From: Planctomycetota bacterium
GTDB lineage: Bacteria; Planctomycetota; Phycisphaerae; SM23-33
Reading direction: 5' to 3'
Length of the DNA stretch: 64,000 nucleotides
Assembly (NCBI GenBank): GCA_030635145.1
Contig: DAOVZK010000001.1
Span: 23,381 to 87,380 of the forward strand
In this document: piece after piece, positions 1 through 64,000 of the stretch
Layout: each line of letters opens with the position of its first letter
Numbering within the stretch: the first letter of the stretch is position 1
The notes under the pieces: generated by a model
What the model saw: only the letters and a program-made list of their open reading frames with translations
Database searches by the model: none
Told to the model about the DNA's origin: nothing
Program-made: the position numbers and the translations under genes

Positions 1-198
1 TTGACGCAGTTTACCCGAACAAGCGGTTTTTGCCCGCCCGCCACATCGCACAAACACCTGCCATGCAACAACTTATCGTTATTCAAAAAAATTCGAGATG
101 TTTGGGGTTGCTTACTTCACTCGCACCCGAATTTTGCCGAACTATTATAATGGCAGGGTTAACAGGCATCTACCTGCCGGGTTTTGTGTTAGTCAGGG

Positions 199-1878
199 GT
201 GCCGAGTTCAAGACGAAAAGGTGATGTTGTGAGTTTGATACTGGAGGTATTGGGCAAGGGTCTGGAGGCGGATCTTTGCGATGTTTTATTACCGTTTTAC
301 CGGATAAGCGAACCAGAATGGTCCGATTTTCAGGACAGCTGCGACACGGAGCGAAGTCCGGAGCTATTGCAGGGGCTGGAATTTTTGCGGTGCGGGGATT
401 TCGCCGCCGCCGAGAAGTTACTCGAAAATGTCTGCAGGAAAAATCCGCAAAGCACCGCTGCTTATGCGGGAATGATCGCTGCCCTGGAGAAGCTGGGCAA
501 ACTCGATCGCGTATTTGAGTTTCTCAAGAAACTCAACCAGATTTGCCCGTATCAGGCGCCAATTGAATTTGCGTTTGGTTTGTGCTACGAAAAACTCGGG
601 AAGCCAAAAAAGGCAGCGGTTCGATATCGCTGTGCCACGTCGCTGAACGAATCGTACATTGAGGGATGGGCAAGATTGGCGGCGGTGGATTTGGTTACGC
701 AAAATTACGACGAGGCCGCCGAGTGCTACGAGCGGTTGATTCGAATCGTACCGGAAGATAACCGGCTGCGTGCGTCGCTGGGTGGATTGTACTTGCTGGC
801 GGGGAAACCCGAAAAGGCCGGTGCGGTTTTTGATTCTGCCATTTCGCTGGAGCCCGAAAACTGGGGCGACGACGACGCGAAAGTTCCCGATATGATTGCG
901 GCCGGTAAGATTCGTCTTGCGATTGACTATCTACAGCAGTCGCTCGAAACCAAGGGCGACTTCGCCGACATTCACGTCAAAATCGCGAACCTTTACAGCA
1001 TGGTCGGCGACGATGGACCGGCAATGGAGCATTACCGCTACGCACTGAGCATCCACGGTGACTATCTCGACGCGCTGGTTCGCATGGGGTCGCACCATTT
1101 GGTTCACGGGCGATGGGAAGAAGCCGCCGAAACCTTCTACCTCGCCGCCGAACATAACGAACGGCTGCTCATAAACTATCTTGGCGTGGCGACGGCCTGC
1201 AAAACTATCGGCAAACCAAAGCACGCCGAGGAATACTACAACCTCGCGACGCAAATGGAACCCAACTGCTCGCTGCTGCATTCGCAAATGATACGCCTGC
1301 ATCACAAGATCACCACGGCGGAGGATTTTGTGCACAAGCTGCAGGATCAATCGGACACCGTTGCGATGAGCGGCGAGGCCGATTCGCAGTGCAAACCGCT
1401 ACCCGAAAATGAACTCACCGCCCACGCCCAGCGAGTCGCCAGCGAACCAAACTGCACCGAGGCGCGATTCCATTACGGTGTGCTGCTGCGGTCGGCGGGG
1501 CGGTCGAGTGAGGCGATTAAGGAATTTTATCAAACAGTGCGGAGTCAGCCGTTACATGCCTCGGGGTTGGTGAAACTTGGTGTGCTGCTGTGGGAGCAGA
1601 ACCGTCGCGACCAGGCCGAAACGATATTCGACCGAATTTTTCGGCCCGACACTAAGCAAATCGAGATTCACTATCGGCTGGGATTGCATTTTCACGACCC
1701 GCAACAGCTGCGCGAAATCGCTTGCGAAATGGCAAGCTCCGAAACGACCCCGATGGAAGAATCCGAAGCGCAAAATCACCTGATGCTGTCGCTGGGAAAC
1801 ATGGGGCTGGTCGACCGCGGTGCGATGGCGTGGAAATCTTTGAATCAGACACACGGTGCAAAAATCAGCAGCAAATAA
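199..1878 (+). CDS. TPR-repeat protein (tetratricopeptide repeats throughout; function unknown)
   Basis: 559-aa ORF with repeated 34-aa helical TPR-like units (e.g. AYAGMIAALEKLGKLDRVFEFLKK, WARLAAVDLVTQNYDEAAECYERLIRIVPEDN). The frame opens with GTG at 199. An alternative GTG at 229 lies 7 nt after an AAAAGG Shine-Dalgarno-like sequence. Confidence 0.55.
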   Translation: MPSSRRKGDVVSLILEVLGKGLEADLCDVLLPFYRISEPEWSDFQDSCDTERSPELLQGLEFLRCGDFAAAEKLLENVCRKNPQSTAAYAGMIAALEKLGKLDRVFEFLKKLNQICPYQAPIEFAFGLCYEKLGKPKKAAVRYRCATSLNESYIEGWARLAAVDLVTQNYDEAAECYERLIRIVPEDNRLRASLGGLYLLAGKPEKAGAVFDSAISLEPENWGDDDAKVPDMIAAGKIRLAIDYLQQSLETKGDFADIHVKIANLYSMVGDDGPAMEHYRYALSIHGDYLDALVRMGSHHLVHGRWEEAAETFYLAAEHNERLLINYLGVATACKTIGKPKHAEEYYNLATQMEPNCSLLHSQMIRLHHKITTAEDFVHKLQDQSDTVAMSGEADSQCKPLPENELTAHAQRVASEPNCTEARFHYGVLLRSAGRSSEAIKEFYQTVRSQPLHASGLVKLGVLLWEQNRRDQAETIFDRIFRPDTKQIEIHYRLGLHFHDPQQLREIACEMASSETTPMEESEAQNHLMLSLGNMGLVDRGAMAWKSLNQTHGAKISSK

Positions 1879-1899
1879 TCGCAGCGTCGGTGGGTTAGA

Positions 1900-2931
1900 T
1901 TATCGCGATTTGTACTCGGCGATGCCCGGTTCCGGCACGGCGTGGATGAGCATATTTATGATCGCGTCGGGTGTAATGCTTTCGGCGTCGGCGTTGAAGT
2001 TGGTGAATATGCGATGCCGTAGCACGGGGAAGCTCACGGTGCGGACATCCTCGGCCGAGACGTTAAACCGCCCATTAAGCAGCGCCCGCGACTTGGCACC
2101 AAGCACCAAGTACTGCGCCGCTCTCGGCCCGGCACCCCAAGTTAAATACTCCTTCACAAAATCCGGTGCCGTGGGATCTTTCGGCCTCGTCGCACGGGTA
2201 ATGTTCACGGCGTAGTCGATAATATGCTGCGAGACGGGCACCTTGCGGAGAATTTGCTGCAGGGCGAGAATGTCCTCGGCACTGAGAACACCTTGCGGCT
2301 CGGCGGCGGTAGTTGTGGTCGTTGCCTTGACGATTTCCCGCTCTTCATCGCGCGACGGATAATCCACCGCCACCATAAACATAAACCTGTCCAGCTGCGC
2401 CTCGGGCAGCGGATACGTGCCTTCCTGCTCAATCGGATTTTGCGTCGCCAGCACGAAAAACGGTTGGTCGAGCTGGTAGTCTTGACCACCAGCTGTGACG
2501 TGATACTCCTGCATCGCCTGCAAAAGTGCCGCCTGGGTTTTTGGTGGGGTGCGGTTGATTTCGTCGGCGAGAATGATATTCGAAAACAGCGGGCCTTTGA
2601 CGAATCGAAACTCGCGCCGCCCGGTGCTGCGGTCTTCCTCGATGATGTCCGTGCCGGTGATGTCCGACGGCATGAGGTCGGGGGTAAACTGAATACGATT
2701 GAACGACAGCTTAAGCACCTTGGCGAGCGTGGAAATCATCAGAGTTTTCGCCAACCCCGGCACGCCCACTAGCAAACAGTGCCCGCGCGACAGCATCGCC
2801 ATCGTCAGCAGCTCCAGCACCTCGTCCTGCCCGATGATTACCTTGCGAATTTCGGTGTGCATGGCTTGGCGAGTGCGGGCGAGTTGCTCGATGATACGAA
2901 TGTCGTTGGGTGTATGTGGTGCGTCTGTCAT
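1900..2931 (-). CDS. MoxR-family AAA+ ATPase
   Basis: Walker A LLVGVPGLAKT, Walker B ILADEINR, and the MoxR/AAA_3 signature FTPDLMPSDITGT. Length 343 aa. Convergent with the TPR gene. Confidence 0.85.
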   Translation of the reverse strand: MTDAPHTPNDIRIIEQLARTRQAMHTEIRKVIIGQDEVLELLTMAMLSRGHCLLVGVPGLAKTLMISTLAKVLKLSFNRIQFTPDLMPSDITGTDIIEEDRSTGRREFRFVKGPLFSNIILADEINRTPPKTQAALLQAMQEYHVTAGGQDYQLDQPFFVLATQNPIEQEGTYPLPEAQLDRFMFMVAVDYPSRDEEREIVKATTTTTAAEPQGVLSAEDILALQQILRKVPVSQHIIDYAVNITRATRPKDPTAPDFVKEYLTWGAGPRAAQYLVLGAKSRALLNGRFNVSAEDVRTVSFPVLRHRIFTNFNADAESITPDAIINMLIHAVPEPGIAEYKSR

Positions 2932-3097
2932 TTTTTGCTCCGAATGGTGGGGCGTTGTTTTTTCGTGACCGGCACGGCCGATCCTGCAAATAAGTGTACG
3001 ATTTACGAATCCTGTTGTCGAGGGGCTGCTGAAAGTTTAGAATCATGTCCGGTGAAAACACGATAAAAAATTCGGGAACCTCGAAAGGGAGATCGAC

Positions 3098-3718
3098 ATG
3101 AAAAAACTCAAAGCATTTGTGCTAACGACTATTCTCGGTGGCGTTGTGGTGATTTTACCAGCCGCGATTTTACTGTTTGTGTTCAAGTGGATTTTCGGGA
3201 TGGTTATAAGCGGCGTTCGCCCGGCGGCGGAAACACTCGTGGACCAATCCGACTTCGGATTCGCGCTGGCGACAATTATCGTGCTGGGCGTGATCATCGG
3301 AGCATGTTTTCTGCTGGGGCTGCTGATCCGAACCAAGGTTGGCAAGCTGATGCATCAGCTAATCGAAAACGCCATTCTCAGCCGCTTCCCCGGATACTCG
3401 CTGCTGCGCGAAACCGTCGGGCAACTTCTCGGCGGAAAAAAGTCGCCGTTTTCCACAGTCGCCCTCGCGCAAATCTACGGCAACGATACGCTGGTGACAG
3501 CGTTTGTTACCGACGAGCACGAAAACGGAATGTTCACGGTTTTCGTTCCCACAGGCCCGAACCCCACGAGCGGAAACATTTACCATCTCGAGGCGCAGTA
3601 CGTGCATGTGGTGGACGTTTCGGTGGAATCGACAATGCGGTCTATCATCAGCTGCGGTGCCGGGTCGACAAAACTCGTCGAAGAATTCGGTAAGAAAAAT
3701 CCAAGCAGCAATAATTAG
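3098..3718 (+). CDS. DUF502-family membrane protein
   Basis: N-terminal transmembrane helix, then C-terminal VFVPTGPNPTSGNIYHLEAQYVHVVDVSVESTMRSIISCG typical of DUF502. GGGAG Shine-Dalgarno-like sequence 8 nt upstream of the ATG. Confidence 0.65.
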   Translation: MKKLKAFVLTTILGGVVVILPAAILLFVFKWIFGMVISGVRPAAETLVDQSDFGFALATIIVLGVIIGACFLLGLLIRTKVGKLMHQLIENAILSRFPGYSLLRETVGQLLGGKKSPFSTVALAQIYGNDTLVTAFVTDEHENGMFTVFVPTGPNPTSGNIYHLEAQYVHVVDVSVESTMRSIISCGAGSTKLVEEFGKKNPSSNN

Positions 3719-3726
3719 ACATTCGT

Positions 3727-3842
3727 CCGGTGCCGGGTCAAGACCCGGCCTTGAGAGAGAGCTGTAGGTCATGCAACTTGTTGCATGACACGGAATAATA
3801 GGAGCATCTTAATTGCCATGCAACAAGTTGCATGACCTACAG
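3727..3842. repeat. Nested inverted-repeat element between convergent genes (probable bidirectional terminator or REP-like palindromic unit)
   Basis: Hairpin GCCGGGTC-aa-GACCCGGC at about 3732-3749. Then a 27-28 nt arm CTGTAGGTCATGCAACTTGTTGCATGAC (3762-3789) whose reverse complement recurs at 3815-3842 with 1 mismatch after a 25-nt spacer. Each arm contains its own palindrome CATGCAAC..GTTGCATG. Confidence 0.5.
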
Positions 3843-3847
3843 AAGAT

Positions 3848-4762
3848 CTAGGCTTTTTGCCGGCGGAGCGTCTTGAAGGTGCTTATCGCAGGGCCCATGA
3901 GTATGTAAGCCAGCACCAGCACCGCCATCGCCTGATACTCGAACATAACCAGCAGCAATATCACGACCACCATTTTGACGAGATAGCTGAATGGTTTTCG
4001 GCCGCGAATATAGTGGTTGACCAAATGTGGATACGTAAACTGCGACACCATCAGCAATGCACAAACCAGCGTTAGGATCGGCAAGGTGACGCTCATTCCG
4101 ATCAGTAGTACCGATTCTGGAACCAAGGCCTGGTCTTTCATGAGGCTGGTAAACAGCAGCACCATTGATCCAAGCCCGGCGGCGGCGGCGGGTGTTGGCA
4201 GTCCGCGAAAATCCATATGTGCCGACTCGTCCTGCTCGGTTTCTACGTTGAACCGCGCCAATCGCAGCACAGCGCAGGCAACATAGATGGCGGCGATACA
4301 CCACACGACGCGCTCCACGGGAATGTGCCGCTCGAACTGCGTACGCAAAATGGAAATCGCCGCGTGCAGTGTCAGCATCGCCGGGGCTACGCCGAAACTT
4401 ACCATATCGCAAAGGCTGTCGAGTTGCGCACCGAAATCGCTGGTCGTTCGCGTCATGCGGGCCACTCGACCGTCGAGCATATCGAAAATCATTGCACCGA
4501 AAATCAGCAGCGACGCTATTTTTAGATTCTTGACGGCTTCGATGGCGGCGTCCGAGTCGCCGAAGGTTACCCCGAAGCCGCTTTTCGATGCGTAGTAGAT
4601 CGCGGCGAATCCCAGCAGCCCGTTTAGCAGCGTAAACGATGCCGGGAGGACCGCCGTGCTTCGCAGCCGCCGGCGCGGCAGCGTGGAGATTGGCTCGTCG
4701 TCGGTCTCTTCAAGTATGTCGTCAATTTCAGTGTTGTCGGTATTTTCGGTATAATCAGCCAT
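3848..4762 (-). CDS. pssA: CDP-alcohol phosphatidyltransferase, probable phosphatidylserine synthase
   Basis: CDP-OH phosphatidyltransferase motif DMLDGRVARMTRTTSDFGAQLDSLCD. Acidic N-terminus, C-terminal transmembrane helices. Start chosen at MADYTEN; the longer ORF start at 4825 would overlap psd by 71 nt. Sits directly downstream of psd in the same orientation. Confidence 0.7.
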   Translation of the reverse strand: MADYTENTDNTEIDDILEETDDEPISTLPRRRLRSTAVLPASFTLLNGLLGFAAIYYASKSGFGVTFGDSDAAIEAVKNLKIASLLIFGAMIFDMLDGRVARMTRTTSDFGAQLDSLCDMVSFGVAPAMLTLHAAISILRTQFERHIPVERVVWCIAAIYVACAVLRLARFNVETEQDESAHMDFRGLPTPAAAAGLGSMVLLFTSLMKDQALVPESVLLIGMSVTLPILTLVCALLMVSQFTYPHLVNHYIRGRKPFSYLVKMVVVILLLVMFEYQAMAVLVLAYILMGPAISTFKTLRRQKA

Positions 4763-5465
4763 CGCTGGGTTCCTCTTGTTTGCATTTTTTGCACTTGGCG
4801 AGGATCGTTTCACCGGCCCGCACATGATCGGAAATTGAAACGCAAATCTCGCCCGCCAATTCCTGCGGGAGCAGCAGTTCCAGACGCGACCCGAATTTTA
4901 TCATACCCATCCGCGACCCGCGAGTAACAGTTTGCCCTTTGTCCACGGCAGTGACGATGCGTCGCGCGACAAGCCCGGCGATCTGACGGAAAACGACCGG
5001 ATACTGCCTACCGTTATGCGTATGCGTCATGCGAATCGTCGCCGACTCGTTTCGCTCTGAGGCGTGGGAGTCGCGAACGTCCAGAAACGCACCGGCGCGA
5101 TGTGTGACATCTTCGATTACTCCGTCGCAGGGCACACGGTTGACGTGCACGTTGAACACGTTCATGAATATTCCGATTTGTACGCCGTTTTCACCGAGAA
5201 TGCTTTCAGCCCCGAGCGGGGTAATGTCTGCGACGACTCCGTCGGCGGGGCTTATGAACAAACCGTCGCCGGTTGGTGTTTGGCGGGTCGGGTCGCGGAA
5301 AAACCACAGCACCCAGCCCCACACGACCAGTGCGAGAAGGGATATGAATCCAAACGCCCAGCAAACAGTCGCCCCCAGCAATGCGCCAACCGCGCAAAGC
5401 CCGAGCAGTGCCATTGTCAAAATGCCAACTTCACGCAAACCGTGTTTTGTAATCATAGTCATCAC
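4755..5465 (-). CDS. psd: Phosphatidylserine decarboxylase-related protein (short archaeal-type Psd)
   Basis: 236 aa, N-terminal membrane anchor, and FGSRLE close to the C-terminus at the position of the Psd self-cleavage GS(T) motif. Overlaps the pssA start by about 8 nt, suggesting translational coupling. Confidence 0.65.
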   Translation of the reverse strand: MMTMITKHGLREVGILTMALLGLCAVGALLGATVCWAFGFISLLALVVWGWVLWFFRDPTRQTPTGDGLFISPADGVVADITPLGAESILGENGVQIGIFMNVFNVHVNRVPCDGVIEDVTHRAGAFLDVRDSHASERNESATIRMTHTHNGRQYPVVFRQIAGLVARRIVTAVDKGQTVTRGSRMGMIKFGSRLELLLPQELAGEICVSISDHVRAGETILAKCKKCKQEEPSDG

Positions 5466-5661
5466 CGCAAAACAATACTCTCACCGCGCGATATAGTCCA
5501 TCGAAAATTACGTAGGGCCAAGGCTCCCAACCACAAAACCTTCTGGGGGCGGCATCCTTTCCCTTGCCAAATCTGCGTATTAGCGTATACTTCAGCATAC
5601 GAATCCCCGCGGAATGACATTTTTCTGGTTTTTCTGATATGGCGGATATGGAGTAAATACT

Positions 5662-6141
5662 ATGAGACAATATCAAGGTCAGCTGACGACACCACAAGAG
5701 GCACGGTTTGCCATCGTTGTCGGGCGGTTTAATGAGTTTATCACCAGCAAGTTGCTCGGCGGAGCGGTTGATACGCTTGAGCGTCACGGCGTACAGCAGG
5801 AAGACATCGAAGTCGTCTGGTCTCCGGGCAGTTTCGAGATTCCGGTAATCGCCGGGCGTCTAGCCAAGAGCGAACAATACGACGCCGTCATCTGCCTCGG
5901 GGCAGTCATCCGCGGCGGAACCGACCACTACCAGTATGTCGCCTCGGAAGTCGCCAAGGGCATTTCCATCGTGTCGATCCAGACGGGCGTACCGTGTATC
6001 TTCGGCGTGCTGACGTGCGATACGGTCGAGCAGGCTGTCGACCGGGCCGGTGCCAAGAGCGGAAACAAAGGCTCCGACGCAGCGATGTCCGCACTCGAAA
6101 TGGTAAACCTTTTCAACCAACTTCCCGGTAGCAAAGCATAA
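5662..6141 (+). CDS. ribH: 6,7-dimethyl-8-ribityllumazine synthase
   Basis: [24 protein letters not shown]...[26 protein letters not shown] is a canonical RibH sequence. GGAG Shine-Dalgarno-like sequence upstream. Confidence 0.9.
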
Positions 6142-6142
6142 C

Positions 6143-6613
6143 GTGAATCAACACCGTTCAAGACGTTTGGCGTTGCAGGGTTTGTGCTGCATCGACTCGC
6201 AGGGCACGCAGGGCTGGGCGATGGTGGAGGAATTCATCCGCGACTCACACGAGCCTTCGACGGTAGTCGATCGCGCGTTGCAGATGCTGGCAGAATCGTT
6301 CGACGACCGCTCGGAATGCGATGAAGTTCTCAAACGTCATGCGCGGCGATGGGATATTCCGCGACTTGCGCTGGTAGATCGAAACATTTTGCGATTAGGC
6401 GTACACGAGCTGCGCGAGGGCAAAACTCCATTTAAAGTTGTCATCTCCGAGGCGCTTCGTCTGGCACGCGAATTTTCCTCAGCCGAAAGCCCCAGATTCG
6501 TAAACGGCATCCTCGACGCCGTCGCCCGCGAACTGGCACATCCAATCGAGGACAAAACCGACGCACCCACCGATGGCGAATCTGGTACGCCAACCGAACC
6601 CACCGACAAATAA
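6143..6613 (+). CDS. nusB: Transcription antitermination factor NusB
   Basis: N-terminal RRLALQGL and C-terminal PRFVNGILDAV NusB signatures. GTG start 1 nt after the ribH stop, the classic ribH-nusB arrangement. Confidence 0.85.
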   Translation: MNQHRSRRLALQGLCCIDSQGTQGWAMVEEFIRDSHEPSTVVDRALQMLAESFDDRSECDEVLKRHARRWDIPRLALVDRNILRLGVHELREGKTPFKVVISEALRLAREFSSAESPRFVNGILDAVARELAHPIEDKTDAPTDGESGTPTEPTDK

Positions 6614-6634
6614 CCCCACAGAGATTGTGTGGGT
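6614..6634 (+). terminator. Possible intrinsic terminator hairpin after nusB
   Basis: CCCCACA-gagattg-TGTGGGT stem-loop immediately after the nusB stop. The trailing sequence is only weakly T-rich. Confidence 0.3.
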
Positions 6635-6657
6635 AAGTCTCTCATTCATTCGAAATT

Positions 6658-7455
6658 TTACTTCGTATTTAGGAACTCAAATTTCCGCTGTACGCAGCAG
6701 GGGCAATTATTGGCTGGTTTGGGGGATATCGTCAGCTGCTGGACGCGATTCGTCCACAGGTCGAGTTTTGTCAGATATGGCGAGACGCTATCGGCGTTGC
6801 CCGAGAGAATTTTCATTGCCTCAACGACTTCCATGGATGCTATCGCCGCCACCGCTCCGCCCAGCACACCAAGCGACGATGCCTTCATCGCCAGCTCGCT
6901 GTCTCTCGGGGGTGGGGTTTCGTAGATGCACCTCAAGCAGCCCGACGTTCCCGGAATGACCGCCATCACATGACCCTGCGCCTGCACAACACCGGCGAAA
7001 ATCCACGGAGTTCCGCTGCTGACGGCAAAATCGTTGAGCAAAAACCGCGACGCCCAATCGTCTGTCCCGTCGATGATCAAATCAACCCCGGTTGCGAGTT
7101 CTGCGATGTTCCCCGATGTCGCTCGTTCGGTTATCGCTTCGACTTCGACGTTGCTGTTAATTTGCGATATTCGCGCAGCTGCGGCCAAGGCCTTTGGCTT
7201 ACCGGCAGCGACGTCAGCCTCGGTGTACATCCCCTGGCGGGCAAGGTTGCTCCAGTCGACGATGTCGTCGTCGGCTAGTCGTAATTTTCCGCACCCGGCT
7301 CGGGCTAACAGTTCCGCCACCCACGATCCAAGCCCACCAGCCCCGACAATCAGAACCGTCGCCCCGCAAAGTTTCCGCTGCCCGGACTGTCCAAGCAAAG
7401 CGAAAAGCTCCTGCCGCTGATATCGCCCATCGTAATTATTCTGCCGCTGAGTCAT
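6658..7455 (-). CDS. ThiF/MoeB/HesA-family E1-like adenylyltransferase with C-terminal CxxC pairs
   Basis: ATVLIVGAGGLGSWVAELLARAGCGKLRLADDDIVDWSNLARQ (Rossmann GxGxxG plus the E1 motif). C-terminal CLRC...CPCC zinc site. Start set at MTQRQ (7455). The longer ORF to 7617 would run into the divergent promoter of the next gene. Confidence 0.75.
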   Translation of the reverse strand: MTQRQNNYDGRYQRQELFALLGQSGQRKLCGATVLIVGAGGLGSWVAELLARAGCGKLRLADDDIVDWSNLARQGMYTEADVAAGKPKALAAAARISQINSNVEVEAITERATSGNIAELATGVDLIIDGTDDWASRFLLNDFAVSSGTPWIFAGVVQAQGHVMAVIPGTSGCLRCIYETPPPRDSELAMKASSLGVLGGAVAAIASMEVVEAMKILSGNADSVSPYLTKLDLWTNRVQQLTISPKPANNCPCCVQRKFEFLNTK

Positions 7456-7504
7456 GGGTGTAGTATAGTCTGTGGGAGGAAATTTTGCTATAATCATAAG
7501 GTAA

Positions 7505-10393
7505 ATGCAAATTTCAAAAATCATCACGGGGATCGTTTTGGTTGCTGTTGCGATGGCAGGGACAGGGGGAGTGCAAGCACAAATCTCCAGGCCTGCGACT
7601 CGTCCGGCGGGAACCACACGCCCGACGACAAAACCAACTACGCGCCCAGCGAAAAAAACAAAAACGCTCGAGCAATCTCACAAAGCCTACATGGCCGGAA
7701 AATACCCCGAAGCCGCCGAAGGATATCGCGGGCTACTGAACGACGAGAGCAAGCAAGTCGCAGCTGCGATCGGGTTGGCCGATGTGCTGAAAATTACCGG
7801 GAAGTATTCCGAGGCAATCGAAACCCTGCAAGGCGTCGCCGACAAGGGAAAGCAAAACCCCGCTTGGTACCCCGCTATCATCGATGCGCTGACCTACGTC
7901 GGAAAATACACCGAGGCGTTGCAGTATTGCGACGCGGGGCTGAAACTCCCCGCCGCCGACTGCGCCATCACCGCCGAGCTGATTTACCTTCGCGGACGAT
8001 TGCTGGAGACCTTCGGGCGTGACGAAGAAGCTCGCGAAAACTATCGCAAGGTCGAAACCATCATCGACGCCGGGAAGTATCGCAAAAACGCGGCGGCGTT
8101 GGTGGCGATCGGAAAAATCCTCGACCGCTACGCCGTTTTGTCGGGGCGGAAGGCATCGGATCAGGCACCGAACATTTTGCACAACTATTTTCAGGAAGCG
8201 TACCTTAAGGTGGCCCCGGATTATTGGCCCGCAAACGTGGCTGCTGCGAAACTGCTGCTGGAAAAACATAATGCACGGGCAGCGGTTCAGGAACTTCGAC
8301 TCGCGATGAAGCTGAATCCGAAAATCCCCGACGTGTATGCCGGGCTTGGTGTGGCGGAGCTACATCGCTGGAGGTTCAAAAAATGCCTCGCCAACGCGAA
8401 CAAAGCGTTGCGAATCAATCCGCATCACGCCAGTTCGCTCTATCTCAAAGCCGTCTGCTATATGCAGTGGCGGAAGTTCCACAAAGTACCCCCGCTGCTG
8501 GAAAAAATACTCGAAACGAATCCCAACAGTATCGAGGCGCTTTCGTTGCTGGCGGCGGCGCATATTCGAATGTTCGAGCCAGAAAAGGCCACCCCGTTTA
8601 TCGAGCGTGTGGGGAAGATCGATCCGAACTGCGAGGACTTACCGCTGACGATTGGTGTGTGGTTGGTTTCGGGGCGGCAGTTTGCGGAGGCGGAGGCGTA
8701 TCTCAAGCGTGCGGTGGAGCTGGCGCCGAAAAAGGCAGGACCCATCGCGGCGCTGGGGACGATGTACATGCAGACCGGCCAGGAGGTCGAAGCGCGAAAG
8801 GCACTGGAGACGGCCCACAAGCTCGACGATTTTCGCAAGGATGTCGCACACTATCTCACCGTCGCCAAAGCCCTCGAAAAATTCGCTGTCAAAGAAACCG
8901 AACATTTCATCGTGAAGGTCGACAAAGAGCACGACCTGGTTTTGCTCGATCAGGTCAGCGACTACATGGAGAGCATTTATCCCGAAGTCACGGGCGACTA
9001 CGGTTTTGAACCGACGCAAAAGACGATCGTCGAGATTCTGCCGTTTCAGAAGGATTTTTCCGCACGAATTTCCGGCCGCGCGTGGTTACCGACCGTCGGT
9101 GCGTGTACCGGGCGAGTGATTGCCATTACCGCGCCGAACCGGACACGCGGAGTTTTGGGGCTACACAACTGGGCGCAGGTGTTGCGGCACGAGTTTGCAC
9201 ACACCGTGACACTGGGGGCGACAAATAATCGGATTCCGCACTGGTTTACCGAGGCGTGTGCGGTGTGGCAGCAGAAAGACAAGCGTGCGTTTCACTACAT
9301 GAAAACGCTCGCCGACGCCACGCACAAAAAACGGCTGTTTCCCGTCAACAAAATCGACTGGGGGTTCATTACCCCAAAAAAACGCGGAGATCGGAAACTG
9401 GCCTACGCGCAATCCGAATGGATGATGGACTACATAATCCGCACCTACGGATTCGAGACGATTCCCAAAATGCTCCAGGCCTTCGCCGAGGGCAAAACGC
9501 AAAAGCAGGTCTTCAAAGAGGTCGTCGGTGTCAGCGAAAAGCAGTTCGACAAAGATTTTCGCAAGTGGGCAGCTGCGACCGTTAAAAAGTGGGGCATCGA
9601 AAACCCCGACGAAACGAAACCCAAGGGCGGCGTGCTTGGTGGGATTTTCGGGGGAAAGAAAAAACCAAACCCCGCGAAGGTCGCCGCCAAAAAGGCCAAG
9701 GAGCTACTTGGTAAGCGTAAGTTCAAGCAGGCAAGGGGGCAGGCAGCAAAGGCACTCAAAACCGATCCGAAAAATCAGACCGCCCTTCGAGTACTTTCGC
9801 AATGTTACCTGCACGACAAACGCTGGGCCGACGCTATCGCTGCGATGGAAACGCTCCGCGATGCACACCCGTTCGACTCGTTTAGCTACTCGCATCTGGC
9901 GAAAATTTACGTGCAGCTGGGCCAACCCGAAAAGGCCTTGCCGAACCTCATCTACCTGCATCGCCATACCATGAACGACCCCAAATACGCGCGCCAGATC
10001 GCCGAGACGTATCGCTCGCTAAAACAATATGACTCCGCCGCCAAGTATTTTCGCGAGGTTATCTACATCAATCCGTATGAAACCTCGGCGACGGAGGCGT
10101 TGGCGGGGATCTATCTAAAGATGAAAAAATATGACCAGGCCCGAGCGGCGGCAAAAAATCTGACGCTGTTGGAAGACGACTCGGCACGCAGCTGGAACTA
10201 TCTCGCCATGGTTCGATACAGAATTGCACTCGCGACGAAAAATATCGACGAACTACACCAAGCCCGCGAAGATGCCGAAAAGGCACAAAAGCTGGATCCC
10301 AAAGGCAGAGCTATCCAAATTTTGCAATATATTGACGCAGCGATCAAAAAAATGCAAAATGATCCCACCGCAACATCAGCGGATGATTCGTAA
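7505..10393 (+). CDS. Secreted TPR-repeat protein with central HExxH zincin motif (peptidase MA-like domain)
   Basis: Signal peptide MQISKIITGIVLVAVAMAGTGGVQAQ. Thr/Arg/Pro-rich low-complexity stretch (TRPAGTTRPTTKPTTRPAKK). TPR repeats at both the N- and C-terminal parts. HEFAHTVTLG...WFTEACAVWQ at about aa 560. Lys-rich segment GGKKKPNPAKVAAKKAKELLGKRK. Confidence 0.6.
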   Translation: MQISKIITGIVLVAVAMAGTGGVQAQISRPATRPAGTTRPTTKPTTRPAKKTKTLEQSHKAYMAGKYPEAAEGYRGLLNDESKQVAAAIGLADVLKITGKYSEAIETLQGVADKGKQNPAWYPAIIDALTYVGKYTEALQYCDAGLKLPAADCAITAELIYLRGRLLETFGRDEEARENYRKVETIIDAGKYRKNAAALVAIGKILDRYAVLSGRKASDQAPNILHNYFQEAYLKVAPDYWPANVAAAKLLLEKHNARAAVQELRLAMKLNPKIPDVYAGLGVAELHRWRFKKCLANANKALRINPHHASSLYLKAVCYMQWRKFHKVPPLLEKILETNPNSIEALSLLAAAHIRMFEPEKATPFIERVGKIDPNCEDLPLTIGVWLVSGRQFAEAEAYLKRAVELAPKKAGPIAALGTMYMQTGQEVEARKALETAHKLDDFRKDVAHYLTVAKALEKFAVKETEHFIVKVDKEHDLVLLDQVSDYMESIYPEVTGDYGFEPTQKTIVEILPFQKDFSARISGRAWLPTVGACTGRVIAITAPNRTRGVLGLHNWAQVLRHEFAHTVTLGATNNRIPHWFTEACAVWQQKDKRAFHYMKTLADATHKKRLFPVNKIDWGFITPKKRGDRKLAYAQSEWMMDYIIRTYGFETIPKMLQAFAEGKTQKQVFKEVVGVSEKQFDKDFRKWAAATVKKWGIENPDETKPKGGVLGGIFGGKKKPNPAKVAAKKAKELLGKRKFKQARGQAAKALKTDPKNQTALRVLSQCYLHDKRWADAIAAMETLRDAHPFDSFSYSHLAKIYVQLGQPEKALPNLIYLHRHTMNDPKYARQIAETYRSLKQYDSAAKYFREVIYINPYETSATEALAGIYLKMKKYDQARAAAKNLTLLEDDSARSWNYLAMVRYRIALATKNIDELHQAREDAEKAQKLDPKGRAIQILQYIDAAIKKMQNDPTATSADDS

Positions 10394-10426
10394 GAAATAG
10401 AAAAATATACAAAGGTTCAACCCAAA

Positions 10427-10699
10427 ATGACCGTACCCACAATCAAAGAATTCCAGGATTTCATTCACGAGAAGTACTACCCCACCGACTCGAAACGCGG
10501 AACACCCGGAACGTTTATGTGGTTTATCGAAGAAGTCGGCGAACTGGCAACGGCACTGGCCAGCAACGATCAGGCAAACAAAGAAGAAGAATTCGCCGAT
10601 GTCTTCGCATGGTTATGCACGCTGGCGAATATCAACGACGTTGACCTGTCCAAGGCAGTCGAAAAATACACCGCCGGGCAAATCAAAGGTTTTAAATAA
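10427..10699 (+). CDS. Small MazG-like nucleotide pyrophosphohydrolase
   Basis: 90 aa containing EExGELxxA and EEFADVFAWL, the hallmarks of the all-alpha NTP-pyrophosphatase (MazG-like) fold. Confidence 0.6.
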   Translation: MTVPTIKEFQDFIHEKYYPTDSKRGTPGTFMWFIEEVGELATALASNDQANKEEEFADVFAWLCTLANINDVDLSKAVEKYTAGQIKGFK

Positions 10700-10702
10700 C
10701 GT

Positions 10703-10764
10703 GGATTTGAGACACCGAACATCAAGCGGGTGAAATAACGCGCATCTGAGACACCGAACATCAC
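10703..10764. repeat. Two copies of a 17-bp direct repeat, TGAGACACCGAACATCA
   Basis: Exact 17-mers at about 10705-10721 and 10745-10761, each followed by (A/C)GCGGG(T/G)TG, with a 23-nt spacing. Intergenic, downstream of the mazG-like gene. Confidence 0.5.
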
Positions 10765-10831
10765 GGGGGTGGCATTGGTCAACCCGCAGGGATGGCCATG
10801 ATTATTTGTTTCCGTCGCCCCGGCAGGGCCG

Positions 10832-10916
10832 GTCATTGCGAGCCGACCGAAGGGAGGCGCGGCAATCTCCTATTCGGCCGCTTAGATTGCCGCGTCGCTG
10901 CGCTCCTCGCAATGAC
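10832..10916. other. Long imperfect hairpin (candidate structured RNA or palindromic element)
   Basis: GTCATTGCGAG...CTCGCAATGAC outer stem of 11 bp and GGCAATCT...AGATTGCC inner stem of 8 bp around a 15-nt loop. A further CCGGC-agg-GCCGG hairpin sits just upstream (10819-10831). Confidence 0.3.
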
Positions 10917-11027
10917 ACCACCGCGGGATTCGGGCAACACTCCCCGTCCTGAATTTAATTGCATAAAGCCCTGCAGGAGTGTAATCTATAAACCTCACAG
11001 CCGCGAACATAACGAAAGGATGATGTA

Positions 11028-11420
11028 ATGCGAATTGATACACAGTTTTCCATATTTCTGGTCAACCGCCCCGGCGTTCTCGCCAAGGTAACTAACGCAC
11101 TGTCGAAGGCTGGGGTGATGATCTTTGCTCTGTCGCTTAGCGATTCCGGCGAGCATGGGGTGTTGCGAATTGTAACCACCGATCCCGAGCTGACTCGCAA
11201 GGTACTCAACGAAGCCCACGACCGCTGGACGGAAACCGAAATTCTCGTCGTTCCCATGAGCAACGAAACCGGCACATTCGCGGTGCTTATCAATAAACTC
11301 GCCGCCGCCAAAATCAACGTCAGCTACGTTTACTGCACAGCACCCGAGTCGGGCGGAACCACAAACGCCATCGTGAAACTCACCGACCCCGCATCGGCAC
11401 TGAACCTGCTGAACAAATAG
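11028..11420 (+). CDS. ACT-domain protein (tandem ACT, small-ligand binding)
   Basis: Two beta-alpha-beta-beta-alpha-beta units: FSIFLVNRPGVLAKVTNALSKAGVMIFALS and TFAVLINKLAAAKINVSYVYC. Confidence 0.55.
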   Translation: MRIDTQFSIFLVNRPGVLAKVTNALSKAGVMIFALSLSDSGEHGVLRIVTTDPELTRKVLNEAHDRWTETEILVVPMSNETGTFAVLINKLAAAKINVSYVYCTAPESGGTTNAIVKLTDPASALNLLNK

Positions 11421-11427
11421 TTTTTAA

Positions 11428-11535
11428 GTTTTCAGTTATCAGTAGTCAGTAAGAAATTAAGAAATGTTCGGCCATGCAATGATTTGGCGTTTTTTCCTTC
11501 TCTTACTGATGTCTGAAAACTGACAACTGATAACT
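11428..11535. repeat. Inverted arrays of tandem TNNTCAG heptads flanking a 45-bp core
   Basis: Plus strand: GTTTTCAG TTATCAG TAGTCAG TAAG. Opposite strand 50 nt later: AGTTATCAG TTGTCAG TTTTCAG ACATCAG TAAG. The region is AT-rich, unusual for this window. The core contains a weak GCCA..TGGC hairpin followed by TTTTTT. Confidence 0.45.
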
Positions 11536-11747
11536 TCTTCAGGCATCGTTTTTTTCGCCAAAATTAGCGGAATTGCCTTATAATCAGGGGCACGTATACA
11601 ATTTACGGACCGATGACAAAAATCGTTCGTCAAGTCGCGTGATTTGGCAGGCGGTCTTCGTCATGGGCCCGGCAGTTAAGTTGTCTGGAGTCCTCGGGCT
11701 TGCGGTTTTCGAATCGAAGGAGCCTGGAACTCGGCAGCTGATGGAGA

Positions 11748-12497
11748 ATGATAATGGCAAGTTCGACTGTCGAGCAATGCGAAGAAATTATTGGGTACAC
11801 GTTCAAGGATAAGGGGATTCTCGAAAAGGCACTGACGCATTCGTCGGCTGCGCCCACCAGATTGGACAGCAACGAGCGGCTGGAATTTCTTGGCGATTCG
11901 GTTTTGGGGTTGAGCGTTTGCGCATTTTTGTTCACCGAGCACGAATCGCTCGGCGAAGGGGAAATGACAAAGATCAAATCGTCCGTCGTTTCGCGAAAAA
12001 CCTGCGCAGTGGTCATCCGCAAGATGGACGTCTACGATCTGTTGTCGCTCAGCGGAGAGATGGCTGACCCCGACCGCGTTCCCGAATCGGTTCTCGCCGC
12101 CGTCTTCGAGGCACTCATCGGTGCGATCTATGTCGACGGTGGATTCGCCCCCGCCGACGCGTTTGTCGTCCGAACAGTCGCGCCGTTTATCGAAGAAGCG
12201 CTCGCCACCAGCCATCAGCAAAATTACAAATCGCTTTTGCAGCAGTATGCCCAGCGCGTGGTAATGGAAACGCCCGAGTATCTCATGCTCGACGAGCAAG
12301 GCCCGGATCACTCGAAGTGTTTCGAGGTTGCCGTTTCGCTTGGAGGTAAAACTTATCCAAGTGCGTGGGGCAAAAACAAAAAAGAAGCCGAGCAAGCCGC
12401 CGCCAAACTCACCGTGCAAAAGCTTGGGCTGCTCAAAGACGAAATGCCCCGCGAAATTTTCGCCGAAGATGACGAAGACGCAGACTCGCAAGATTAA
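11748..12497 (+). CDS. rnc: Ribonuclease III
   Basis: RNase III signature ERLEFLGDSVLGLSVCAFLF. Catalytic E and D residues and a C-terminal dsRBD (KSLLQQYAQRV..., AAAKLT). An ATG at 11754 is an alternative start. A perfect TATAAT lies at about 11578. Confidence 0.9.
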   Translation: MIMASSTVEQCEEIIGYTFKDKGILEKALTHSSAAPTRLDSNERLEFLGDSVLGLSVCAFLFTEHESLGEGEMTKIKSSVVSRKTCAVVIRKMDVYDLLSLSGEMADPDRVPESVLAAVFEALIGAIYVDGGFAPADAFVVRTVAPFIEEALATSHQQNYKSLLQQYAQRVVMETPEYLMLDEQGPDHSKCFEVAVSLGGKTYPSAWGKNKKEAEQAAAKLTVQKLGLLKDEMPREIFAEDDEDADSQD

Positions 12498-12756
12498 CGC
12501 AAGCAACTCTCAATTCACCGCATCTGGCCCCTCGACGATATTGCATTTCGCGACCTCGTCGCCTCGCCTCAGCCAAAATCCGCGACCATTTAGCCCTGAA
12601 GTAAAAAAAAATTTGGTGGATAAGGTGTGCAAAACCTTATTAGCTCTTTGTTTATGGTGAGTTAAGCAATTCGCCGACTCGCCCGGGTTTTGGTAAAAAA
12701 CTGGCGGTTTTTCTTGCAGTTAGCCGATACTCTTTCTAGAGTAGGAGACTAGTAAA

Positions 12757-13368
12757 TTGTCCAATACCGCTACGATTTTGATTGAATCTGGGAATGAGAT
12801 GTTTGACGCAACCAGGACAACCAGGGTATTGGGTGCGTTGCTGGTTTCGATGACTCTCGGGGCATTGCTGCTTATGCTCATGGAATCGGATCCCCCGCGC
12901 CCAAGTCAGAGCGACCGTGCTTCAATAGCAGGGAGCGTTCTCGGTCAGCATGCTTCGGTTTCACGCAAGTGGCGCCGCGTAATCATTCACTCCGCAGCAG
13001 ATTCAAACAGTAATCTTCCGGCTCGATGCCATTTCGTTATCGAGCCCAAGGCAGACTCGCAGGGTTTGGGCGTTCGCTCTACGGAATTGTGGAAGCGGCA
13101 GAAGCCCGGTTACCACGCACTCGTAGCTGCCGACCGCGACTACAACGCAGACAGCATCGGAATCTGCCTCGTCGGTGACTTCTCGAAGAACCAGCTATCG
13201 CAAGGTCAGTTCGATGCCCTTGTTGCCCTCGTTCGCGATCTGCAACGATCCTGCACCATCGACGGGGACAGCGTTTATCTCTACTCCCAGCTCGACGCAC
13301 AGTCCGGTTCCCCGGGCCGTAATTTCCCCGTTGCCGACTTCGACGCATCACTGCTGCAAGTCAACTGA
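12757..13368 (+). CDS. Putative N-acetylmuramoyl-L-alanine amidase (amidase_2/PGRP-like) with N-terminal membrane anchor
   Basis: VIIHSAAD...H...Y...NADSIGICLVGDF...QFDALVALVRDL resembles the zinc-amidase_2 motif order (H, Y, N..SIGI..G). N-terminal transmembrane helix. The start codon choice is uncertain. Confidence 0.4.
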   Translation: MSNTATILIESGNEMFDATRTTRVLGALLVSMTLGALLLMLMESDPPRPSQSDRASIAGSVLGQHASVSRKWRRVIIHSAADSNSNLPARCHFVIEPKADSQGLGVRSTELWKRQKPGYHALVAADRDYNADSIGICLVGDFSKNQLSQGQFDALVALVRDLQRSCTIDGDSVYLYSQLDAQSGSPGRNFPVADFDASLLQVN

Positions 13369-13639
13369 TCACACCGGCGGCCCTGCTGGGCGCACTGATC
13401 CAACCTCACTTTTTTCCGCCCCTTCATTTGCTGCACGCAATTTCGTTTCACCATTTTGCCTTCCGGGTTTGTGCGCGCGTAAAAAACGACGTAACGAACA
13501 TTTCTTTCGCAAATCTTTTGCAAAAAATATTCGCCACGCCGCGTTTGTTTTTCAATTTTTGCTCTCTGTCATGCCCGACTCGATCGGGCCGGTGCCGTGG
13601 TTGCGGTGTTCGCAACCACGTTTTGTACCACAGTCATTT

Positions 13640-16117
13640 CTACAGCCCTACCGTGCTTCGTCGCATGAGGTCAGCGGCATCGCATTCTCTGCTCGGGGTG
13701 TACCCGTTGAGAGGCAGGATGTATTCGTTGACGGCGTCGAGGAAGTCGGCCGGCTGCGGGAAGAACGCGTCTTCCAATTCGTCGGCTGGGGTAATCCAGT
13801 TGCGGGCACCGATGACAACCGGCGGTGCGTCGAGTTCGTCGAACGCCAGCTGCGTAATCTTCGCCGCCATCGTCTGCACGAAGCTTCCGCGTTCGCACGC
13901 GTCGCTGGCGAGGATAATCTTGCGGGTCTTGGCGACCGATTCGATAACCTTTTCGTAGTTAAACGGCACGATAGAGCGGGCGTCGATAATTTCGCACGAC
14001 AGTCCGAATTTTTCCTGCAGTTCGTCGGCCGCTTCGATTGCACGATACAGCGTCGCACCGATCGTCAGAATCGTCAGGTCGGTTCCTTCGCGACGGATGG
14101 CCGGTTCGCCGAACGGTACTTCGTAGAAGCCTTCGGGTACGCCGCCGGGTTCAAAAATTTCCGGCTGATCGTACAACCGCTGCGACTCGAAGAACATCAC
14201 CGGGTCGGTCGACACGAGCGATGCGTTCAGCAGGCCCTTGGCGTCGTAGGGCGTTGCCGGGAACACAACTTTCAGCCCCGGAATATGTGCCGGAATCGTC
14301 GTCCAGTCTTGCGAGTGCTGTGCCCCGTACTTGCTGCCGACAGAAACGCGGAGCGTCACGGGCATTTTCAAAAGTCCGCCCGACATGCTCTGCCATTTGC
14401 TGAGCTGGTTGAAGATTTCGTCGCCGGCTCGGCCCATAAAGTCACAGTACATCAGCTCGGCCATTACGCGGCCGCCTTCGAGTGCGTATCCGCAAGCGGT
14501 TCCGGCGATGGCGGCTTCGGCGATGGGCGAGTTGAACAGGCGATGATACGGCAGTGCTTCGGTCAAACCGCGATACACCCCAAACGCCCCGCCCCAGTCG
14601 CGGTTTTCTTCACCGTAGGCAACGAGCGTTGGGTCGCGATAAAATGCGTCGAGCGTGGCTTCGAACAGTGCGTCACGCACGACGATGCATTTGCTTTTCG
14701 GCAGCGGTGCGCCGTTGGCGTCCAGGCCGCTTCTGCTACGTTTGGCAAGCTGCTTTACGCGCGGGTTTTCTTCCTTCGTCATCAAAACTTCAGGTTCCCG
14801 CGTGGTGTCCATCGACTCGACTCTCTCGTCGGAGAAGATGATATTTTCCAGCGTATTACCGACGGACTTAATTTCCGGCCGCGGTGAAATTTCGAGATCG
14901 GTTGCCTTCTTGCAGGCCTTGACCATCGTGACGATAATCTGCTGCTGCATCGCGTCGATGTCGCCCTGCGTGCAAACCTTGGCGGCGATCAGCGAGTCGG
15001 CGAAGGTTTTGATCGGGTCGACTTCCTGCCATGCCGAAACTTCTTCCTTCGTGCGATAGCTGCTTGCGTCGGATGGCGAGTGACCGCAGAAACGATACGT
15101 CAGCGTGTCGAGCAAAACCGGCCCGTCGCCGGCTTCGATGATTTTCTTCTTTCGGCCGATACCGTCGATGACGGCAAGCGGGTTGAAACCGTCGAGACGT
15201 TCGGCGTGCATCTGCTCGGGGTTCATTCCCGCACCAATGCGTGCCAGCACGTCGTAGCCCATCGTCTCGCCATCGGTCTGGCCGCCCATGCCGTAGAAGT
15301 TGTTGAAGAAATTCAGAATCAACGGCAGTCCGCCGCGATGTGCTTCGTCCCACAGCTGCTTGTACTGGTCCATCGTCGCGAAGCAAAGCCCTTCCCAAAC
15401 CGGCCCGCAAGCTGCCGACGCGTCGCCGATGTTGCCGATCACGATGCCGGACTTTTTGTTGACGTGTTTGAACAACGCCGCACCGACGGAAATGTCACCC
15501 GACCCCCCGACAATGGCGTTGTTGGGGTAGATTCCGAACGGCGGAAAGAATGCGTGCATCGAACCACCGAAGCCCTTGTTGAACCCAGTCTCACGGCCGA
15601 AGATTTCGGCAAGTGCCCCATAAATCAGATAATCAATCGCCAGCGACTTTGTGTCGCCGTCGGCGTCGGCCTCTACAACTTTCAGGCACGCCCCGCCGAA
15701 GTAATTTTTCATGACGCCCATCAGCGTATCGTCGTCGAGCTTCTGAATCGCCGACAAACCCTTGGCGAGAATCTCACCGTGCGAGCGATGCGAACCGTAG
15801 ATGTGGTCGTCGGTTCCCAGCAGGTACGCTTGCCCGACGGCCGAGGCTTCCTGACCCAGCGACAGGTGGGCCGGGCCGCGGTGATTGTACTCCACCCCGC
15901 CGTAACTTCCGACTTTCTTGATCGAGTCGAGCATCGACTCGAATTCGCGAATAATCATCATGTCACGCTGGATGCGAATGAGGTCTTCTTTGGAAAAACG
16001 ACCCGCCTTGAGTTCGTCACCGACGGTTTTATTGTACTGGTTGACCGGGATCGATTTGAAATCGACCTTACCCGGTTTACGTGCTTCTTTGGGATCAACA
16101 TGTTGCAGCTTAGGCAT
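13640..16117 (-). CDS. 2-oxoacid dehydrogenase E1 component, fused alpha and beta subunits (TPP-dependent)
   Basis: N-terminal half is E1-alpha (YGSHRSHG...[33 protein letters not shown]). C-terminal half is E1-beta ([59 protein letters not shown]). 825 aa total. Confidence 0.8.
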
Positions 16118-16169
16118 CTGAAAAAACTCCTGTGTTCAAAAAACGGTTTTGTGTTCGTTAAAGTTTCGA

Positions 16170-16991
16170 TTAATTCGTCGTTACGTTCGAGGCTTCCTCC
16201 GCGCAGGAGAGATCCTGGTCTTTCGGATAGACGACCTTTATTTGGAGCCCCTTAAGAAAACGCATCCATTCATCCGACGGACGCTGATCGGTAATAATTT
16301 TGGAAATCGCTTCAAACCCATCGATCTTAAACAGTGAGGGGTTGAGAAATTTACTGTGGTCGGCCAGCAGTATGCTTTCGCGCGAGTTGGCGATGGCCTT
16401 GCGGTAAACGTACGCGCTTTCGATGTCATTTGCCGTCGGGCCAAAGTCCATGCTCAATCCGTCAGTGCCAACAAACGCGGTGAACCCGCGCAGCTGATCG
16501 AGGGCAGCAATCGTCATCGGGCCAACCGTGTCCATCCGCTCGGGACGGTACTGCCCCCCGAGCAAAATCACGTTCAGGTCAGCCGACTCTAATTCCAACG
16601 CCAACCGCGCCGAGTTTACGATAATCGAAACCGACCGCTTGGACTGAATGTACGGAGCCATCTGAAAGCAGGTCGTCCCCGAGTCGAGAAAAATCAGATC
16701 CCCGTCGTTAACGCAATCGGCTGCGAGCTGCCCGACGATACGTTTGGCTTCGACATTTCGCATGCCCTTGGAGTGGAAAGAAAAATCACCCTTATGCGGC
16801 AGGGTCGCCCCGCCGTGAACCAGCTCGACTTTACCGTAGCGGGCAAGATCCTGCAAGTCGCGCCGGGCCGTCGCCTCGGATATCTCCAAAGACACCGCCA
16901 TCTCCCGGATGCTCACTCGGCCCAGCCGATAAACATCCGCCAGAATCGCCTGACGCCGTTGTTTTGTTGATTTTCCCATATTTCCAGTCAC
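16170..16991 (-). CDS. DeoR/GlpR-family transcriptional regulator
   Basis: N-terminal HTH RRQAILADVYRLGRVSIREMAVSLEISEATARRDL, then a DeoR C-terminal sugar-phosphate-binding domain. Sits 52 bp upstream of, and co-oriented with, the E1 gene. Confidence 0.8.
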   Translation of the reverse strand: MTGNMGKSTKQRRQAILADVYRLGRVSIREMAVSLEISEATARRDLQDLARYGKVELVHGGATLPHKGDFSFHSKGMRNVEAKRIVGQLAADCVNDGDLIFLDSGTTCFQMAPYIQSKRSVSIIVNSARLALELESADLNVILLGGQYRPERMDTVGPMTIAALDQLRGFTAFVGTDGLSMDFGPTANDIESAYVYRKAIANSRESILLADHSKFLNPSLFKIDGFEAISKIITDQRPSDEWMRFLKGLQIKVVYPKDQDLSCAEEASNVTTN

Positions 16992-17026
16992 CTATACCTA
17001 CCAGTAAACAATATCTTTGCGGATAA

Positions 17027-17103
17027 AGCAATATAAATTAGCAAAAAAATTGCAATATATTGCAACTAATCAACTTGACTTTTGCAAAAAAGTTACTTAT
17101 CCT
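17027..17103. promoter_or_regulatory. Divergent control region: perfect 16-bp palindrome TTGCAATATATTGCAA plus extra TTGCAA/GCAATAT half-sites, overlapping a sigma70-like promoter for the E2 operon
   Basis: Palindrome at 17050-17065. TTGACT (17075-80), then a 17-nt spacer containing TTGCAA, then TATCCT (17098-103). This lies about 55 nt upstream of the E2 ATG at 17161. The deoR start is at 16991 on the other strand. Confidence 0.4.
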
Positions 17104-17160
17104 ACTATACAGAGTAGCAGGGCGATTGTACGCCCTCAAGGCATTAAGCAGGATAAGATT

Positions 17161-18720
17161 ATGTCAACAATAAAGTTACCGCAAAAAGGTAAGGCGATGC
17201 TTTCCGGTACGATTGTGCAATGGTATAAATCCCAAGGCGATTCTGTCGCTGCGGGAGATATCCTTGTAAGGATCGAGGCGGAGGATTCGTTTATCGACAT
17301 TGAGGCCGCGACGGATGGTGTTTTGCAGCAAGTGATTGCTCAGCAAGGTGTTACCGTGGCGGTGAATGAACCAATAGCAGAATTAGGCAGTTCTGACGGG
17401 GCAACCCAGGAGCAGAAACCAATGAGTACTGACGACAAAAAAAATGTAGCAGTTGAGTTACCGCAAGGAGCGGCCGTGATTTTGTTACCGCAGGTTGGTA
17501 ACGATATGGAAGAGGGCACGATTGTCAGCTGGAAGGTCGCCGAGGGCGACGCCATTGAGGTCGGCCAGGTTTTGTACGAGGTTGAAACCGACAAGGCCAG
17601 CATCGAAATCGAAGCCGAAATCCCCGGGCGACTTTCGCGAATCGTCGTTCCCGACGGTGAGTGCACGGAGATCAAAACTCCGGTAGCGTATCTTGGGGAT
17701 GACGATGCGCAGATCGACGCATACATCGCAGCTACGAAAAAGGCTGCCCCCGCCAAGCCGGCCGCTGCTGCACCAGCTCCAGCTCCCGCGCCAAAACCGG
17801 CCCCAGCTGCAAGTCCCGCACCAGCACCAGCTGCTGCTCCGGTTGCAGTTGCACCCACCGCAAACGGGCGAGTAAAGGCGTCACCGGCGGCACGGCGAAT
17901 CGCCGCTCAGCGTGGCGTGAATATCGCGAGCGTTGCAACAGGTAGCGGCCCCGGCGGCCGAATTATTTCCACCGACGTTCCTGCTGCTGCGATGGTATCT
18001 GCGGGTAAACCGCTACCGGCCGCCGCGTTGCCGGTAACCGCGCCGATTGGCGAACCGGCTGTCAGCACGCTGGCCGGAATGCGAAAGGCAATCGCCCGCA
18101 ACCTCACCGCCAGCAAGCAGAACATTCCGCACTTCTACCTGAAGCTGACCGTCGACGCGGGGCCGATGATGAGTTACTATCGCGGCCGAAAGGCGCAGTT
18201 CAAATGCAGCGTCAACGATGTCGTAATCATGGCGTGCGGGAGAGCGATGCACGAGTTTCCCGCGTTCCGCACCCGGCTGGAGAAAGACGGCACGCAACTT
18301 ACCGAATTACCGACCGCCAATGTTGGTATCGCAGTCGGAATCGAAAACGGCCTCGTCGTGCCGGTACTGCAGAGCGTTGATCGCATGACATTCCAGCAGA
18401 TTGCAACCGAAGGACGAGCACTTGTGATGTCGGCCCGCGAAGGAAAAGTGCAGGGCATGGGCACGGGTTCGTTTACGATTACGAATCTCGGGATGTTCGG
18501 CGTTGAAGAATTTTCGGGTATCATCAACCCACCGGAATCGGCGATTCTTGCAGTCGGTGCGGTTCGCGAAGACATGATCGTCGAAAACGGCGCGTTGCGA
18601 ATCGGGCAGGTCTGCTCGATGACCATCAGCTGCGACCATCGAATTGTCGACGGCGTACTGGCGGGTCAGTTTGCGGCAAGGCTAAAAGAACTCCTCGAAA
18701 ATCCACAGGTAATGGGATAA
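17161..18720 (+). CDS. Dihydrolipoamide acyltransferase E2 (two lipoyl domains, E3-binding domain, catalytic domain)
   Basis: Two lipoyl-lysine motifs (VETDKASIEIEA and the first-domain equivalent). Ala/Pro-rich linkers. PSBD segment ASPAARRIAAQRGVNIASV. Catalytic TISCDHRIVDGVLAGQF. Start chosen at MSTIKLPQKG, with AGGA 8 nt upstream. Confidence 0.85.
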   Translation: MSTIKLPQKGKAMLSGTIVQWYKSQGDSVAAGDILVRIEAEDSFIDIEAATDGVLQQVIAQQGVTVAVNEPIAELGSSDGATQEQKPMSTDDKKNVAVELPQGAAVILLPQVGNDMEEGTIVSWKVAEGDAIEVGQVLYEVETDKASIEIEAEIPGRLSRIVVPDGECTEIKTPVAYLGDDDAQIDAYIAATKKAAPAKPAAAAPAPAPAPKPAPAASPAPAPAAAPVAVAPTANGRVKASPAARRIAAQRGVNIASVATGSGPGGRIISTDVPAAAMVSAGKPLPAAALPVTAPIGEPAVSTLAGMRKAIARNLTASKQNIPHFYLKLTVDAGPMMSYYRGRKAQFKCSVNDVVIMACGRAMHEFPAFRTRLEKDGTQLTELPTANVGIAVGIENGLVVPVLQSVDRMTFQQIATEGRALVMSAREGKVQGMGTGSFTITNLGMFGVEEFSGIINPPESAILAVGAVREDMIVENGALRIGQVCSMTISCDHRIVDGVLAGQFAARLKELLENPQVMG

Positions 18721-18790
18721 GGAAAGAAAATACGAAAAGCGAATTTCGAAATACTAAACAGTTTCGGTTTTCGATATTAGGATTTAAAAC

Positions 18791-20203
18791 ATGGAACATT
18801 ACAACGTAGCGGTTTTGGGTGCAGGCCCCGGTGGATACGTCGCCGCCTTGAAGGCAGCACAAATGGGCGCGAAAGTTGCCGTCATCGAAAAGCACCACCT
18901 CGGTGGAACCTGCCTGAATTACGGATGCATTCCGAGCAAGGCGCTGCTGGCGTCGGCGGAGCTGTTGCACAAAATTGAACATGCCGCTTCGCTGGGCGTG
19001 GGTGTCAGCGGCAAAGCGTCGTTTGATTGGGCTGCGATTCAGAAGCGAAAAGATAAGGTGCTGGCCGGGCTGCGCGGCGGTATTGGCGGGTTGTTCAAGG
19101 CTCGCAAAGTTACGCTGTACAACGGTACGGGCGTGCTGGACGGGCAGGGCAAAATCAAAATCGCGACCGATAGCGGCGACGAACAAATCTCCGCCGACAA
19201 CATCATCCTCGCCGTGGGCTCCGTGCCCGTGCGAATTCCCACCTGGCCGAGCGACCCCAACCTGGTCTGCACCAGCGACGAAGCACTGCACTGGGACGAG
19301 CTGCCCAAGCGATTGCTGATCGTCGGCGGTGGTGTCATTGGTTGCGAGTTCGCCTGCATGATGCACGCCTACGGTGTGGAAGTTTCGGTCGTCGAAATGC
19401 TGCCAGGGTTGCTACCAGAAATGGAAGCCGACCTCGGAATGGGGCTGGCGAAAGATTTCACCAAACGCGGCATCGCGATTCATGTAGACACGAAAGTCGA
19501 AGGCATCGTCGAGGCGGGCGGGGCATTGACGGCGACGCTGTCGGGCGGAGTTTCGCTTGACGTTGACAAGGTACTCGTTGCCGTTGGGCGTCGCCCTGCA
19601 ACGGCGGACATCGGGCTGGAAACTATCGGGATCGAAACCGACCGCGGATTCGTGCGTGTCAACGACCGCATGGAAACGGGCGTAACGGGAGTGTACTGCA
19701 TCGGTGATGCCAACGGGCGATGCTTGCTGGCACACGCGGCCAGCGCTCAGGGAATCGCAGCCGTGGAAAATGCACTCGGACACACGAAAGATTTGACGGC
19801 CCCGATCCCCGGTGCCGTTTACACGTTCCCGGAAATTGGCGGAGTGGGTCTTACGACGCAGCAGGCACACGACCAAAACATTCCGATCGCCGTCGGTAAT
19901 TTTCCGCTCGCGTTTTTGGGTAAGGCGATGGCTGTCGGCGAGACGGACGGTTTCGTCAAGGTCATCAAGCATCGCGAAACGGGCGAGTTGCTGGGCGTGC
20001 ACATGCTCGGGCACAACGCTACCGAGTGCATCGCTGCAGCCGGAGCTATGCTTCACCAAAAAGCGAGCGTCGAAGATTTGGCGGAAGTGGTTTTCGCGCA
20101 CCCGACCATCAGCGAGGCAATCAAAGAGTCGGCCGAGGATGCCTTGGGAATGGCGCTGCATTTGCCCCCGCGAAAAATCCATCGCGTAAAGGCGGGGCAG
20201 TAA
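18791..20203 (+). CDS. lpdA: Dihydrolipoyl dehydrogenase E3
   Basis: FAD-binding GAGPGGY, redox-disulfide GGTCLNYGCIPSK, NAD-binding GGGVIGCEFA, and a C-terminal HPT..E interface motif. Confidence 0.9.
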   Translation: MEHYNVAVLGAGPGGYVAALKAAQMGAKVAVIEKHHLGGTCLNYGCIPSKALLASAELLHKIEHAASLGVGVSGKASFDWAAIQKRKDKVLAGLRGGIGGLFKARKVTLYNGTGVLDGQGKIKIATDSGDEQISADNIILAVGSVPVRIPTWPSDPNLVCTSDEALHWDELPKRLLIVGGGVIGCEFACMMHAYGVEVSVVEMLPGLLPEMEADLGMGLAKDFTKRGIAIHVDTKVEGIVEAGGALTATLSGGVSLDVDKVLVAVGRRPATADIGLETIGIETDRGFVRVNDRMETGVTGVYCIGDANGRCLLAHAASAQGIAAVENALGHTKDLTAPIPGAVYTFPEIGGVGLTTQQAHDQNIPIAVGNFPLAFLGKAMAVGETDGFVKVIKHRETGELLGVHMLGHNATECIAAAGAMLHQKASVEDLAEVVFAHPTISEAIKESAEDALGMALHLPPRKIHRVKAGQ

Positions 20204-20239
20204 CGATTAACAGTCGGCCGAGCGGGTAGTAGTTGAAAG

Positions 20240-21541
20240 GTGTTTATGATGGACAACGTTACCGATGCTGTTGCGTCGATTCGCGAAATTGGAAGTGTCG
20301 ACGAACTCAAGGCCCGCAGCGGGCAGGTCGCCTTTGCGCAACGCCCGAAGTTTAACTCGCACATTCATCTGCCACCGAACTTTTCGGCATTTGAAACTGT
20401 CGCCCAGGCTGTGACGCTGGCTGACGAGCAAAATGTTCGCGTCGTCGGAGTCAGCAACTATTACGACTACAGCGTCTACAACGAATTCGTTTCACTCACC
20501 GCGCCGCGCGGAATTTTTCCAATTTTCGGGTTAGAGGTTATCTCGCTGGTGGACGAACTCGTCGCAGCTGGGGTGAAAATCAACGATCCGGGAAATCCCG
20601 GGCGAATGTACATGTGCGGAAAAGGCATCACGAAGTTTGCAAACCCCTCACCGCGCGGCACTGAGCTTCTTGAGACGATCCGTAACCGCGACGAATCGCG
20701 AATGGCGGAAATGACCGACAAGGTCGCCGCACTCTTCTCCGCCGCCGGTGTCAATACAAAACTCACCGCACCCGATATCGTCACCCGCGTTATGAAACGC
20801 CACTCAAGCCCACGCGAAATCATTACGCTCCAGGAACGCCACATCGCCCAAGCCTTTCAAGAGGTTCTTTTCAAAATTGTTCCAGACGTTAATGAGCGTC
20901 ATGGGGTTTTGCAAAAACTTTTCGGGGCAGAATCGAAATCCGCAACAGATGCGGTTGGTGTGCAGGGCGAGATTCGTTCGCACTTGATGAAGGCCGGCAA
21001 GGCAGCGTTTGTGACCGAAACGTTTTTGAAATTTCCCGAAGCCCGCGAATTGATTTTGCAGCTGGGCGGAATTCCCTGCTATCCGATCCTCGCCGACGGT
21101 GCCGACCCGATCTGCGAATACGAAACCCCCACTAGCAAACTCGTGGAGAATCTTCGCGGTAACGGTTTGCAGATGGCCGAGCTTATCCCCATCCGCAACC
21201 AACCCGAAGTACTCACCGAATACGCCAAAACTCTCCGCGCCGCCGGGGTCGTCGTCGTTGGCGGAACCGAACACAACACGCTCGACTTAATCGGCATTGA
21301 ACCGACCTGCGTTGGCGCAGCAGCGGTGCCGGAAGATGTTAAGGATATCTTTTTCGAGGGCGCGTGCGTGGCGGCGGGGCATCAGTTTCTTACCGCGCAC
21401 GGACACCCGGGCTTCGTCGATGCCGACGGAAAACCAAACACCCAATACGAAACAACCGAAGAACGAATCGACGCGTTTGTCAAACTCGGCGCCGCCGTCA
21501 TCAACCGATACTTCGAAATCAATGTTGAAACCAAAAAATAG
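20240..21541 (+). CDS. Hypothetical metal-dependent hydrolase, PHP-domain-like (tentative)
   Basis: N-terminal NSHIHLPPN (HxH), later GTEHNT and acidic or His residues spaced as in PHP/amidohydrolase TIM barrels. No confident family assignment by eye. Starts 36 nt after the lpdA stop on the same strand. Confidence 0.3.
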   Translation: MFMMDNVTDAVASIREIGSVDELKARSGQVAFAQRPKFNSHIHLPPNFSAFETVAQAVTLADEQNVRVVGVSNYYDYSVYNEFVSLTAPRGIFPIFGLEVISLVDELVAAGVKINDPGNPGRMYMCGKGITKFANPSPRGTELLETIRNRDESRMAEMTDKVAALFSAAGVNTKLTAPDIVTRVMKRHSSPREIITLQERHIAQAFQEVLFKIVPDVNERHGVLQKLFGAESKSATDAVGVQGEIRSHLMKAGKAAFVTETFLKFPEARELILQLGGIPCYPILADGADPICEYETPTSKLVENLRGNGLQMAELIPIRNQPEVLTEYAKTLRAAGVVVVGGTEHNTLDLIGIEPTCVGAAAVPEDVKDIFFEGACVAAGHQFLTAHGHPGFVDADGKPNTQYETTEERIDAFVKLGAAVINRYFEINVETKK

Positions 21542-21548
21542 CAGTGAA

Positions 21549-22661
21549 ATGGAGAGATTTCTCATGGCCGTTACAGAATCCAAAAAGCTGATCAGTCTTA
21601 TCGCTCCGGCTTTGCGTTTGTTGATAGATGCTGAAAATCCAAGGGTGATCCGGTTCTCGGATTCTTCCGAAGAAGCCTCCGAAAGTGCTTTGACATTTGA
21701 ACCACCCGCCGACGTGTCGATAGAACAAATAGTGCAAAAATTATCGCTCGCCATTCAGAACGCCAGTGGTTCAGTTCCGGCGGTGATGGTTCCGGGCCTG
21801 GGCGTTTTTTCTGTTTGGGACAAACCCATCACCTCCGGCCGAGCCGCCGGTAAAGTCGCCGTTGTAACAGGTGCCGCCCAAGGTTTTGGCCTGGAGATTG
21901 CCCAACACCTTATCGCCCAGGGAGCGTATATTGCACTTACGGACATCAACAAACAAGGTGCAATAGACGCCGCGGAAAAGCTGTGCAAAACTTTTGGGCA
22001 GGACAGGGCTATAGGGCTGGGGATAAACGTAACCGATGGAGCGTCGATTGGCGAGGCTTTACATCAGGTGGTTTGCAGGTATGGCGGGCTGGACGTTTTT
22101 ATTTCCAACGCTGGCGTACTCAAAGCTGAAAGCGTTAAAACTCAACCCGAAAAAGATTTTGATTTTGTCACATCCGTCAACTACAAGGGTTATTTTCTAT
22201 GTGTTCAGAAGATTGCGCCAATACTCGCGGTTCAGCATTTGGCTTGTGCGGATTATCGTAGCGACATTATCCAGATCAACTCCAAAAGCGGGCTGGTCGG
22301 CAGCAATCGCAACGCCGCCTACGCCGGAAGCAAATTCGGCGGGCTTGGATTGACGCAATCGTTCGCCCTCGAGCTGATCGAAGATGGAATAAAAGTAAAC
22401 GCCGTCTGCCCCGGAAACTTTTTCGACGGGCCACTCTGGTCCGACCCCGAAAACGGATTGTTCGTACAGTATCTGCGAACCGGCAAAATTCCCGACGCCA
22501 AAACCATCGAGGACGTTCGCAAGGGTTACGAAGCCAAAGTACCCATGGGCCGCGGATGCACGACGCAAGACGTGATGCAGGCGGTGTTTTACCTGATGGA
22601 CCAAAAATACGAAACCGGCCAGGCAATGCCCGTCACCGGCGGACAGGTCATGCTGAGTTAA
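21549..22661 (+). CDS. Short-chain dehydrogenase/reductase (SDR) with ~95-aa N-terminal extension
   Basis: GKVAVVTGAAQGFGLEIAQHL (TGxxxGxG), NAG, and the catalytic YAGSKFGGLGLTQSFALEL (YxxxK). Start chosen at MERFLMAV. The longer ORF beginning at 21297 overlaps the upstream gene in another frame. The start is 7 nt after the upstream stop. Confidence 0.7.
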   Translation: MERFLMAVTESKKLISLIAPALRLLIDAENPRVIRFSDSSEEASESALTFEPPADVSIEQIVQKLSLAIQNASGSVPAVMVPGLGVFSVWDKPITSGRAAGKVAVVTGAAQGFGLEIAQHLIAQGAYIALTDINKQGAIDAAEKLCKTFGQDRAIGLGINVTDGASIGEALHQVVCRYGGLDVFISNAGVLKAESVKTQPEKDFDFVTSVNYKGYFLCVQKIAPILAVQHLACADYRSDIIQINSKSGLVGSNRNAAYAGSKFGGLGLTQSFALELIEDGIKVNAVCPGNFFDGPLWSDPENGLFVQYLRTGKIPDAKTIEDVRKGYEAKVPMGRGCTTQDVMQAVFYLMDQKYETGQAMPVTGGQVMLS

Positions 22662-22698
22662 TCAAGATTAGAACGAATCACCATAGAAAGGTACAAGA

Positions 22699-24396
22699 AT
22701 GACAGCAATTCCCAACACGCAGTACGCAGTTCAACTCGTCGGGCCTGACGAGCTGAAGCTCAACACATCCAAGCCCGTCGATCTCCCGACCAAGCATCAC
22801 ATTCTTTTGAAAATCGAAGCCGTCGGGCTTTGCTTTTCGGACCTGAAATTGCTGCATCAATTTTCTGAGCATCCCCGCAAACTGAATATCCAGGACGGCA
22901 TTGCTACGGACATTCTGGCTGAGCTGACGAGCTACGTACCTGGCGAACAGCCCACCGTGCCGGGGCATGAGGCCTGCGTTCGCGTTGTTGCTGTCGGGTC
23001 GAAAGTTACCGAGCACAAAGTCGGCGACCGTTATCTGGTGCAGGCCGACTGGCGGCAAATGGTCACGGCCGCGAGCAATGGTGCCTTTGGATATTGCTTC
23101 GAGGGCGGGTTGCAGGAGTACGTTATCGTTGACGAGCGGATCGTTATCGACGAGGAAACGGGCAGCCATTTTCTGATTCCCGCAGCCGAGGATTTTTCGG
23201 CATCGGCGATTGCTCTTATCGAACCGTGGGGCTGCGTTGAATGCTCTTACGTTACGCCCGAACGTAACACCATTAAGCATGACGGAAAATTGCTGGTCGT
23301 TGCCGAGGCTGGGCGAACGGTCGAGTCGCTCGATGACTGCTACGACGCTGCTGGTCGCCCGGCGGAAATCACCGCGATTTACGGTACTAAAGAGCAGGCT
23401 GAAAGTTTCACCTTCCAGGAAACCGGCGGGGTGTTCCACGAACCCGAACCCATCGACGCCATCGCCTCGCTGCCGGACGAAACCTACGACGACATCGTTT
23501 ACTTCGGCGCACGGGCGAAGGTTATCGAGGCACTTAACAGCAAGCTCGCCCGCGGTGGTATCATCAATATCGTGTTGGGCGGTGCGAAAATCGGACAGCT
23601 GGTAAACGTTGGTGTCGGGCGAACGCATTACGGGCTGACGCGATGGATCGGAACGACCACCGACAATGCCGCCGAGTCTTATAAGGTTATCCCGAATGAC
23701 GGTGAAATTCGCGCGAACGACAAAGTTGTCGTCATCGGTGCCGGTGGGCCGATGGGCCAGATGCACGTAATCCGAAATCTCTGCTCGGGCATCGAAGGCG
23801 TTGAAATCATCGGCACCGACTTTGACGATGAGCGATTAGAGTCGTTGCGCAGCAAGGCTGAACCGATCTCGCAAAGCAAGGGTTTGAAGTTTCGGTTAGT
23901 CAACCCGCAAACAACCCCGCTGACAGATGCGTTTGACTATTACGCGTTGATGGCTCCGCTGGGTGTGCTCGTTGCCGATGCTATCCAGACCGGCGCGACC
24001 GGTGCGATGATCAATATCTTCGCGGGGATTCCCGCCACGACGAATCACGACCTTGACCTCGATACATACATCAGCAAGGGCATGTTCATGTTCGGCACGA
24101 GCGGGTCGACCATCGACGATATTCTTATCGTTCGCGACAAGGTCGAATCCGCCCAGCTCGACACCGACTGCTCCGTCGATGCCGTGTCCGGAATGGCGGG
24201 CGCCCTGGCCGGAATCGATGCCGTCAAAGACCGAACCTGCGGGGGCAAAATTGTGGTTTACCCACAGCTGCACGATATGGAAATGATTTCGCTGAAGGAT
24301 ATCGGCGAGAAATATCCCAACGTCGCAGCGAAACTGTCGCACGGAATGTGGACGAAGCAAGCGGAAAAGCAGTTGCTCATCGACGCGGTGAAGTAA
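22699..24396 (+). CDS. Medium-chain (Zn-dependent alcohol dehydrogenase-like) dehydrogenase with a large inserted or second nucleotide-binding region (565 aa)
   Basis: GroES-like N-terminal domain with a GHEACVRVVAVGSKV...VGDRY... zinc/catalytic pattern. A Rossmann GxGxxG (VVVIGAGGPMGQ) occurs only at about aa 340, after an extra segment of roughly 150 aa. Confidence 0.55.
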   Translation: MTAIPNTQYAVQLVGPDELKLNTSKPVDLPTKHHILLKIEAVGLCFSDLKLLHQFSEHPRKLNIQDGIATDILAELTSYVPGEQPTVPGHEACVRVVAVGSKVTEHKVGDRYLVQADWRQMVTAASNGAFGYCFEGGLQEYVIVDERIVIDEETGSHFLIPAAEDFSASAIALIEPWGCVECSYVTPERNTIKHDGKLLVVAEAGRTVESLDDCYDAAGRPAEITAIYGTKEQAESFTFQETGGVFHEPEPIDAIASLPDETYDDIVYFGARAKVIEALNSKLARGGIINIVLGGAKIGQLVNVGVGRTHYGLTRWIGTTTDNAAESYKVIPNDGEIRANDKVVVIGAGGPMGQMHVIRNLCSGIEGVEIIGTDFDDERLESLRSKAEPISQSKGLKFRLVNPQTTPLTDAFDYYALMAPLGVLVADAIQTGATGAMINIFAGIPATTNHDLDLDTYISKGMFMFGTSGSTIDDILIVRDKVESAQLDTDCSVDAVSGMAGALAGIDAVKDRTCGGKIVVYPQLHDMEMISLKDIGEKYPNVAAKLSHGMWTKQAEKQLLIDAVK

Positions 24397-24434
24397 CACC
24401 ACACCCGATAGATATTTGACAGTATAGGAAAAAT

Positions 24435-25703
24435 ATGAAAAAGACGTTTGTTGGTTTCGGGTTCGGGCCTATTCAGAGTGGGCTGTTTTTGTACGAGGCG
24501 TGGAAGTCGGGCAATTTTTCCCGCTACGTTATCGCTGAGGTCAATCCGCAGCTGGTAAGTGCGGTCAGCCATAACGGCGGGGCCTACGAGCTGAACATCG
24601 CATCGCCAACGGGCATCGCGCATCAGCGCATCGAAGGCGTTGAGCTGTACAACCCCGCGGATGCTGAATCGCGCGCAAAAATCATCGACGCCATCAGCGA
24701 ATCCGACGAAATCGCAACGTCGCTGCCAAGCGTGAAGTTTTACGACATGGGCGAAGAAACCAGCGTCGTAAAAACCCTCGCCGAAGGGCTAAAGCAGCGC
24801 GATGCGTCCAAACCCGTGATCGTCTACGCGTCGGAAAATAATAACCACGCCGCCGAGCTTCTTACCGAAGCACTCGCGAAATACACCGCACCCGAAGTAC
24901 TCAAAAATGTGCAGGTGCTCAACACCGTTATCGGAAAAATGAGCGGCGTGATCTCCGATACCGACACGATCGAGAAAATGCAGCTGCATACGATCACCCC
25001 CGAAACACCGCAGGCGATTCTCGTTGAGGAATTCAATCGCATTCTCATTTCCAAAATCGAACTCGACGGATTTGCTCGCGGGATCGACTGCTTCGAGGAA
25101 AAAACCGACCTGCTGCCGTTCGAGGAGGCGAAACTTTTCGGGCATAACGCAATCCACTCGCTTATCGCATATCTCGCCGACCACCAAAACTACCTCACCA
25201 TCGCCGACGCCGGTAAGGACGGAAAAATTATGACCATCGCGCGGAACGCATTCATCGACGAGTGCGGTTCTGCCCTCATCAAGCGATATTTCGATCTCGG
25301 TGATTCGCTGTTTACCCCCGAAGGTTTTGACGAATACGCCACCGACCTTCTTGCCCGAATGACAAATCCGAATCTGCACGACCTCGTCGAACGTGTCGGG
25401 CGTGATCATCTCCGCAAGCTGGGATACGACGACCGCCTGTTCGGGACGATGCGGATCGCATTTGCCAACGACATCACTCCGGTGAACCTCGCCTTGGGCG
25501 CAGCCGCCGGTATCATATCAATGATCACCCGCCGCAACGAACTTCCAACGATTCCCGAAACCCTTCCCCAAACCGCAGACGACCTGACCCGCGAAAATCT
25601 CGAGGCGCTACTCCTGGAAATCTGGCCAGACGATGTGGACAAAACTACCGCAGCGCCACTAATCGATCTGACCTGGGAAGCACTGCATGTTGTCAAAAAG
25701 TAA
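24435..25703 (+). CDS. Mannitol-dehydrogenase-family (long-chain polyol dehydrogenase) protein
   Basis: N-terminus FVGFGFGPIQSGLF matches the FGAGNIGRGF dinucleotide fold start of MtlD/UxuB/UxaB-type enzymes. Length 422 aa. Confidence 0.45.
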   Translation: MKKTFVGFGFGPIQSGLFLYEAWKSGNFSRYVIAEVNPQLVSAVSHNGGAYELNIASPTGIAHQRIEGVELYNPADAESRAKIIDAISESDEIATSLPSVKFYDMGEETSVVKTLAEGLKQRDASKPVIVYASENNNHAAELLTEALAKYTAPEVLKNVQVLNTVIGKMSGVISDTDTIEKMQLHTITPETPQAILVEEFNRILISKIELDGFARGIDCFEEKTDLLPFEEAKLFGHNAIHSLIAYLADHQNYLTIADAGKDGKIMTIARNAFIDECGSALIKRYFDLGDSLFTPEGFDEYATDLLARMTNPNLHDLVERVGRDHLRKLGYDDRLFGTMRIAFANDITPVNLALGAAAGIISMITRRNELPTIPETLPQTADDLTRENLEALLLEIWPDDVDKTTAAPLIDLTWEALHVVKK

Positions 25704-25967
25704 CTTTTACTGAATGATTTACCGAATATTTTACCGAACAAGGGGCTGTCTTCCGATAAAATAGGGGCTTTGCTGTACAAGTTTGAAAAATGCTTCCCAG
25801 CAGGGGCTTGAAAAATAAGCTTACTTGGCATAGAATGAATGTGATGGTTTAGTAATATCGAGATGTACCGAGGCACGAGCTTTAAACGTCGAAAATCTTC
25901 CGGATGCTTCCTTTTTTTGGAATCATACTTTTTATAACGATTATACTTGGATTCGGAAGGACTTACG

Positions 25968-27116
25968 ATGAACGGCAAGCGTGTTAAGTGCCCAAGCTGC
26001 GCGACGGTTTTGGGCGTTCCGGGGCAGTTTAAGGGCACTCTTTGTTTGTGTGCAAATTGCCAAACGAAATTCACTATTCCTGCGCTCTCAGAAGCAGATA
26101 TTCTCGACCTTATCGGCAAGAAGAGAAACGCCGACTCTGTCGTTGCCGGTGCGATTGAGGCCGACGAACCACAACCCGTCGCCGCCGACTTCGTACCCGA
26201 AACCGTTGCGGCCGAAGTGGCGATGGATACCATCGACGGTTTTCCGACCGGGATAGATGGGTTCTATCTGCTGCGAATCGACCGGCATGGTACGCTGTTT
26301 GAATTTCCCGCGTCTATACTAACCGGGACGAGTCTCCGCGGTGCCATGCCGCGACGTTGTGTGCGTTGTGGAGAAACGCGGCACATCCAGTATCATCTGG
26401 TGATCTATTCGCACCATATGACCGAGTCGGCATCGCTCGAATCGCAATACGCTCCGTCCCGAAAAGAACTTTCCGAGCGAGACGTTATGACGAGGTCTGC
26501 TGACGAAATTCTCCCGATGCTCCCGGAAGTACGCAAAATTCCTGCTCCGGCGAACCTTCCCATGCCGTACTGGGTTTGCGATATGTGCTCCCCATCAAAT
26601 ATGGTTTTTGCCCAAAACCGGATCACCAGCAGCGGAGAAAGCACCTGCCGCCTGCAAATTCAGCGAATCTGGCGTGCCGAGGAATTTCTCGTCGCTGCCG
26701 GGGGTAAAGATTCTCGCGCGCATAAGGAAATCCTCAAAGAAATCGAAGGTAACGCCGAACAACCCTGGGACACTCTCCCCGGTGCCGTTCAGCAGCGCTT
26801 GCAGCAATGGTATCATCCGCATAAGGGCGAGCGGTTTGTTGCGTATATTCCCGACCGTTCGCGGGTTCGCACACAAGATGGTATGGGTGGGGTGGTGCTG
26901 TCGAATCGTAGGTTGGTTCACAATTCCCTGCGGCGATACCATGAGGTAGAAAAGGGCGAGCAGCTCGATATGGACTTCGCCATGAGCGCCGGTAAAATGA
27001 CACTGCATATCAAAACCCCGTCGTGGGAAGTCAAGCAGATGGTCGTCGACAAGCACGGGCTTGAACGGCTGCGCCGCGCAATGTGGCAGGAAAACTTCCC
27101 GGCTGTCTGGCATTGA
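25968..27116 (+). CDS. Hypothetical protein with N-terminal zinc-ribbon and two further CxxC pairs
   Basis: VKCPSCATV...CLCANCQT (zinc ribbon), RCVRCGE, CDMCSP. No other recognisable domain. Start taken at the ATG at 25968, 8 nt after GGAAGGA. The ORF track begins at a TTG at 25947. Confidence 0.5.
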   Translation: MNGKRVKCPSCATVLGVPGQFKGTLCLCANCQTKFTIPALSEADILDLIGKKRNADSVVAGAIEADEPQPVAADFVPETVAAEVAMDTIDGFPTGIDGFYLLRIDRHGTLFEFPASILTGTSLRGAMPRRCVRCGETRHIQYHLVIYSHHMTESASLESQYAPSRKELSERDVMTRSADEILPMLPEVRKIPAPANLPMPYWVCDMCSPSNMVFAQNRITSSGESTCRLQIQRIWRAEEFLVAAGGKDSRAHKEILKEIEGNAEQPWDTLPGAVQQRLQQWYHPHKGERFVAYIPDRSRVRTQDGMGGVVLSNRRLVHNSLRRYHEVEKGEQLDMDFAMSAGKMTLHIKTPSWEVKQMVVDKHGLERLRRAMWQENFPAVWH

Positions 27117-27225
27117 GACTCGCTGGCGACGCATTTTTCTTCCCGCGCAACTGCAAATAGTTTATAAGTAATCCACGCGTGGTTTGGTGCGCGCGGAAAC
27201 CAAAAATTTTACGGAGTCTTGAGAA

Positions 27226-28029
27226 ATGACAAAGATATTGATTGTTGGTGCGGGCGGACGAATGGGACGGCGGATCGCTGCTTTGGCGATAGAGTCGGAA
27301 CTGTTCGATGTGGTCGGGGCGGTGGAATTTGCCGGCAGCGACGTAATCGGAAAAGACATCGGCGAGCTTGCTGGTGTCGGTACGTTCGGGGTGGAAGTCA
27401 CGGACAATATCGATCATCTCTCCGCCGACAATTGGCCGGACGTGGCGATTGATTTTTCGCTGCCGGAAGGCACGATGCACTGGGCACCGATCTGCCGCCA
27501 AAAAGGCATCGCCATGGTTATCGGCACGACTGGGCTTACGGAGTCGCAGCAGGCCGAGATCGCAGATTCGTCCAGCTCCGTACCGATCGTTTTTGCCGGT
27601 AACTATTCCATGGGCATCAACCTGCTGACGAAGATCATCGCCCAGGCTGCCAAAACTCTCGGGGAAGATTACGACGTCGAAGTTTCCGAGGTGCATCATC
27701 GGTTTAAGAAGGATGCGCCCAGCGGCACGGCGATAATGCTCGCCAAGGCAGCTTGCGAAGGTCTTGGTAGCGAGTACGGAGAGGTCGTCACGCACGGCCG
27801 AGGGGGGCATCAACCGCGCAAGCCCGGTGAGATCGGAATGCACGCGCTGCGACTCGGGGATACCGTCGGTGAGCATTCGGTGTATTTCGGGAATCTCGGG
27901 GAGACGATTACGTTTTCGCACTCGGCCCACACGCGAGATACTTTTGTTCGCGGTGCGCTGCGGGCAATAACATGGGTCGTCGGTAAAAAACCCGGGCTCT
28001 ACAATATGTGCGACGTGCTGGGACTGTAA
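27226..28029 (+). CDS. dapB: 4-hydroxy-tetrahydrodipicolinate reductase
   Basis: ILIVGAGGRMGRRI (NAD(P) binding) and the DapB signature EVHHRFKKDAPSGTA. Confidence 0.9.
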   Translation: MTKILIVGAGGRMGRRIAALAIESELFDVVGAVEFAGSDVIGKDIGELAGVGTFGVEVTDNIDHLSADNWPDVAIDFSLPEGTMHWAPICRQKGIAMVIGTTGLTESQQAEIADSSSSVPIVFAGNYSMGINLLTKIIAQAAKTLGEDYDVEVSEVHHRFKKDAPSGTAIMLAKAACEGLGSEYGEVVTHGRGGHQPRKPGEIGMHALRLGDTVGEHSVYFGNLGETITFSHSAHTRDTFVRGALRAITWVVGKKPGLYNMCDVLGL

Positions 28030-28080
28030 AACCAGGCGGCAGAAATTATAGGCACCCGGTGCTAGATTTCTACTATCACA

Positions 28081-28422
28081 TTACCACGCAGCAACATCTT
28101 TTAGGACGATCATAACCACCTTGATCGGTTTTTCCTGATTCACGTCGATATTGGCAACGGGCAGGCAACCGGGTTTGGTTATTGAAATCCAGTTAGTTTC
28201 CCGGGGTTGAGTTTCGGTTACCACCGGGATAATCGCAGCACCTTTCGCGTCGGTTTGGGTGGTATCGGTTGTTATGATCTGCCCATCGCAGATACATATT
28301 CCGGTAACGACCGCCCCGGTTATTGGGGTTCCCGCCGAATCTGTCACGACAACATCCGGTTTGCTACATCCAATCAGCCCAACAAACATAACTAACAAAC
28401 ATGGTACGATGATGCATTTCAT
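28081..28422 (-). CDS. Small lipoprotein with carboxypeptidase-regulatory-like beta-sandwich
   Basis: Start taken at MKCIIVPCLLVMFVGLIGC (lipobox LIGC). VVTDSAGTPITGAVV is reminiscent of CarboxypepD_reg domains. The longer ORF to 28608 lacks a signal peptide. Confidence 0.4.
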   Translation of the reverse strand: MKCIIVPCLLVMFVGLIGCSKPDVVVTDSAGTPITGAVVTGICICDGQIITTDTTQTDAKGAAIIPVVTETQPRETNWISITKPGCLPVANIDVNQEKPIKVVMIVLKDVAAW

Positions 28423-28827
28423 GTGCAGTCTCCCTTTATTTCGAGCATCTGAAGTACATTCGATCTTAAAATGCTCTAATCCAGCCCCGCACCGCGCACA
28501 GCCAAACACAATCCGTTGGACGGGGAATTTGTTACTCGCCGGATATTCAATTTCAGATATCCAGGGAAATGGCGTCGCTATTGCGACAACAACCACCCAT
28601 TTGCCCACTTACTTGCTCAAATAAAGCACACCCACTAAAGCACACTCTCGCCCTGCCGCAAAACGCGGGGAAATATGAGTGTCACAGAGCAACACTCTCC
28701 CTGCATAATGCGTTACACACAAACAAAAATTCGCCCCAAAGGCCCCAGAAAACTCTTCCGATCGAAATCAGGAAGCACCAAAGCAAAAGTTATAAGACGT
28801 TACCGCCTTCTTGGTATTCAGGAGGTT

Positions 28828-29073
28828 TTACGTACGAGGGCGGGCTTCGTTTACGTTCAGCGCCCGGCCGTCAAGTTCGAAACCGTTCATGGCTTCGATG
28901 GCGGTGTTGCCCTCATCGTCATTTGTCATTTCGACAAATCCGAATCCACGGGAACGGCCTGTTTCGCGATCAAGAATAACCTTAGCGCGGTCAACGGCAC
29001 CGTGCGAAGCAAAAGCTTCTTGGAGATCGCCATCTGTGACTGAGTACGACAAGTTTCCTACATAAATATTCAT
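28828..29073 (-). CDS. RRM-type RNA-binding protein
   Basis: RNP2 IYVGNL and RNP1 RGFGFVEM. 81 aa. Start at MNIYVGNL. Confidence 0.8.
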   Translation of the reverse strand: MNIYVGNLSYSVTDGDLQEAFASHGAVDRAKVILDRETGRSRGFGFVEMTNDDEGNTAIEAMNGFELDGRALNVNEARPRT

Positions 29074-29371
29074 TCTATAAATTCTCCGTGCGTCAATCGC
29101 TCTGAACCCCAACGCAGCATTCACTTCAGACTGACACATTGTTCAGCTTGGCTGACACGCAAACCCGCGCATCTAACCATCCACTATAGTATTCTGCAAT
29201 TTTTTTTCCATTTGTCAAACTTTTTTGTTACGAGCTGATTTGATGGGCGGGCAAACATGGCTGTGCGCAAAATCTTGAGCTTGCCAAACGTCGCGGCATC
29301 ATCTAAACTCACCCGTGTCGAAATCGGCAATTGCCAATATGGTTTTGCAGCACAGAGTAGCAGGGTTAAAG

Positions 29372-30217
29372 ATGGCTGAGATCAAACACGTAACAATAAT
29401 CGGGGTCGGATTGATCGGCGGATCGATCGGGAAAGTTTTGCGCAAAGACGCCGTGCGAGTCAGCGGAGTGGGGCGGCGCGAAAGTTCATTGAAGGCGGCC
29501 CTGAAAGTCGGCGCCATCGACGACGCGCATCTCGATTGCAGCGAACCAGTGGCCACCAGCGACCTCGTAATCCTCGCCACGCCCGTAGGCACATTCGAAA
29601 AATACTTCCGCCAGATCAAACCGCTGCTAAAACGCGGAGCCATCGTCACAGACGTCGGGTCAACCAAGGGCGAGGTCGTACGTTCTGCCCGCAAGGTTTG
29701 GGGTAGCGGAAAAGATAATCCGTTTATCGGGTCGCACCCGATGGCTGGTAACGAAAACAAAGGCCCGCAGCACGCCACGATAACTTTGCTGAAAGATGCC
29801 CTGTGCATCATCACGCCGCTTGCAAAAACACCCAAAGCGAAGGTGCAGCGCGTGGTGAACTTTTGGAAAAACCTCGGGATGCAAACGGCGCAGATGACGC
29901 CAGCCGCTCATGACCTTAGTGCTGCCCGCGTGAGTCACTTGCCGCATCTGATTTCGGCAGCGATGATGATGCTACCAGCTGACGGGGATCTGGAAGTGGC
30001 AGCCACGGGATTTCGCGATATGACACGGCTGGCGGGTGGCGACCCGGAAATGTGGCGCGACATCGTAGCTACGAATCGCAAACCCATCATCAAAGCAATT
30101 GACGAATTGCTCAAGGCCGGGACGAAACTTCGCACTCTCATCGACACAGGCAACGAAAAGGCGGTTGAAAAATTCCTCGCCAAAGCCAAGACCCGCCGCG
30201 ACACCAAAATAAGCTGA
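29372..30217 (+). CDS. tyrA: Prephenate/arogenate dehydrogenase
   Basis: VTIIGVGLIGGSIG (NAD binding), GSHPMAG, and a C-terminal dimerisation domain. Start chosen at MAEIKH. Confidence 0.75.
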   Translation: MAEIKHVTIIGVGLIGGSIGKVLRKDAVRVSGVGRRESSLKAALKVGAIDDAHLDCSEPVATSDLVILATPVGTFEKYFRQIKPLLKRGAIVTDVGSTKGEVVRSARKVWGSGKDNPFIGSHPMAGNENKGPQHATITLLKDALCIITPLAKTPKAKVQRVVNFWKNLGMQTAQMTPAAHDLSAARVSHLPHLISAAMMMLPADGDLEVAATGFRDMTRLAGGDPEMWRDIVATNRKPIIKAIDELLKAGTKLRTLIDTGNEKAVEKFLAKAKTRRDTKIS

Positions 30218-30335
30218 GCCTGTTCTGTAGGCCGGGTCTCGACCCGGCGATTGTATTTCTGGGTGGCGTGGTTACACCAAAGGGGTAGCCAACGTGGTTG
30301 CAAAAACCGCAACCACGGCACCCGCTAGCCGCGCA

Positions 30336-31895
30336 TCATTCCCATTCGATGGTGGCCGGTGGTTTTGAGGAGATATCGTAGGTTACGCGGTTGATACCGC
30401 GAACTTCGTTGATTATCCGATTCGAAATCGTCGCCAGCACATCGTACGGAATTCTCGACCAGTCAGCCGTCATGAAATCGCTCGTGTCAACCGACCGAAT
30501 GGCGGCGACGTTTTCGTACGTTCGGCCGTCGCCCATAACACCAACTGATTGCACCGGCAGCAGGACGGCAAAAGTTTGTGCGGTTTTGCGGTACAGCCCA
30601 TTGGCGGTAATTTCTTCCAGCAAAATATTGTCGGCCTTGCGCAAGATGTCAAGGCGCGGCTTGGTGACCTCGCCCAAACACCGCACGGCCAGGCCAGGCC
30701 CGGGAAACGGGTGCCGCCAGACGATGTCTTCCGGTAATCCCAGCAACTCACCGACGCGGCGAACCTCGTCTTTGAACAGATCCCGTAGCGGTTCGATAAG
30801 CTCAAATCCCAGCTGTTCGGGCAGCCCACCGACATTGTGATGCAGCTTGATATTCGCCGCCTGCCCCGCCAACGAATGCCCCGACTCGATCACGTCGGGA
30901 TACAGCGTGCCCTGTGCGAGAAACTTTGCATTTTTGATTTCCGAGGCCGCCGCCTTAAAGGAATCGATAAACGTATGCCCGATGATTTTGCGTTTTTCCT
31001 GCGGGTCTGTCACGCCCGCGAGCTTGCCGAGAAACTCGTCAGCCCCGTGAACGGTCGTAAGGTTGATCTTGAAGTGGTCACGGAAAGTATTTTCTACCAT
31101 CTGTACTTCGTTGAGTCGCAAGCATCCGTTGTCTACAAAAATACAGTGCAGCCGATCGCCGATAGCCTTCTGCAGCAAGGCAGCGACCACTGCTGAGTCT
31201 ACCCCGCCCGACAGCCCGCAGATTACCTGCTCGTCGTCGCCGACTTTCGCACGAATATCGTTTATGGTGGAGTCGATAAGTGCATCCATTTTCCACAGGC
31301 CCTTGCACCCGCAGATGTCGTAGATGAAGTTTTCAAAAATCGATCCCCCGTGCGGAGTATGCGTAACTTCGGGGTGGAACTGCACACCGTAGAACGGTTT
31401 CGTGCGGTGGTGAACGGCGGCGAACGGACAGGTCGATGTTGACGCTAGGGCAACGAAGTTACCCCCGGGATCTTTGAGTTGGTCACCGTGCGACATCCAG
31501 ACGGAAGTTTCGGTTGGGATATTTTTCAGCAGCACGTTAGGGGTATTAATGGTGAGAGTTGCTCGGCCGAACTCGCGGGAATCGGTCGGAGAAATTTCCG
31601 CACCGAACGCCTTGCCCGCCATCTGCATCCCATAGCAAATTCCCAGAATCGGAATACCCATCTCGAGAATTTCAGGGCGAACCTGCGGGGCGTTGTCGTC
31701 GTAAACACTGCTTGGCCCGCCGGTGAAGATCAGGCCTTTGGGGTTGTACTTTTTCAGCTCGTCTGCGGTGACGTCCGGGTGCGCGAGGATGCTGTAGACG
31801 TTTTTTTCGCGAACACGGCGGGCGATCAGCTGGGCGTATTGCGATCCAAAGTCGAGAATGACGATGGTTTCAGATTGTCCAGTAACTGTGGTCAT
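30336..31895 (-). CDS. guaA: GMP synthase (glutamine-hydrolysing)
   Basis: N-terminal class-I amidotransferase (GICYGMQ, catalytic HPE), ATP-PPase SGGVDS, and a C-terminal KPPATIEWE. Start chosen at MTTVTG. Confidence 0.9.
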
Positions 31896-31996
31896 AACTA
31901 CTCCTAAGGTCCATGTTTCTTCTTCAAAAAACTCGAAGAAGCCGCATATATTACCTTCAGGCCGGAAAAAACACAATCACCAATCTTCCCATACGG

Positions 31997-33934
31997 TTAT
32001 CTTCCACCGCGGGCGGTAGAAAGCGTCAAGATACCCAAGGCTGTCGAAATATGCTCAGATTTTTTTCGAGGTTTCCACGCGCCGTTGGATTTTTGGTGTT
32101 TCAGCAGATCGTTACTGGCCCATTTGAACCAGTTTATCTTTCCGATTTTTTTCGTATCGCAGGCCACTCCCAGGCGGGAGACAGTGTAGAGGTAGTTTAT
32201 CGGATCGCGATTTTTTCCGTCGTCTAAATGTTTGTCCAGCCATTCAAGAGCGTTTTGCAATGAGTCGTGACTCATGGCATTTTGGCGTGATCGGTTGAGT
32301 TGGTCGAGGCAGATCAACATGCTTACCGCCCCGCCAGCCGTGGGGTTGTGACGCGATCGCCCGACCGGTGTTCTGCCCCACCCCCCGTTGGGATTCTGCG
32401 AGTTCCGCCACCAGTTCATGGATCGTACCCAGAATCTGCGGGGAATTTCGACCCCGCCCTGGGAGGCCATTGCGGCACCTAAAATGGCGTACTGTGTGCA
32501 GCGGGCATTGCTATATCGCGCGTCGCTGTCGGGGGTGCAGGTTGCTCCGAACCCACCATCGACATTCGCACGCACAAGTTTAAGGGCGTCTGCGCGAAGT
32601 TCGGTTGCGTATTTTCCCGGTTGTTGCTGGTTTACGGCGTTCCAGAGGCAACACCGCAGCGCAAGCGACAGCGTATCGTTTGTTTCGGTGGCGGCGATGG
32701 TTTTTAGCGTTCGGGCAAGACGTTTGTCCGACGGGTGTACGCCGCTTTGGACCAGAGCGTAGGTTATCATCGCAGTGGCGTGTTTTGCGGGTTGGTCGGC
32801 GTCGTTTAGACGAGTTGGCCAAGAGCCGTCGTGCCGCTGCAAACTCCACAGATACTTTCGCGCCTTTTCGATGGAGGCGTTGATTTTCCCATCGGCGATA
32901 AGCCCGAGGGTAATGACGTCGAGCGACCAATGTTTTCCGCCCGGAAGTCGTCCGAGTTTTACCAGCTGTAATTCGATATCGTGAAATTCCCTCGCAACCT
33001 CCAGTCGCTGCGTATCGTTTTCGGTATGCTTCATGAGGTATACGTTGAGGTATTGACGCAAACGCATCAGCCCAGCTGCACGGGTTTCGCTCGGTGCGTC
33101 GCTCAGTAGCAATCGCAACCACTGCGCCATTTCGTAGGCGACATCGGCGGGTAGCGACTTGGGATCTCGCAACGCAAGCGGCACATACGATTGCAGCTGC
33201 TCGTCGACGTCGGGAGTAAGCAGCGACTTTGCGATGACGAAGTCTTCTTCCCGTGCGGCTAACCGTTGGATCAACTTGCTACGAAGTTCAAGATTGTTGG
33301 GGTTCGCCTTTAACGTCGCCAGTTGTTTTTGCAGCTTCAATCCGGCGCGGATGCGAGCTGGAAGCGTTTTTTCTTTTTCCTTTACCCTTGCGATTATGCC
33401 GGTTCGGATGGCTTTGGCAATTCTGCGGGCTTGCCGCAAAAATAACCTCGCGCTAAATGTATCCCCGCTACGGGTTCGAATGTCGGACAATTTCAGTAGG
33501 ATATGGACGGTGTCCTCACCGACGGGCACCCGGTCTTTGCGCCCAGCCGCATTGTAAAGCTCCATCTGAAGCACGAGGATCTTCTCCAGGCACTTCGTGC
33601 GGCGTTCGGGAATCTTGTCGGCGAGCAGTTCCAACGCCTCGATGGCTGCGGGGTAACCTTCGGGAGATTTCGCCCCGAGCTTGTAGATGCTGTCGCACAG
33701 TAGCGCAAGCTGCTGCATGTTGGCGGTTTCTCCGCGTGCCATTATCAGCATTGCTGCGGCCAGCTCTGCGTCGTCGGAGGTGTCCGGTGTTTGCTCGACT
33801 CGCTTGATGTCTGCGGTGAGGCGTTTGTCAAAAGTTTCGCGCACAGCATCACCGGCAGCAGGACGATCGAAGCAGATCAGCCCCGCCGCTGCAACGATCA
33901 TGCAGATTTTCCATCGCGAAATTTTCATAGGCAA
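31997..33934 (-). CDS. Secreted prenyltransferase/squalene-oxidase-repeat protein
   Basis: Signal peptide, then repeated Qxx(D/N)GxW motifs (QRHDGSWPT, QNPNGGWG, QKSNGAWK) characteristic of alpha/alpha-toroid terpenoid-cyclase or prenyltransferase repeats. Confidence 0.5.
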   Translation of the reverse strand: MPMKISRWKICMIVAAAGLICFDRPAAGDAVRETFDKRLTADIKRVEQTPDTSDDAELAAAMLIMARGETANMQQLALLCDSIYKLGAKSPEGYPAAIEALELLADKIPERRTKCLEKILVLQMELYNAAGRKDRVPVGEDTVHILLKLSDIRTRSGDTFSARLFLRQARRIAKAIRTGIIARVKEKEKTLPARIRAGLKLQKQLATLKANPNNLELRSKLIQRLAAREEDFVIAKSLLTPDVDEQLQSYVPLALRDPKSLPADVAYEMAQWLRLLLSDAPSETRAAGLMRLRQYLNVYLMKHTENDTQRLEVAREFHDIELQLVKLGRLPGGKHWSLDVITLGLIADGKINASIEKARKYLWSLQRHDGSWPTRLNDADQPAKHATAMITYALVQSGVHPSDKRLARTLKTIAATETNDTLSLALRCCLWNAVNQQQPGKYATELRADALKLVRANVDGGFGATCTPDSDARYSNARCTQYAILGAAMASQGGVEIPRRFWVRSMNWWRNSQNPNGGWGRTPVGRSRHNPTAGGAVSMLICLDQLNRSRQNAMSHDSLQNALEWLDKHLDDGKNRDPINYLYTVSRLGVACDTKKIGKINWFKWASNDLLKHQKSNGAWKPRKKSEHISTALGILTLSTARGGR

Positions 33935-33944
33935 TCAGTTCCGG

Positions 33945-35672
33945 TTATTTTCCTGCTCGCAGCATCTTTACGGCGTTTTCGCCGCCGGCAAGTATGTGCA
34001 GTAGCGGCTGGGGGCGATCGGTTCCGGGAACATTTACCGGGCGACCGGCCCAAGGCGTAGCCGACAACACATTTGTCATGTCCATCCAATGCTGCAGACG
34101 TGCCGGTTTGAGATTCCACGTCATGTGGAAGTGGTTCGCCGGTGCGTACTGTTTGTACTCGGCCATCGTGGCGTACTTGGGTGTTACAAAAGTGTGCGGC
34201 CAGGTTGGGGTGGAAACGTCACCGACAGCCATCGCGAGAGCTTTCGGCATTTCGACGGTTGTGGCTTCGTCCCAGACGAGCGAGAACATGTTGTTGATTC
34301 CGCTATAGGCAAGGCGTCCGGCGATGCCTTCGATTCCGCCCGGGGTGTAGAAACAAACGCTGTTACCACCACCGGGGAAGTAGAACTCATCAGCCAGCGG
34401 CATGGACACGCCCTTCATGCAATTGGTCATTGAAGTACCGGGGGTGTTGGCCCAGTTGAAACTGGCCGAGCCGCTATTGTCACCGTCGACAAATCCGCGT
34501 TGTGCCCAGACGTCGTTTTTGGTGTACTTAATTTTCATTTTGTCGGCGAGGCCTTGGATTTCGTGCGATTCCCAGACCTTGCGGAAGTCCATAAACAGCG
34601 GAGGGTTCCCACCGCTTAACCATGTGAAGAACAGCTGCGTCAACAGGCCCTGCACATCGTTTTCCGTAGCGAACGGGATCGCCGGTTTCGCGCCGTTGTG
34701 GTCGAACGTGCTGTTGAAAAGGCTTTCCATGGTGTCGGCGACGGGCAGCGGGCACCCGCGATGGTCACTGCCCCATTCGAGCTGGCTCATGAAACCACCA
34801 CCGACTGCGTTAAGGTCTTCCATGAGGTCTCGCACGATGAGGTACATTCCCAGCGACTGGTTGAACCGTTCGTTGTCAGCGGCGTCGCGATGTTCGAGAC
34901 GGTTTCCGATGTGCTTGTTAACCCACTTACGGAGTGTTACGAGTTCTTTCTCGTCGTACGCTTTTTTTTGCAGCATGTCGGACAGAAGTTTCATGTCGAG
35001 GCGGGTAAGTTCGAGCCCGAAAGTGTTGCGTGTCGGCAGCACGTGTGCCAGTGCCGTTTCCATGCCCATTGAATCGTGGCCCAGCAGCAAGACGCGCCGG
35101 CCTTTAAGACCGACAACCGTCAGTGCAGCGTAGCACCAATCTATAAGAGTTTCGGCCGTCGCATCGGTCATCTTAGGGTTCATCCCGGTGTCGGGCCATG
35201 TACCAACGTTAAGGGCTGTCATCTTACCGCTCTGTGCCAACGCGCCGTTAACGGCGTGGGCATAAACGACGCCCGGTTTCGGGCCGCTGTTTCCGCAGGT
35301 GATGTTGATGGGCATATTGTCGGGAAGTTGCGACATAAGGCTTTGCAGTGTCAGTTGCGGGAAGGCCCATGTGTCGGGGGCACATATGACGGCGTCGACA
35401 CCGGCGGCGCGGAACTGCCGGGCAACGATGTCGGCCTGCTTTTCACCGTCGATCAACACCGGCGACCAGACGACGTTCACCGGCGTACCGTCGGGCATCT
35501 TTACACCATCGGCGACGACTTTGGCGACCATCTCGATAATGTTTACGCAACGCTCGCGCGACGGTTTGTCGATGCGCGGGTCGGAAGTCCCGCATATCCC
35601 GAACGTAACGGGATTGGCTTTTGCACTACGAGCGGCCGAAAGCTTCTTGATGTTGTCAGTTTTTTTCGCCAT
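33945..35672 (-). CDS. L-fucose isomerase-family sugar isomerase
   Basis: Colinear similarity to FucI blocks: ATENDVQGLLTQLF..FMDFRKVW versus ATENDSLNGVAMLM..FADVRTYW, GGGNS..F.TPGG, and TVEMPKA...TWPHTF. 575 aa. Confidence 0.65.
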   Translation of the reverse strand: MAKKTDNIKKLSAARSAKANPVTFGICGTSDPRIDKPSRERCVNIIEMVAKVVADGVKMPDGTPVNVVWSPVLIDGEKQADIVARQFRAAGVDAVICAPDTWAFPQLTLQSLMSQLPDNMPINITCGNSGPKPGVVYAHAVNGALAQSGKMTALNVGTWPDTGMNPKMTDATAETLIDWCYAALTVVGLKGRRVLLLGHDSMGMETALAHVLPTRNTFGLELTRLDMKLLSDMLQKKAYDEKELVTLRKWVNKHIGNRLEHRDAADNERFNQSLGMYLIVRDLMEDLNAVGGGFMSQLEWGSDHRGCPLPVADTMESLFNSTFDHNGAKPAIPFATENDVQGLLTQLFFTWLSGGNPPLFMDFRKVWESHEIQGLADKMKIKYTKNDVWAQRGFVDGDNSGSASFNWANTPGTSMTNCMKGVSMPLADEFYFPGGGNSVCFYTPGGIEGIAGRLAYSGINNMFSLVWDEATTVEMPKALAMAVGDVSTPTWPHTFVTPKYATMAEYKQYAPANHFHMTWNLKPARLQHWMDMTNVLSATPWAGRPVNVPGTDRPQPLLHILAGGENAVKMLRAGK

Positions 35673-35950
35673 GCCTATTTCTCCGAGTAAATTTTGTGGT
35701 TGCTAAATTTTGTCAAAATCTGCCCCGGAACAAACCAAGCCCGGGAGCAAACTGTGAGCATATCATCGTCAGGGTTGATGCTCAAGAAGTACCTGCAGCA
35801 AAAACTGTGTCAAAACGGTAATAAAAAATTCTCCATTCAAATGGAATCTGGTTGACGCTCTGCTCAATTACTGGTAAACGGGCACTTATGCGAGGGTTTT
35901 ACCCTCCGTTTTGACGAAAATACCATTTGCAAGACCCGGAAAGAACAACC

Positions 35951-36400
35951 ATGATTTACGACAAATTTGCAAACGCACATCTCTACGCCGCCCCCGAAAC
36001 CGCCCTTGGTAAGGCCCTGAAATTCGCCGCCGACTTCGACCCCGAAACCCCCGACGGACGAATCGAAATCGACGGCGACAAGATGTACGCTATCCTGAAC
36101 ACCTACGACACAAACCCATCCGAAGATCTTTCCTTCGAAGCGCATCGGCGGCACATTGATGTGCAGGTGCTGCTGTCCGGAGCGGAGGATATCGACGTGT
36201 CGCAGGATCTCGACGACATGGAAGTCATTCAGCAATACTCCGAAGACAGCGACGCCGGGCTGTACGACACCCAAAAAAACTGGTCGACCGTTGTTTTAAC
36301 GCCGGGAACTTTTGTGGTGTTCTATCCCGACGACGCCCACCGCCCCGGTATCGGCGACGGTTCCAGCGTCCGCAAACTCGTAGTCAAAATTCTTATGTAG
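35951..36400 (+). CDS. YhcH/YjgK/YiaL-family (DUF386) sugar-related cupin protein
   Basis: About 150 aa containing AHRRHIDVQVLLSGAE (H..Y/H.D.Q) and a C-terminal FVVFYPDDAHRP, typical of the family. Confidence 0.6.
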   Translation: MIYDKFANAHLYAAPETALGKALKFAADFDPETPDGRIEIDGDKMYAILNTYDTNPSEDLSFEAHRRHIDVQVLLSGAEDIDVSQDLDDMEVIQQYSEDSDAGLYDTQKNWSTVVLTPGTFVVFYPDDAHRPGIGDGSSVRKLVVKILM

Positions 36401-36418
36401 CAGCAGAACTGCGCAACC

Positions 36419-37468
36419 CTAGGCGCCGCTGGGAAAAACGCGGTGAATTTCCAGTTGCGACCGCGGGCTTTCCGGCTGGGCGGTATGCCCCGAAAGATAC
36501 ATCGCGCCGATGGCAGCGTGAGTGAGCAGATTTTCTTCACCGGCGGCGATGCAGGTTTCCTCGTCGTTGCGAATCGCATCTACAAACCCCTGCACTTGGC
36601 GACAAAACAGCTCCCCCAGCGTCAGCGTATTTTCCATTCGCTCGATGATCTCCCCGTCCGGCCCGCGAAGCGTACATGCATCCGGGTTGACCGTAATCGA
36701 ACCACCCGTCCCGTGAATCACGAGCTGTTCGCTGACAGGCCCGGAAACCCGCGACGCCACCAGCGAGGCGATAACATTGTTGCGGTATCGCAGCGTAGCG
36801 ACGGTGCTGTCGTCGGTGTCGTGCGGTGGGTAGGCGGCATCACCACCGTTGGGCTTTTCACTTTCGCATGTAATTAAGGCGTAGACTTCTTCGGGAAGCC
36901 CCAGCATCCAGATCAGTAGGTCGGTGATGTGATATCCCAGTTCCAGCAACGCCCCACCCCCGGCAGAGAGCTTATCGCACCGCCATTTCAAATCCCCGCC
37001 CCAATTGAAAAGGTAATGCACGCGTGCGAGAAAAACCTCGCCGATTTTCGGCAGCAGTTTTTTTGCCTGCATGTAGGTTTCGCTGAAGCGCCGATGCGTG
37101 CCGACGGCGAGTTTCAATCCGGCGTCGTTGAATTGGTGTACCATTTCGACAGCCTCGCCGAGGTCGCGCCCCAGTGGAGCTTCCTTCCAGACATTCACGC
37201 CATTTTTCAAGCAGATGCCCAAAAGCTCCGGGGCTACCATCGGCGGGGTAGCGATGAAGCACGCGCGGGGTTTGGTTTTGAGGATCAGTTGGCGGGGATC
37301 GGTGTACGGTTCGACGCCGAGTTCGTTGGCGATCTGCTCACATTTATGCTGGTCGCAATCGCAAACGGCAACAAGGTCGGCGCCGACGCATTTCTTCAAC
37401 GCCGCCGCTGTCTGATATCCAAAATCGCCAAGTCCGATGACTACTACCGGGATATTTTCTTCGCTCAT
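36419..37468 (-). CDS. Gfo/Idh/MocA-family NAD(P)-dependent oxidoreductase
   Basis: IPVVVIGLGDFGYQ Rossmann N-terminus and a C-terminal GFO_IDH_MocA_C-type domain. Start chosen at MSEENIP. Confidence 0.8.
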   Translation of the reverse strand: MSEENIPVVVIGLGDFGYQTAAALKKCVGADLVAVCDCDQHKCEQIANELGVEPYTDPRQLILKTKPRACFIATPPMVAPELLGICLKNGVNVWKEAPLGRDLGEAVEMVHQFNDAGLKLAVGTHRRFSETYMQAKKLLPKIGEVFLARVHYLFNWGGDLKWRCDKLSAGGGALLELGYHITDLLIWMLGLPEEVYALITCESEKPNGGDAAYPPHDTDDSTVATLRYRNNVIASLVASRVSGPVSEQLVIHGTGGSITVNPDACTLRGPDGEIIERMENTLTLGELFCRQVQGFVDAIRNDEETCIAAGEENLLTHAAIGAMYLSGHTAQPESPRSQLEIHRVFPSGA

Positions 37469-37531
37469 CGCAAACTCCCCAAGCAGTTTTTCGTTATACG
37501 CCACCGCATCATAGCCAATCCGCAGATCCGA

Positions 37532-37813
37532 TTAGTCAACTCGCGATGTAATCTCGATTAGGTGATACCCGAACTGCGTTTTGACGGGCCCGTGAATGAC
37601 ACCGACGGTTTCGCTGAAGACGACGACGTCAAATTCCTTGACCATTTGCCCGGGAGTAAACGATCCGAGGTCGCCACCGCTTTTACCCGACGGGCAATTG
37701 GAATGCTCTTTTGCCATGTCGGCGAAGTCGGCGCCGTCTGCGATTTTGACCTTGATGTCTTCGCACTGTTCTTCCGTGTCAACCAGAATATGCCTTGCCG
37801 TTGCTGATGCCAT
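37532..37813 (-). CDS. Parvulin-type peptidyl-prolyl cis-trans isomerase
   Basis: ARHILV....CEDIK..I..GADFADMAKEHS.CPSGKSGGDLGSF..GQMVKEFD is the Par10/PpiC pattern. 93 aa. Confidence 0.8.
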   Translation of the reverse strand: MASATARHILVDTEEQCEDIKVKIADGADFADMAKEHSNCPSGKSGGDLGSFTPGQMVKEFDVVVFSETVGVIHGPVKTQFGYHLIEITSRVD

Positions 37814-38009
37814 GATTGTCTCCCGTCCGGATTTGTGAAATGCTCAACCCGGGAATTAAAATGCGAGGCTCTTAAACAAGCCTCTGAAAACATACACTAA
37901 CTTTCGCAAGACTAAGGTATTTGCCGGGTGCAGACAAGAAATTTCTCCCGGTCGCCGCCTGGCACTGGAGACAAGGGAAAGTAGCTGACGAGTGCGACGA
38001 AAGCAAACG

Positions 38010-40598
38010 CTACTCGCCGGATTTTTTTTCACCGTTGTCGCCGCCGTCATCAGTGATGATCTGCGGAGTGTAGGCGTCGTCGACGGGTGTGCCGTCGGTT
38101 TTGCAGATAGCTGCTTGCGGGTTGGCCTTTTCGTGGTTCAGCAGTTCGAGTTCGAGCTTTTTTTTCTTCTCATCGTCTAGCCCTGCCCAGGCCCCACGGC
38201 CTCGACATTTGGGATACTTCGAGCAGCTTAACCAAGGCCCACGTTTACCGCGCCGCAAATTCAATTGCTGGTCGCATTTCGTACACGGTAAATCCGTCAG
38301 CAGCGGAGGTGGTGATGGATGTTTGACGAAGCCCTTTTTGTCGAGGTTCACCACGCCCTTGCAGTCGGGATATTTCGGGCAGCTCAAAAACGGGCCGAAC
38401 CGGCCTTTGCGATAGGTCATCGCCTCGCCGCACAGCGGGCACGCGATGTCGGTGCGTTCCACGCCAGTGGGCTTGCCTTTGCGGTCAATCGGCAAGGCAG
38501 CCTTGCAGTCGGGATACTTCGTGCAGCTCAAAAATCGCCCGTTTTTCCCGAACCGATACTCCATCGGAGCCTTGCACTCGGGGCACTCGTACTCGCTGGG
38601 TTGAGTTTCGGCCTTGGCGTGCGTCATTTCCTCGGCGGCTTTTTCCAGCTGCGAGCTGAACGGCCCGTAAAATTCGCGAAGCACGGCCACCCAGTCGAGG
38701 TTCGCGGCTTCTACTTTGTCGAGTTCGTCTTCCATGTGCGCGGTGAAGCGCACCTGGAACAGCTCGGGAAAATGCTTCACAAGTTTATCCGTCACCACCA
38801 TACCAAGGTCGGTCGGATGAAAAACGCGTTTGATGATCTCGGCGTATTTGCGATCCTGAACTGTTTGTATGATGGCGGCGTAGGTACTGGGTCGTCCGAT
38901 ATTGTCGGCCTCGAGGGCCTTGACCAGCGACGCTTCGGTGTAGCGCGGGGGCGGCTGGGTAAAATGCTGCGTCGGGTCGATCGAAATCGGTGAAACGGGT
39001 TTGCCTTCTTGAAGCGGTGGCAGAATCTGGTCCCCGCCCGACGGTAAACCTGTTACGCGAAGGTGCCCGTCGAATCCGAGCGTTCTGCCCATGGCGCGTA
39101 AATTCGCAGTCCCGGTGGAGGTCTCTGCGACGATGTCGGCCTCGGTTACTTTCCAGACGGCCGGGGTCATCTGGCAGGCAACGAAGCGCTTCCAGATCAG
39201 CGTGTAAAGTTTCATCTGCTCTTCGTTGAGGGCCGATGCGATTTTTTCGGGCGTGCGCAACGGGTCGGTCGGGCGGATAGCTTCGTGGGCCTCCTGCGCG
39301 CGATTTCCCGACGAATACACGTTTGGTTTTCCGGGGAGGTAGTTCTCTCCGAAGTCGCGGGCGATCATCTCGCGAACATTCGTCACGGCCTCGGCGGAAA
39401 GATTCCGCGAATCGGTTCGCATGTAGGTAATCAGACCGGCCGTGCCTTCACCGGGAATGTCCATGCCCTCGTACAGCTGCTGGGCAACACGCATGGTGCG
39501 GCGGGCACCAAATCGCAACTGCACGCTTGCCGACTGCTGAAGCGTGGCCGTCGTAAACGGTGCGTAAGGTTTGCTTTTGCTGTCGCGCTGCCTCAACGAA
39601 GCAACCGTATACGTCGGAGCCTCACCGCCGATATGCGCAACAACGGTTACGCAATTGGCAGATGGGCCTTTGGCGTCTTCAACGGTTTTGCGGACGAGTT
39701 CGTCGACGCTCAAACCCAAAGCCTTTGCAACAGCGAGGGTCTGCTCTTCGTTGTCGACCTTAAAGCGATTACCGTCCCACTTGGCAAGCTCGGCGATGAA
39801 GGCACCGTGATCTGACAGCCATCTCTGGCGGGCGTCTTTGGTTGGTCCGTCGCCTTTTTCGTTTTTGGTTTCGAGGAATGCGGCGTACGCGCTGGTAATG
39901 CCGTCGGCCTTAGCGGCGTCGGGGGTGAAGATCGCGCTGATCTTCCAGTATTCTTCCGGCATGAAGGCGTCGATTTCGCGTTCGCGCTCGACGATCAGTC
40001 GCACGGCCACCGACTGCACGCGCCCGGCTGATAATCCACCGGCAACTTTTTTCCACAGTAGCGGGCTGACCTGATATCCGACGATCCTGTCAAGAATCCG
40101 CCGTGCCTGCTGAGCATTAACCATGTCCATGTCGATATCACGCGGATGAGCAAACGCATCAGTGATGGCCGACTTCGTAATTTCGTTGAAAACCACGCGA
40201 GTGGTCTTTTTCGGGTCGAGCTTCAAGCCCTGCGCAAGATGCCACGCAATGGCCTCGCCCTCGCGGTCAAGGTCAGTCGCCAGGAAAACCATCGGGGCGT
40301 CCTTGGCGTATTTGCGAAGCTCGGCGAGGGTCTTTTTTCCGCGGGCCAGCACTTCGTAGGTCGGAGCAAAGTCGTGCTCAAGGTCAACACCAGGAACGGG
40401 ATTCTTCACGCCCTTGGGGTTCCTAGGCGGAAGGTCACGAACGTGGCCCATCGAGGCCTTGACCACGAAATCCGTACCGAGGTACTTGTTTATGGTCTTG
40501 GCCTTGGCGGGAGATTCCACGACAACCAGGTTCTTACCTGCTTTCGCGGTTTTGCTGCCACTGGCGGCCTTAACTTTTTTCTTTGCTACTTTTGCCAT
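38010..40598 (-). CDS. topA: DNA topoisomerase I with C-terminal zinc-ribbon repeats
   Basis: Toprim domain, active-site region ITYMRTDSRNLS, and multiple C-terminal CxxC...CxxC zinc ribbons (CPECKAPM, CPLCGEAM, CTKCDQQ). Confidence 0.92.
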   Translation of the reverse strand: MAKVAKKKVKAASGSKTAKAGKNLVVVESPAKAKTINKYLGTDFVVKASMGHVRDLPPRNPKGVKNPVPGVDLEHDFAPTYEVLARGKKTLAELRKYAKDAPMVFLATDLDREGEAIAWHLAQGLKLDPKKTTRVVFNEITKSAITDAFAHPRDIDMDMVNAQQARRILDRIVGYQVSPLLWKKVAGGLSAGRVQSVAVRLIVEREREIDAFMPEEYWKISAIFTPDAAKADGITSAYAAFLETKNEKGDGPTKDARQRWLSDHGAFIAELAKWDGNRFKVDNEEQTLAVAKALGLSVDELVRKTVEDAKGPSANCVTVVAHIGGEAPTYTVASLRQRDSKSKPYAPFTTATLQQSASVQLRFGARRTMRVAQQLYEGMDIPGEGTAGLITYMRTDSRNLSAEAVTNVREMIARDFGENYLPGKPNVYSSGNRAQEAHEAIRPTDPLRTPEKIASALNEEQMKLYTLIWKRFVACQMTPAVWKVTEADIVAETSTGTANLRAMGRTLGFDGHLRVTGLPSGGDQILPPLQEGKPVSPISIDPTQHFTQPPPRYTEASLVKALEADNIGRPSTYAAIIQTVQDRKYAEIIKRVFHPTDLGMVVTDKLVKHFPELFQVRFTAHMEDELDKVEAANLDWVAVLREFYGPFSSQLEKAAEEMTHAKAETQPSEYECPECKAPMEYRFGKNGRFLSCTKYPDCKAALPIDRKGKPTGVERTDIACPLCGEAMTYRKGRFGPFLSCPKYPDCKGVVNLDKKGFVKHPSPPPLLTDLPCTKCDQQLNLRRGKRGPWLSCSKYPKCRGRGAWAGLDDEKKKKLELELLNHEKANPQAAICKTDGTPVDDAYTPQIITDDGGDNGEKKSGE

Positions 40599-40616
40599 TA
40601 ATCGTCCGTTTCCATG

Positions 40617-40637
40617 CCCCCGGGAATAATTCCCGAG
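40617..40637. promoter_or_regulatory. Inverted repeat CGGGAAT-a-ATTCCCG in the topA 5' leader
   Basis: 7-bp arms within 20-40 nt upstream of the topA start codon. Confidence 0.25.
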
Positions 40638-40991
40638 TCAGAGGCTGCGACCTGCTATCTACATAAGGCACAGTATCCTCTTTAACGACCAAATCTTTGA
40701 TCGGGAGTAATGATTTTGGCGAATTTCTGAGATTGTCAAGGGGAATTTTTTACCGGCGATGGTAGCGGCAGGCATAACATGTTGCCACATAACCATTTAT
40801 GGTCGAGTAATTTTATAAGCCCATTTGAAAGATATTCCGCCGTGCTCGGTAAATATGGCCTTCCCGGCCGCGGGGGCTAATTTGGAGCAAGTTTGGGGCA
40901 CAGCGGGTGGGTTGTGAAATTTTTATCGCGATTACCCCCCCCGTGTGGTAAACTTTCGTGGGTTGATTTTCTCTTTTTCTGGAGATACCGA

Positions 40992-42014
40992 ATGGCCATT
41001 GGAGTAGCAGTAGTCGGGCTGGGCGGAATGGGTAACACCCACCTTCGGGGGTTGCTGCGCAGTAAGCGTGTCAACGTGGTGGCGGTCTGCGACCCGAACC
41101 CGGCCAAGCTGCGCGGTGATCTGCTGGGATCGCAAGTTGACGTTCACACGGGCGAAGTCGGGGTTGTCGACGTTGACAAAATCAAACGCTATGTCGACTT
41201 TATCGAGCTGCTGACCGATCCCGACGTAGAACTGATCGTACTGTGCGTTCCGACTTACCTCCACGCGAAAATGACCCGCCAGGCGCTGCAAAGCGGCAAG
41301 CATGTTTTCTGCGAAAAGCCCATGGCCCTGAATCGCAAAGAAACCGCAAGCATGTTGGACGCCGCCGAGAAAACCGGCAAAAAACTCATGATCGGGCAGT
41401 GCCTGCGATTTTGGCCTGAGTATATCCTGCTGAAAAACATGATCGACGACGGGCGGTTCGGAAAAGTTACCAGCGCCGTTTTCCGACGGTTCGGAGCGCT
41501 TCCCGACTGGTCGGGCGATGGGTGGATGAGTGATGTGAAAAAAAGCGGGTCAGCGGCCCTTTCGCTTCATATCCACGACACCGATACAGTTTTGTGGTTC
41601 TTCGGAAAACCCAAAGGCGTCACCTCGTTCGGATATGTCGAACGCGACGGTTCGGTGCATCACCTTATCACGAGCTATCGCTACAAAAATTTTCCCATGG
41701 TCTGTGCCGAGGGCGGATGGCTACCTGGCGACGTGCCGTTTACCATGACGGTGAAAATCGTTTTCGATCTTGCGACGGTGGAATACGACCTCAACAAGCA
41801 TCCGACAACGGTAATCTACCACGCAGACGGCACCGAAGAACCCGCCGACATCCCCAACGGTTACGGCCACGATGACGAACTGGCGTATTTCGTCAACTGC
41901 ATCGAGGAAGACATCCCCCCCCTGCAATGCCTCCCCGCCGACTCTGCCCTCTCGGTCAAAATCGTCGAAGCCGAAATCGAATCGGCAAAAAAACAAAAAT
42001 CCATCGACCTGTAA
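40992..42014 (+). CDS. Gfo/Idh/MocA-family oxidoreductase
   Basis: MAIGVAVVGLGGMGNTH Rossmann N-terminus and a C-terminal alpha/beta domain. Start chosen at MAIGV. Confidence 0.8.
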   Translation: MAIGVAVVGLGGMGNTHLRGLLRSKRVNVVAVCDPNPAKLRGDLLGSQVDVHTGEVGVVDVDKIKRYVDFIELLTDPDVELIVLCVPTYLHAKMTRQALQSGKHVFCEKPMALNRKETASMLDAAEKTGKKLMIGQCLRFWPEYILLKNMIDDGRFGKVTSAVFRRFGALPDWSGDGWMSDVKKSGSAALSLHIHDTDTVLWFFGKPKGVTSFGYVERDGSVHHLITSYRYKNFPMVCAEGGWLPGDVPFTMTVKIVFDLATVEYDLNKHPTTVIYHADGTEEPADIPNGYGHDDELAYFVNCIEEDIPPLQCLPADSALSVKIVEAEIESAKKQKSIDL

Positions 42015-42111
42015 AAAGGTGGTGCAATGGCAGGACAAAAGCTTGGGCCGCATGAAAAATGTTTCTTGACCACTTGACTTTTGTATATTCCAGGCATATA
42101 CTTAATATATA

Positions 42112-42417
42112 ATGAACATATACAAAATCCTGCGAAACTGCACTGGTTTCCAGTGGGATGAGCACAATATTCGGAAGAACTGGGAAAAACACCAGGTAAC
42201 TCCGGTCGAATGTGAGCAGATATTTTTCAATCAGCCGTTGGTCGCCGCCGGTACTACAAAACACGCTCAGGACGAAATACGTTTTTACGCCCTGGGGCAT
42301 ACTGACACGCAAAGAAAGCTGTTTGCTGTATTCACGATCAGGGGGGCGTTAGTCAGAATTATTTCGATGCGTGACATGAGCAAAAAGGAACGAGAGCATT
42401 ATGAAAAATTCAGCTAA
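42112..42417 (+). CDS. brnT: BrnT-family (DUF497) type II toxin, RelE-fold ribonuclease
   Basis: FQWDEHNIRKNWEKHQVTPVECEQIFFN matches the F-WD..K...N..KHGV.F.EA..VF opening of BrnT/DUF497 proteins. 101 aa. Confidence 0.7.
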   Translation: MNIYKILRNCTGFQWDEHNIRKNWEKHQVTPVECEQIFFNQPLVAAGTTKHAQDEIRFYALGHTDTQRKLFAVFTIRGALVRIISMRDMSKKEREHYEKFS

Positions 42418-42685
42418 AAAGAAAATCCCCGAGTTCAGCTCGCCGGACGAGGAAAGAAAATTTTGGGCCGACCACGACTCCTCCGATTTCATAGATTGGA
42501 ATAAGGCAGAGCGGGTTGTATTGCCGAAACTCAAACCTTCCGTCAGAACAATTTCGATCAGGCTGCCGGAAATTATGATCGAAGAAATAAAAGTTCTTGC
42601 CAACCGACGAGATGTTCCGTATCAGTCTCTAATGAAGGTGTTTCTCGCGGAGCGAATCGAACAAGAGCTTCACAAGGTCTCGTAA
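42401..42685 (+). CDS. brnA: BrnA-family antitoxin
   Basis: Overlaps brnT by 17 nt. 94 aa with FWADHDSSDFIDW, consistent with BrnA_antitoxin proteins. Confidence 0.65.
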   Translation: MKNSAKKKIPEFSSPDEERKFWADHDSSDFIDWNKAERVVLPKLKPSVRTISIRLPEIMIEEIKVLANRRDVPYQSLMKVFLAERIEQELHKVS

Positions 42686-42704
42686 ACAGATAAAGGAACA
42701 AAAG

Positions 42705-43442
42705 ATGGCTGGTTTAGGTGTAAATATCGATCATGTTGCGACGGTGCGTCAGGCACGCCGCACGGTGGAACCCGATCCGATATGGGCGGCGGTGGAAGCC
42801 GAACTCGCCGGGGCAGACTGCATTACGTTTCATTTGCGCGCCGACCGGCGGCACATAAACGATCGCGACGCGATGTTGCTGAAGCAAACCGTGCACGGAC
42901 GGCTGAATATGGAAATGTCGATGGACGAAGAGATCGTCAAGATCGCCGAATCGCTCGCACCCGACCAAGCCACCCTCGTCCCAGAAAAGCGCGAAGAGGT
43001 CACCACCGAAGGCGGACTGGACGTTGTCGCCAGCGCCAAGCGCACAGCTGAGGTCACCGAGCGGCTGCGCGCAGTTGGTACGGTCGTCAGCGCGTTTATC
43101 GACCCCGAAAAATCGCAAATCACCGCCGCCAGCGACGCCGGATGCCAGGCAATCGAACTGCACACCGGATGCTACGCCAACGCCTATCTCCCACCCGACG
43201 GTGGCAAACCATCCGCCGACGAAATCGCACGCACGCTGGAAGAACTGCAAACCGGCCTGGCTGCGGGCCTAAACGCCGGGCTGATCGTTCATGGCGGACA
43301 TGGGCTGACATACAACAACGTCGCGCCGGTAGCAGAAATGGAAGGTTTCAGCGAGTTTAATATCGGGCACTCCATCATTGCCCGCGCGGTGTTCGTCGGG
43401 CTGCGCGATGCCGTCGCCGAAATGAAATTGCTGATTCTGTAA
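42705..43442 (+). CDS. pdxJ: Pyridoxine 5'-phosphate synthase
   Basis: LGVNIDHVATVRQARRT...CITFHLRADRRHI are the PdxJ signatures. Confidence 0.9.
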   Translation: MAGLGVNIDHVATVRQARRTVEPDPIWAAVEAELAGADCITFHLRADRRHINDRDAMLLKQTVHGRLNMEMSMDEEIVKIAESLAPDQATLVPEKREEVTTEGGLDVVASAKRTAEVTERLRAVGTVVSAFIDPEKSQITAASDAGCQAIELHTGCYANAYLPPDGGKPSADEIARTLEELQTGLAAGLNAGLIVHGGHGLTYNNVAPVAEMEGFSEFNIGHSIIARAVFVGLRDAVAEMKLLIL

Positions 43443-43462
43443 ACAGCATCGACAGGTCGTCC

Positions 43463-44098
43463 ATGCCCAGCACCAAACAACAGATCCACAAACTTACACC
43501 GCAGCAGCGCCGCCGTCGGAAAATTCTCCGCGGTGTCGTCGCGCTGGTCGTCGCCGTAACCATTGCAGGGCTGCTTGGGTTCGGGGATCGCATGGGGCTT
43601 TTCGGGCGATGGACCACCGAGCAGGATCTGGAGCGATACCACGACAAAACATTTCTCGTCGTCAAATCCGTCGACGGGGACACAATCGATATCGACATAC
43701 CCGACCAGAAAAACAATTACCGCACTACGCGGATTCGCCTTTGGGGCATCGACGCACCCGAAACGGTCAAGCCTGATCATCCAGTCCAGCACTTCGGTCA
43801 GGAGGCAAGCAGCTTCACCAAAACAGCGACGCTGAATAAGCATGTCCGTGTCGAACTGCTGCCGCACCGTACGCGCGGTAAATACGGTCGGGTGTTGGGG
43901 TACGTATATCTCCCCGACGGTACAATGCTCAACCGCCAACTGATCGCACGCGGTCTTGCCTACGCCTATCCTTACAACGACCATCCGCACGACGCCGAAT
44001 TTGAAAAACTTCAGCGGGAAGCTCGCAAAAACAAAATTGGGCTATGGAAAAACGTAAAAGACAAGGATTTGCCTTGGTATATCAAAAAACTGCGGTAG
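43463..44098 (+). CDS. Membrane-anchored thermonuclease (SNase-like)
   Basis: N-terminal transmembrane helix and the staphylococcal-nuclease motif RLWGIDAPE with catalytic R/E/Y positions. Confidence 0.7.
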   Translation: MPSTKQQIHKLTPQQRRRRKILRGVVALVVAVTIAGLLGFGDRMGLFGRWTTEQDLERYHDKTFLVVKSVDGDTIDIDIPDQKNNYRTTRIRLWGIDAPETVKPDHPVQHFGQEASSFTKTATLNKHVRVELLPHRTRGKYGRVLGYVYLPDGTMLNRQLIARGLAYAYPYNDHPHDAEFEKLQREARKNKIGLWKNVKDKDLPWYIKKLR

Positions 44099-44153
44099 AA
44101 TCCCCGGTGAATAACGATCTGCTCGGAGCAGACATATTGCACAGGAATAAAAC

Positions 44154-45869
44154 GTGCCAGAACTTACAGACTATCTCGACAAAAAAACGCTACGGCAGGT
44201 GCAGGAGGTATTTTCCAAAATTACCGAACGCACAGTTCGCATCTGCGCCCGCGACGGCCAGCCGATTCTTACTCCGCAACCCGACGGGGCCGTTGAACCT
44301 GCCACAATCATTCCGAAGCAGGGAAAAGTTTCCGAGTCGAAGATCGCCAAGCTCGAACGGCAGACCCAGCAATCCAAATCGGCGACGATCGGCGACCTCG
44401 CGCGCAAAACTATCCGACGCGTAGCTAAGACCCCCGACCGGATTATGGAAATTCCCGTCATGCACGAACGTCGCACGATCGCGCTGCTGCGGTTGTATCC
44501 GTTTAACCCGTCGATGGAAACTAAAACGCCAGTCACGCGACTACCCGACGAGTTCCGCCGCAAACTCCTTCAGCTGATGTCGAACATGCTGGTGCGACTC
44601 TGCAAAGACGCCACCAGTCTGCGGAACAGAGTCGAGGAACTGCTGGCGTTTTACCGGGTCATGGCAAAATTCAACGAACAGCGCAGCCTCCAGCACACAC
44701 TCGATGTCATCACGAAAACTGTCGTCGATGTGATGAAGGCAAAGGCCTGCTCGGTGCGCCTGCTGCGTAAGGCCGGCAGCGAACTCGTCATCCGCGCCGT
44801 CTACAGCATCTCAAAAGACTACCTCGACAAACGGCCGATCCCGCTGTCGAAAAGCAAACTCGACACCGAAGCGCTTAACACCAACAAGGTCGTATACGTT
44901 CCCGATATGGCGAGCGATCCGCGAGTGGTGTACCCGCAGGATTCGCGCCGCGAAGGCTTAGTCAGCGGGCTGTGTGCACCGATGATCTACAAAGGCAAGC
45001 GTGTCGGCGTGCTGCGAGTATTTACCGGCAAGCTACACCAGTTTTCGTGGTTCGATAAGCAGTTGCTAATGGCAGTCGCCAGTGCCGCCGCAGCCGCGAT
45101 TGTTAACGCACGCCTTTACGAAGAGGCCGTCCAGTCGCTGGCGATCAAGCGGCAACTCGCCCAGGCCGGGGAAGTGCAGCGGCAAATGCTTCCGCGCAAG
45201 GCCCCGCAAATAGACGGGTTCGATATTCACGGGCAGTACATTCCCAGTTACGAGCTGGCGGGCGATTTTTTCGATTTCATTGAGCTTCCCGAAGACAATC
45301 TCGGAATCGCCGTCTGCGACGTAGTGGGCAAAGGCATACGAGCGTCGCTGCTGATGGCATCGATTCGCGCGAGCCTCCGCGCCCACGCACGCAACGTTTA
45401 CGACATGGCTGACCTGCTCGGCGAAGTCAATCGCGACCTCTGCGCCGACACCGTCTCCAGCGACTTTGCCACGATGTTTTACGGCGTGCTGAACCACAAA
45501 ACCAAACGGCTGACGTATTCCTGTGCCGGGCATATGCCGCCGATACTCGTGCGCGACGGAAAAATCGTGGAGATTGAAGCAAGAGGCGGAATGCTGGGTG
45601 TGCTGCCGGATATGAAATTTCCCAAAGGTGTCGTCGATCTGCAGTCGGGCGACGTTGTGCTTGCCTACACCGACGGGCTAAGCGAGGCGGTGAACTTCGC
45701 ACATGAAGAGTACGGCCGCGAGCGAATCGAAAAGGCTCTGCTCACAGCAGTCGGCGAAGGATACACCTCCGAGAATATTATCCGACACTGCCTGTGGGAT
45801 ATGCGACGATTCACGGGGCTGCACACGCTGCTCGACGACCGAACATTAGTCGTCATCAAAGTCGACTGA
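44154..45869 (+). CDS. GAF-domain PP2C-type (SpoIIE/RsbU-like) serine phosphatase
   Basis: Central GAF (VYVPDMASDPRV...GLCAPMIYKGKRVGVLRVF), then PP2C motifs GDFFDFI, CDVVGKG, YTDGLSE. Confidence 0.75.
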   Translation: MPELTDYLDKKTLRQVQEVFSKITERTVRICARDGQPILTPQPDGAVEPATIIPKQGKVSESKIAKLERQTQQSKSATIGDLARKTIRRVAKTPDRIMEIPVMHERRTIALLRLYPFNPSMETKTPVTRLPDEFRRKLLQLMSNMLVRLCKDATSLRNRVEELLAFYRVMAKFNEQRSLQHTLDVITKTVVDVMKAKACSVRLLRKAGSELVIRAVYSISKDYLDKRPIPLSKSKLDTEALNTNKVVYVPDMASDPRVVYPQDSRREGLVSGLCAPMIYKGKRVGVLRVFTGKLHQFSWFDKQLLMAVASAAAAAIVNARLYEEAVQSLAIKRQLAQAGEVQRQMLPRKAPQIDGFDIHGQYIPSYELAGDFFDFIELPEDNLGIAVCDVVGKGIRASLLMASIRASLRAHARNVYDMADLLGEVNRDLCADTVSSDFATMFYGVLNHKTKRLTYSCAGHMPPILVRDGKIVEIEARGGMLGVLPDMKFPKGVVDLQSGDVVLAYTDGLSEAVNFAHEEYGRERIEKALLTAVGEGYTSENIIRHCLWDMRRFTGLHTLLDDRTLVVIKVD

Positions 45870-45888
45870 TCGGCAAAGCCGAATTTCA

Positions 45889-47040
45889 CTACAGCGACGC
45901 CGCCGATGCGCAAGTTATCACGACGTTATCCCACACGATTTTCGGATTCACGTTCCGCCACAACAATCGCTCGAACTGCGAAAGCTGCTCGATGATTTCC
46001 CCGAGTTCCGTCGGCGAAAATTTCTCCCCCAGCCGCTGGATAACCTCAAGTTGATCGCCGTTAACGAGCGGTTTGTCCGTCCCTGCCCGCAGCATCATCG
46101 CGTCACTGTAACCCGAGGCGATAATCTCCAGAATCGTACCCGTCGTACGCCGCGTGGCGAGGTTCTTGCTCAGCGCCGCGCCGTCCTGTTTTTTGGCGTC
46201 TTTGACGGCATTCTCGGCGAGCTTGTCGCTGGTTTTGGCAAGCTCCTCACCAAGCTTCGCATCACCCCCGCGCCCCAGCAACGCGAGCTTCTGCAAAATG
46301 TCGCACTTTATATCGTACATCCCCATTTTCGACAATCGCAGCGAGCGGCCGACCGATCCGTCGGAAAATCCCGCCCAAAACTCGGCCTCGGTTTGGGCAA
46401 CCCCGCCTTCGGTGAGTTTTTGGATGACGAAATCTTTCGGCAGCGGATTAAAGCGGATCAAAGAGCAGCGGCTGCGCGTGGTGGGGAGCATTTGTTCGTC
46501 GCGTTGAGCGATCATGATGATAGTCACGCCTGGTGGTGGTTCTTCGAGAGTTTTTAAAAGGGCATTTTGGGCGGCGATGCTCAGAAGTTCTGACTCGAGC
46601 ACGACGAAAATTTTTCCACGGCCGTAGCTTGCGGCAAGCCCGACGGGGCCGAGCAGAAATTTGCGGACGACGTCAATCCCGAGGTCCTGCATCACGCGGT
46701 TGCGAACGTTGGCGTCGTCGTGAAACCGTGCGAGTTCCTTATACACCAGCTGAAAGTCGGGATGATTGCCGCTGTCCATCAGCGTACAACTGTTGCATTT
46801 TCCACACGCGCGTTTCCCCGATGCCGCGTCGCTGTCGTCAACAGCTGCGAGTAATCCGCCGTCACCCGTTTGCGGTTTTTCGCACAGCAACAGCTTCGCC
46901 AACGCGATGGCGGTCGTTCTCCGCCCAACACCCACCGGGCCGGTAAATAAAAACGCATGCGGTAAGCGATTGGCGGAAATGTTCTGCTGCAGCCGTCCGA
47001 TGGCGGACTCCTGCCCGACAATTTCGTGCAAGTCGATCAT
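45889..47040 (-). CDS. holB: DNA polymerase III delta' subunit
   Basis: AAA+ LFTGPVGVGRRT, a zinc module CGKCNSCTLMDSGNHPDFQ, and the SRC-like motif. Its ATG overlaps the tmk stop (ATGA). Confidence 0.8.
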   Translation of the reverse strand: MIDLHEIVGQESAIGRLQQNISANRLPHAFLFTGPVGVGRRTTAIALAKLLLCEKPQTGDGGLLAAVDDSDAASGKRACGKCNSCTLMDSGNHPDFQLVYKELARFHDDANVRNRVMQDLGIDVVRKFLLGPVGLAASYGRGKIFVVLESELLSIAAQNALLKTLEEPPPGVTIIMIAQRDEQMLPTTRSRCSLIRFNPLPKDFVIQKLTEGGVAQTEAEFWAGFSDGSVGRSLRLSKMGMYDIKCDILQKLALLGRGGDAKLGEELAKTSDKLAENAVKDAKKQDGAALSKNLATRRTTGTILEIIASGYSDAMMLRAGTDKPLVNGDQLEVIQRLGEKFSPTELGEIIEQLSQFERLLWRNVNPKIVWDNVVITCASAASL

Positions 47041-47687
47041 TACGCACCGGCCCCCGCAAATTTTTGCGTCACCGCTGCCCAGATATCCGCGGCGACGGTG
47101 TCCGGTGAACCGGCCGCGTCTACATTAACGACTGCTGCGGGGTAGCACTCGTCCAGTTTGCGGAACTCTTCGCGAACTTTGGCGTGATAGTCGATGCTGC
47201 GCGATTCCAATCGGTCGCGTTGCGCACCGACGCGCCGCATACCTTCGGCAACGTCGAGGTCGAGCACGATTGTCAGATCCGGGAGGAGATTTTCGACGGC
47301 GATTTCGCCCAGCTGAAGGATCAACGTTTTGTCGACGCCCAACGCACCCTGATACGCCAGCGTCGCCGAGATATACCTGTCGCACAGAATGACTTTTCCG
47401 CTTTGCATCGCGGGGCAAACGATTTCGGCAATTAATTGTGCGCGCGAGGCCATGAACAGCATCGTTTCGCACATGGGAGAAAGATCGAGGTCTTTACTGT
47501 GCAGTAGAATGTTGCGGATCTCGGCGCCCGTGGGCGTACCGCCGGGGTCAACGGCTCGCTGCACGTCAAGCCCCGCCGCCCGCATCGCTTTTTCCAGCAT
47601 ATCCAGCTGCGTGGTCTTACCGGCACCGTCAGGCCCGTCGATAACAATAAACTTACCGGATAGATTTTGCGTCAATTCGCTCATCAC
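47040..47687 (-). CDS. tmk: Thymidylate kinase
   Basis: P-loop FIVIDGPDGAGKTTQ, DR(Y/F) motif, and lid region. Confidence 0.88.
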   Translation of the reverse strand: MMSELTQNLSGKFIVIDGPDGAGKTTQLDMLEKAMRAAGLDVQRAVDPGGTPTGAEIRNILLHSKDLDLSPMCETMLFMASRAQLIAEIVCPAMQSGKVILCDRYISATLAYQGALGVDKTLILQLGEIAVENLLPDLTIVLDLDVAEGMRRVGAQRDRLESRSIDYHAKVREEFRKLDECYPAAVVNVDAAGSPDTVAADIWAAVTQKFAGAGA

Positions 47688-47969
47688 GACAGTATCGCCG
47701 CTGGACGCGAAATTATCAACTGTCTAGACAGGCTCAGGGCAAATTCCGGCAGGGGTTTCCGCCGGGGGATCATGGCGTTTAATCCGAAGCAAATCAGCAA
47801 CGTCCCGAGCAGCTCGAGGGCCTCCTCGGTAATAATCTCGATGTTCCACATCCATTGCAGGTCTTCGTGGTTCAGCCCCGGGGGTTTGCAATTGAATCCC
47901 ACCACCCGCGATGGTAAAATTGCGGGGAGTTATCGGGTTGTTTGTACAAACGGGAAGGACAAGTGTTAT

Positions 47970-49244
47970 ATGAACTTTCTTTTTAATATTTTCGGCCGAA
48001 AAATACTTATCCTGGCGATGATGTGTGTGTTTGTCTTGCAAGGAACAGTCGCAGGCGAAACCAGCGGATGGGATGACAACACCGAATCAACCAAAAGCGG
48101 TGGGTCGCAAAACGATAAAACTGAAAAGCCTGAAAAGCCCGACATCGAGTCCCTGATTGACCAGCTAGCATCGGAAAATTCCGACGAGCGATGCGAAGCT
48201 GCCACGAAGCTTGGCCAGGCTGGGGACAAAAAAGCACTAAAACCGCTGCTTATCGCGTTGAAAGACTCCGACGAAACGGTCCGCCAAGCCGCTGCCGAAG
48301 CTTTGGGGACTATCGGCGACCCGAAGGCTGTAACTCCGTTGCAAAGAATCGTCAAACGCGATGAGGATGAATTGGTCCGGACAGCTGCAGCAAAATCTCT
48401 TGGAATGCTAAAACAGAAACGAGCCTCGATTACGCTACGAAAGATTCTCAAAACCGACAAAAGCGAACTTGTTCGCAGCGAAGCCGTAAAAGCATTGGGC
48501 CAGCTCGGAGACAAAGGGGCATCCAAAACGCTGGCAAAAATTATTCTGAACGATGAAGAGGATGAAAATCTGCGATTCGCCGCCGCCGAGGCACTTGGAA
48601 AAGTCGGCGACAAACGAACCATTAAAAAAACTGTTAATGAACTGCTAAGTCAACCCATGACGCCTCCAAAGGGTGAGTGTGGCCGGAACGTAATGCATCG
48701 CCGATCCGAGCTGCTCGCCAAAATAGGGCCCAAAACGATTCCGACACTTATCAAGGCCATGAAATGGACGAAAGGCGATATCAAAGGTATTGTGTTAATT
48801 GCCTTTGGAAAAATAAAAGACAAACGCGCGATAGTTACCCTGATTAAAACTACGAAAAGCAAAAATCGAAACGAACGCTCTCACGCAGTTGCCGGTTTGG
48901 GTGAAATAGGTAACAAAAGGGTATTGCCACACGTTATGCCACTTCTGAATGACAAGATTGGCCGTGTGAGAGCCAGTGCCCTGGGGGCGTTATCCAAGCT
49001 CAAAGGCTCAAAGGCCTTGCCTATTCTTATCAAAGCACTCTCTGCTGATGAGGAGGAGCATGTGCGGAGCAATGTTGCGCGGTTGCTTGGCGGGCTCGGG
49101 GATGAACGCGCCAAACCAGCTCTGACGAAAGCCCTTAAGGATAAAAATCCATGGGTGCGAGATAGGGCGAAACGTGCGTTGCAAAAAATCGAACATGCAC
49201 GCAAAAAACGCGACGCCGCCAAAAAATCAAAACCCAAAGATTAA
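47970..49244 (+). CDS. Secreted HEAT-repeat (PBS-lyase-type) protein
   Basis: Signal peptide MNFLFNIFGRKILILAMMCVFVLQG. At least 9 repeats of the DxxVRxxAAxALGxIGDxxAxxPLxxxL type. Confidence 0.65.
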   Translation: MNFLFNIFGRKILILAMMCVFVLQGTVAGETSGWDDNTESTKSGGSQNDKTEKPEKPDIESLIDQLASENSDERCEAATKLGQAGDKKALKPLLIALKDSDETVRQAAAEALGTIGDPKAVTPLQRIVKRDEDELVRTAAAKSLGMLKQKRASITLRKILKTDKSELVRSEAVKALGQLGDKGASKTLAKIILNDEEDENLRFAAAEALGKVGDKRTIKKTVNELLSQPMTPPKGECGRNVMHRRSELLAKIGPKTIPTLIKAMKWTKGDIKGIVLIAFGKIKDKRAIVTLIKTTKSKNRNERSHAVAGLGEIGNKRVLPHVMPLLNDKIGRVRASALGALSKLKGSKALPILIKALSADEEEHVRSNVARLLGGLGDERAKPALTKALKDKNPWVRDRAKRALQKIEHARKKRDAAKKSKPKD

Positions 49245-49702
49245 CATTCATCGCATGGATGACAGATCTGGCTGTAACAGAATCCGGTCTCGCAACGAGC
49301 ATCCTGTTCCTGAATCCATTGCTCCAAACCAACGGCCTGTTGTCGCTTGCCATCGGCAACAAGATTTGGATATAAATCTACAAGCCACTGCATTTTCTCG
49401 CACGGAAACTCTTCACACGCAGAGCACAGCTCAATGTCCTTTTCACGCGCGCAAATGCGAACTTTGCAATCGGGATTACCGCACCCGCCTCGGCATCCGG
49501 AATTTTGCTCCCCAGCCTGGATTACCTTCGCAAGATATTCCCAGAAGTTCTTGAAACCCGGGAGACACTGCTCGCCGAAAAATTCCCAACCCCCTTCTTT
49601 CATCGTGTCCCGAAGGGTGCTTGCCTGCTGCGGTATTCGAGCAAGCTGGGCACACAACTTACAGTACAGCCCGCAATAAGTAACATATTTCATATCGCTC
49701 AT
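49241..49702 (-). CDS. DUF3795-family cysteine-rich protein
   Basis: YCGLYCKLCAQ N-terminus and 14 further Cys (GCRGGCGNPDCKVRICA, CSACEEFPCEK). Divergent from arsR. Confidence 0.55.
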   Translation of the reverse strand: MSDMKYVTYCGLYCKLCAQLARIPQQASTLRDTMKEGGWEFFGEQCLPGFKNFWEYLAKVIQAGEQNSGCRGGCGNPDCKVRICAREKDIELCSACEEFPCEKMQWLVDLYPNLVADGKRQQAVGLEQWIQEQDARCETGFCYSQICHPCDEC

Positions 49703-49878
49703 GGTTTATTCCTTCCCGGGTAAAATCTCAATACCCCAAGCAAGGATCGTAAATTGTGGCCGTTGAATAAACAAGGCCCGTTCACCAAAAAACAACCGAA
49801 AAAAGCCTTGCCTTAAACGCCTTTGTGAGTATACAATCACATAGTAACAAATAAGGTGGTACTTTGGAGTGGTACAAC

Positions 49879-50211
49879 ATGAATGCAAAACAAAAGAGGC
49901 TTTACGATTTGAAGGCCGACATACTTCAGGGCATCGCCCAGCCGATACGCCTGCAGATCGTCGACACGCTCGCGGGTGGTGAGTTGTGCGTTTGCGATAT
50001 CGTCACTCGCGTCGCAGCTGAGCGGTCGAATGTGTCGCGGCACCTCGGAGTAATGCTGCGGGCGGGAATTCTGGAAGTTCGCCGCGAAGGGCTGAAGATG
50101 ATCTACCGGCTGGGGACACCATGCATTGTGGATTTTCTCGGATGTATTGAACGAATGGTCTGCGAGCGAATCAAAAGCGACGCGGCGATCTTAAAAGGAG
50201 CAAAAAAGTGA
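49879..50211 (+). CDS. ArsR/SmtB-family metalloregulatory repressor
   Basis: HTH and the ELCVCDI metal(loid)-binding motif. Start chosen at MNAKQKR, 8 nt after GGAG. Confidence 0.8.
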   Translation: MNAKQKRLYDLKADILQGIAQPIRLQIVDTLAGGELCVCDIVTRVAAERSNVSRHLGVMLRAGILEVRREGLKMIYRLGTPCIVDFLGCIERMVCERIKSDAAILKGAKK

Positions 50212-51593
50212 ATCTTTTCAAATCGAACAATAGCGAGATTTCATTTTTTAAACGATTGACGCCGAAATTGTCGCAAAAATTTACGCTCGGAGCCTGGGCC
50301 GGTGGAGAATGGAAAAAGCTGCTGCTGATCGTGGCGGTCTTTCTCGGTTGCTTTTACGTGCCGATCGCGTCGGCGTCTTTCCGCAACGCATTGATCGAAT
50401 CCGTAGCGCTCGTGAAATGGTACGCCCAAGAGCATGTACTGCTGTGCCTGATTCCGGCGTTTTTCATTGCGGGGGGCGTGGCTGTTTTCGTGACGCACGG
50501 ATCGGTGATGAAATATCTCGGTGCGTCGGCAAACAAGTTCGTTGCCTACAGCGTGGCGAGTGTGTCGGGAGCGATATTGGCGGTTTGCTCGTGCACGGTC
50601 TTACCGCTTTTTGCGGGAATCTACAGGATGGGCGCGGGGTTAGGCCCGGCGACGGCGTTTTTGTATTCAGGCCCGGCGATCAATGTGTTGGCGATTGTGC
50701 TGACGGCAAAGGTGTTGGGCGTGGAAATAGGAATCGCCCGGGCTGTCGGCGCGATTGTCTTCAGCGTGATAATCGGGCTGCTGATGCATTTTATTTTCCG
50801 CAAAGCCGAATCCGCCAAGGCTGCCGCCCAAATGAACATTCCCACCGAGGCCGCCCCTCGGTCGCTATGGAAAACCGTGCTGTACTTCGCGAGCATGATC
50901 GGAATATTGGTGTTCGCCAACTGGAGCGGTAGTGGCGATCCGGGTAGCGGCTGGGCGGCGGTCTATTCGGTTAAGTGGTGGATTACGACCGGCTTCGCAG
51001 CTGTGCTGGGCGTGTTTCTGGTTTTGTGGTTTCGCATGGCATGGTGGAAAATTCTCGTTGCCGCAATCCCTGCCGCCGTTGCAGCTGTCGTTTTCCCCAG
51101 CTTGCCGGTTGTGATCTTCGCCATCGGTATCGTGGGATTTTCGCTGATGACCAGCACGGACAAGGGCGAGGCCGGGGAGTGGTTTTCGTCAACGTGGGTG
51201 TTCACAAAGCAGATACTCCCCCCGCTGCTGGTGGGCGTACTGGTTGCAGGGTTTTTGCTGGGGCGCCCGGGCGGGGAAGGAATTATCCCGCAAGATTGGA
51301 TCTATCGTGCTGTTGGTGGTAACTCGGTGCAGGCGAACTTTTTCGCCTCCATCGCCGGTGCGTTTATGTACTTCGCCACGCTCACCGAGGTTCCGATTCT
51401 CAAGGGCCTGATGGACAACGGAATGGGACGCGGCCCGGCGTTGGCGTTACTGCTGGCTGGCCCGGCACTGTCGCTACCGAACATGCTGGTTATTCGCACG
51501 GTGATCGGCACGAAAAAAACGCTGGTGTACATTTCGCTCGTCGTAGTCATGGCCACCATCAGCGGAATTATCTTCGGCGCGATTGGCCTTTAG
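50208..51593 (+). CDS. ArsP_1/DUF318-family permease (COG0701)
   Basis: Polytopic membrane protein with the conserved CSCTVLPLF segment and a duplicated 4-5 TM architecture. GTG start overlaps the arsR stop (GTGA). Confidence 0.6.
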   Translation: MNLFKSNNSEISFFKRLTPKLSQKFTLGAWAGGEWKKLLLIVAVFLGCFYVPIASASFRNALIESVALVKWYAQEHVLLCLIPAFFIAGGVAVFVTHGSVMKYLGASANKFVAYSVASVSGAILAVCSCTVLPLFAGIYRMGAGLGPATAFLYSGPAINVLAIVLTAKVLGVEIGIARAVGAIVFSVIIGLLMHFIFRKAESAKAAAQMNIPTEAAPRSLWKTVLYFASMIGILVFANWSGSGDPGSGWAAVYSVKWWITTGFAAVLGVFLVLWFRMAWWKILVAAIPAAVAAVVFPSLPVVIFAIGIVGFSLMTSTDKGEAGEWFSSTWVFTKQILPPLLVGVLVAGFLLGRPGGEGIIPQDWIYRAVGGNSVQANFFASIAGAFMYFATLTEVPILKGLMDNGMGRGPALALLLAGPALSLPNMLVIRTVIGTKKTLVYISLVVVMATISGIIFGAIGL

Positions 51594-51622
51594 CGGCGGC
51601 GATAGTAATATCGCCAAAACCT

Positions 51623-54600
51623 TCAACTCACATTACGGAAGTTTCGCGGATCGTACCCTTTGCGACGCAAGCGTGGTTTGGGAGGCTCGGTTACAACCGG
51701 CGGGGCTTTTTCCAGCTCGACGGGCTGAGATATCTCACCGGCCGTCATCTTCGCTTTAGCGGTCTCATATCCCGCTTTGGTCACTGTTACGAGTACCTCG
51801 TCCTTTGGCGCACCGTCCCAGCGAAAAACGCCATCTGCACCAGTGCGAACTTTCGCAATACGTGGGCTAACCTTTTCATGCTGCAGCATTATCTCAACTG
51901 CAACATCGGGCAGCGGATTACCTTCATCATCGACAACCGTCCCTTGCAGAGTATGGGGTGGTTCAAGTTTTATCGCCAGCGGAGCATTTTCCTCGTCAAG
52001 CTGCATCTGCATTGTAACAGGAGCATAACCTTTCGCCCGCACAACCAACACCACTGACGCCTTCTTCGACCGCATCGAAAAATTCCCCTCGCCGTCAGTA
52101 ACAAATCTCCGCATAGTTACGCGCTTAGCTTTGCCGGGAAAATAAACATCGACAGTCGCATCACGAACCGGCCGACCAAGCCAGTTTTTAACCTGCCCGT
52201 TAAGAATAATCAGTTTCCGGCGAACCTTCAGCGGCGTTGCGTCCTGGCCCATATCATCTAATGATCGCCGTGCACGAAACAGAACGCCCGGGATCATATA
52301 GTCCGGGTGAAAAATCTGAAGCGACACCTTTTGATTCGTCTTCGGCAGCGGGGGGCTTTCCCATTTGCCTTGCTCGTTGGTCAGAACCTCTGCGGTCGTC
52401 CGCATCCATTGACTCATATCCCGCCTCTGCGGAATATTGATTTTCACCGTCGCACCGGCCAGCGGTTTGTCGTCGGCATCATGAACCACGCCGCGATAAA
52501 TCGCCTCCGGCTGCAACGCAACGCGCACATCTTGCTTATCGTCGGATGGCAGGTTGCGAACTTCGGTCGGCGTCATGCCGTCGGCCGTCACGCGAAGCAT
52601 ATGCTTGCCGGGTTTCGTGCGATAACCTCGCACGGTCGCTTTACCATCGGCGTTGGTTTTTACTGAGCGGGCCCAATTGCTGCGCCCGGCGTCGATAGTA
52701 ACTGTAGCACCGGGGATGGGGTCACCGGAGACATCTACGACCTGCACGATGCGCGGGGCATCGAGTTCGATTTTTCTCGACGTTGCGCCCGGGGCAGCCT
52801 CGAATCGAAGATCCAGCAATTCGAACTCAGCCTTGCCTTCCGGGGCGCTTTCCACACCCACAGCAAGGCCGATGAGATCGCCGATGGGCTTCATCGGCCG
52901 AAGATCACACGAAATCGTATGTACCTCACCATCAGGAATGATATCCTTCTGCGCGAACGGCATCACGCCCCCGTAGTCTGGGCCCGAGGTGTCGTCCAGA
53001 TATAATACGTATCCACTGCTCGTTGTATGCGTCCGTTTGGCGCGATAAGTCATGACGGCGATGGGATACTGCTGCGGATCGATTGGAATGTCGAAATACT
53101 TCACCCACACCTTGCGGGCAGCCGGGTTTACGACGAATCGGACGGAGTCTTTACCCTGCGCCATCGTAACAGCGTTCGTGTTGCGGGGGCCCGACCAGTG
53201 ACTCGACCACCACCTGATCGGCCAGCCGAACACCACCGCTTCGCTCGGGGAAACTTCGTCCGCGTTTCGGCCTTTATCAAGCGTCCGAGGTTTAATTCGC
53301 ATGGGCTCGTCCACCAGCGAATAGTTCGGCGCGGCAAATTGATACACCCGCGCGGAAGGTTTGGGAGCGGGCTTAGGAGTGGGGGGCGGCGACAAAGCAT
53401 AATTGTAGGACACAGTAAGGCTGCCACCCGGTTTGATAATCTTATCGACAAATATTTCTATACGCCCGTTTTTAATGCTGCGTGTCGCAGATTTCGGAAT
53501 GATTTTCAACAGTTTCGCCCCGGGCGGTAAGCGGTGAATTTCGATGCGGCGGGTTGGCTTACCGGTGGACGGGTAATGTTTCATTCTATAACGGAATTTT
53601 CCCGGGGCCGTCTGGCTGATCAGCTTGCTTATTGTTCCGCTGCTGGAATACAAAACAGGCTGGCCGGGTGCAACAGGTTTATTTAGCGTCACTTTGTATC
53701 TGAAACTTCGGCCGACATGCTTTGACGTAAACGCAAGCGGCTTGCCGGCGGCATCGGTCATTTTTTTTACATGTACGAAATCAGAATTCTGGAACCCAAT
53801 GGTTTTAAGCGTGCGGCCGTAGGTGTTGGTATACTGGATAATAGATTTGAAATTAATCGACCCGTCAGGCTGGATGTTATTTATCATGGTCTGCGTGTAA
53901 GGCACCGGCTTGGCGGGATCGGCCGCTTTTGCATCCGCCTTTTGCAGCAGTTTATAGCGAATCTTGACTCCTTGCGGATCTGAACTTGTCCCGAGAATCT
54001 GCAGGATTCCATAGCTGTCCTCGCGGGTTCTTATGAGGTACGTACCCGGCTGATTAGGTGCTTTGTGCGGAACCAATGGGGTAATTTTATTGGGCTCGGT
54101 CTGATTAAGGCCGAAGTTACTGGTTAGTTTGGCGGGGGTAGTCTCGCTCCACTTTTGATGCGGAACTGGCATCACCACGAGATCAAAACCAAGTCCAACA
54201 ATCACGCCCTTGTCTTTGACCACCGACAAATCAAGGCCGTTAGCTCGCACCCACCGGTGAGTTTCGCGATCGTTCTCGCCAAAGTCTTTTTTGAGTTTGA
54301 ACTTTCCAGTCTCAAGATCCAAGAGTACCGCATGCCGTTTCTTTGTATACGGTAACACACGCTCGACTACCGCACCGAAAGTAGCGTCTTTCGCCGTATT
54401 GATGGACTTGCCAGGCGCTTTTCGGTCCGGCCATTGCGGATACCCTTCAACCTTCTTCGCACTTACGTATTTACCGGCGGAAGTGAAGGTGAATATCTCG
54501 TTGCCGATCATTCGCTCCTTGTCCCAAATGCTGCACTTGTATTTGTAGCGAATCGAGTAATTCCCGTCAGCCAGCTTTTTGGGCGCGCCCCATTCGATGG

Positions 54601-57600
54601 TCTTGCGATTCTTGACGTCCCGATAATTCCGCGAAAAGAACTTCTCCACCCAACCGATGAGCTGCTTTTGTAGCTTTGCATCCTCGGCCGCAGGCTTGGG
54701 CTTGGGAACAGCGGGCGGTTTTGTTTCGGCCTTGCCCACCTTGATGATAACGCTTTTGATTTCTTCCCCTGATTTAACATCGAGGCCATCCTTCATGACA
54801 CTCTTGCCGTCGTAGATAATATCCAGCAGCTCGTGGTCTTTTTGTCGTGGAAAGAAGTTCAGTTTTGTTTTTCCGGGAGCAAGACCCTGCAGAAGAAACG
54901 TGTTTTTGGTGGGGAAAAGCATCCCAGCCTTACCGTAATCCCCTGTTCCCAAAACAAAACCAGTACCGTTACGGTCTCCGGCTACATCTTTCGGCTGGTG
55001 CTTGCTGTGAAATCCGGTCTGAACGAAACTGACACCCCACAAATCCTTATCTTGACTGTTTTTTAAATAAGCGCTTCCATAACTATTGGCTATCTCCCAA
55101 TCACTGCCATCTGCGTCGACAAATTTGCCTGAAATTGTAGCTCCGGGTTTTAGTTTCACGTCCAGCTGCATTTTCGGGGTTTTGCTATCGATATCGAAAG
55201 GTCTTCGAGTTCGGATAAACCCGCGATGCCCCGCATCGACCTGAACCACGAATTCGCCTTCACCCAGACCCTGGATTTTATAGTGCCCGGTTTTATCGGT
55301 GTAGGCGGTCGAAAAATCAAAAAGCAGATCGTGGGAGTGCACTACAACGAAGGCTTCGGGTATGGGCTGTCCGGTTTCATCCGTTACGATGCCCTCGATA
55401 ACAACTCCGCCTTCTTTTTTGAGCTTGATGTCGATATTCTCAACACTTCGTACTTTATCGTCAAAGGTAATCAGCTTTGCGTGTTTTCTGGAAAATGTTC
55501 CGGGGTAATAAATTGGCGGATATCCATCGCCCCGTTTTGCAACCGTTGAGTTAAGTGCCATCGCATAAACCGCCCGGCCGTCAAGCCCATCGATGAACCA
55601 CGAACCGTCGGTGGCATCTATGGTACTTTTTTTAATGGCCTGTACTTCGTAGCCATCACTATCTTTTTTTCTTACACATGCCCATACCGTAAAGTTGCTT
55701 ATGTCGGCCGGTATCTTGCCGTTTTCATCCAGAATTTTCCCGGAAATCCGAAAGGCCGGCTTCATCTTAATGAGAACATCTTTGCGTTGCTCACCTTCTT
55801 TAAGAGAAAATCGCGGAAACAGGCCATCCTTATCATCAGGATTATAGGCTGCGCCCTGATATCCGGGCGTACGAATCGTCCTCAACGAAAACGGCCCTGT
55901 GGGAATATTTTCTAATGCAAAACTTCCATCTTCGGCTGCATAAACAAATAGCGGCTCAAGTGTGACGGTGTAGAACAAATAAACTTTCGCCCCCGGTATC
56001 GGCTCGCCAGTCTCGGCCGAGACTACCTTACCGCGAATCGAACACTTACCCTTCGGCAGCGATGTGTTGTCGGCACCCTTGGTAACGCTAGCCGCTCCGC
56101 CGGTGGTTTTTTCGCCCGCATCCACAACGACTTTCACGTTCGTCTTATGGCCGAGCTGAAGCGAGACGTTTTTGAACTCGACCCATTCGTACGGCCGAGT
56201 CTGAAATTCAAAATGATCTATCTCGCTAAGAGGCAGGCTGAACTTGTGTGTGTGTATCAAAATATCAGATCCGCCACTACCCGTTGAACTAGACTGTACG
56301 ATATCACCAGATTTTATGACCGCGACAACCCTTGTTGCGGGTTTGGTTATCGTGCTGGCGAGATTTATAATTGTCGCACCATCCTGTTGCTGTGGTTGAG
56401 ATAAAATCGCAGATTGGTTGCCCAGTTTTTCCGAGTTTGACCCGGTAGTGCTACACTTGAATAAAGTCTCCCACTTACCAGTTGCTATACCATATCGAAC
56501 AGTGGTTGTTTTGGGGATCTTTTTCCATCCGGCCCCCAGGGCTCTAAGATTATAAATTGATCTACCGTCTTTATCCCTCGGGCCTCCAACATTAGTTGTC
56601 GAGGCCCCGGAGACTCGCCATCGATCACTAATGTTCTTGTGGCCGTCGACTTTCATCACTAATTCATACTGATATTTCTTCAACGGATTCTTCATTCCAA
56701 CACAAGGGGCTTTTTTCAGCACATTTCCGTTGGGATGCCACCACTGTTTGTTTTTCGAATGCAGTTTCGACACGCCCACCAGCTCGACAACCACCCCGCT
56801 GGGGAGTCTTACCTTGAAGCTGGGTTCGGACGCTTTTGATTTTTCCGGTTCTGCTTTCTCTTGCTTTGCAGTGGGAAGTTTGCTTGATATCTTCAGATTA
56901 TCAAAACGGATATCGTATTCGTATCCGAGTTTGGGAGTCTGGAATCCTACTTGCGCCTTGGAAATTCGGCCGACTGGCTTTTCAAGATTTAACGTATCTA
57001 CAAGAACGTCGTCAACGTAATAGTCTACCTGCGTCCTATTTTCACGCAGCCGCATTCGCATATTAACAAACTTGGTCTCTTCCGTACCTACGTCGGGGAA
57101 TCTACCCCGACCATTTTCTAACCACCATTTTACCTTTATCCACATAGTATGAACTTGATACCAGCCCTTGGATTTGCTGGATTCTAGCAACCCGAAAAAT
57201 GTTTTCTTCTGAGGTTTCCACTGATAAAGGATCATCGGCGGACCGGTCGGACCCTCGGGGTAGAACCCCAGATACACCAATCCATAATCCTGTCGTTTTG
57301 GAATTTTAAAATCGACCGAAAAGTCCATTTCTCCATCGCGGTCTTTTACAGTAACTTCCGCCTTTGCGCCACCCCATTTTGTATCTGTAGTTTTGCCCCA
57401 AATCCGTAATTCGCCGTCTTGAACACCAATTTTCATTCCCTTGTCCGGGCAAGACAGGGTTAATCCATCATCAACATCAAACGAATAGCAAACTTTCGCA
57501 TCTTTCTTGTCATCCTTCGCGGCGGGGGCTTCGGTTTTTTCGCTCTCTTCCATGGCGGCTAGGGCTGCGGCGGTGTGTTCGTCGATAACTTTTTTCTCCG

Positions 57601-58801
57601 CCTGTGCCATCGGCAGCAAGACGGCGGCGGCGAGCAGCATGGCAATCAGTCCCAGCGTGCCGAGTTTCGCCGATTTCGGTATCGGCCGAGTGAGGATATG
57701 CTTGATCCGCTCGGTAAGCGCGCTTTTCGATTCGACAACACCGATCAACCGTAAGCTCAGGGCCGGCCGGGCCAACGACAACGTCGCAACGCTCAGCAGC
57801 GTTTCGGGATATTCGTTAGCCTCTGTGCCCATGGCGACGAGAACGGCTTCGTCGACGGCCTGTTCGCGGACGCGGCGGATGACGGCGTTGGCGATCCACA
57901 GCAGCGGATTGTAAAAGTAAAAAATCTGCAGCATGGCCTGGATCATATTGACCCACAAGTCTCCACGTTTTATGTGTGCCAACTCGTGAACCAGCACGGC
58001 CTCGAGATGCCGCGGGTTAAGTTTATCGGGTAGGTAATTCGGAATGAGAATTACCGGCCGAAATAACCCACAAACCGCGGGGCTTGTGGCACTGGGGGAA
58101 AGTTTCAGTCTGATATTACGCTTTATGTTAATCCCCGGCCGATTTTTACATTTCTCCAGCAGGCCCGTGAGTTTGTCACCGGCATCCTTAGCTTGCTTGA
58201 TGAGTCCGCTAACGAATATCGATCGCTGAATGATAAGCAGCAGCATTCCCATCGCAACGACGACCCAAACTGCAAACACCACACCCTGCCACACAATGCA
58301 AGGGTCTTTGTTATCGGCAGAATCGGTGGCGGATGGCGCAGCAGCGATGACCGTCTCGGGCGCCGCTGGTGTTACGGGCGCAGCCGAAACCGGAGAGGCG
58401 TTCTGCAGCGACATAGGCGGCAAATCCGTCGGCTCAAACTCCGTGGCCAAACCCTCACGGCTCGACGCAATCATTCCTGCCGGGAGCTCCCATGTTTCCG
58501 TTTGCAGCGGCGCAGCTGGCTGCTCAACTACCGCGGGCTCAATTACAGGATTGAGAAAATTACCCCCGACCCAATATCCGATTCCGGTTGGAGCAGAGAG
58601 TGTGACGGGTAATACCAGTTTCAGCAGCAGGAGCATCCAGAGGCAGTAGCGAATGATAGCTCGTACTTTTTTGCGAAGCAGGGTGTCCAGCAGCAGCAGA
58701 ACCGCGATCAATACGCACGACTGCAACAGCATCGGAAATGCAAATCGCATAAACCAAAATCCTGCAGTGTTCAATGATTCGACAATGGCGTTCATGTCCA
58801 T
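51623..58801 (-). CDS. Giant (2392 aa) BlaR1/MecR1-like M56-peptidase signal transducer with ~2000-aa extracytoplasmic repeat region
   Basis: N-terminal 4-TM region containing the M56 zinc motif VLVHELAHIKRGD. After that, many CarboxypepD_reg-like units (IRGKVVSAETGEPIPGAKVYL, IEGIVTDETGQPIPEAFVVV, VQVVDVSGDPIPGATVTI, LQGTVVDDEGNPLPDVAVEI and others). Starts 30 nt downstream of blaI. Confidence 0.8.
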   Translation of the reverse strand: MDMNAIVESLNTAGFWFMRFAFPMLLQSCVLIAVLLLLDTLLRKKVRAIIRYCLWMLLLLKLVLPVTLSAPTGIGYWVGGNFLNPVIEPAVVEQPAAPLQTETWELPAGMIASSREGLATEFEPTDLPPMSLQNASPVSAAPVTPAAPETVIAAAPSATDSADNKDPCIVWQGVVFAVWVVVAMGMLLLIIQRSIFVSGLIKQAKDAGDKLTGLLEKCKNRPGINIKRNIRLKLSPSATSPAVCGLFRPVILIPNYLPDKLNPRHLEAVLVHELAHIKRGDLWVNMIQAMLQIFYFYNPLLWIANAVIRRVREQAVDEAVLVAMGTEANEYPETLLSVATLSLARPALSLRLIGVVESKSALTERIKHILTRPIPKSAKLGTLGLIAMLLAAAVLLPMAQAEKKVIDEHTAAALAAMEESEKTEAPAAKDDKKDAKVCYSFDVDDGLTLSCPDKGMKIGVQDGELRIWGKTTDTKWGGAKAEVTVKDRDGEMDFSVDFKIPKRQDYGLVYLGFYPEGPTGPPMILYQWKPQKKTFFGLLESSKSKGWYQVHTMWIKVKWWLENGRGRFPDVGTEETKFVNMRMRLRENRTQVDYYVDDVLVDTLNLEKPVGRISKAQVGFQTPKLGYEYDIRFDNLKISSKLPTAKQEKAEPEKSKASEPSFKVRLPSGVVVELVGVSKLHSKNKQWWHPNGNVLKKAPCVGMKNPLKKYQYELVMKVDGHKNISDRWRVSGASTTNVGGPRDKDGRSIYNLRALGAGWKKIPKTTTVRYGIATGKWETLFKCSTTGSNSEKLGNQSAILSQPQQQDGATIINLASTITKPATRVVAVIKSGDIVQSSSTGSGGSDILIHTHKFSLPLSEIDHFEFQTRPYEWVEFKNVSLQLGHKTNVKVVVDAGEKTTGGAASVTKGADNTSLPKGKCSIRGKVVSAETGEPIPGAKVYLFYTVTLEPLFVYAAEDGSFALENIPTGPFSLRTIRTPGYQGAAYNPDDKDGLFPRFSLKEGEQRKDVLIKMKPAFRISGKILDENGKIPADISNFTVWACVRKKDSDGYEVQAIKKSTIDATDGSWFIDGLDGRAVYAMALNSTVAKRGDGYPPIYYPGTFSRKHAKLITFDDKVRSVENIDIKLKKEGGVVIEGIVTDETGQPIPEAFVVVHSHDLLFDFSTAYTDKTGHYKIQGLGEGEFVVQVDAGHRGFIRTRRPFDIDSKTPKMQLDVKLKPGATISGKFVDADGSDWEIANSYGSAYLKNSQDKDLWGVSFVQTGFHSKHQPKDVAGDRNGTGFVLGTGDYGKAGMLFPTKNTFLLQGLAPGKTKLNFFPRQKDHELLDIIYDGKSVMKDGLDVKSGEEIKSVIIKVGKAETKPPAVPKPKPAAEDAKLQKQLIGWVEKFFSRNYRDVKNRKTIEWGAPKKLADGNYSIRYKYKCSIWDKERMIGNEIFTFTSAGKYVSAKKVEGYPQWPDRKAPGKSINTAKDATFGAVVERVLPYTKKRHAVLLDLETGKFKLKKDFGENDRETHRWVRANGLDLSVVKDKGVIVGLGFDLVVMPVPHQKWSETTPAKLTSNFGLNQTEPNKITPLVPHKAPNQPGTYLIRTREDSYGILQILGTSSDPQGVKIRYKLLQKADAKAADPAKPVPYTQTMINNIQPDGSINFKSIIQYTNTYGRTLKTIGFQNSDFVHVKKMTDAAGKPLAFTSKHVGRSFRYKVTLNKPVAPGQPVLYSSSGTISKLISQTAPGKFRYRMKHYPSTGKPTRRIEIHRLPPGAKLLKIIPKSATRSIKNGRIEIFVDKIIKPGGSLTVSYNYALSPPPTPKPAPKPSARVYQFAAPNYSLVDEPMRIKPRTLDKGRNADEVSPSEAVVFGWPIRWWSSHWSGPRNTNAVTMAQGKDSVRFVVNPAARKVWVKYFDIPIDPQQYPIAVMTYRAKRTHTTSSGYVLYLDDTSGPDYGGVMPFAQKDIIPDGEVHTISCDLRPMKPIGDLIGLAVGVESAPEGKAEFELLDLRFEAAPGATSRKIELDAPRIVQVVDVSGDPIPGATVTIDAGRSNWARSVKTNADGKATVRGYRTKPGKHMLRVTADGMTPTEVRNLPSDDKQDVRVALQPEAIYRGVVHDADDKPLAGATVKINIPQRRDMSQWMRTTAEVLTNEQGKWESPPLPKTNQKVSLQIFHPDYMIPGVLFRARRSLDDMGQDATPLKVRRKLIILNGQVKNWLGRPVRDATVDVYFPGKAKRVTMRRFVTDGEGNFSMRSKKASVVLVVRAKGYAPVTMQMQLDEENAPLAIKLEPPHTLQGTVVDDEGNPLPDVAVEIMLQHEKVSPRIAKVRTGADGVFRWDGAPKDEVLVTVTKAGYETAKAKMTAGEISQPVELEKAPPVVTEPPKPRLRRKGYDPRNFRNVS

Positions 58802-58831
58802 GTTAAAATCTCCCCGAAATTGTCGGTAAGG

Positions 58832-59233
58832 CTATTGGCTTTTTTTCTCGGCCGAGCGCTTACGCTTTTTCTGAATGAGGGCTTCGAGTTCGCTGAGTTC
58901 GGCGGCGGTAAAATTATTCCCGTCCAGCAAAAACTGCATCATCGGCGTCATCGCACCGTTAAATGCACGCTTGACGGTACTCATAACCTCGCATTTCTGC
59001 GCCTGCCGCGGTGTAATAGACGAACGATACATGATGAGGTTACGCAGTCTTTCTGTTTTCAGCAGACTTTTTGTAACCATCCGATCCATCATGGTTTTTA
59101 CGGTGCTGTACGACCATTTCTTGCTTTTGACCAAAGCCTCCTGAACAGTCGGGGCAGCACAGGGTTCGTGCTCCCAAACCGCACGGATGATAGCCCACTC
59201 CCCTTCGGTTAATTGATAGCCTACCTTCGCCAT
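58832..59233 (-). CDS. blaI: BlaI/MecI/CopY-family transcriptional repressor
   Basis: Winged-helix N-terminus (EWAIIRAVWEHEPCAAPTVQEAL...WSYSTVKTMMDRMVTKSLL) and a C-terminal dimerisation helix. 133 aa. Confidence 0.85.
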   Translation of the reverse strand: MAKVGYQLTEGEWAIIRAVWEHEPCAAPTVQEALVKSKKWSYSTVKTMMDRMVTKSLLKTERLRNLIMYRSSITPRQAQKCEVMSTVKRAFNGAMTPMMQFLLDGNNFTAAELSELEALIQKKRKRSAEKKSQ

Positions 59234-59267
59234 AATTTTTCTCCATGTCTTTAATTGAGTAACCAGT

Positions 59268-59285
59268 TCTCTACAATTGTAGAGA
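59268..59285. promoter_or_regulatory. Candidate BlaI operator: perfect 18-bp palindrome TCTCTACAATTGTAGAGA
   Basis: Contains TACA-AT-TGTA, the same dyad architecture as Staphylococcus/Bacillus bla/mec operators (TACAnnTGTA). Lies 35 nt upstream of the blaI start. Confidence 0.55.
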
Positions 59286-59460
59286 TGGTGTTTGCAAAGG
59301 CAAGACTTTCTTTAAAATTTTTTGCAGGCTGGTCGGTACGGCCAAAGAAGTTGGCATCGGTGGGACTTGAACGGCGAGGGCAAAATTCGCGTTCTCTGCG
59401 AGGCATGAGTAGGCCGAAACTGACTGGCCAACCTTTTCCACATATTTTTTCCATCAGCCC

Positions 59461-59497
59461 TTGACACCTAGGCTGCCTATGTATACAATACATAGGC
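59461..59497. promoter_or_regulatory. Candidate padR promoter with overlapping operator: TTGACA, 16 nt spacer, TACAAT; palindrome GCCTATGTAT-aca-ATACATAGGC
   Basis: 10-bp perfect arms with an ATGT...ACAT core, as in known PadR operators. The palindrome spans the -10 element. Lies about 55-90 nt upstream of padR. Confidence 0.5.
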
Positions 59498-59550
59498 AAG
59501 CAAGGTATACTGCTGGCTTAGTAGCCGATTTTGATACAGGAGTATGAGCG

Positions 59551-59892
59551 ATGGATTTTTCGAATGATTTGATTCGCGGGAGCGTGGTTCCGATCGTATT
59601 GAGCCTGCTCAAAGACAAACCAATGTACGGTTACGAGATGGTCAAGGTCGTCAATGCCCGCACTGGGGGTAAGCTGGAATGGAAAGAGGGCACGCTGTAC
59701 CCTGCCTTGCATCGGCTGGCCGGAACGGGGCTGATTTCGGCAAAGTGGGTGGCGGCACCTAAGGGCGAAGCTCCAGGCCGAAAGCGCAAGTACTACTCGA
59801 TAACGCGAAAAGGGCTGCGCGAACTGGCGCGCCGCACGGAAGAGTGGGCACAGTTCAGCCTCGCCGTCGACACGATGCTGTCGCTGGGCTAA
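59551..59892 (+). CDS. PadR-family transcriptional regulator
   Basis: VVPIVLSLLKDKPMYGYEMVKVV...GTLYPALHRL is a canonical PadR winged helix. 113 aa. Confidence 0.85.
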   Translation: MDFSNDLIRGSVVPIVLSLLKDKPMYGYEMVKVVNARTGGKLEWKEGTLYPALHRLAGTGLISAKWVAAPKGEAPGRKRKYYSITRKGLRELARRTEEWAQFSLAVDTMLSLG

Positions 59893-59976
59893 CCTCGCAG
59901 GTAACGAAGTCTGTCTTTGGTATGTAGTGCAAGAACCGTGCAGCTGAGCCTGAACCGGTAATAAAAAATCGGAGCA

Positions 59977-62160
59977 TTGAACATGAAAGATTACGACAAA
60001 CTTATCGCACGTTTAACGGATCGATTATCAGTAGACCCCGAGCTGCAAATGGACGTCGCTCAGGAGTTGCGGGCGCATCTTGACGACTCGGCCGCGGAGT
60101 TTCGCGAGGCGGGGCTAACCGAAGAACAGGCCGAAACCCAAGCAGCAAAAGCTCTCGGTGACCCGGACGAACTTTCCGGACAATTATGGTCGGCCAATCG
60201 CACGCGCCTGCGAATTCGAGGACTGCTTCGCTGGACGGCTCGCATTACGCTAATCCCAGCGGCTATCGGTGTAATCGTCTGCTTGTTGCTGTCGATGGGT
60301 GTTCGTGAGAATATGTTTACGATTCCCGAATCATGGGCAGACGAATTAACCGAGGAGCAGATGTACATTCTTCGCGGTGACCCCGCGGCCGAAACACCAT
60401 TGGAGCAAGCAAAGTCGATTACCGACCGTTGGCCGAAAAATCCTGTTTACTTTGGGGATTATGCTGTGTGGGCAATCGCAAAAGAGAAACTTCGTGGCCA
60501 GCTTTCAGACGCGAAGCTGAAACGATTGCAGGAACTGCTCTCCAAAGGTGAAAAGCTCGATCCAGACAACGCCTTCTATAATTTCATGCGGGCAGCGGCC
60601 CTGATAAACTCCACCTGCGAATTGAAGGATGATGAATTGCTCACGTATTTAGTGATCAACAGCCGCGGCGAGGTACAGCAAAAACCTTGCTACACTGTAG
60701 CCATTGAAAATGAAAAAATATTTCGGCAGGGATTGGCTGAATTGCGGGCGGGCCTGAAGAAACCCCGCCTCGCCATACCCAGTATCGAAATGCTGAAAAT
60801 CCGAGAAGCCATCATCCCAAAACCTCGCAACGTAACAGATATCCTTCGGCGAACTGCGATTGAAGTTTCGGTACTTTTACCTTCACTAAATGACTACAGA
60901 AATCTCAACAAAGCGGTGCTGGGTTATGCTTTGGCAGAAGCACGAAAGGGAAATTCCGGCGAGGCTTTGCAATTAGTGCAATATCTGGAGCAGTTCGCAA
61001 ATCACACCGGGGCAAACAGCTCATGCTTGATTGAACTCCTGGTTGCGCATGCAAATTACAATCTCGTAATGGGGCATGCGGCGCAGATGTGCAAAGTGCT
61101 TGGGGAGGACGATCTGGGGCAGGAGTTTCAAGCCCGATGTAAGGAAAGCGGGGCGTTTTTCAATGAACTTCGCAAACGACCTCGTGGAGATGCAAGCGAA
61201 TTGCGAGGGGCGGGGATGTATTGGGGCCTTTTCATGCCAGGCCTTCCCGGTTACACGATGAATTTTGAACCGATGCGAACAGCGGAGCAGTTCTGGATAA
61301 ACGAGTTTGGATTGTTGGCACTTTTGATGGGGCTAACGTTACTGGCTTTGCTGATGGGCGGTGTTACGCTATTGGAATTCTTGCGCCGGAGCGACAGACC
61401 CGTGCTGATGTTTGTCGGGGGGGATCGTATGGCGAAGATTTGCTTTTATGGAATTGTGCTGCCTATCGGAATTTACGCGGCATACGTGTATTTTTTCACC
61501 ATCGGACCCGATGTCTACGGTTTGAACGTCACAGTCGGGCGCGTTATTCTGGAGTTGATCTTTGTCGGTGCAATAATCTGCGTAACGCTGGTGGGGATGA
61601 GCTATTCCGCCATTCGCCGCCGGGCCGTCGAGCTGGGCCTAACCGTTCCAGAGCCACTGACCCTTCGCCGCCGCTGGATAATGTGGCCGATGGCGGGCTT
61701 ACTAACACTCGGAGTACTGGCATACCTGACTGCTTGGTGGACGGGGCATATACAACCGAGCAACAGGCCCTGCTGGAGTCCCTATTTCAATGATCTGGTA
61801 GGCGGCATCTCAAACTCACGATTCCCATCACCGGAGGCGATTATGATAGGCGCAATCATTTTCATCTTTCTATTGATCTGGGGGGTTCGGGAGCTTGTTG
61901 GTTTATTCAAAGCTCCGTACCGCCAGTTTCGACGCAGCTTGTACCGCAACATTGTCCCGATCCTCGCAGCTGCGGTTATCGTGGTGGGAATAATCTGCGG
62001 ATTCGTGCTGAACCGGGCGGAAACGGCGGCGGCAAAGCGCGTTACCGGTAATGCGATGATGTCGTTTGCAACAGAGCTTGAGCGGTGCGACTACAGAGAA
62101 ATTCGCGACCGATTCGCAGCGCGGCAGGCAGAACAAAAGCCGATAGGCTCGGATGAGTGA
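59977..62160 (+). CDS. PadR-associated HAAS-domain (DUF1700-like) polytopic membrane protein, 727 aa
   Basis: The N-terminal ~70 aa (DYDKLIARLTDRLSVDPELQMDVAQELRAHLDDSAAEFREAGLTEEQAETQAAKALGDPDEL) match the HAAS/DUF1700 pattern found next to PadR. Then one TM, a ~330-aa soluble region, and at least 6 further TM helices. Confidence 0.6.
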   Translation: MNMKDYDKLIARLTDRLSVDPELQMDVAQELRAHLDDSAAEFREAGLTEEQAETQAAKALGDPDELSGQLWSANRTRLRIRGLLRWTARITLIPAAIGVIVCLLLSMGVRENMFTIPESWADELTEEQMYILRGDPAAETPLEQAKSITDRWPKNPVYFGDYAVWAIAKEKLRGQLSDAKLKRLQELLSKGEKLDPDNAFYNFMRAAALINSTCELKDDELLTYLVINSRGEVQQKPCYTVAIENEKIFRQGLAELRAGLKKPRLAIPSIEMLKIREAIIPKPRNVTDILRRTAIEVSVLLPSLNDYRNLNKAVLGYALAEARKGNSGEALQLVQYLEQFANHTGANSSCLIELLVAHANYNLVMGHAAQMCKVLGEDDLGQEFQARCKESGAFFNELRKRPRGDASELRGAGMYWGLFMPGLPGYTMNFEPMRTAEQFWINEFGLLALLMGLTLLALLMGGVTLLEFLRRSDRPVLMFVGGDRMAKICFYGIVLPIGIYAAYVYFFTIGPDVYGLNVTVGRVILELIFVGAIICVTLVGMSYSAIRRRAVELGLTVPEPLTLRRRWIMWPMAGLLTLGVLAYLTAWWTGHIQPSNRPCWSPYFNDLVGGISNSRFPSPEAIMIGAIIFIFLLIWGVRELVGLFKAPYRQFRRSLYRNIVPILAAAVIVVGIICGFVLNRAETAAAKRVTGNAMMSFATELERCDYREIRDRFAARQAEQKPIGSDE

Positions 62161-62205
62161 TAACCAACGTTGGGGGGCGGGCCACTGTTTTGATAACCCC
62201 CGCCA

Positions 62206-62278
62206 TACGCCCGAGAGGAGTCGAACCTCTAACCTCTTGCTCCGGAGGCAAGCGATCTATCCATTGATCTACGGGCGC
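62206..62278 (-). tRNA. tRNA-Arg (anticodon CCG)
   Basis: 73-nt cloverleaf folded by hand. Acceptor GCGCCCG/CGGGCGU. D-stem GAUC/GAUC. Anticodon stem CUUGC/GCAAG with loop CUCCGGA. T-arm AGAGG-UUCGACU-CCUCU. Discriminator A. CCA is not encoded. Confidence 0.85.
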
Positions 62279-62421
62279 GAAACGGCATGGAGTGATTCTC
62301 GCCAAATTTCGAGAACCACTCCCAAACCGGACTAAACTTTTTACCCAAACCGACCTGCAATATCAAGCGCATTCTTCCTGCTACCACGAGGCCAGCGTGT
62401 ACGATTCTCCGATTATTAATA

Positions 62422-63984
62422 CTAATGCATGATCATCATGACAAAATATACTGCACCCCCATATCCAACCGGCAACATAGAGCCCAGCGGGACAGCGCCC
62501 CTGGAACTAAGTAGCATTCCGCCTTCGTCCGGGATAAACACAATCATCTCGGGGCCAATGAGGCTGACGATTTTCTGTGTAGACGGAACCGACCTCAGGA
62601 ATTCGCCGGGGCCACCACGCCCGCCATTCTGCGTTGCCTGGACAAGCATCGGCCAAACCAGTTTGGTCAATGCGGGAAGATCCATCACGAAAACACCCGG
62701 GCCCTTGGGAAGCTTCTTGCCTAACTTGGCAGCCTTACTGTCAGGGGCAAATCCACTCATATTATCCTTAGCGGCGTCGATCCCTGCCTTTAATGCACCA
62801 TCGGAAAATGCGATAATCATGCGATCCTTCATCACCGCGTAAAATAAATCGTCATCCATCTGGTGGATAACAACTTTGCGATAGGTGTTGGCGGCGACGG
62901 CGGATGGTTTGGTGGTTGCGGCCGGTTTGGTCGTAGCCGAATCCGCGGTGGATTCTTCATCCGAGTCGTCGGCAGCAACCAACTCTTCCATCCCGCCGAA
63001 CTCGCACAACGCTTGCATTGCTTTCGCGGCACGGGCGGGGTCTTTTACCTCAAACACCATCCCGACGGGAGCCCCGCCGCCCATCATTGCTGTCTGGATA
63101 TCCGTAACATACCCACCACCGTTAGGCCCGAGAGATGCGGCAAGTTCGTTGAACAGCTTCGTAAACTTTTGAACCTTTTCCGACTCGGCTTTCGGTGCAG
63201 CTGGTTTTGTTTCATCTTCTTCAACGGCAACTTCTTCGGCTCCAGCCATTTCCTCTTCAGCCTCAATCACCTCCACCTCGTCGCTTTCGCCGGAGTCCTC
63301 CAGTTTGAATATGCCGGTAACGATTTTGGCGATTGCCTTGGGTTCCAGCTGGCCGGCGAACATTAAATTCGACTGCGACGGCATCAGCGCCAGCCCCGCC
63401 TTGAAATCTCCACCGATCTTTAAGCTTCGCATCAGCCCAACCTTCACGCCGGGCGTATCGATATAAATTTGGTTGGCAAAAGCATTGTCCATATATCCAA
63501 TGTACCCCCCGACACTGCGAAGCGTCTCTAACCCCAGCACCTTCATGTGCTTTTCCTGCAGGAACGTCTCGCCGCTATCCTTATCCTTTGTCATTTTCGC
63601 AATCGCGTCGAGATCCACAAACCAGCGCATTGCCCAATCTTTCATCGCAGTTTTTTCGTAAGCCTTCAACAACCCCGGATTGGCATTTTTCTTGTCGGGG
63701 GCGGACATCTTTTTGCTGATTTGGTCGGCGGCATGGATTGAGGTCGCAGCGTAAACCATGGGATGCCGTTGAGTAATCATGAACAAGTCTGTTTTTTCCA
63801 GCAACGCCTTGAGTTCAGCAGGATCTTCGGGCAGCTCTTCTGCATACCCTGCAACACCTGTCCATGTCACGCTTCCGGAGATGTAGGTAAAGCTTTTTAC
63901 TTCGTCAGATTTTTCCATCAGCACTTTGAGAGAATCGAGAAAGTCTTTGCGATACTTGGCGCCAGGGACAATGATGATGCCCAT
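62422..63984 (-). CDS. Hypothetical protein with acidic and Ala/Thr/Pro-rich linkers and a C-terminal hydrophobic anchor
   Basis: 520-aa ORF with no domain recognisable by eye. Contains EVEVIEAEEEMAGAEEVAVEEDE and TTKPAATTKPSAVAA low-complexity stretches. C-terminus AVYFVMMIM. The start codon is 16 nt from the window edge. Confidence 0.4.
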   Translation of the reverse strand: MGIIIVPGAKYRKDFLDSLKVLMEKSDEVKSFTYISGSVTWTGVAGYAEELPEDPAELKALLEKTDLFMITQRHPMVYAATSIHAADQISKKMSAPDKKNANPGLLKAYEKTAMKDWAMRWFVDLDAIAKMTKDKDSGETFLQEKHMKVLGLETLRSVGGYIGYMDNAFANQIYIDTPGVKVGLMRSLKIGGDFKAGLALMPSQSNLMFAGQLEPKAIAKIVTGIFKLEDSGESDEVEVIEAEEEMAGAEEVAVEEDETKPAAPKAESEKVQKFTKLFNELAASLGPNGGGYVTDIQTAMMGGGAPVGMVFEVKDPARAAKAMQALCEFGGMEELVAADDSDEESTADSATTKPAATTKPSAVAANTYRKVVIHQMDDDLFYAVMKDRMIIAFSDGALKAGIDAAKDNMSGFAPDSKAAKLGKKLPKGPGVFVMDLPALTKLVWPMLVQATQNGGRGGPGEFLRSVPSTQKIVSLIGPEMIVFIPDEGGMLLSSRGAVPLGSMLPVGYGGAVYFVMMIMH

Positions 63985-64000
63985 GTCGGGGTCAGAGTTT

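Follow-up and report, generated by a model that had tools for sequence, protein, structure and literature searches.

L-rhamnose catabolism through RhaEW and RhaR has been described in Bacillus subtilis and Chloroflexus aurantiacus (Rodionova et al. 2013, PMC3870299). RhaEW is experimentally an L-rhamnulose-1-phosphate aldolase/L-lactaldehyde dehydrogenase that yields DHAP and L-lactate and requires NAD+ even for DHAP release, and lactate dehydrogenase genes belong to some RhaR regulons (PMC3870299). The locus described here comes from a Phycisphaerae MAG and was analysed within a 64-kb stretch of DNA (the window). It has a DeoR-family regulator in common with this pathway; most relatives also encode a class II aldolase–SDR fusion, and rhaA or rhaI, rhaB and rhamnose transporters adjoin the relatives' cluster. 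It differs in that the fusion scores 337 bits against a TIGR02632 cutoff of 568, the window copy lacks the aldolase domain, and the known RhaEW/RhaR operons are without E1/E2/E3, PHP-fold protein and long MDR (PMC3870299). The Planctomycete-Verrucomicrobia bacterial microcompartment (pvm cluster), as outlined in PMC11958385 and PMC8857213 after Erbilgin et al. 2014, resembles our locus in phyla, in its link to fucose and rhamnose and in a DeoR-family regulator (PvmA). In contrast to that outline, the window locus has neither shell proteins nor a CoA-acylating aldehyde dehydrogenase, and lactaldehyde may be handled in another way, or avoided, in this module.

In the acetoin/2,3-butanediol system (BdhA and AcoABCL), as appears to be the case here, an MDR secondary-alcohol dehydrogenase adjoins an acetyl-CoA-making TPP E1, a lipoyl E2 and an E3, and Rhizobiales homologues of our E1 (E1ab) pair with AcoC-type acetyltransferases. 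Unlike in that system, E1ab combines alpha and beta in a single chain that shares only 32-35% identity with canonical split Aco/Pdh E1 pairs (on plasmids), and its context is deoxy-sugar phosphate metabolism rather than acetoin. The L-sorbose pathway (sor operon of Klebsiella and E. coli) employs SorE, an MDR L-sorbose-1-phosphate reductase, and SorD, a glucitol-6-phosphate dehydrogenase of the SDR type; this pair moves a carbonyl along a hexose phosphate. Our locus likewise pairs an MDR with a sorbitol-6-phosphate dehydrogenase (S6PDH)-like SDR, but the window MDR, unlike SorE, has no significant match to profiles of characterised MDRs (best 33 bits). Pyruvate dehydrogenase (PDH) complexes of the heterotetrameric E1 type share the TPP motif, catalytic His residues, DHRxxDG in E2 and the E3 equivalog with this locus, whereas here E1 alpha and beta are fused, E1ab and E2 stay below every PDH equivalog cutoff (NCBIfam), the first lipoyl domain is degenerate, and the genes lie inside a sugar operon with a sugar-type DeoR.

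Layout and control region of the locus

All eight ORFs of the initial annotation are present at the positions and on the strands given there: DeoR and the fused E1 on the minus strand, facing E2, E3, a 431-aa protein, an SDR, a 565-aa MDR and a mannitol-1-phosphate-dehydrogenase (M1PDH)-like gene on the plus strand (Table 1). The gaps of 36 and 7 nt given earlier become 42 and 22 nt with the public gene calls, which begin the 431-aa protein at 20246 and the SDR at 21564 and also make DeoR a 269-aa protein with an ATG start near 16979. No terminator-like sites were found in the four short intergenic gaps, including any that would part lpdA from the four genes downstream, which the initial annotation had named as grounds for abandoning a single operon; no Rfam elements were found at the locus.

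Table 1 Genes and control region of the window locus
Feature	Position	Strand	Evidence
E1ab, fused E1 alpha-beta TPP-dependent dehydrogenase component, 825 aa	13640-16117	-	Pfam E1_dh + Transket_pyr + Transketolase_C
DeoR-family regulator	16170-16991	-	Pfam HTH_DeoR + DeoRC
Divergent control region	17027-17103	+	(A/T)GCAA repeats, palindrome, sigma-70-like promoter
E2 acyltransferase, 519 aa	17161-18720	+	Two Biotin_lipoyl stretches, E3_binding, 2-oxoacid_dh
E3 dihydrolipoyl dehydrogenase, 470 aa	18791-20203	+	TIGR01350, 510.5 bits, above cutoff of 408.8
Conserved protein, PHP-type fold with large helical insertion, 431 aa	20246-21541	+	AlphaFold model + Foldseek
RhaW-like short-chain dehydrogenase (SDR), 365 aa	21564-22661	+	adh_short
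Long zinc-type MDR dehydrogenase, 565 aa	22699-24396	+	ADH_N only
Mannitol-1-phosphate-5-dehydrogenase-like oxidoreductase, 422 aa	24435-25703	+	Mannitol_dh + Mannitol_dh_C

Every element previously proposed for the control region was located. The palindrome TTGCAATATATTGCAA (17050-17065) is its own sole match in the window with one mismatch allowed (0.25 expected by chance), a third TTGCAA lies at 17082, which packs 3 of the 24 TTGCAA copies of the 64 kb into 38 bp, and the sigma-70-like promoter TTGACT-17-TATCCT spans 17075-17103, overlapped by the (A/T)GCAA repeats at a spacing of about one helical turn. A -35-like GCTTGA/CTTGAC box with lineage-specific short repeats on its flanks is kept in 29 of 38 related intergenic regions; the promoter/operator architecture of the cluster is conserved. 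Synteny of DeoR and E1ab holds in 41 loci; in NCBIfam, DeoR scores best against GlpR, AgaR and SrlR, every one below cutoff. Repression of both divergent transcription units by DeoR, through the TGCAA repeats over the E2 promoter, is the most likely mode of control. On the model of B. subtilis RhaR and E. coli FucR, a ketose phosphate, e.g. L-rhamnulose-1-phosphate or L-fuculose-1-phosphate, is predicted to release the regulator, in keeping with the sugar-phosphate sensing suggested at the outset.

Conservation and deoxy-sugar context

Of 42 loci with adequate flanks, 28 keep the core (E1ab, DeoR, E2, E3, the 431-aa protein, SDR and MDR) in synteny, and these come from at least five phyla (Planctomycetota, Verrucomicrobiota, Sumerlaeota, Fibrobacteria and Acidobacteriota). 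Verrucomicrobial copies have another gene order and carry every gene on the same strand (L035, L051, L064), which argues that the linkage is functional rather than inherited. Strong linkage across phyla, rearranged orders included, bears out the earlier proposal of one functional unit. We found no publication describing this cluster, which is a widely conserved, uncharacterised gene cluster of polysaccharide-degrading bacteria.

The substrate, called unknown in the initial annotation, is not wholly so: the relatives' cluster sits within L-rhamnose/L-fucose utilisation loci. RhaA is encoded beside it in L067, L060, L062, L047 and L015 (713 bits, cutoff 572), RhaI in L064 (586 bits, cutoff 531) and rhamnulokinase-like FGGY kinases nearby in 10 loci; L015 also carries RhaT, L062 a PL11 rhamnogalacturonan lyase, and L012 an alpha-L-fucosidase, a kinase, an L-fucose isomerase and an MFS transporter. 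Because no rhaA, rhaB, fucI or aldolase genes were found in the 64-kb window, the deoxyhexose link rests on the relatives. Genes for acetate kinase and Pta immediately 3' of the MDR in one locus (L047) point to acetyl-CoA as the product.

Properties of the encoded proteins

Profile searches show E1ab to be homologous to transketolase and DXS. Homologues within the cluster share 59-77% identity with it across phyla, and fused E1 proteins on Rhizobium, Agrobacterium and Pleomorphomonas plasmids are 53-54% identical end to end (54% for Rhizobium pRL8). The plasmid genes are surrounded by sugar ABC transporters (RhaS-like SBP), a FucU-like mutarotase, a sugar epimerase/isomerase, a PfkB kinase or xylulokinase, a mannitol-DH-family enzyme, lipA, a small lipoyl protein and an AcoC-type acetyltransferase; such hosts generally carry a separate housekeeping PDH. 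Against the grouping of the fusion with PDH that was earlier held out as contrary evidence, E1ab passes no PDH cutoff and is far closer to these fused sugar-cluster homologues than to the split pairs. In profile searches E1, E2 and E3 each score best against PDH families, and all three have the usual catalytic motifs of a pyruvate-type complex, which counts against the reading favoured below. Of the two lipoyl domains originally assigned to E2, the second has the DKA motif while the first has Asp at the lipoyl-lysine position (RIEAEDSFIDIEA), giving the order pseudo-lipoyl (no lipoyl-Lys), true lipoyl, E3-binding and catalytic domain with DHRIVDG. We infer the identity of the E1 substrate from context only.

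Profile-HMM annotation of the last four genes, as proposed at the start, assigned the three dehydrogenases to the families in Table 1; the SDR, first described as extended, represents the RhaW-like dehydrogenase half of a RhaEW-like class II aldolase/SDR fusion, which relatives encode as a 683-aa Aldolase_II+adh_short protein. Its N-terminal ~95 aa are retained linker segments of the fusion, and its best characterised relative is sorbitol-6-phosphate dehydrogenase (232 bits, next family 151; PDB 5o3z), compared with 145 bits for the RhaW part of TIGR02632. The MDR has an extra alpha/beta domain inserted at ~residues 190-335 and invariant C45, H90, E91 and GAGGPMG. Its structure model (pLDDT 88) has secondary-alcohol, butanediol and polyol dehydrogenases as predicted fold neighbours, with carbonyl reductase, 2R,3R-butanediol, threonine and sorbitol dehydrogenases as best Foldseek matches in a nearly flat ranking; the label 'L-sorbose 1-phosphate reductase' on its homologues comes from only two JGI auto-annotations. 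The last gene, with the K-x4-N-x2-H motif KLFGHNAIH, best matches mannitol-1-phosphate 5-dehydrogenase in NCBIfam (117 bits, below cutoff; PDB 3h2z) and is an accessory gene found in 15 of 80 related loci.

The 431-aa protein (433 aa as first called) matched no Pfam or NCBIfam profile, and nearly all of its >2000 homologues at 55-60% identity are named 'hypothetical'. Its PHP likeness, invisible to profile HMMs, emerges from a confident AlphaFold model (pLDDT 92.7), with the PHP phosphoesterases 3e0f, 2yb1 and 9etk as best Foldseek matches. It shares the fold (E ~1e-9, target-normalised TM ~0.7) and an N-terminal HxH motif with TrpH/YciV-type enzymes (RNase AM, Cv1693 pAp phosphatase), but differs in its 12-15% identity, and a ~125-aa helical insertion with many invariant Arg/Lys/Gln. 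Invariant residues include H39, H41, E97, D284, E342, H343 and H379, and several canonical His/Asp metal ligands appear replaced by Asn, Tyr or Glu; the proposed role as substrate phosphatase finds no support. The protein also occurs alone in Armatimonadota, which likewise counts against the reading favoured below.

Possible routes to acetyl-CoA

We favour, at somewhat less than even confidence, a model whereby the locus is the window copy of a conserved 6-deoxyhexose (L-rhamnose, L-fucose) module leading to acetyl-CoA via a dedicated complex, most plausibly by acetoin-dehydrogenase-like cleavage; the initial proposal of such a complex acting on a 2-oxo or acetoin-like product thus survives. 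The structural genes would make acetyl-CoA from either a deoxy-sugar phosphate or the C3 fragment of one, via the TPP/lipoamide complex of E1ab, E2 and E3. In analogy to the carbonyl shift by SorE and SorD, the S6PDH-like SDR, the long MDR and, where present, the M1PDH-like enzyme would put a carbonyl beside the terminal methyl, and the resulting acetoin-like CH3-CO-CHOH- unit would be a 1-deoxy-2-ketose phosphate, fed to the complex as BdhA feeds AcoABCL. E1ab would then cleave this methyl ketol as acetoin dehydrogenase does acetoin, passing acetyl to lipoyl-E2 and CoA and releasing a shortened aldose phosphate. The NAD+ requirement of RhaEW for DHAP release is compatible with direct action of the SDR on the sugar phosphate. 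The PHP-fold protein, whose role the model leaves unexplained, might have a phosphorylated or anionic intermediate as its substrate.

A conventional lower rhamnose/fucose route, which we consider rather unlikely, would use an aldolase (fused RhaE domain or, in this organism, an unlinked gene) to form DHAP and L-lactaldehyde, the RhaW-like SDR to form L-lactate, and the MDR or another enzyme to make pyruvate, either from lactate or by way of methylglyoxal from lactaldehyde, for E1ab-E2-E3 as a dedicated PDH complex. The RhaEW precedent and the lactate dehydrogenases of some RhaR regulons (PMC3870299) speak for it, as do the best profile matches of the complex, the acetyltransferase motif in E2 and the ackA-pta neighbours, which are equally consistent with it. 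This route also fits better with the aldolase being kept in most loci: the class II domain with its zinc histidines in 22 of 36 SDR-bearing loci, and a separate RhaE-type aldolase in L060, L062 and L067. However, an aldolase is missing within 10 kb either side in 6 of 9 SDR-only loci with rha or fuc genes, the SDR and the fusion score poorly as RhaW and RhaEW, the nearest cultured E1ab homologues lie in sugar clusters with AcoC-type partners but without lactate or pyruvate enzymes, and the PHP-fold and M1PDH-like proteins are left without a role. To our knowledge, no known MDR is a lactate dehydrogenase.

Alternatively, E1ab might split an unmodified 2-ketose phosphate (L-rhamnulose-1-phosphate or L-fuculose-1-phosphate; xylulose-5-phosphate in Rhizobiales) at C2-C3 in a transketolase/phosphoketolase-like manner, with the C2 unit going to lipoyl-E2 as a glycolyl group or, following an elimination, as an acetyl group, and the dehydrogenases processing the released deoxy-aldose. 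Its homology to transketolase and DXS would suit this chemistry, as would the Rhizobium pRL8 cluster, which consists only of transporter, mutarotase, epimerase/isomerase, kinase, E1ab, lipoyl protein and AcoC-like protein and places no dehydrogenase ahead of E1, and the bona fide xylulokinase adjoining E1ab in Pleomorphomonas and Agrobacterium. We nevertheless regard this purely inferential reading as improbable: we know of no precedent in the E1 family, three dehydrogenases on a 4-deoxytetrose have no evident pathway logic, and the conserved E3 of the PVC cluster implies a redox cycle. Less credible still is a housekeeping PDH placed by chance beside an unrelated sugar-dehydrogenase operon; it would account for the ordinary PDH-like domains and the full E3 equivalog, but the linkage to PHP-fold protein, SDR and MDR survives across phyla and rearrangements, a sugar-type DeoR is always alongside E1ab, and 3/3 high-identity E1ab homologues with inspected contigs share the same gene context. 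The cluster appears to tie rhamnose/fucose breakdown to a PDH-like complex of its own and to several uncharacterised enzymes, and may thus provide a so far undescribed path from deoxy-sugars to acetyl-CoA.

Layout and control region of the divergent locus

The eight long ORFs between positions 13640 and 25703 are arranged as the initial annotation described, with genes for a DeoR-family regulator and a fused E1 alpha-beta component (E1ab) facing six plus-strand genes, and both ORF and family checks confirm this divergent locus. The short gaps it listed along the plus strand stand except for two, which become 42 and 22 nt with the public start calls for the PHP-fold protein and the short-chain dehydrogenase (SDR), and nothing terminator-like splits the six genes within these gaps. 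At the other end of the locus, a strong GC-rich hairpin of 11 pairs followed by a T-run separates the convergent amidase-like gene from the end of E1ab; it is likely the terminator of the amidase-like gene and possibly a bidirectional one. Elsewhere, the window carries a single 2392-aa ORF and other long ORFs lacking a Pfam match; long ORFs of this sort are typical of Planctomycetota.

Positions of genes and sequence elements in the window
Feature	Position	Strand	Domains or remarks
Amidase-like gene	12757-13368	+	
GC-rich hairpin and T-run	13596-13620		
E1ab, 825 aa	13640 (end)	-	Pfam E1_dh, Transket_pyr, Transketolase_C
DeoR-family regulator	adjoining E1ab	-	HTH_DeoR, DeoRC
Palindrome	17050-17065		
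Promoter TTGACT-17-TATCCT	17075-17103		
Third TTGCAA copy	17082		
E2	from 17161	+	two lipoyl-type domains, E3_binding, 2-oxoacid_dh
E2 lipoyl-type domain 1	17161-17400	+	
E3 dihydrolipoyl dehydrogenase		+	above curated cutoff
PHP-fold protein, ~431-433 aa	20246-21541	+	no Pfam or NCBIfam match
SDR	21564-22661	+	short-chain dehydrogenase
MDR, 565 aa	22699-24396	+	ADH_N the only match
Mannitol-dehydrogenase-family protein	last of six genes	+	
ORF	25947-27116		no Pfam match
ORF	27031-27930		no Pfam match
ORF	31997-33934		no Pfam match
ORF, 2392 aa	51623-58801	-	

The control elements proposed earlier, namely a palindrome, further TTGCAA sites and a promoter, are all present. The palindrome TTGCAATATATTGCAA is unique in the window (0.25 chance matches expected), and with the additional copy, three of the 24 TTGCAA copies of the 64 kb fall inside 38 bp. 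The repeats consist of (A/T)GCAA units, two adjacent self-complementary TTGCAA copies making up the 16-bp palindrome. A -35-like GCTTGA/CTTGAC box is common to 29 of 38 intergenic regions of related loci; short repeats that differ between lineages (TGCAA, TGATT, TGACG and similar), spaced roughly one helical turn, stand on either side of the box and continue after it. An Rfam search of the window for a riboswitch or leader returned no element. The overlap of the putative operators with the promoter fits a repressor. The regulator belongs to the DeoR family, since it matches PF08220 (HTH_DeoR, 46 bits) at its N-terminus and PF00455 (DeoRC, 147 bits) at its C-terminus, and it reaches none of the GlpR, AgaR, SrlR and FucR equivalog cutoffs. 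RhaR of B. subtilis responds to L-rhamnulose-1-phosphate and FucR of E. coli to L-fuculose-1-phosphate and, by analogy, the effector here is probably a ketose phosphate.

Conservation and sugar context of the module

A scan using one genome per species recovered at least 582 loci or species-level genomes, and the eight window proteins were compared by tblastn with 80 of these loci, 42 of which had enough flanking DNA. The complete core (E1ab, DeoR, E2, E3, PHP-fold protein, SDR and MDR) was found in 28 of the 42, and the loci span Planctomycetota (Phycisphaerae, Pirellulales, Planctomycetaceae), Verrucomicrobiota, Sumerlaeota, Fibrobacteria and Acidobacteriota, with median identities to the window proteins of 72% for E1ab, 71% for SDR and, for the remaining proteins, 54-66%. 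Some Verrucomicrobiota have all the genes on one strand and still together, in the order DeoR-E2-E3-E1ab-PHP-fold-SDR-MDR or PHP-fold-RhaEW-MDR-E2-E3-E1ab, and all three high-identity E1ab homologues picked from a protein search have the same context. The core in two-thirds of the adequately flanked loci and its persistence in rearranged orders speak clearly against neighbours that come apart in related genomes. The mannitol-dehydrogenase-like gene is accessory (15 of 80 loci).

The neighbours of related loci place the module in a sugar context. One locus (L067) carries a bona fide L-rhamnose isomerase (713 versus 572 bits), a stand-alone RhaE-type aldolase and a rhamnulokinase-like kinase; in another (L064), a single operon comprises a sugar ABC transporter, a kinase, RhaI (586 versus 531), the PHP-fold gene, a fusion of class II aldolase and SDR, MDR, E2, E3 and E1ab. 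Others contain RhaA and RhaT (L015), a PL11 rhamnogalacturonan lyase with rhaB, aldolase and rhaA (L062), or an alpha-L-fucosidase, an FGGY kinase, an L-fucose isomerase and an MFS transporter (L012), and acetate kinase and phosphotransacetylase lie directly 3' of MDR in L047. The 64-kb window itself holds no rha, fuc or aldolase genes. Taken together, the rha and fuc neighbours and the acetate kinase-phosphotransacetylase pair argue that the module belongs to 6-deoxyhexose catabolism, with acetyl-CoA as its likely product. The catabolic neighbours and the linkage to ackA-pta led us to set aside a biosynthetic role in polyol formation, combining a mannitol-1-phosphate dehydrogenase with a phosphatase. 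The initial interpretation of a catabolic unit thus stands in part: the linked unit and the PHP-like fold hold, and the relatives add the 6-deoxyhexose context. A HAD-family hydrolase occurs 3' of the cluster in two unrelated loci (L064, 20425-21081; L084, 3445-4044) and may be a pathway-linked sugar-phosphate phosphatase.

Fused E1 genes 53-54% identical to E1ab over the whole length were also found by tblastn on three Rhizobiales plasmids, where they lie within clusters for sugar or polyol transport. On pRL8 of Rhizobium johnstonii 3841 (L089, record 72.6-100 kb), the E1 operon includes a 78-aa lipoyl protein, an AcoC-type alpha/beta-hydrolase acetyltransferase, a PfkB sugar kinase and a SorC-type regulator, and adjoins an ABC transporter with a RhaS-like binding protein, a FucU-like mutarotase and a psicose-epimerase-like isomerase. 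The neighbours on pAt15955 of Agrobacterium tumefaciens (L090) are lipA, a mannitol-dehydrogenase-family enzyme, a sugar ABC transporter and a xylulokinase, and on Pleomorphomonas pSM30-1 (L091) a xylulokinase gene is divergent from E1ab. These neighbourhoods put the fused E1ab clade in three independent settings of sugar metabolism, two of them including acetoin-type partners; AcoC-like proteins pair with the Rhizobiales fused E1. Such Rhizobiales have a separate housekeeping PDH. Our literature search on the Rhizobiales fused E1 found no characterisation, the sole mention being of a neighbour, the "fucose operon protein" pRL80090, which matters in the rhizosphere; the system is thus an experimentally tractable and apparently uncharacterised relative.

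The component enzymes

E1ab, E2 and E3 have the features of a 2-oxoacid/acetoin dehydrogenase complex. E1ab carries the TPP motif GNIGDAS...NFFNNFYG (GDG...NN-type), E2 has E3_binding and 2-oxoacid_dh domains, a DHRIVDG motif and a second lipoyl domain, VETDKASIEIEA, with a lipoylatable Lys (DKA), and E3 scores 510.5 bits against a cutoff of 408.8 for TIGR01350, identifying it as dihydrolipoyl dehydrogenase. PDH equivalog scores are not reached by E1ab, either for E1 alpha (183 versus 394 bits needed) or for E1 beta (229 versus 321 and 220 versus 454), or by E2 (351 versus 445), and E1ab is 32-35% identical to plasmid-encoded split E1 pairs, Aco-type and Pdh-type alike. The two lipoyl domains previously assigned to E2 are both present, but the first has Asp in place of the lipoyl-Lys (RIEAEDSFIDIEA). 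The DKA motif is lacking from domain 1 in about 22 of the 30 aligned members having that position (L003-L082) and present in domain 2 of all aligned members; domain 1 has the appearance of a conserved pseudo-lipoyl domain.

In most relatives, the gene after that for the PHP-fold protein encodes a 683-aa fusion of a class II aldolase and an SDR. The full-length fusion of one relative is related to RhaEW without being an equivalog (337 bits, below the TIGR02632 cutoff of 568), and the window SDR scores 145 bits. The window SDR aligns solely with the C-terminal part of the fusion, beginning at the equivalent of about residue 239 and keeping two short linker segments; it lacks the N-terminal class II aldolase domain with its zinc His residues, which is present in L001 and L002 (HSH...NHG). 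The identical gene structure on independent contigs and an SDR-only architecture of about 365 aa that recurs in many lineages speak against an assembly artefact. The window SDR domain is 75-76% identical to fused forms versus 57-71% to other SDR-only forms, and in the closest relative found (L086, with a PHP-fold protein at 79% identity) the PHP-fold gene is still followed by the aldolase N-terminus (3425-3697), which suggests that the aldolase domain was lost recurrently at the same domain boundaries. The best characterised relative of the window SDR is sorbitol-6-phosphate dehydrogenase (232 bits, the next family reaching 151; PDB 5o3z).

MDR is a zinc-type enzyme with invariant catalytic zinc ligands (C45, H90, E91) and an invariant GxGxxG-type segment (G347-A-G-G-P-M-G353). 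Fold matches of its confident model (pLDDT 88), at target-normalised TM of 0.75-0.79, are to dehydrogenases of secondary alcohols, 2,3-butanediol, threonine and sorbitol; the extra inserted domain is atypical. The last gene encodes, as judged from its sequence, a mannitol-dehydrogenase family member resembling mannitol-1-phosphate 5-dehydrogenase (MtlD; best score 117.5 bits, cutoff 356), with the Lys-Asn-His motif present as KLFGHNAIH.

A hypothetical protein from a Phycisphaerae MAG matches the PHP-fold protein at 100% identity. More than 2000 homologues share about 55-60% identity with it, and almost none of them has been named. Even the Pfam PHP model gave no match, and a profile search against PDB sequences returned only a marginal match to the PolC PHP region (E 0.11). 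The structural model (pLDDT 92.7) forms a distorted (beta/alpha)7 barrel with Foldseek probability 1.0 to 3e0f, 2yb1 and 9etk, its neighbours being PHP phosphoesterases of the TrpH/RNase AM/Cv1693 type at 12-15% identity. This confident match and the invariant HxH bear out the earlier label "PHP-like" as a fold only. The invariant residues are H39 and H41 (HxH), E97, D284, E342, H343 and H379; a strand-order reading places N71, Y279 and K126 at expected His-ligand positions, so that some canonical metal ligands seem to have been substituted. Invariant Arg, Lys and Gln residues are abundant in a helical insertion. Nine Armatimonadota/Chthonomonadales loci (L010, L014, L023, L028, L033, L042, L049, L052 and L079) have the PHP-fold gene with no E1/E2/E3, SDR or MDR nearby and show no recurrent neighbours, GalT (galactose-1-phosphate uridylyltransferase) preceding it only in L052; the protein may have a cluster-independent function. 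A PDH-phosphatase-like regulatory role was set aside, given the lack of a linked kinase and the occurrence of the gene apart from the complex. In L083 (4.9-Mb genome), two short ORFs of 186 and 234 aa without Pfam match occupy the position of the PHP-fold gene (4485-5790) and may be a split or decayed copy.

Candidate routes to acetyl-CoA and their implications

We favour a predicted route in which sugar-phosphate-type dehydrogenases would set a carbonyl next to the methyl group, and E1ab would then split the acetoin-like unit into acetyl-CoA and a shortened aldose phosphate. This acetoin-like cleavage gives all three dehydrogenases a role matching their nearest relatives and agrees with a fused E1ab clade that is sugar-linked, has AcoC-type partners and occurs in hosts with their own PDH. 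Moreover, no aldolase lies near six of the nine SDR-only loci with rha or fuc linkage, and derivatives of L-rhamnulose and L-fuculose would converge on one product because C4 would become the aldehyde carbon on cleavage. Finally, published RhaEW requires NAD+ even for DHAP release (PMC3870299). Against acetoin-like cleavage, most copies retain the aldolase domain and the profiles of E1, E2 and E3 are PDH-like. A conventional route also survives, in which the aldolase would yield DHAP and L-lactaldehyde, the RhaW-like SDR would form lactate, and a further step would supply pyruvate to a dedicated PDH; the conversion of lactaldehyde to lactate has been demonstrated for distant RhaEW enzymes (PMC3870299). 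Neither route assigns a role to the PHP-fold protein. Direct transketolase- or phosphoketolase-like cleavage of a ketose phosphate by E1ab is a weaker possibility.

It is tempting to speculate further that the cluster is an undescribed, lactaldehyde-free route for L-rhamnose and L-fucose, a proposal that we consider improbable. MDR and the S6PDH-/M1PDH-like enzymes would reduce and re-oxidise a 6-deoxyketohexose-1-phosphate to a 1-deoxy-2-ketohexose-6-phosphate. E1ab-E2-E3 would then run a DXP-synthase-like reaction in reverse, oxidatively, to give acetyl-CoA and tetrose-4-phosphate, and an AraD-type epimerase function may fall to the class II aldolase-like domain. Under this proposal, the fused E1ab clade found in PVC phyla and on Rhizobiales plasmids would form a novel class of lipoamide-dependent TPP enzymes that cleave sugar phosphates.

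Altogether, the locus represents a variant of deoxy-sugar catabolism that is real, conserved across many lineages and apparently undescribed; the full-text literature search found no description of the cluster, of the fused E1, or of a deoxy-sugar-cleaving acetoin-type complex. The locus combines a core resembling RhaR/RhaEW with a dedicated TPP/lipoamide complex and with three enzyme families that are poorly characterised, and is best filed as a combination of known kinds, a rhamnose/fucose pathway with an acetoin/pyruvate-type dehydrogenase complex, with a meaningful chance that it hides a new reaction. Besides the fused E1, it holds a protein family without a Pfam model. Algal and plant polysaccharides contain rhamnose and fucose as major constituents, and Planctomycetota and Verrucomicrobiota are key degraders of these polymers. 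The route known from these phyla depends on a microcompartment that confines toxic lactaldehyde; unlike this pvm-type route, the cluster may offer a compartment-free alternative from methyl pentose to acetyl-CoA. Should E1ab prove to act on a sugar phosphate by cleavage, the 2-oxoacid dehydrogenase family would have a broader range of reactions, and metabolic engineering would gain a new carbon-conserving enzyme. Even if the pathway proves conventional, the locus provides a pathway context for four widespread protein families now "hypothetical" or mis-named.

Follow-up and report, generated by a model that had tools for sequence, protein, structure and literature searches.

Organization of the locus

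The window, i.e., the whole 64-kb stretch of DNA analysed here, stems from a Phycisphaerae (Planctomycetota) MAG, and two adjacent genes lie on its minus strand. The first, blaI (58832..59233), encodes a winged-helix repressor of 133 aa (Pfam PF03965), and the gap between its stop codon and the second gene, as read from the sequence, is 30 nt. The second is an uninterrupted giant ORF (51623-58801) encoding an M56 protein of 2392 aa. Coordinates and Pfam assignment agree with the first-pass annotation, which had described a BlaI/MecI-type repressor 30 nt upstream of, and co-oriented with, a giant ORF. Based on this short gap, the pair was read as a single operon.

The same annotation had raised the possibility that the giant ORF was in fact two genes separated by a frameshift. 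However, the ORF is continuous, an identical 2392-aa gene was called on the ENA scaffold ERZ23498442, and aa 1710-2392 of the giant protein recur with 100% identity in a 683-aa fragment from NCBI (P0252); the frameshift artefact is excluded by the agreement of these two copies. No evidence was found in favor of two or more genes having been joined by a frameshift or of a chimeric contig, and head-plus-tail homologues of 1,300-4,200 aa are common, so that the probability of such an artefact is practically nil.

The M56 protease head

The head (aa 1-405; 57587..58801, minus strand) comprises TM1 and TM2, a variable outer loop (aa 70-170), TM3, a predicted cytoplasmic gluzincin domain and TM4. 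Peptidase_M56 (PF05569) matched aa 134-369 with an E-value of 5.2e-47 and 160.9 bits, far above the cut-off of 31, and hydropathy gave four hydrophobic segments at about aa 17-40, 49-69, 172-194 and 381-401. The M56 transducer features noticed earlier, i.e., four TM helices and the motif HELAHIKRGD (aa 272-281), were therefore borne out, with the head reaching to about aa 405. Its profile matched S. aureus BlaR1 (8exp, E=3.3e-15), and it is 45-61% identical to 120 homologue heads.

The residues used as reference were the catalytic and regulatory ones named in the cryo-EM study of BlaR1 (PMC9834060). H272-E-L-A-H276 and D281 (57959..57988, minus strand) align with BlaR1 H201ExxH205 and D210 and would supply zinc ligands, the catalytic Glu and the stabilising Asp; HExxHxxxxD was kept in all 120 homologues. 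The third zinc ligand motif, E313-x-x-x-D317 (57851..57865, minus strand), corresponds to E242xxxD246 (ExxxD kept in 116/120), and Y331 and R365 align with Y261 and R294. In the HMM alignment the autocleavage loop of BlaR1 pairs with P346-ALSLR-LIGVVES-358 (57728..57766, minus strand), in which L348, R351 and L352 fall on L280 (P4), S283 (P1) and F284 (P1'). ALSLR-LIG is thereby aligned with LSHS-FNG, with the cut between R and L as against S and F, and the loop motif was kept in 113 of the 120 homologues. Judged by sequence, the head is a complete BlaR1-type zinc protease, since every one of these catalytic and regulatory BlaR1 residues has a counterpart, and conservation in 113-120 of 120 homologues accompanies the strong M56 match. 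The outer loop corresponding to BlaR1 EL1 is of low complexity and poorly conserved, and the mechanism of signal coupling may therefore differ from that of BlaR1.

The repressor and its predicted cleavage site

BlaI matched Penicillinase_R (PF03965) with an E-value of 3.4e-24 and 85.8 bits (cut-off 22.6), and MecI (1okr) aligned to it without gaps over residues 5-123. In this alignment Q100-F101, within TPMMQF at aa 96-101 (58931..58948, minus strand), lies one residue before the scissile bond N101-F102 of BlaI/MecI, and conservation among homologues likewise points to it as the predicted scissile bond: F101 was kept in 81/81 BlaI homologues and Q100 in 80/81. The P1' Phe is nearly invariant among BlaI proteins (PMC9834060), while P1 is Gln here as against Asn in the known site; both this difference and the offset by one residue speak against the reading. 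Together with the aligned BlaR1 residues, the conserved Q-F pair supports the earlier proposal that the logic of proteolytic de-repression is retained, and the apparatus looks intact.

It might be argued that this repressor is CopY-like or otherwise responds to a ligand independently of M56, the latter being no more than a general membrane protease or anchor encoded in the same operon. The NCBIfam models for BlaI and CopY_TcrY scored equally on it (69.2 bits), and its operator-like motif TACAnnTGTA (see below) is also the cop box. However, 69.2 bits is far under the CopY_TcrY cut-off of 121.95, as it is under that of the BlaI model. The only cysteines are at positions 25 and 81, and a C-terminal cluster (CxCxxxxCxC) is absent from the BlaI sequence, which argues against a metal sensor of the CopY type. 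Moreover, in all 82 related loci blaI was the co-oriented gene directly upstream of the M56 gene, and the Q-F pair sits at the BlaI/MecI cleavage position. An M56-independent repressor is hence very unlikely.

The mosaic tail

The tail had been described as about 2,000 aa of carboxypeptidase-regulatory-like repeats, with at least 10 units of the motif Gx(V/I)xDxxGxP(I/L)PxAxV. This description did not hold: the strict motif matched only once in the giant protein (loose versions 4-5 times), and the tail is instead a mosaic in which at least seven kinds of modules can be told apart. Pfam recognized six CarboxypepD_reg stretches. Our own HMM recovered the same number of units (aa 922-1016, 1135-1220, 2018-2099, 2102-2198, 2200-2283 and 2285-2368) and none beyond them over the giant protein; as it was built from these six units, it is circular for them and informative only for the absence of extras. 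Visual inspection added two degenerate candidates, at around aa 1022 and aa 1225, so that the maximum would be eight. These units occupy roughly 550-750 aa of the tail, and about 1,300 aa belong to different domains.

All modules are encoded on the minus strand. Module A (aa 439-644; 56870..57487) is possibly a DUF1080/3-keto-disaccharide-hydrolase-like jelly roll, the match to PF06439 (E=8e-4, 19.9 bits) being under the cut-off of 26.8; a 56% identical copy occurs at a different position in the homologue P0003. Module B (aa 650-895; 56117..56854) is an all-beta module of about 250 aa, the hallmark of the family, for which no relatives were found in Pfam or the PDB and which was read as two beta-sandwiches. 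It is followed by CarboxypepD_reg block 1 (aa 920-1330; 54812..56044; PF13620, PF13715 and own HMM), with two solid and two degenerate units, which is 52% identical to P0001 aa 1234-1677. Module C (aa 1343-1470; 54392..54775) consists of a unit of some 75-100 aa, which other M56 proteins carry in tandem copies, with BLASTP matches in P0002, P0008, P0009, P0029, P0049, P0253, P0256-P0258, P0262 and P0268. Module D (aa 1474-1628; 53918..54382) was modelled as an HmuY-fold domain. Module E (about aa 1614-1814; 53360..53917) has copies with 41-47% identity in P0007, P0010, P0015, P0022, P0023, P0031, P0043 and P0254, and the only database match of Module F (aa 1830-2010; 52772..53314), an orphan region, was its own NCBI fragment P0252. 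Modules C, D, E and F gave no match in Pfam searches. CarboxypepD_reg block 2 (aa 2018-2368; 51698..52750; PF13620 and own HMM) consists of four tandem units, on which PF13620 matched four stretches (E=5e-43).

Module D shares only 7-12% sequence identity with the HmuY-family haemophore-like lipoproteins (P. gingivalis HmuY 3h8t and T. forsythia Tfo 6eu8). Its invariant residues in the alignment (D31, G35, T128, G134, Q137 and Y152) include no His or Met pair, and haem binding is therefore not indicated.

No penicillin-binding protein (PBP), transpeptidase or beta-lactamase domain was matched in the giant protein by Pfam or NCBIfam, and the NCBIfam blaR1 model, with its cut-off of 400, reached no more than 122.6 bits. 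This agrees with the earlier reading that the penicillin-binding sensor has been replaced. A cryptic penicillin-binding site among the unassigned modules, making the protein a sensor of beta-lactams or cell-wall damage after all, would have about 1,300 aa without Pfam assignment in which to reside. Against it stand the lack of matches in both databases, the two modelled modules, which are a beta-sandwich and an HmuY-fold and not the class-D beta-lactamase fold, and the completely different tails of the paralogues. Such a site is extremely improbable.

Operator and promoter

A perfect 18-bp dyad, TCTCTACAATTGTAGAGA (59268..59285), with a TACA-NN-TGTA core, was read from the sequence and lies 34 nt before the ATG of blaI, where the first-pass annotation had noted a palindrome. 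It is the sole perfect 18-bp palindrome in the window, which is weak evidence alone since 22% of shuffles of the window contained at least one. The decisive evidence for the palindrome is its conserved position and sequence across related loci. The dyad CT[CT]TACAnnTGTA[GA]AG was present in 57 of 79 loci, in 50 of these between -46 and -52 relative to the blaI ATG, and a variant (ATCTAC-N4-GTAGAG) occupied the same place in 14 further loci, giving 71/79 together. Five 25-kb contexts each held one dyad copy per locus.

A consensus scan (9/12 matches) placed a putative sigma-70-type promoter, TTGCCT-16 nt-TACAAT, at 59276..59303 on the minus strand, with its -10 hexamer inside the dyad. The arrangement CTTGCCTTTGCAA-N6-ATCTCTACAATTGTAGAG-N5-GGTTACT is common to this locus and its closest relative (L016), and most of the other loci have TTGCAA, a 17-nt operator and TAnnCT in this order. 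The overlap of the predicted promoter with a conserved dyad that resembles an operator is consistent with the autoregulation suggested earlier.

The family and the role of the tail

The architecture proved not to be unusual: at least 443 database proteins share the M56 head and carry variable tails of 1,300-4,200 aa, many with CarboxypepD_reg. Labelled members are mostly named 'M56 family metallopeptidase' at NCBI. The giant gene is one of a large clade in Planctomycetota, whose members come for the most part from MAGs of Phycisphaerae and Sedimentisphaerales where the source names the organism, and hundreds of paralogues in Phycisphaerae and other Planctomycetota combine the common head with shuffled tails.

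Two roles of the tail were considered. In the first it is a sensor, and the locus would probably be a self-contained, autoregulated cassette for proteolytic de-repression of the BlaI/BlaR1 type, with an extracytoplasmic cue other than a beta-lactam. In the second the tail is a delivered structural, binding or enzymatic protein of the periplasm or envelope; TM4 would be an internal signal peptide, signal peptidase I would free the tail, and the M56 head and BlaI would be a built-in feedback on the amount made, e.g., by reporting export or occupancy. TM4 (aa 381-401; 57596..57661, minus strand) ends in LLPMAQA-E, a signal-peptidase-I-like A-x-A site, and in 109 of 120 homologues TM4 closes with this canonical type of site (P-[MLI]-[ASG]-x-[ASG]). 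The sensor domain of S. aureus BlaR1 is shed by the signal peptidase SpsB just past the last TM helix (PMC9834060), and by analogy the site may be cleaved here as well. Enzyme-like and structural domains, i.e., AhpC-TSA/redoxin, transglutaminase core, beta-helix/pectinesterase and secretin, occur on homologue tails. Moreover, the only operator of each locus appears to control the operon itself: no conserved third gene was found in six long contexts, and no regulated target besides the blaI-M56 operon in the contexts examined, which is odd for a sensor and fits delivery. On the other hand, Module B also occurs on one ECF sigma-factor fusion and on Ser/Thr kinase fragments, and Module D on four Ser/Thr kinases. 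These are dedicated signalling proteins, which argues for sensory tails. The strong conservation of the catalytic and autocleavage apparatus and of the BlaI scissile motif also implies regulated signalling. Delivery as the main role is thus the less favored reading and rather unlikely, although the two roles are not mutually exclusive.

For the cassette with a sensory tail, we infer DNA binding, BlaI cleavage and topology from the sequence features above. A BlaI dimer would bind the 18-bp dyad over the -10 region and keep the two-gene operon low. The giant protein would have the topology of BlaR1, as hydropathy and homology to the BlaR1 structure suggest, with both termini out, a cytoplasmic zinc-protease domain that connects TM3 with TM4, and the tail of about 2,000 aa outside the cytoplasmic membrane. 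By this analogy the tail would be extracytoplasmic, but the earlier term 'surface module' goes further than that, as the tail may be periplasmic in a diderm cell. An extracytoplasmic event would then act on the tail; this might be the binding of a ligand, or the tail might be lost or shed at the A-x-A site past TM4. The activated protease would cut BlaI at Q100-F101 in the dimerisation helix and the repressor would leave the operator. The sole detectable output would be the operon itself, i.e., more repressor and more receptor, although further operators may exist in distal parts of the genome.

Comparison with known systems

As in BlaI-BlaR1 and MecI-MecR1 of S. aureus and B. licheniformis (MEROPS M56; PDB 8EXP-8EXT; PMC9834060), a winged-helix repressor gene adjoins a gene for a four-TM gluzincin. 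HExxH, ExxxD, D+5, Tyr, Arg and the autocleavage loop are aligned, the repressor has Phe at P1', at or beside the equivalent position, a TACA/TGTA dyad lies over the promoter, and there is a site of the signal-peptidase type past the last TM helix. However, the class-D beta-lactamase-like sensor is replaced by about 2,000 aa of unrelated modules, EL1 is long, blaI is followed by M56 without a divergent target such as blaZ or mecA, and the NCBIfam models for both proteins score far below their cut-offs. The locus resembles the staphylococcal penicillin sensor as a two-gene switch; its protein bears a mosaic of outward-facing domains, and the cassette is one of a large unstudied family.

The sensor-less 'atypical' BlaIR systems (M. 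tuberculosis Rv1845c/Rv1846c, M. abscessus BlaIR and P. aeruginosa PvmSR) likewise combine BlaI and M56 and do not sense beta-lactams; PvmSR is a regulator of virulence rather than of beta-lactam resistance (bioRxiv 10.64898/2026.08.03.742534). Their M56 proteins stop after the protease domain, whereas an enormous, predicted extracytoplasmic tail follows here. The M56-TonB_C fusions of Bacteroides and Xanthomonas (e.g., B. thetaiotaomicron TonB1 and TonB10) also join an M56 head to a non-PBP envelope domain, with CarboxypepD_reg domains in the same protein families. For these fusions a signalling role was suggested by the authors (PMC10350073). In contrast to the present protein, their tails consist of one short domain (TonB C-terminal) and lack Module B, and pairing with BlaI was not reported in that study.

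Many paralogous receptors with a common head and shuffled sensor modules are also a feature of ECF sigma/anti-sigma systems and Ser/Thr kinases, from which the present locus would differ in its cytoplasmic output: here a zinc protease would cut a repressor, in place of sigma-factor release or phosphorylation. Such systems with large variable extracytoplasmic domains are prominent in Planctomycetota and Bacteroidota.

The gene pair and its protease head

The central idea of the first-pass annotation of positions 51623-59285, namely that a BlaI/M56 pair whose ectodomain is not of the PBP type works by proteolytic de-repression and regulates itself through a dyad, has good computational support. 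The 133-aa blaI ORF (58832-59233, minus strand), the 30-nt gap behind it and the 2392-aa ORF that follows (51623-58801, minus strand) were present as claimed. The possibility that the latter represents two genes separated by a frameshift was checked, and the reading frame was found to be uninterrupted. An identical 2392-aa gene is called on the ENA metagenome scaffold ERZ23498442, and an NCBI fragment ('carboxypeptidase regulatory-like domain-containing protein, partial [Phycisphaerae bacterium]') matches aa 1710-2392 with 100% identity; therefore the giant ORF is not a frameshift artefact, and the MAG from which it comes is phycisphaeral. In 82 of 82 loci (80 metagenome loci found by alignment of the head, the source scaffold L001 and the genome contig L002), blaI lies immediately 5' of the M56 gene on the same strand.

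The M56 domain is real (Pfam PF05569, E=5.2e-47, 160.9 bits vs. a cut-off of 31, aa 134-369), with the motif HELAHIKRGD located at aa 272-281. The four TM helices proposed earlier were recovered by hydropathy as hydrophobic segments at approximately aa 17-40, 49-69, 172-194 and 381-401, with HELAH placed between the third and the fourth, and judging from the charge distribution and the BlaR1 structure the head would be oriented in the membrane as BlaR1 is. The profile of the head (aa 1-405) matched Staphylococcus aureus BlaR1 (8exp) at E=3.3e-15, and the head was compared with BlaR1 at the residues that the cryo-EM study singles out (PMC9834060). In the alignment to 8exp, H272ExxH276, D281, E313xxxD317, Y331 and R365 are the counterparts of BlaR1 H201ExxH205, D210, E242xxxD246, Y261 and R294, respectively, and A347-L-S-L-R351/L352-I-G is that of the autocleavage loop I-L-S-H-S283/F284-N-G. 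In the predicted loop, PALSLR/LIGVVES, Leu is retained at P4 and P1' is again hydrophobic. Counterparts of all these named BlaR1 residues were aligned and no loss of catalytic residues was found; all of the best 120 homologues have HExxHxxxxD, 116 have ExxxD and 113 the loop motif. Judged by its sequence, the head makes up a complete protease of the BlaR1 type.

The PBP-like sensor is missing, as had been claimed. Neither Pfam nor NCBIfam gave any transpeptidase or beta-lactamase match when the whole protein and seven sub-segments were searched, and the NCBIfam model blaR1_generic scored 122.6 vs. the 400 required, covering only the protease part (profile positions 103-323 of 585). Because of the missing PBP domain and the sub-cut-off blaR1 score, the giant protein should be regarded as a member of the M56 family and not as a BlaR1 orthologue.

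The repressor and its candidate operator

The small protein is of the BlaI type, as first annotated (Pfam PF03965 Penicillinase_R, E=3.4e-24, 85.8 bits vs. a cut-off of 22.6); the match spans profile positions 1-114 of 115, and the alignment with MecI (1okr) is gapless over residues 5-123. The scores for the models of named orthologues in NCBIfam were below those required (BlaI_of_BCL, 69.2 vs. 180; CopY_TcrY, 69.2 vs. 121.95; MecI models, 31-41 vs. 250), and the Cys cluster motif of the CopY type is absent from the sequence. The stretch TPMMQF (aa 96-101) is essentially invariant among the homologues from related loci, with Q100 in 80/81 and F101 in 81/81. In the gapless alignment Q100-F101 sits one residue ahead of the BlaI/MecI pair N101/F102. 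The predicted scissile pair retains the Phe, with Gln in place of Asn at P1. In BlaI proteins the Phe at P1' is almost invariant (PMC9834060). TPMMQF, the P1' Phe and the absence of a CopY-type Cys cluster together support M56-dependent cleavage of this BlaI, which we infer from sequence comparison.

The perfect 18-bp palindrome TCTCTACAATTGTAGAGA was confirmed at 59268-59285, 34 nt ahead of the blaI ATG. As 22% of shuffled sequences also contain an 18-bp palindrome, it is by itself not significant; it is the comparative conservation that makes it an operator candidate. The element TACANNTGTA was found in 57 of the 79 loci with enough upstream sequence, in 50 of them at positions -46 to -52 relative to the ATG, and a variant, ATCTAC-N4-GTAGAG, occupies the same place in 14 further loci, where the BlaI proteins are more divergent. 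The upstream consensus across loci, TTnCTTGCAATCT[CT]TACAnnTGTAGAGTAnnCT, can be read as a TTGCAA -35 hexamer and a TAnnCT -10 hexamer, with the dyad filling the 17-nt spacer between them. The layout in the window and in its closest relative, L016, is CTTGCCTTTGCAA-N6-dyad, and the best promoter match at blaI, TTGCCT-16-TACAAT, has its predicted -10 hexamer within the dyad. The palindrome is accordingly proposed as a candidate TACA-NN-TGTA operator of BlaI at a regulated promoter. It also appeared terminator-like on the plus strand in a scan, a reading that was rejected because the genes on either side of the element diverge and no plus-strand gene upstream has its end there. In a more divergent relative (locus L083, positions 9430-9480; 4.24-Mb contig ctg8812c), two tandem copies of TACTGTAGTAG occur upstream of blaI, an arrangement reminiscent of the staphylococcal bla operator with its two dyads.

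Composition and possible fate of the tail

The non-PBP nature of the ectodomain stood, whereas its composition was not as first described. At least 10 CarboxypepD_reg-like units had been proposed for the tail, and this was not borne out: the strict motif used has one match in the giant protein and its loose forms four to five, while Pfam (PF13620/PF13715) gives six stretches (202.5 bits, above the cut-off), two in aa 900-1330 and four in aa 2000-2392. An HMM built from these six placed the solid units at aa 922-1016, 1135-1220, 2018-2099, 2102-2198, 2200-2283 and 2285-2368 and found no further unit; two degenerate candidates seen by eye near aa 1022 and 1225 were not recovered by it.

Compared with 120 homologues by BLAST and HMM, the tail is a mosaic. 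It begins with module A (aa 439-644), which has a weak DUF1080-like match under the Pfam cut-off, and module B (aa 650-895; window 56117-56854, minus strand), an all-β module that is the hallmark of the family. These are followed by a first CarboxypepD_reg block (aa 920-1330) of two solid and two degenerate units and by module C (aa 1343-1470), a short unit repeated in tandem in other M56 proteins. Module D (aa 1474-1628), which was modelled, is an HmuY-fold domain for which neither membership in the HmuY haem-binding family by sequence nor the conserved axial haem ligands were found. Copies of module E (approximately aa 1614-1814) that are 41-47% identical occur in eight other proteins, and module F (aa 1830-2010) is an orphan whose sole match is its own NCBI fragment. 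The second CarboxypepD_reg block (aa 2018-2368), with four tandem units, ends the series.

Module B, of about 250 aa, had no match in Pfam and no sequence relative in the PDB. Of the 120 best homologues, 110 contain it, with one to five copies each at variable positions. Its structural model is confidently all-β (mean pLDDT 89.2) and could be read as two β-sandwiches. A search of 1.84 billion cluster representatives with the profile of the module gave 3,537 matches, of which 1,040 had E≤1e-30, and 100 of 131 new top matches carry an M56 head. Elsewhere, module B was found on fragments of Ser/Thr kinases (P0184 and P0199) and on one fusion with an ECF sigma factor (P0168); Ser/Thr kinases carry module D as well. 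From these comparisons module B is a candidate for a new, undescribed domain family.

The end of TM4 reads P-[MLI]-[ASG]-x-[ASG] in 109 of 120 homologues. In the giant protein (aa 381-402; window 57596-57661, minus strand) it is LLPMAQA/E, which resembles a signal peptidase I site and parallels the shedding of the staphylococcal BlaR1 sensor by SpsB, where the cut falls between G331 and Q332, just past the last helix (PMC9834060). By this analogy export may be followed by removal of the tail, with shedding as a part of the signalling cycle. The main rival explanation is that the tail may instead be a released payload, i.e., the product delivered and not a sensor.

The family and its possible significance

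With the giant protein as query, at least 443 proteins matched at E≤1e-10, and for the best-scoring 120 of these the identity over the head is 45-61%. The relatives are 1,300-4,200 aa long and, where an organism is named, belong almost entirely to MAGs of Phycisphaerae, Sedimentisphaerales or other Planctomycetota; most of the named ones are labelled 'M56 family metallopeptidase' at NCBI. The sole genome contig matching the head sequence (L002, JAUXAG010000019.1) comes from an 'Actinomycetes bacterium' MAG, with 55% identity and blaI upstream. This label may be a binning error, as the other named relatives are all Planctomycetota. Tail domains of the relatives include HEAT, TPR, ankyrin, β-helix, transglutaminase, thioredoxin/AhpC, Clp_N, LamG, secretin and CarboxypepD_reg. 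The secretin domain (PF00263) is found in the tails of the homologues P0024, P0079, P0084, P0109 and P0120, which suggests that the tails of BlaI-M56 family members are able to extend to the outer membrane or be inserted in it.

The giant M56 architecture is thus a member of a large clade that is already annotated though uncharacterised, and the cassette in the window is an ordinary member of its family. To our knowledge, BlaI/BlaR1 has been studied almost exclusively as an antibiotic-resistance switch. Here the same, predicted logic of repressor cleavage is joined to huge modular non-antibiotic ectodomains. In anaerobic Planctomycetota, which are reported to degrade complex polymers, it has radiated, with variants numbering hundreds to thousands. 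In the openly accessible literature, nothing relevant was found on BlaR1, M56 or the penicillinase repressor in Planctomycetes, Phycisphaerae or Sedimentisphaerales. Related ideas are the sensor-less BlaR proteins, e.g., PvmSR (bioRxiv 10.64898/2026.08.03.742534), and the M56-TonB fusions in Bacteroides (PMC10350073).

Taken together, BlaI and the giant M56 proteins might form a major class of transmembrane signalling device, not described before, in Phycisphaerae and Sedimentisphaerales, with shuffled modules, a nearly common operator and shedding, although in this full form the reading seems to us rather unlikely. Many receptors may then consist of one conserved protease head and a shuffled extracytoplasmic toolkit that includes module B and the HmuY-fold domain. 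They could converge on the near-identical CT(C/T)TACA-NN-TGTAGAG, with the repressors acting as a pooled or cross-talking network, and signal peptidase could shed the tail within the signalling cycle. If the tails are sensors, they would represent an unexplored signalling repertoire with a predictable read-out, namely one operator and one scissile bond, which could be used to de-orphan ligands or to build biosensors.

Genomic neighbourhood

The window was compared with five contexts of about 25 kb from five different samples, including the 4.24-Mb contig and Anaerobaca lacustris. In every context the blaI-M56 pair stands alone between unrelated housekeeping genes, and exactly one operator copy was found in each of the five external contexts (relaxed pattern) and in the window (stricter patterns). 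Since the pair is isolated and the operator occurs once per context, the operon itself is the only demonstrable target. An anti-phage defence function was considered and dropped: in PADLOC-DB 2.0 the giant protein had no match and BlaI only one at chance level (E=0.004).

The surroundings at 44154-49244 do not look like a mobile element but like ordinary chromosomal context, with upstream genes for a GAF-SpoIIE (PP2C) phosphatase (44154-45869), a DNA polymerase III delta' homologue (45889-47040), thymidylate kinase (47040-47687) and a 525-aa HEAT-repeat protein (47667-49244). An ORF at 49864-50211 (plus strand), at which position the ENA record of the source scaffold has a 110-aa ArsR-type HTH_5 gene, overlaps by four bases an ArsP_1-type permease gene (50208-51593, plus strand; PF03773, E=1e-70). 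This pair and the giant gene are convergent at their 3' ends, with 29 nt separating the stops and no clear terminator there.

On the other side, divergent from the cassette, lie a 113-aa PadR-family regulator (59461-59892, plus strand; PF03551, E=1.7e-21) and a 727-aa protein (59977-62160, plus strand) with a weak HAAS match (26.1 bits vs. the Pfam cut-off of 27). Both were rejected as parts of the cassette because they are absent from all other blaI-M56 loci. Their promoter match is strong (TTGACA-17-TACAAT, 59461-59489), and the 21-bp inverted repeat CCTATGTATACAATACATAGG (59476-59496) overlaps its -10 hexamer. They probably constitute a second, independent autoregulated membrane-signalling pair.

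Follow-up and report, generated by a model that had tools for sequence, protein, structure and literature searches.

The 64-kb stretch of Phycisphaerae (Planctomycetota) DNA analyzed here, called the window throughout, carries on its forward strand a gene for a small PadR-type repressor followed by a gene for a large polytopic membrane protein. Do the two proteins form a signaling unit, in which the membrane protein controls the repressor, and at which DNA site would the repressor act? The question reaches beyond this locus. The dyad of a HAAS domain and a PadR-like winged helix-turn-helix (wHTH) protein was defined computationally (mSystems 2024; PMC11237479), and comparisons have led to the proposal that such pairs, widely distributed, act as an alternative to two-component systems. 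That work described HAAS as a run of three helices with a kink at a conserved GxP motif in the third, always encoded beside a standalone PadR-like wHTH protein (PMC11237479). An initial annotation of the window, made from the sequence alone, had read the locus as such a pair with a palindromic operator.

Gene organization of the padR-sensor locus

The repressor gene and the region that separates it from the membrane protein gene (hereafter, the sensor gene) comprise the following features.

59538-59542, + strand: Shine-Dalgarno sequence AGGAG of padR, read from the sequence, 8 nt 5' of the ATG
59551-59892, + strand: padR, a 113-aa small (PadR-s2 type) winged-helix repressor ORF
59893-59982, + strand: intergenic spacer between padR and the sensor gene, with no terminator or promoter; the sensor ribosome-binding site is GGAG (59971-59974)

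The 113-aa PadR of the initial annotation was recovered unchanged and fits the small PadR-s2 subfamily, which is characterized by a length of about 110 aa and a single C-terminal helix behind the wHTH. Its sequence matches Pfam PadR (PF03551) at 76.4 bits (cutoff, 27) over residues 16 to 93, and its best solved relatives, aligned over residues 5 to 107, are small PadRs of 108 to 131 aa, including LmrR (3f8b), 1xma, and 5dym. The best NCBIfam match is TIGR03433 (padR_acidobact), at 84.2 bits and under the cutoff of 101.8, as for a related nonmember. PadR identity is 51 to 87% in the loci of the sensor family and 44% in locus L018. Of the 26 locus ids, 25 have the recognition-helix motif EGTLYP, and the other, L015, has EGSLYP; a tryptophan near the C-terminal helix is likewise kept in 25, being missing only from L004. 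We take this residue to align with the drug-binding W96 of LmrR.

The sensor ORF ends at position 62160. The ORF lister opened it at TTG 59977, which gives the 727 aa and the 84-nt gap after padR that had been noted at first; ATG 59983, giving 725 aa, appears to be the more likely start. This preference rests on the length of the identical deposited protein P0001 (725 aa), on the alignment of the sensor homologues from the Met at 59983, and on the conservation of GGAGCATTGAACATG. The latter is the sole stretch of the spacer conserved in a 67%-identical relative; relative to L025, the spacer is conserved only in the ribosome-binding site and start region. A scan of the spacer (59893-59982) found neither a terminator-like nor a promoter-like site, and RNA structure prediction over the same interval gave no stable fold (z-score, 0.48). 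The spacer measures 90 nt in the window and 180 nt in the close relative L025. Elsewhere, the two genes overlap by 4 nt (L001, L003, and L006) or lie 0 to 8 nt apart (L002, L005, L023, and L024), and only a few nucleotides separate them in most of the remaining homologous loci.

PadR adjoins the sensor gene in all 23 distinct loci, and this conserved neighborhood bears out the proposed pairing of PadR with a HAAS-domain polytopic membrane protein. No PSP or Lia genes occur in the neighborhood of the operon. A BlaR1-BlaI pair (51623-59233) is the divergent neighbor of the operon in the window. BlaI/BlaR1 also adjoins the operon in L001 and is absent from L002, L003, L005, L006, L023, L024, and L025; we therefore rejected a functional link and regard the arrangement as shared synteny.

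A conserved tandem-dyad element at the padR promoter

Upstream of padR, promoter and putative operator elements are interleaved.

59461-59466, + strand: TTGACA, the -35 hexamer of the promoter for the padR operon; 22 of 23 aligned loci share a TTG-type -35 at this place
59464-59484, + strand: operator dyad O1, ACACCTAGGC-T-GCCTATGTAT, which fills the -35/-10 spacer
59475-59497, + strand: perfect palindrome GCCTATGTAT-aca-ATACATAGGC, made of the O1 right arm and the O2 left arm
59484-59489, + strand: -10 hexamer TACAAT; every aligned locus has a TATAAT-like hexamer where O1 and O2 meet
59488-59508, + strand: operator dyad O2, ATACATAGGC-A-AGCAAGGTAT, over the -10 and the likely transcription start, expected near 59496

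The promoter, TTGACA-17-TACAAT, matches the consensus at 11 of 12 positions; the initial annotation had identified both hexamers correctly and had counted 16 nt between them instead of 17. The perfect palindrome that it had placed across the -10 is present, with arms of 10+10 nt that extend to 11 nt and, at 84% complementarity, to 19 nt; it is imperfect in L025. Within a single window, such evidence is weak, because neither inverted repeats of this kind nor 11/12 promoters are rare: the window holds four distinct perfect inverted repeats with 10-nt arms versus ~0.9 expected, and by our own estimate about one 11/12 promoter match is expected per 64 kb. We judge the feature to be real since the whole block is conserved across loci.

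This comparison covered 23 distinct loci, 22 of which have padR first and encode sensors that are 36 to 71% identical where measured; the 23rd, L004, is the most divergent (sensor identity, 24%). In the 22 padR-first loci, a 45-bp promoter block has a column identity of 81 to 84%, versus 41% in the flanks. Four half-sites with the consensus ATAC[A/C]T[A/C/T]GGC make up the block (in the window, A at 59464-59473, B at 59475-59484, C at 59488-59497, and D at 59499-59508). They pair into two tandem 21-bp dyads, with mean column identities of 84% for O1 (23 loci) and 81% for O2 (22 loci). The outer half-sites are conserved as strongly as the inner ones, and C17 and G21 are invariant. The spacing within a dyad is constant in all loci compared (23 for O1), whereas the distance from one dyad to the next is either 3 nt (18 loci) or 1 nt (4 loci). 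In complementarity, the central palindrome slightly exceeds O1 and O2 (0.80 versus 0.70 and 0.73).

The idea of a dyad-symmetric element over the -10 is supported by this alignment. What had been called a textbook ATGT/ACAT operator is so in part: the center does read ATGT-N7-ACAT, with a spacer of N7 and not N8 to N10, and it is the junction of two tandem dyads, each of the form ACAT-N9-ATGT and of reverse polarity. As such a junction, the central palindrome is, judging from the aligned loci, probably not the site of a PadR dimer.

The operon of L004 ends with padR; here, only the first dyad (O1 type) is kept, as a perfect 8+8 repeat between the -35 and -10 of the operon's first gene, and the second unit is absent. 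In L023, all four half-sites have jointly shifted to a CCTCGCG type. We also considered whether PadR residues track such operator changes; substitutions in helix α2 (NART to NERT/NQRS) do not map simply onto the half-site variants. In metagenomes, each of the eight sites that fit the operator pattern immediately precedes a padR homolog. L018 has the same operator type before its 44%-identical PadR, which accompanies a different HAAS membrane protein, and the motif is therefore used beyond the sensor family. No further copy of the operator was found in the 64-kb window or in ~190 kb of flanking sequence (~10-kb flanks of the other loci).

An RNA-level reading of this region, with the palindromes as a hairpin or attenuator, was rejected. 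The likely transcription start lies inside O2, so that the dyads would not be fully transcribed, and a terminator-like hairpin at 59514-59527 is absent from L025.

Domain architecture of the sensor

Translated from ATG 59983, the sensor divides into five segments.

59983-60237, + strand: residues 1-85, cytoplasmic HAAS/permease-prefix-1 domain and basic juxtamembrane helix (profile matches, AlphaFold, and alignment)
60238-60294, + strand: residues 86-104, TM1, which the AlphaFold model joins to the last HAAS helix in a single unbroken helix (61-104)
60295-61299, + strand: residues 105-439, predicted periplasmic, mostly helical, TPR-like region (model, hydropathy, and alignment)
61300-62010, + strand: residues 440-676, six-TM bundle (hydropathy, positive-inside rule, and AlphaFold)
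62011-62160, + strand: residues 677-725, C-terminal tail (49 aa), predicted outside the cell membrane, and stop codon

The N terminus had been assigned to HAAS/DUF1700, and the first of these names holds. NCBIfam permease prefix domain 1 (NF038403) matches it at 45.4 bits (cutoff, 30) and scores 38 to 55 bits in five relatives. The match to Pfam HAAS (PF22564) is marginal, at 26.1 bits (E = 1e-5), 0.9 bits under the cutoff of 27, and 24 of 29 relatives match HAAS at an E value of ≤0.01. The DUF1700 profile (PF08006), by contrast, gave no match to the sensor at an E value of ≤1. AlphaFold places helices at residues 19 to 42, 47 to 57, and 61 to 104, the second and third of which meet at G59-D-P61. 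Within this motif, G59 never varies, and 21 of 29 relatives have P61. This corresponds to the GxP kink as described for HAAS (PMC11237479). In the model, the uninterrupted course of helix 61-104 may be counted as a coupling of HAAS to TM1.

Residues 1 to 85 are the best conserved part of the sensor, with a mean identity of 63% (periplasmic domain, 37%). Of the 16 invariant alignment columns, 13 fall within residues 1 to 92, and E28, H32, N72, R75, and R79 are among the invariant residues of the HAAS region. L004 offers a further view, since it encodes two tandem paralogous sensors with one PadR in common. These paralogs are identical at 74 of the first 80 aligned residues and at only 37% over their full length, and their codons for the first 80 residues differ by 13 synonymous versus 6 nonsynonymous changes. 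Both the top conservation of HAAS and its near identity in the L004 paralogs indirectly support HAAS as the module that would face PadR.

Hydropathy, the positive-inside rule, and the AlphaFold model (pLDDT, 85.9; pTM, 0.78) agree on a topology of seven TM helices with the N-terminal HAAS domain inside. The initial annotation had outlined a TM helix, a soluble region of ~330 aa, and at least six further TM helices; the prediction refines this order to a region of 335 aa and exactly six helices. The periplasmic domain contains a single β-hairpin (212-241) and the motifs WPxNPVY and DPDNAFYNF. Its best Foldseek matches in the PDB are TPR proteins, although weak ones (E values of 0.056 to 0.7; TM-scores of 0.1 to 0.3); a PDB profile search with the sensor gave designed TPRs at an E value of ~0.05, and a Pfam search of the domain gave no TPR match. 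In the six-TM bundle, P494 is invariant, E524, inside TM4, is nearly so, and R545, R547, and E550 are conserved in a cytoplasmic loop. Neither Pfam nor NCBIfam returned an FtsX TM domain or MacB-PCD for the sensor at an E value of ≤1, no peptidase motif is present in it, and its ~640-aa body found no Pfam, NCBIfam, or PDB match.

The family to which the sensor belongs comprises at least 584 clusters at 50% identity, and all named records come from Planctomycetota. It had been suggested that HAAS proteins usually have one or two TM helices, so that the sensor might be a new receptor architecture. This was overstated: HAAS fusions to FtsX-like, FtsW/RodA-like, and uncharacterized 6TM, 4TM, and 2TM domains are a recurrent theme (PMC11237479), and relatives of the sensor are already named "permease prefix domain 1-containing protein" by NCBI. 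Since HAAS/multi-TM fusions are already published, the operon is a further example of a predicted system and not a new kind. The part that is previously undescribed is the ~640-aa body of the sensor.

Discussion

We think it probable that the locus is a HAAS-PadR system in which the padR-sensor operon is autoregulated and HAAS relays a membrane or periplasmic signal to PadR. A σ70-type promoter (TTGACA-17-TACAAT) would produce a bicistronic padR-sensor transcript. We infer that PadR binds the 45-bp composite operator of four half-sites, most probably as two dimers on O1 and O2, and that the bound repressor blocks RNA polymerase, leaving the operon nearly silent. The periplasmic TPR-like domain of 335 aa, the six-TM bundle, or both would sense a signal, which would pass via TM1 to HAAS; HAAS would then bind or release PadR so that repression is lifted. 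As to the nature of the signal, we can only speculate on membrane stress or a small molecule. Besides being the sensor, the membrane protein may also be the main output, given that no other copy of the operator occurs near any locus, and PadR would provide negative feedback.

Other arrangements deserve to be weighed against this one. PadR might itself be the small-molecule sensor, like LmrR or the phenolic-acid PadR, with the membrane protein only a regulated effector and its N-terminal domain structural; the effector would then be a resistance, transport, or envelope-maintenance protein. The ligand-binding small PadRs such as LmrR are indeed the best solved relatives of PadR, the C-terminal-helix tryptophan is conserved in every locus id except L004, and the lack of further operator copies makes the membrane protein look like an output, much as the effector genes of the Listeria operons are the membrane proteins themselves (PMC6624303). 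We nevertheless regard this explanation as unlikely, because it accounts neither for the segment-specific conservation of HAAS, including its 74/80 identity between L004 paralogs that share 37% overall, nor for the constant pairing of HAAS with a standalone PadR (PMC11237479; 23/23 loci here). Still less probable, and indeed very improbable, is a sensor that acts purely as such while PadR runs a distal regulon, local autoregulation being only the feedback arm. The scan covered the window and ~10-kb flanks of the other loci, which leaves room for distal targets, and the operator type of L018 is found with a different HAAS membrane protein. However, neither the window nor the ~190 kb of flanks holds an extra operator, the 8/8 metagenome matches are all upstream of padR, and the homologous Listeria systems regulate mainly their own operons (PMC6624303).

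The question of how PadR would occupy its operator is separate. The initial annotation implied one PadR dimer on the central ATGTAT-N3-ATACAT across the -10, with the outer half-sites incidental or auxiliary. In favor of this, complementarity is highest in the central pair, which forms a perfect repeat in the window and shows the canonical ATGT...ACAT polarity (PMC3506622). Yet its N7 spacer is shorter than the reported range of 8 to 10 nt, the distance between its arms drops from 3 to 1 nt in four loci while intra-dyad spacing stays constant, L004 keeps a perfect 8+8 O1-type dyad without the second unit, and the outer half-sites, with their invariant C17 and G21, are conserved equally. We thus consider a single central dimer quite improbable, and a pair of dimers on O1 and O2 the better account.

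An extension of the favored relay model would have the sensor as an undescribed and apparently Planctomycetota-specific receptor class, sensor and sole output in one, that titrates PadR off a cooperative dimer-of-dimers operator. We hold this to be rather doubtful. If it were true, the protein would be a membrane module able to "sense and respond" by itself, and a new PadR operator grammar would be seen in the tandem 21-bp dyad. Independently of this, the family is an unusually clean test system, with a two-gene operon, a promoter close to consensus and strong, a 45-bp operator with half-sites that 23 independent loci define, and a confident structural model that shows the HAAS helix passing directly into TM1. 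The analysis also flags a sizeable membrane-protein family and supplies a start codon, a topology, and an operator for proteins labeled "hypothetical" or "permease prefix domain 1-containing."

The operon resembles the published HAAS-PadR dyads in its small standalone PadR, encoded beside a membrane protein with a cytoplasmic N-terminal three-helix HAAS and GxP kink, and in the fusion of HAAS to a multi-TM module, but the sensor matches none of the partners named for them, namely, PspC, LiaI-LiaF-TM, Toastrack, FtsX/MacB-PCD, FtsW/RodA, and VanZ (PMC11237479). In Listeria monocytogenes, the LstR-Lmo0421 and LltR-Lmo0600/0601 systems likewise encode a PadR-type repressor with a HAAS/DUF1700 membrane protein: Lmo0421 is an FtsW/RodA homolog in the lstR operon, listed as a HAAS fusion (PMC11237479), and Lmo0600 is a DUF1700 membrane protein in the LltR operon (PMC6624303). 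The main targets of LstR and LltR are their own operons, which they repress about 150-fold, and their inducer is presumed to act on the envelope (PMC6624303). They differ in belonging to Firmicutes and in carrying unrelated modules (an FtsW/RodA homolog; DUF1700 multi-TM plus DUF4097); moreover, the lstR operon also needs sigma-C, and no tandem-dyad operator was described for LstR or LltR (PMC6624303). LmrR of Lactococcus lactis and other PadR-s2 proteins share with PadR a length of ~110 aa and, as proposed here, autoregulation; their operators carry inverted ATGT/ACAT motifs over promoters (PMC3506622, PMC5428041). LmrR is a direct drug sensor without a HAAS partner, and the canonical ATGT/ACAT spacer is 8 to 10 nt (PMC3506622), unlike the N7 center or the ACAT-N9-ATGT dyads, with four half-sites, seen here.

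Two further systems offer partial parallels. By the model descriptions, acidobacterial PadR (TIGR03433) pairs with ADOP/FtsX-type permeases, the usual carriers of permease prefix domain 1 (NF038403). The prefix domain and the PadR type are related to those found here, whereas our PadR falls below the TIGR03433 cutoff and our sensor is without FtsX/MacB-PCD. In BlaR1-BlaI, as predicted here, a membrane sensor has as its partner a small winged-helix repressor acting at a dyad that overlies the repressor's own promoter; BlaR1, however, signals by proteolysis through an M56 zinc-peptidase domain, while the sensor described here would be expected to bind its repressor rather than cleave it.

The padR-sensor pair

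Our analysis establishes the identities of padR and of the membrane protein (sensor) gene downstream of it, the sensor's topology, and the obligate pairing of the two. The pair is a HAAS-PadR dyad, a kind of system known so far as computational predictions only: all its testable defining features were found, with a Pfam HAAS score marginally below threshold. The system is real, well defined, and experimentally tractable. Its genes are as follows:

59551-59892, + strand: padR, 113 aa (ORF list and raw sequence)
59983-62160, + strand: sensor ORF from ATG 59983, 725 aa, directly after padR

The 113-aa product anticipated by the initial annotation is indeed a PadR protein (Pfam PadR, 76.4 bits; cutoff, 27), whose best solved relatives are small LmrR-like PadRs. 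Membership in its nearest NCBIfam model, TIGR03433 (acidobacterial PadR), is ruled out at 84.2 bits against a cutoff of 101.8. The 727-aa length and 84-nt gap first given for the sensor match the TTG start at 59977 used by the ORF lister; ATG 59983 is favored. Three observations make the latter the likelier start: a deposited protein identical to the sensor ([quoted passage not shown]) has 725 aa, the alignment of all sensor homologs begins at this Met, and in a comparison with a 67%-identical relative, conservation within the padR-sensor spacer is confined to GGAG-N-ATTGAACATG.

padR adjoins the sensor gene in every locus examined (23/23 distinct loci). The two overlap by 4 nt in L001, L003, and L006 and lie 0 to 8 nt apart in L002, L005, L023, and L024; long spacers occur exceptionally in the window (90 nt) and in the close relative L025 (180 nt). 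No terminator, promoter, or unusual structure was found in the window's spacer. In the most divergent locus, L004 (2100-6272), the order is sensor-sensor-padR. The tandem paralogs are 37% identical overall, yet share 74 of the first 80 aligned residues (the HAAS segment), with 13 synonymous versus 6 nonsynonymous codon differences there. Such near-identical segments would be expected if both paralogs must dock onto one shared PadR.

Sensor architecture and family

The sensor layout was derived from hydropathy, the positive-inside rule, and an AlphaFold model computed from an alignment of 29 sequences (pLDDT 85.9, pTM 0.78):

Residues 1-85: cytoplasmic HAAS domain and basic juxtamembrane stretch, with six Arg in RTRLRIRGLLRWTAR
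Residues 86-104: TM1, within a single continuous helix (61-104)
Residues 105-439: soluble region, predicted periplasmic
Residues 440-676: six TM helices, with loops that fit the positive-inside rule
Residues 677-725: tail, predicted outside

The N terminus had been described as HAAS/DUF1700. The HAAS part holds: it scores 45.4 bits against NCBIfam NF038403 "permease prefix domain 1" (cutoff, 30) and 26.1 bits (E = 1e-5) against Pfam HAAS, just short of the cutoff of 27. A HAAS match at E ≤ 0.01 is found in 24 of the 29 family members, and five of five further relatives pass NF038403. DUF1700 is rejected, its Pfam model giving no match to the sensor, as is an FtsX/ADOP permease identity. The GxP kink is a feature of HAAS in its defining paper (PMC11237479); in the sensor, this kink is G59/P61 (G59 invariant, P61 in 21/29 members).

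In the model, the soluble region is nearly all helix, with one β-hairpin only (residues 212-241), and its WPxNPVY and DPDNAFYNF motifs resemble TPR turns. Conservation is concentrated N-terminally: mean identity is 63% in residues 1-85, 37% in the periplasmic domain, and 41% in the six-TM bundle, and 13 of 16 invariant columns fall within residues 1-92. A word-indexed search returned 32 relatives, all full length, every named one from Phycisphaerae or Planctomycetota. When 1.84 billion cluster representatives were searched exhaustively with a profile, at least 584 matched at E ≤ 1e-30, and the family is therefore sizeable and unannotated; the best 150 matches reach 389 bits or more, most of them full length (650 to 880 aa) and some of them fragments. 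That the sensor may have a new receptor architecture, as first suggested, is thus only partly right, since HAAS fusions to multi-TM modules, "uncharacterized 6TM" included, are an already published theme (PMC11237479). What is new is the sensor body, an undescribed family, and a tandem-dyad operator grammar without earlier report.

Promoter and predicted operator

The features upstream of padR are as follows:

59461-66, + strand: -35 TTGACA (promoter scan)
59464-84: O1, 21-bp dyad between -35 and -10
59475-97: perfect palindrome GCCTATGTAT-aca-ATACATAGGC, made of the O1 right arm and the O2 left arm
59484-89, + strand: -10 TACAAT (promoter scan)
59488-508: O2, 21-bp dyad from -10 to about +12

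The promoter proposed by the initial annotation is present as the region's top site (11/12 matches), with a spacer of 17 nt rather than 16, and the perfect palindrome over its -10 was recovered, stretching to 19-nt arms at 84% complementarity. Alone, these matches are not statistically striking: the window holds four distinct perfect inverted repeats with 10-nt arms against about 0.9 expected, and by our estimate, 64 kb of sequence should contain about one 11/12 promoter match. The comparative evidence carries the case. Across 23 independent promoter regions aligned, a 45-bp block is complete in all 22 loci with padR first, with mean column identity of 81 to 84% versus 41% in the flanks. Purifying selection acts on the predicted operator, which overlaps both the start site and the -10 as well as the -35/-10 spacer.

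Within the block, four half-sites alternate in orientation and have the consensus ATAC[A/C]T[A/C/T]GGC in common. O1 and O2 are favored as the putative PadR dimer sites because spacing inside each dyad is invariant across all loci, the outer half-sites are conserved equally to the inner ones, and L004 retains the first dyad only: its O1-type ATACATCG-CCTGT-CGATGTAT sits precisely in the interval between TTGCAA and TATAAT, the first gene's -35 and -10, and no second unit was found in that promoter. A dimer could instead sit on the central palindrome, whose complementarity is slightly higher (0.80 versus 0.70 for O1 and 0.73 for O2) and to which the canonical ATGT...ACAT polarity belongs; however, its 7-nt spacer compares with 8 to 10 nt reported for PadR operators (PMC3506622). 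Whereas spacing inside the dyads is fixed, O1 and O2 are separated by 3 nt in 18 loci and by 1 nt in the four loci L008, L009, L023, and L024. At the usual 3-nt gap, the four half-site cores are evenly 12 bp apart, which makes a cooperative array of two PadR dimers plausible. The four half-sites of L023 have all changed in concert to a CCTCGCG type, as would be expected if a single protein reads them.

A 34-nt degenerate operator pattern matched eight loci of a metagenome collection, all eight directly upstream of a padR homolog. In one, L018 (424-831, - strand), the same two-dyad block precedes a 44%-identical PadR, followed by a different HAAS/perm_prefix_1 membrane protein without detectable kinship to the 725-aa family beyond the N terminus; the operator grammar therefore reaches beyond that family. 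Downstream of O2 and ahead of the ribosome-binding site, the padR 5′ leader contains a terminator-like hairpin (TGGCTTAGTAGCCG plus T-run, 59514-59527); it is probably fortuitous, since L025 lacks it.

Proposed mechanism

PadR, probably as two dimers, would repress its own operon. Listeria LstR and LltR repress their own operons, which encode HAAS/DUF1700 membrane proteins, about 150-fold (PMC6624303). A periplasmic or intramembrane signal may reach the GxP groove by way of the continuous TM1-HAAS helix; following the proposal of PMC11237479, the groove would bind or release PadR. The main rival is that PadR itself senses a ligand and the HAAS domain has no signaling role. The membrane protein may be effector as well as sensor, because neither the window nor some 190 kb of flanking DNA showed distal targets in the form of extra operator copies.

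Genomic neighborhood

A BlaI-like repressor gene (133 aa; Penicillinase_R, 85.8 bits) and a BlaR1-type gene lie divergently from padR (51623-59233, - strand), the latter encoding a giant 2392-aa M56 peptidase with multiple CarboxypepD_reg and Ig-like domains. The region upstream of blaI contains a perfect 18-bp palindrome, TCTCTACAATTGTAGAGA (59268-59285), with a TACA-N2-TGTA core of BlaI/MecI type; the palindrome overlaps a minus-strand TACAAT that resembles a -10. Thus, together with the padR-side operator, the 317-bp blaI-padR intergenic region holds two separate repressor/predicted operator pairs. L001, with a 42%-identical sensor, likewise has a BlaR1 (Peptidase_M56) and BlaI pair (2267-4764) just upstream of the operon. 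The adjacency probably reflects inherited synteny rather than a functional link, since the pair is absent near the operon in seven other loci.

L001 (8194-12386) and L003 (6393-10181) share a downstream block, absent from the window, that encodes an AIRC-domain protein, a carbohydrate kinase, and a Peripla_BP_2/FecCD/ABC_tran transporter. Downstream of the window's operon are the following:

62206-62278, - strand: tRNA-Arg (anticodon CCG), convergent with the sensor gene, 46 nt past its stop codon
62422-63984, - strand: 520-aa ORF with an acidic low-complexity middle

The ORF has no Pfam/NCBIfam match at E ≤ 1, and the tRNA is the sole one in the window.
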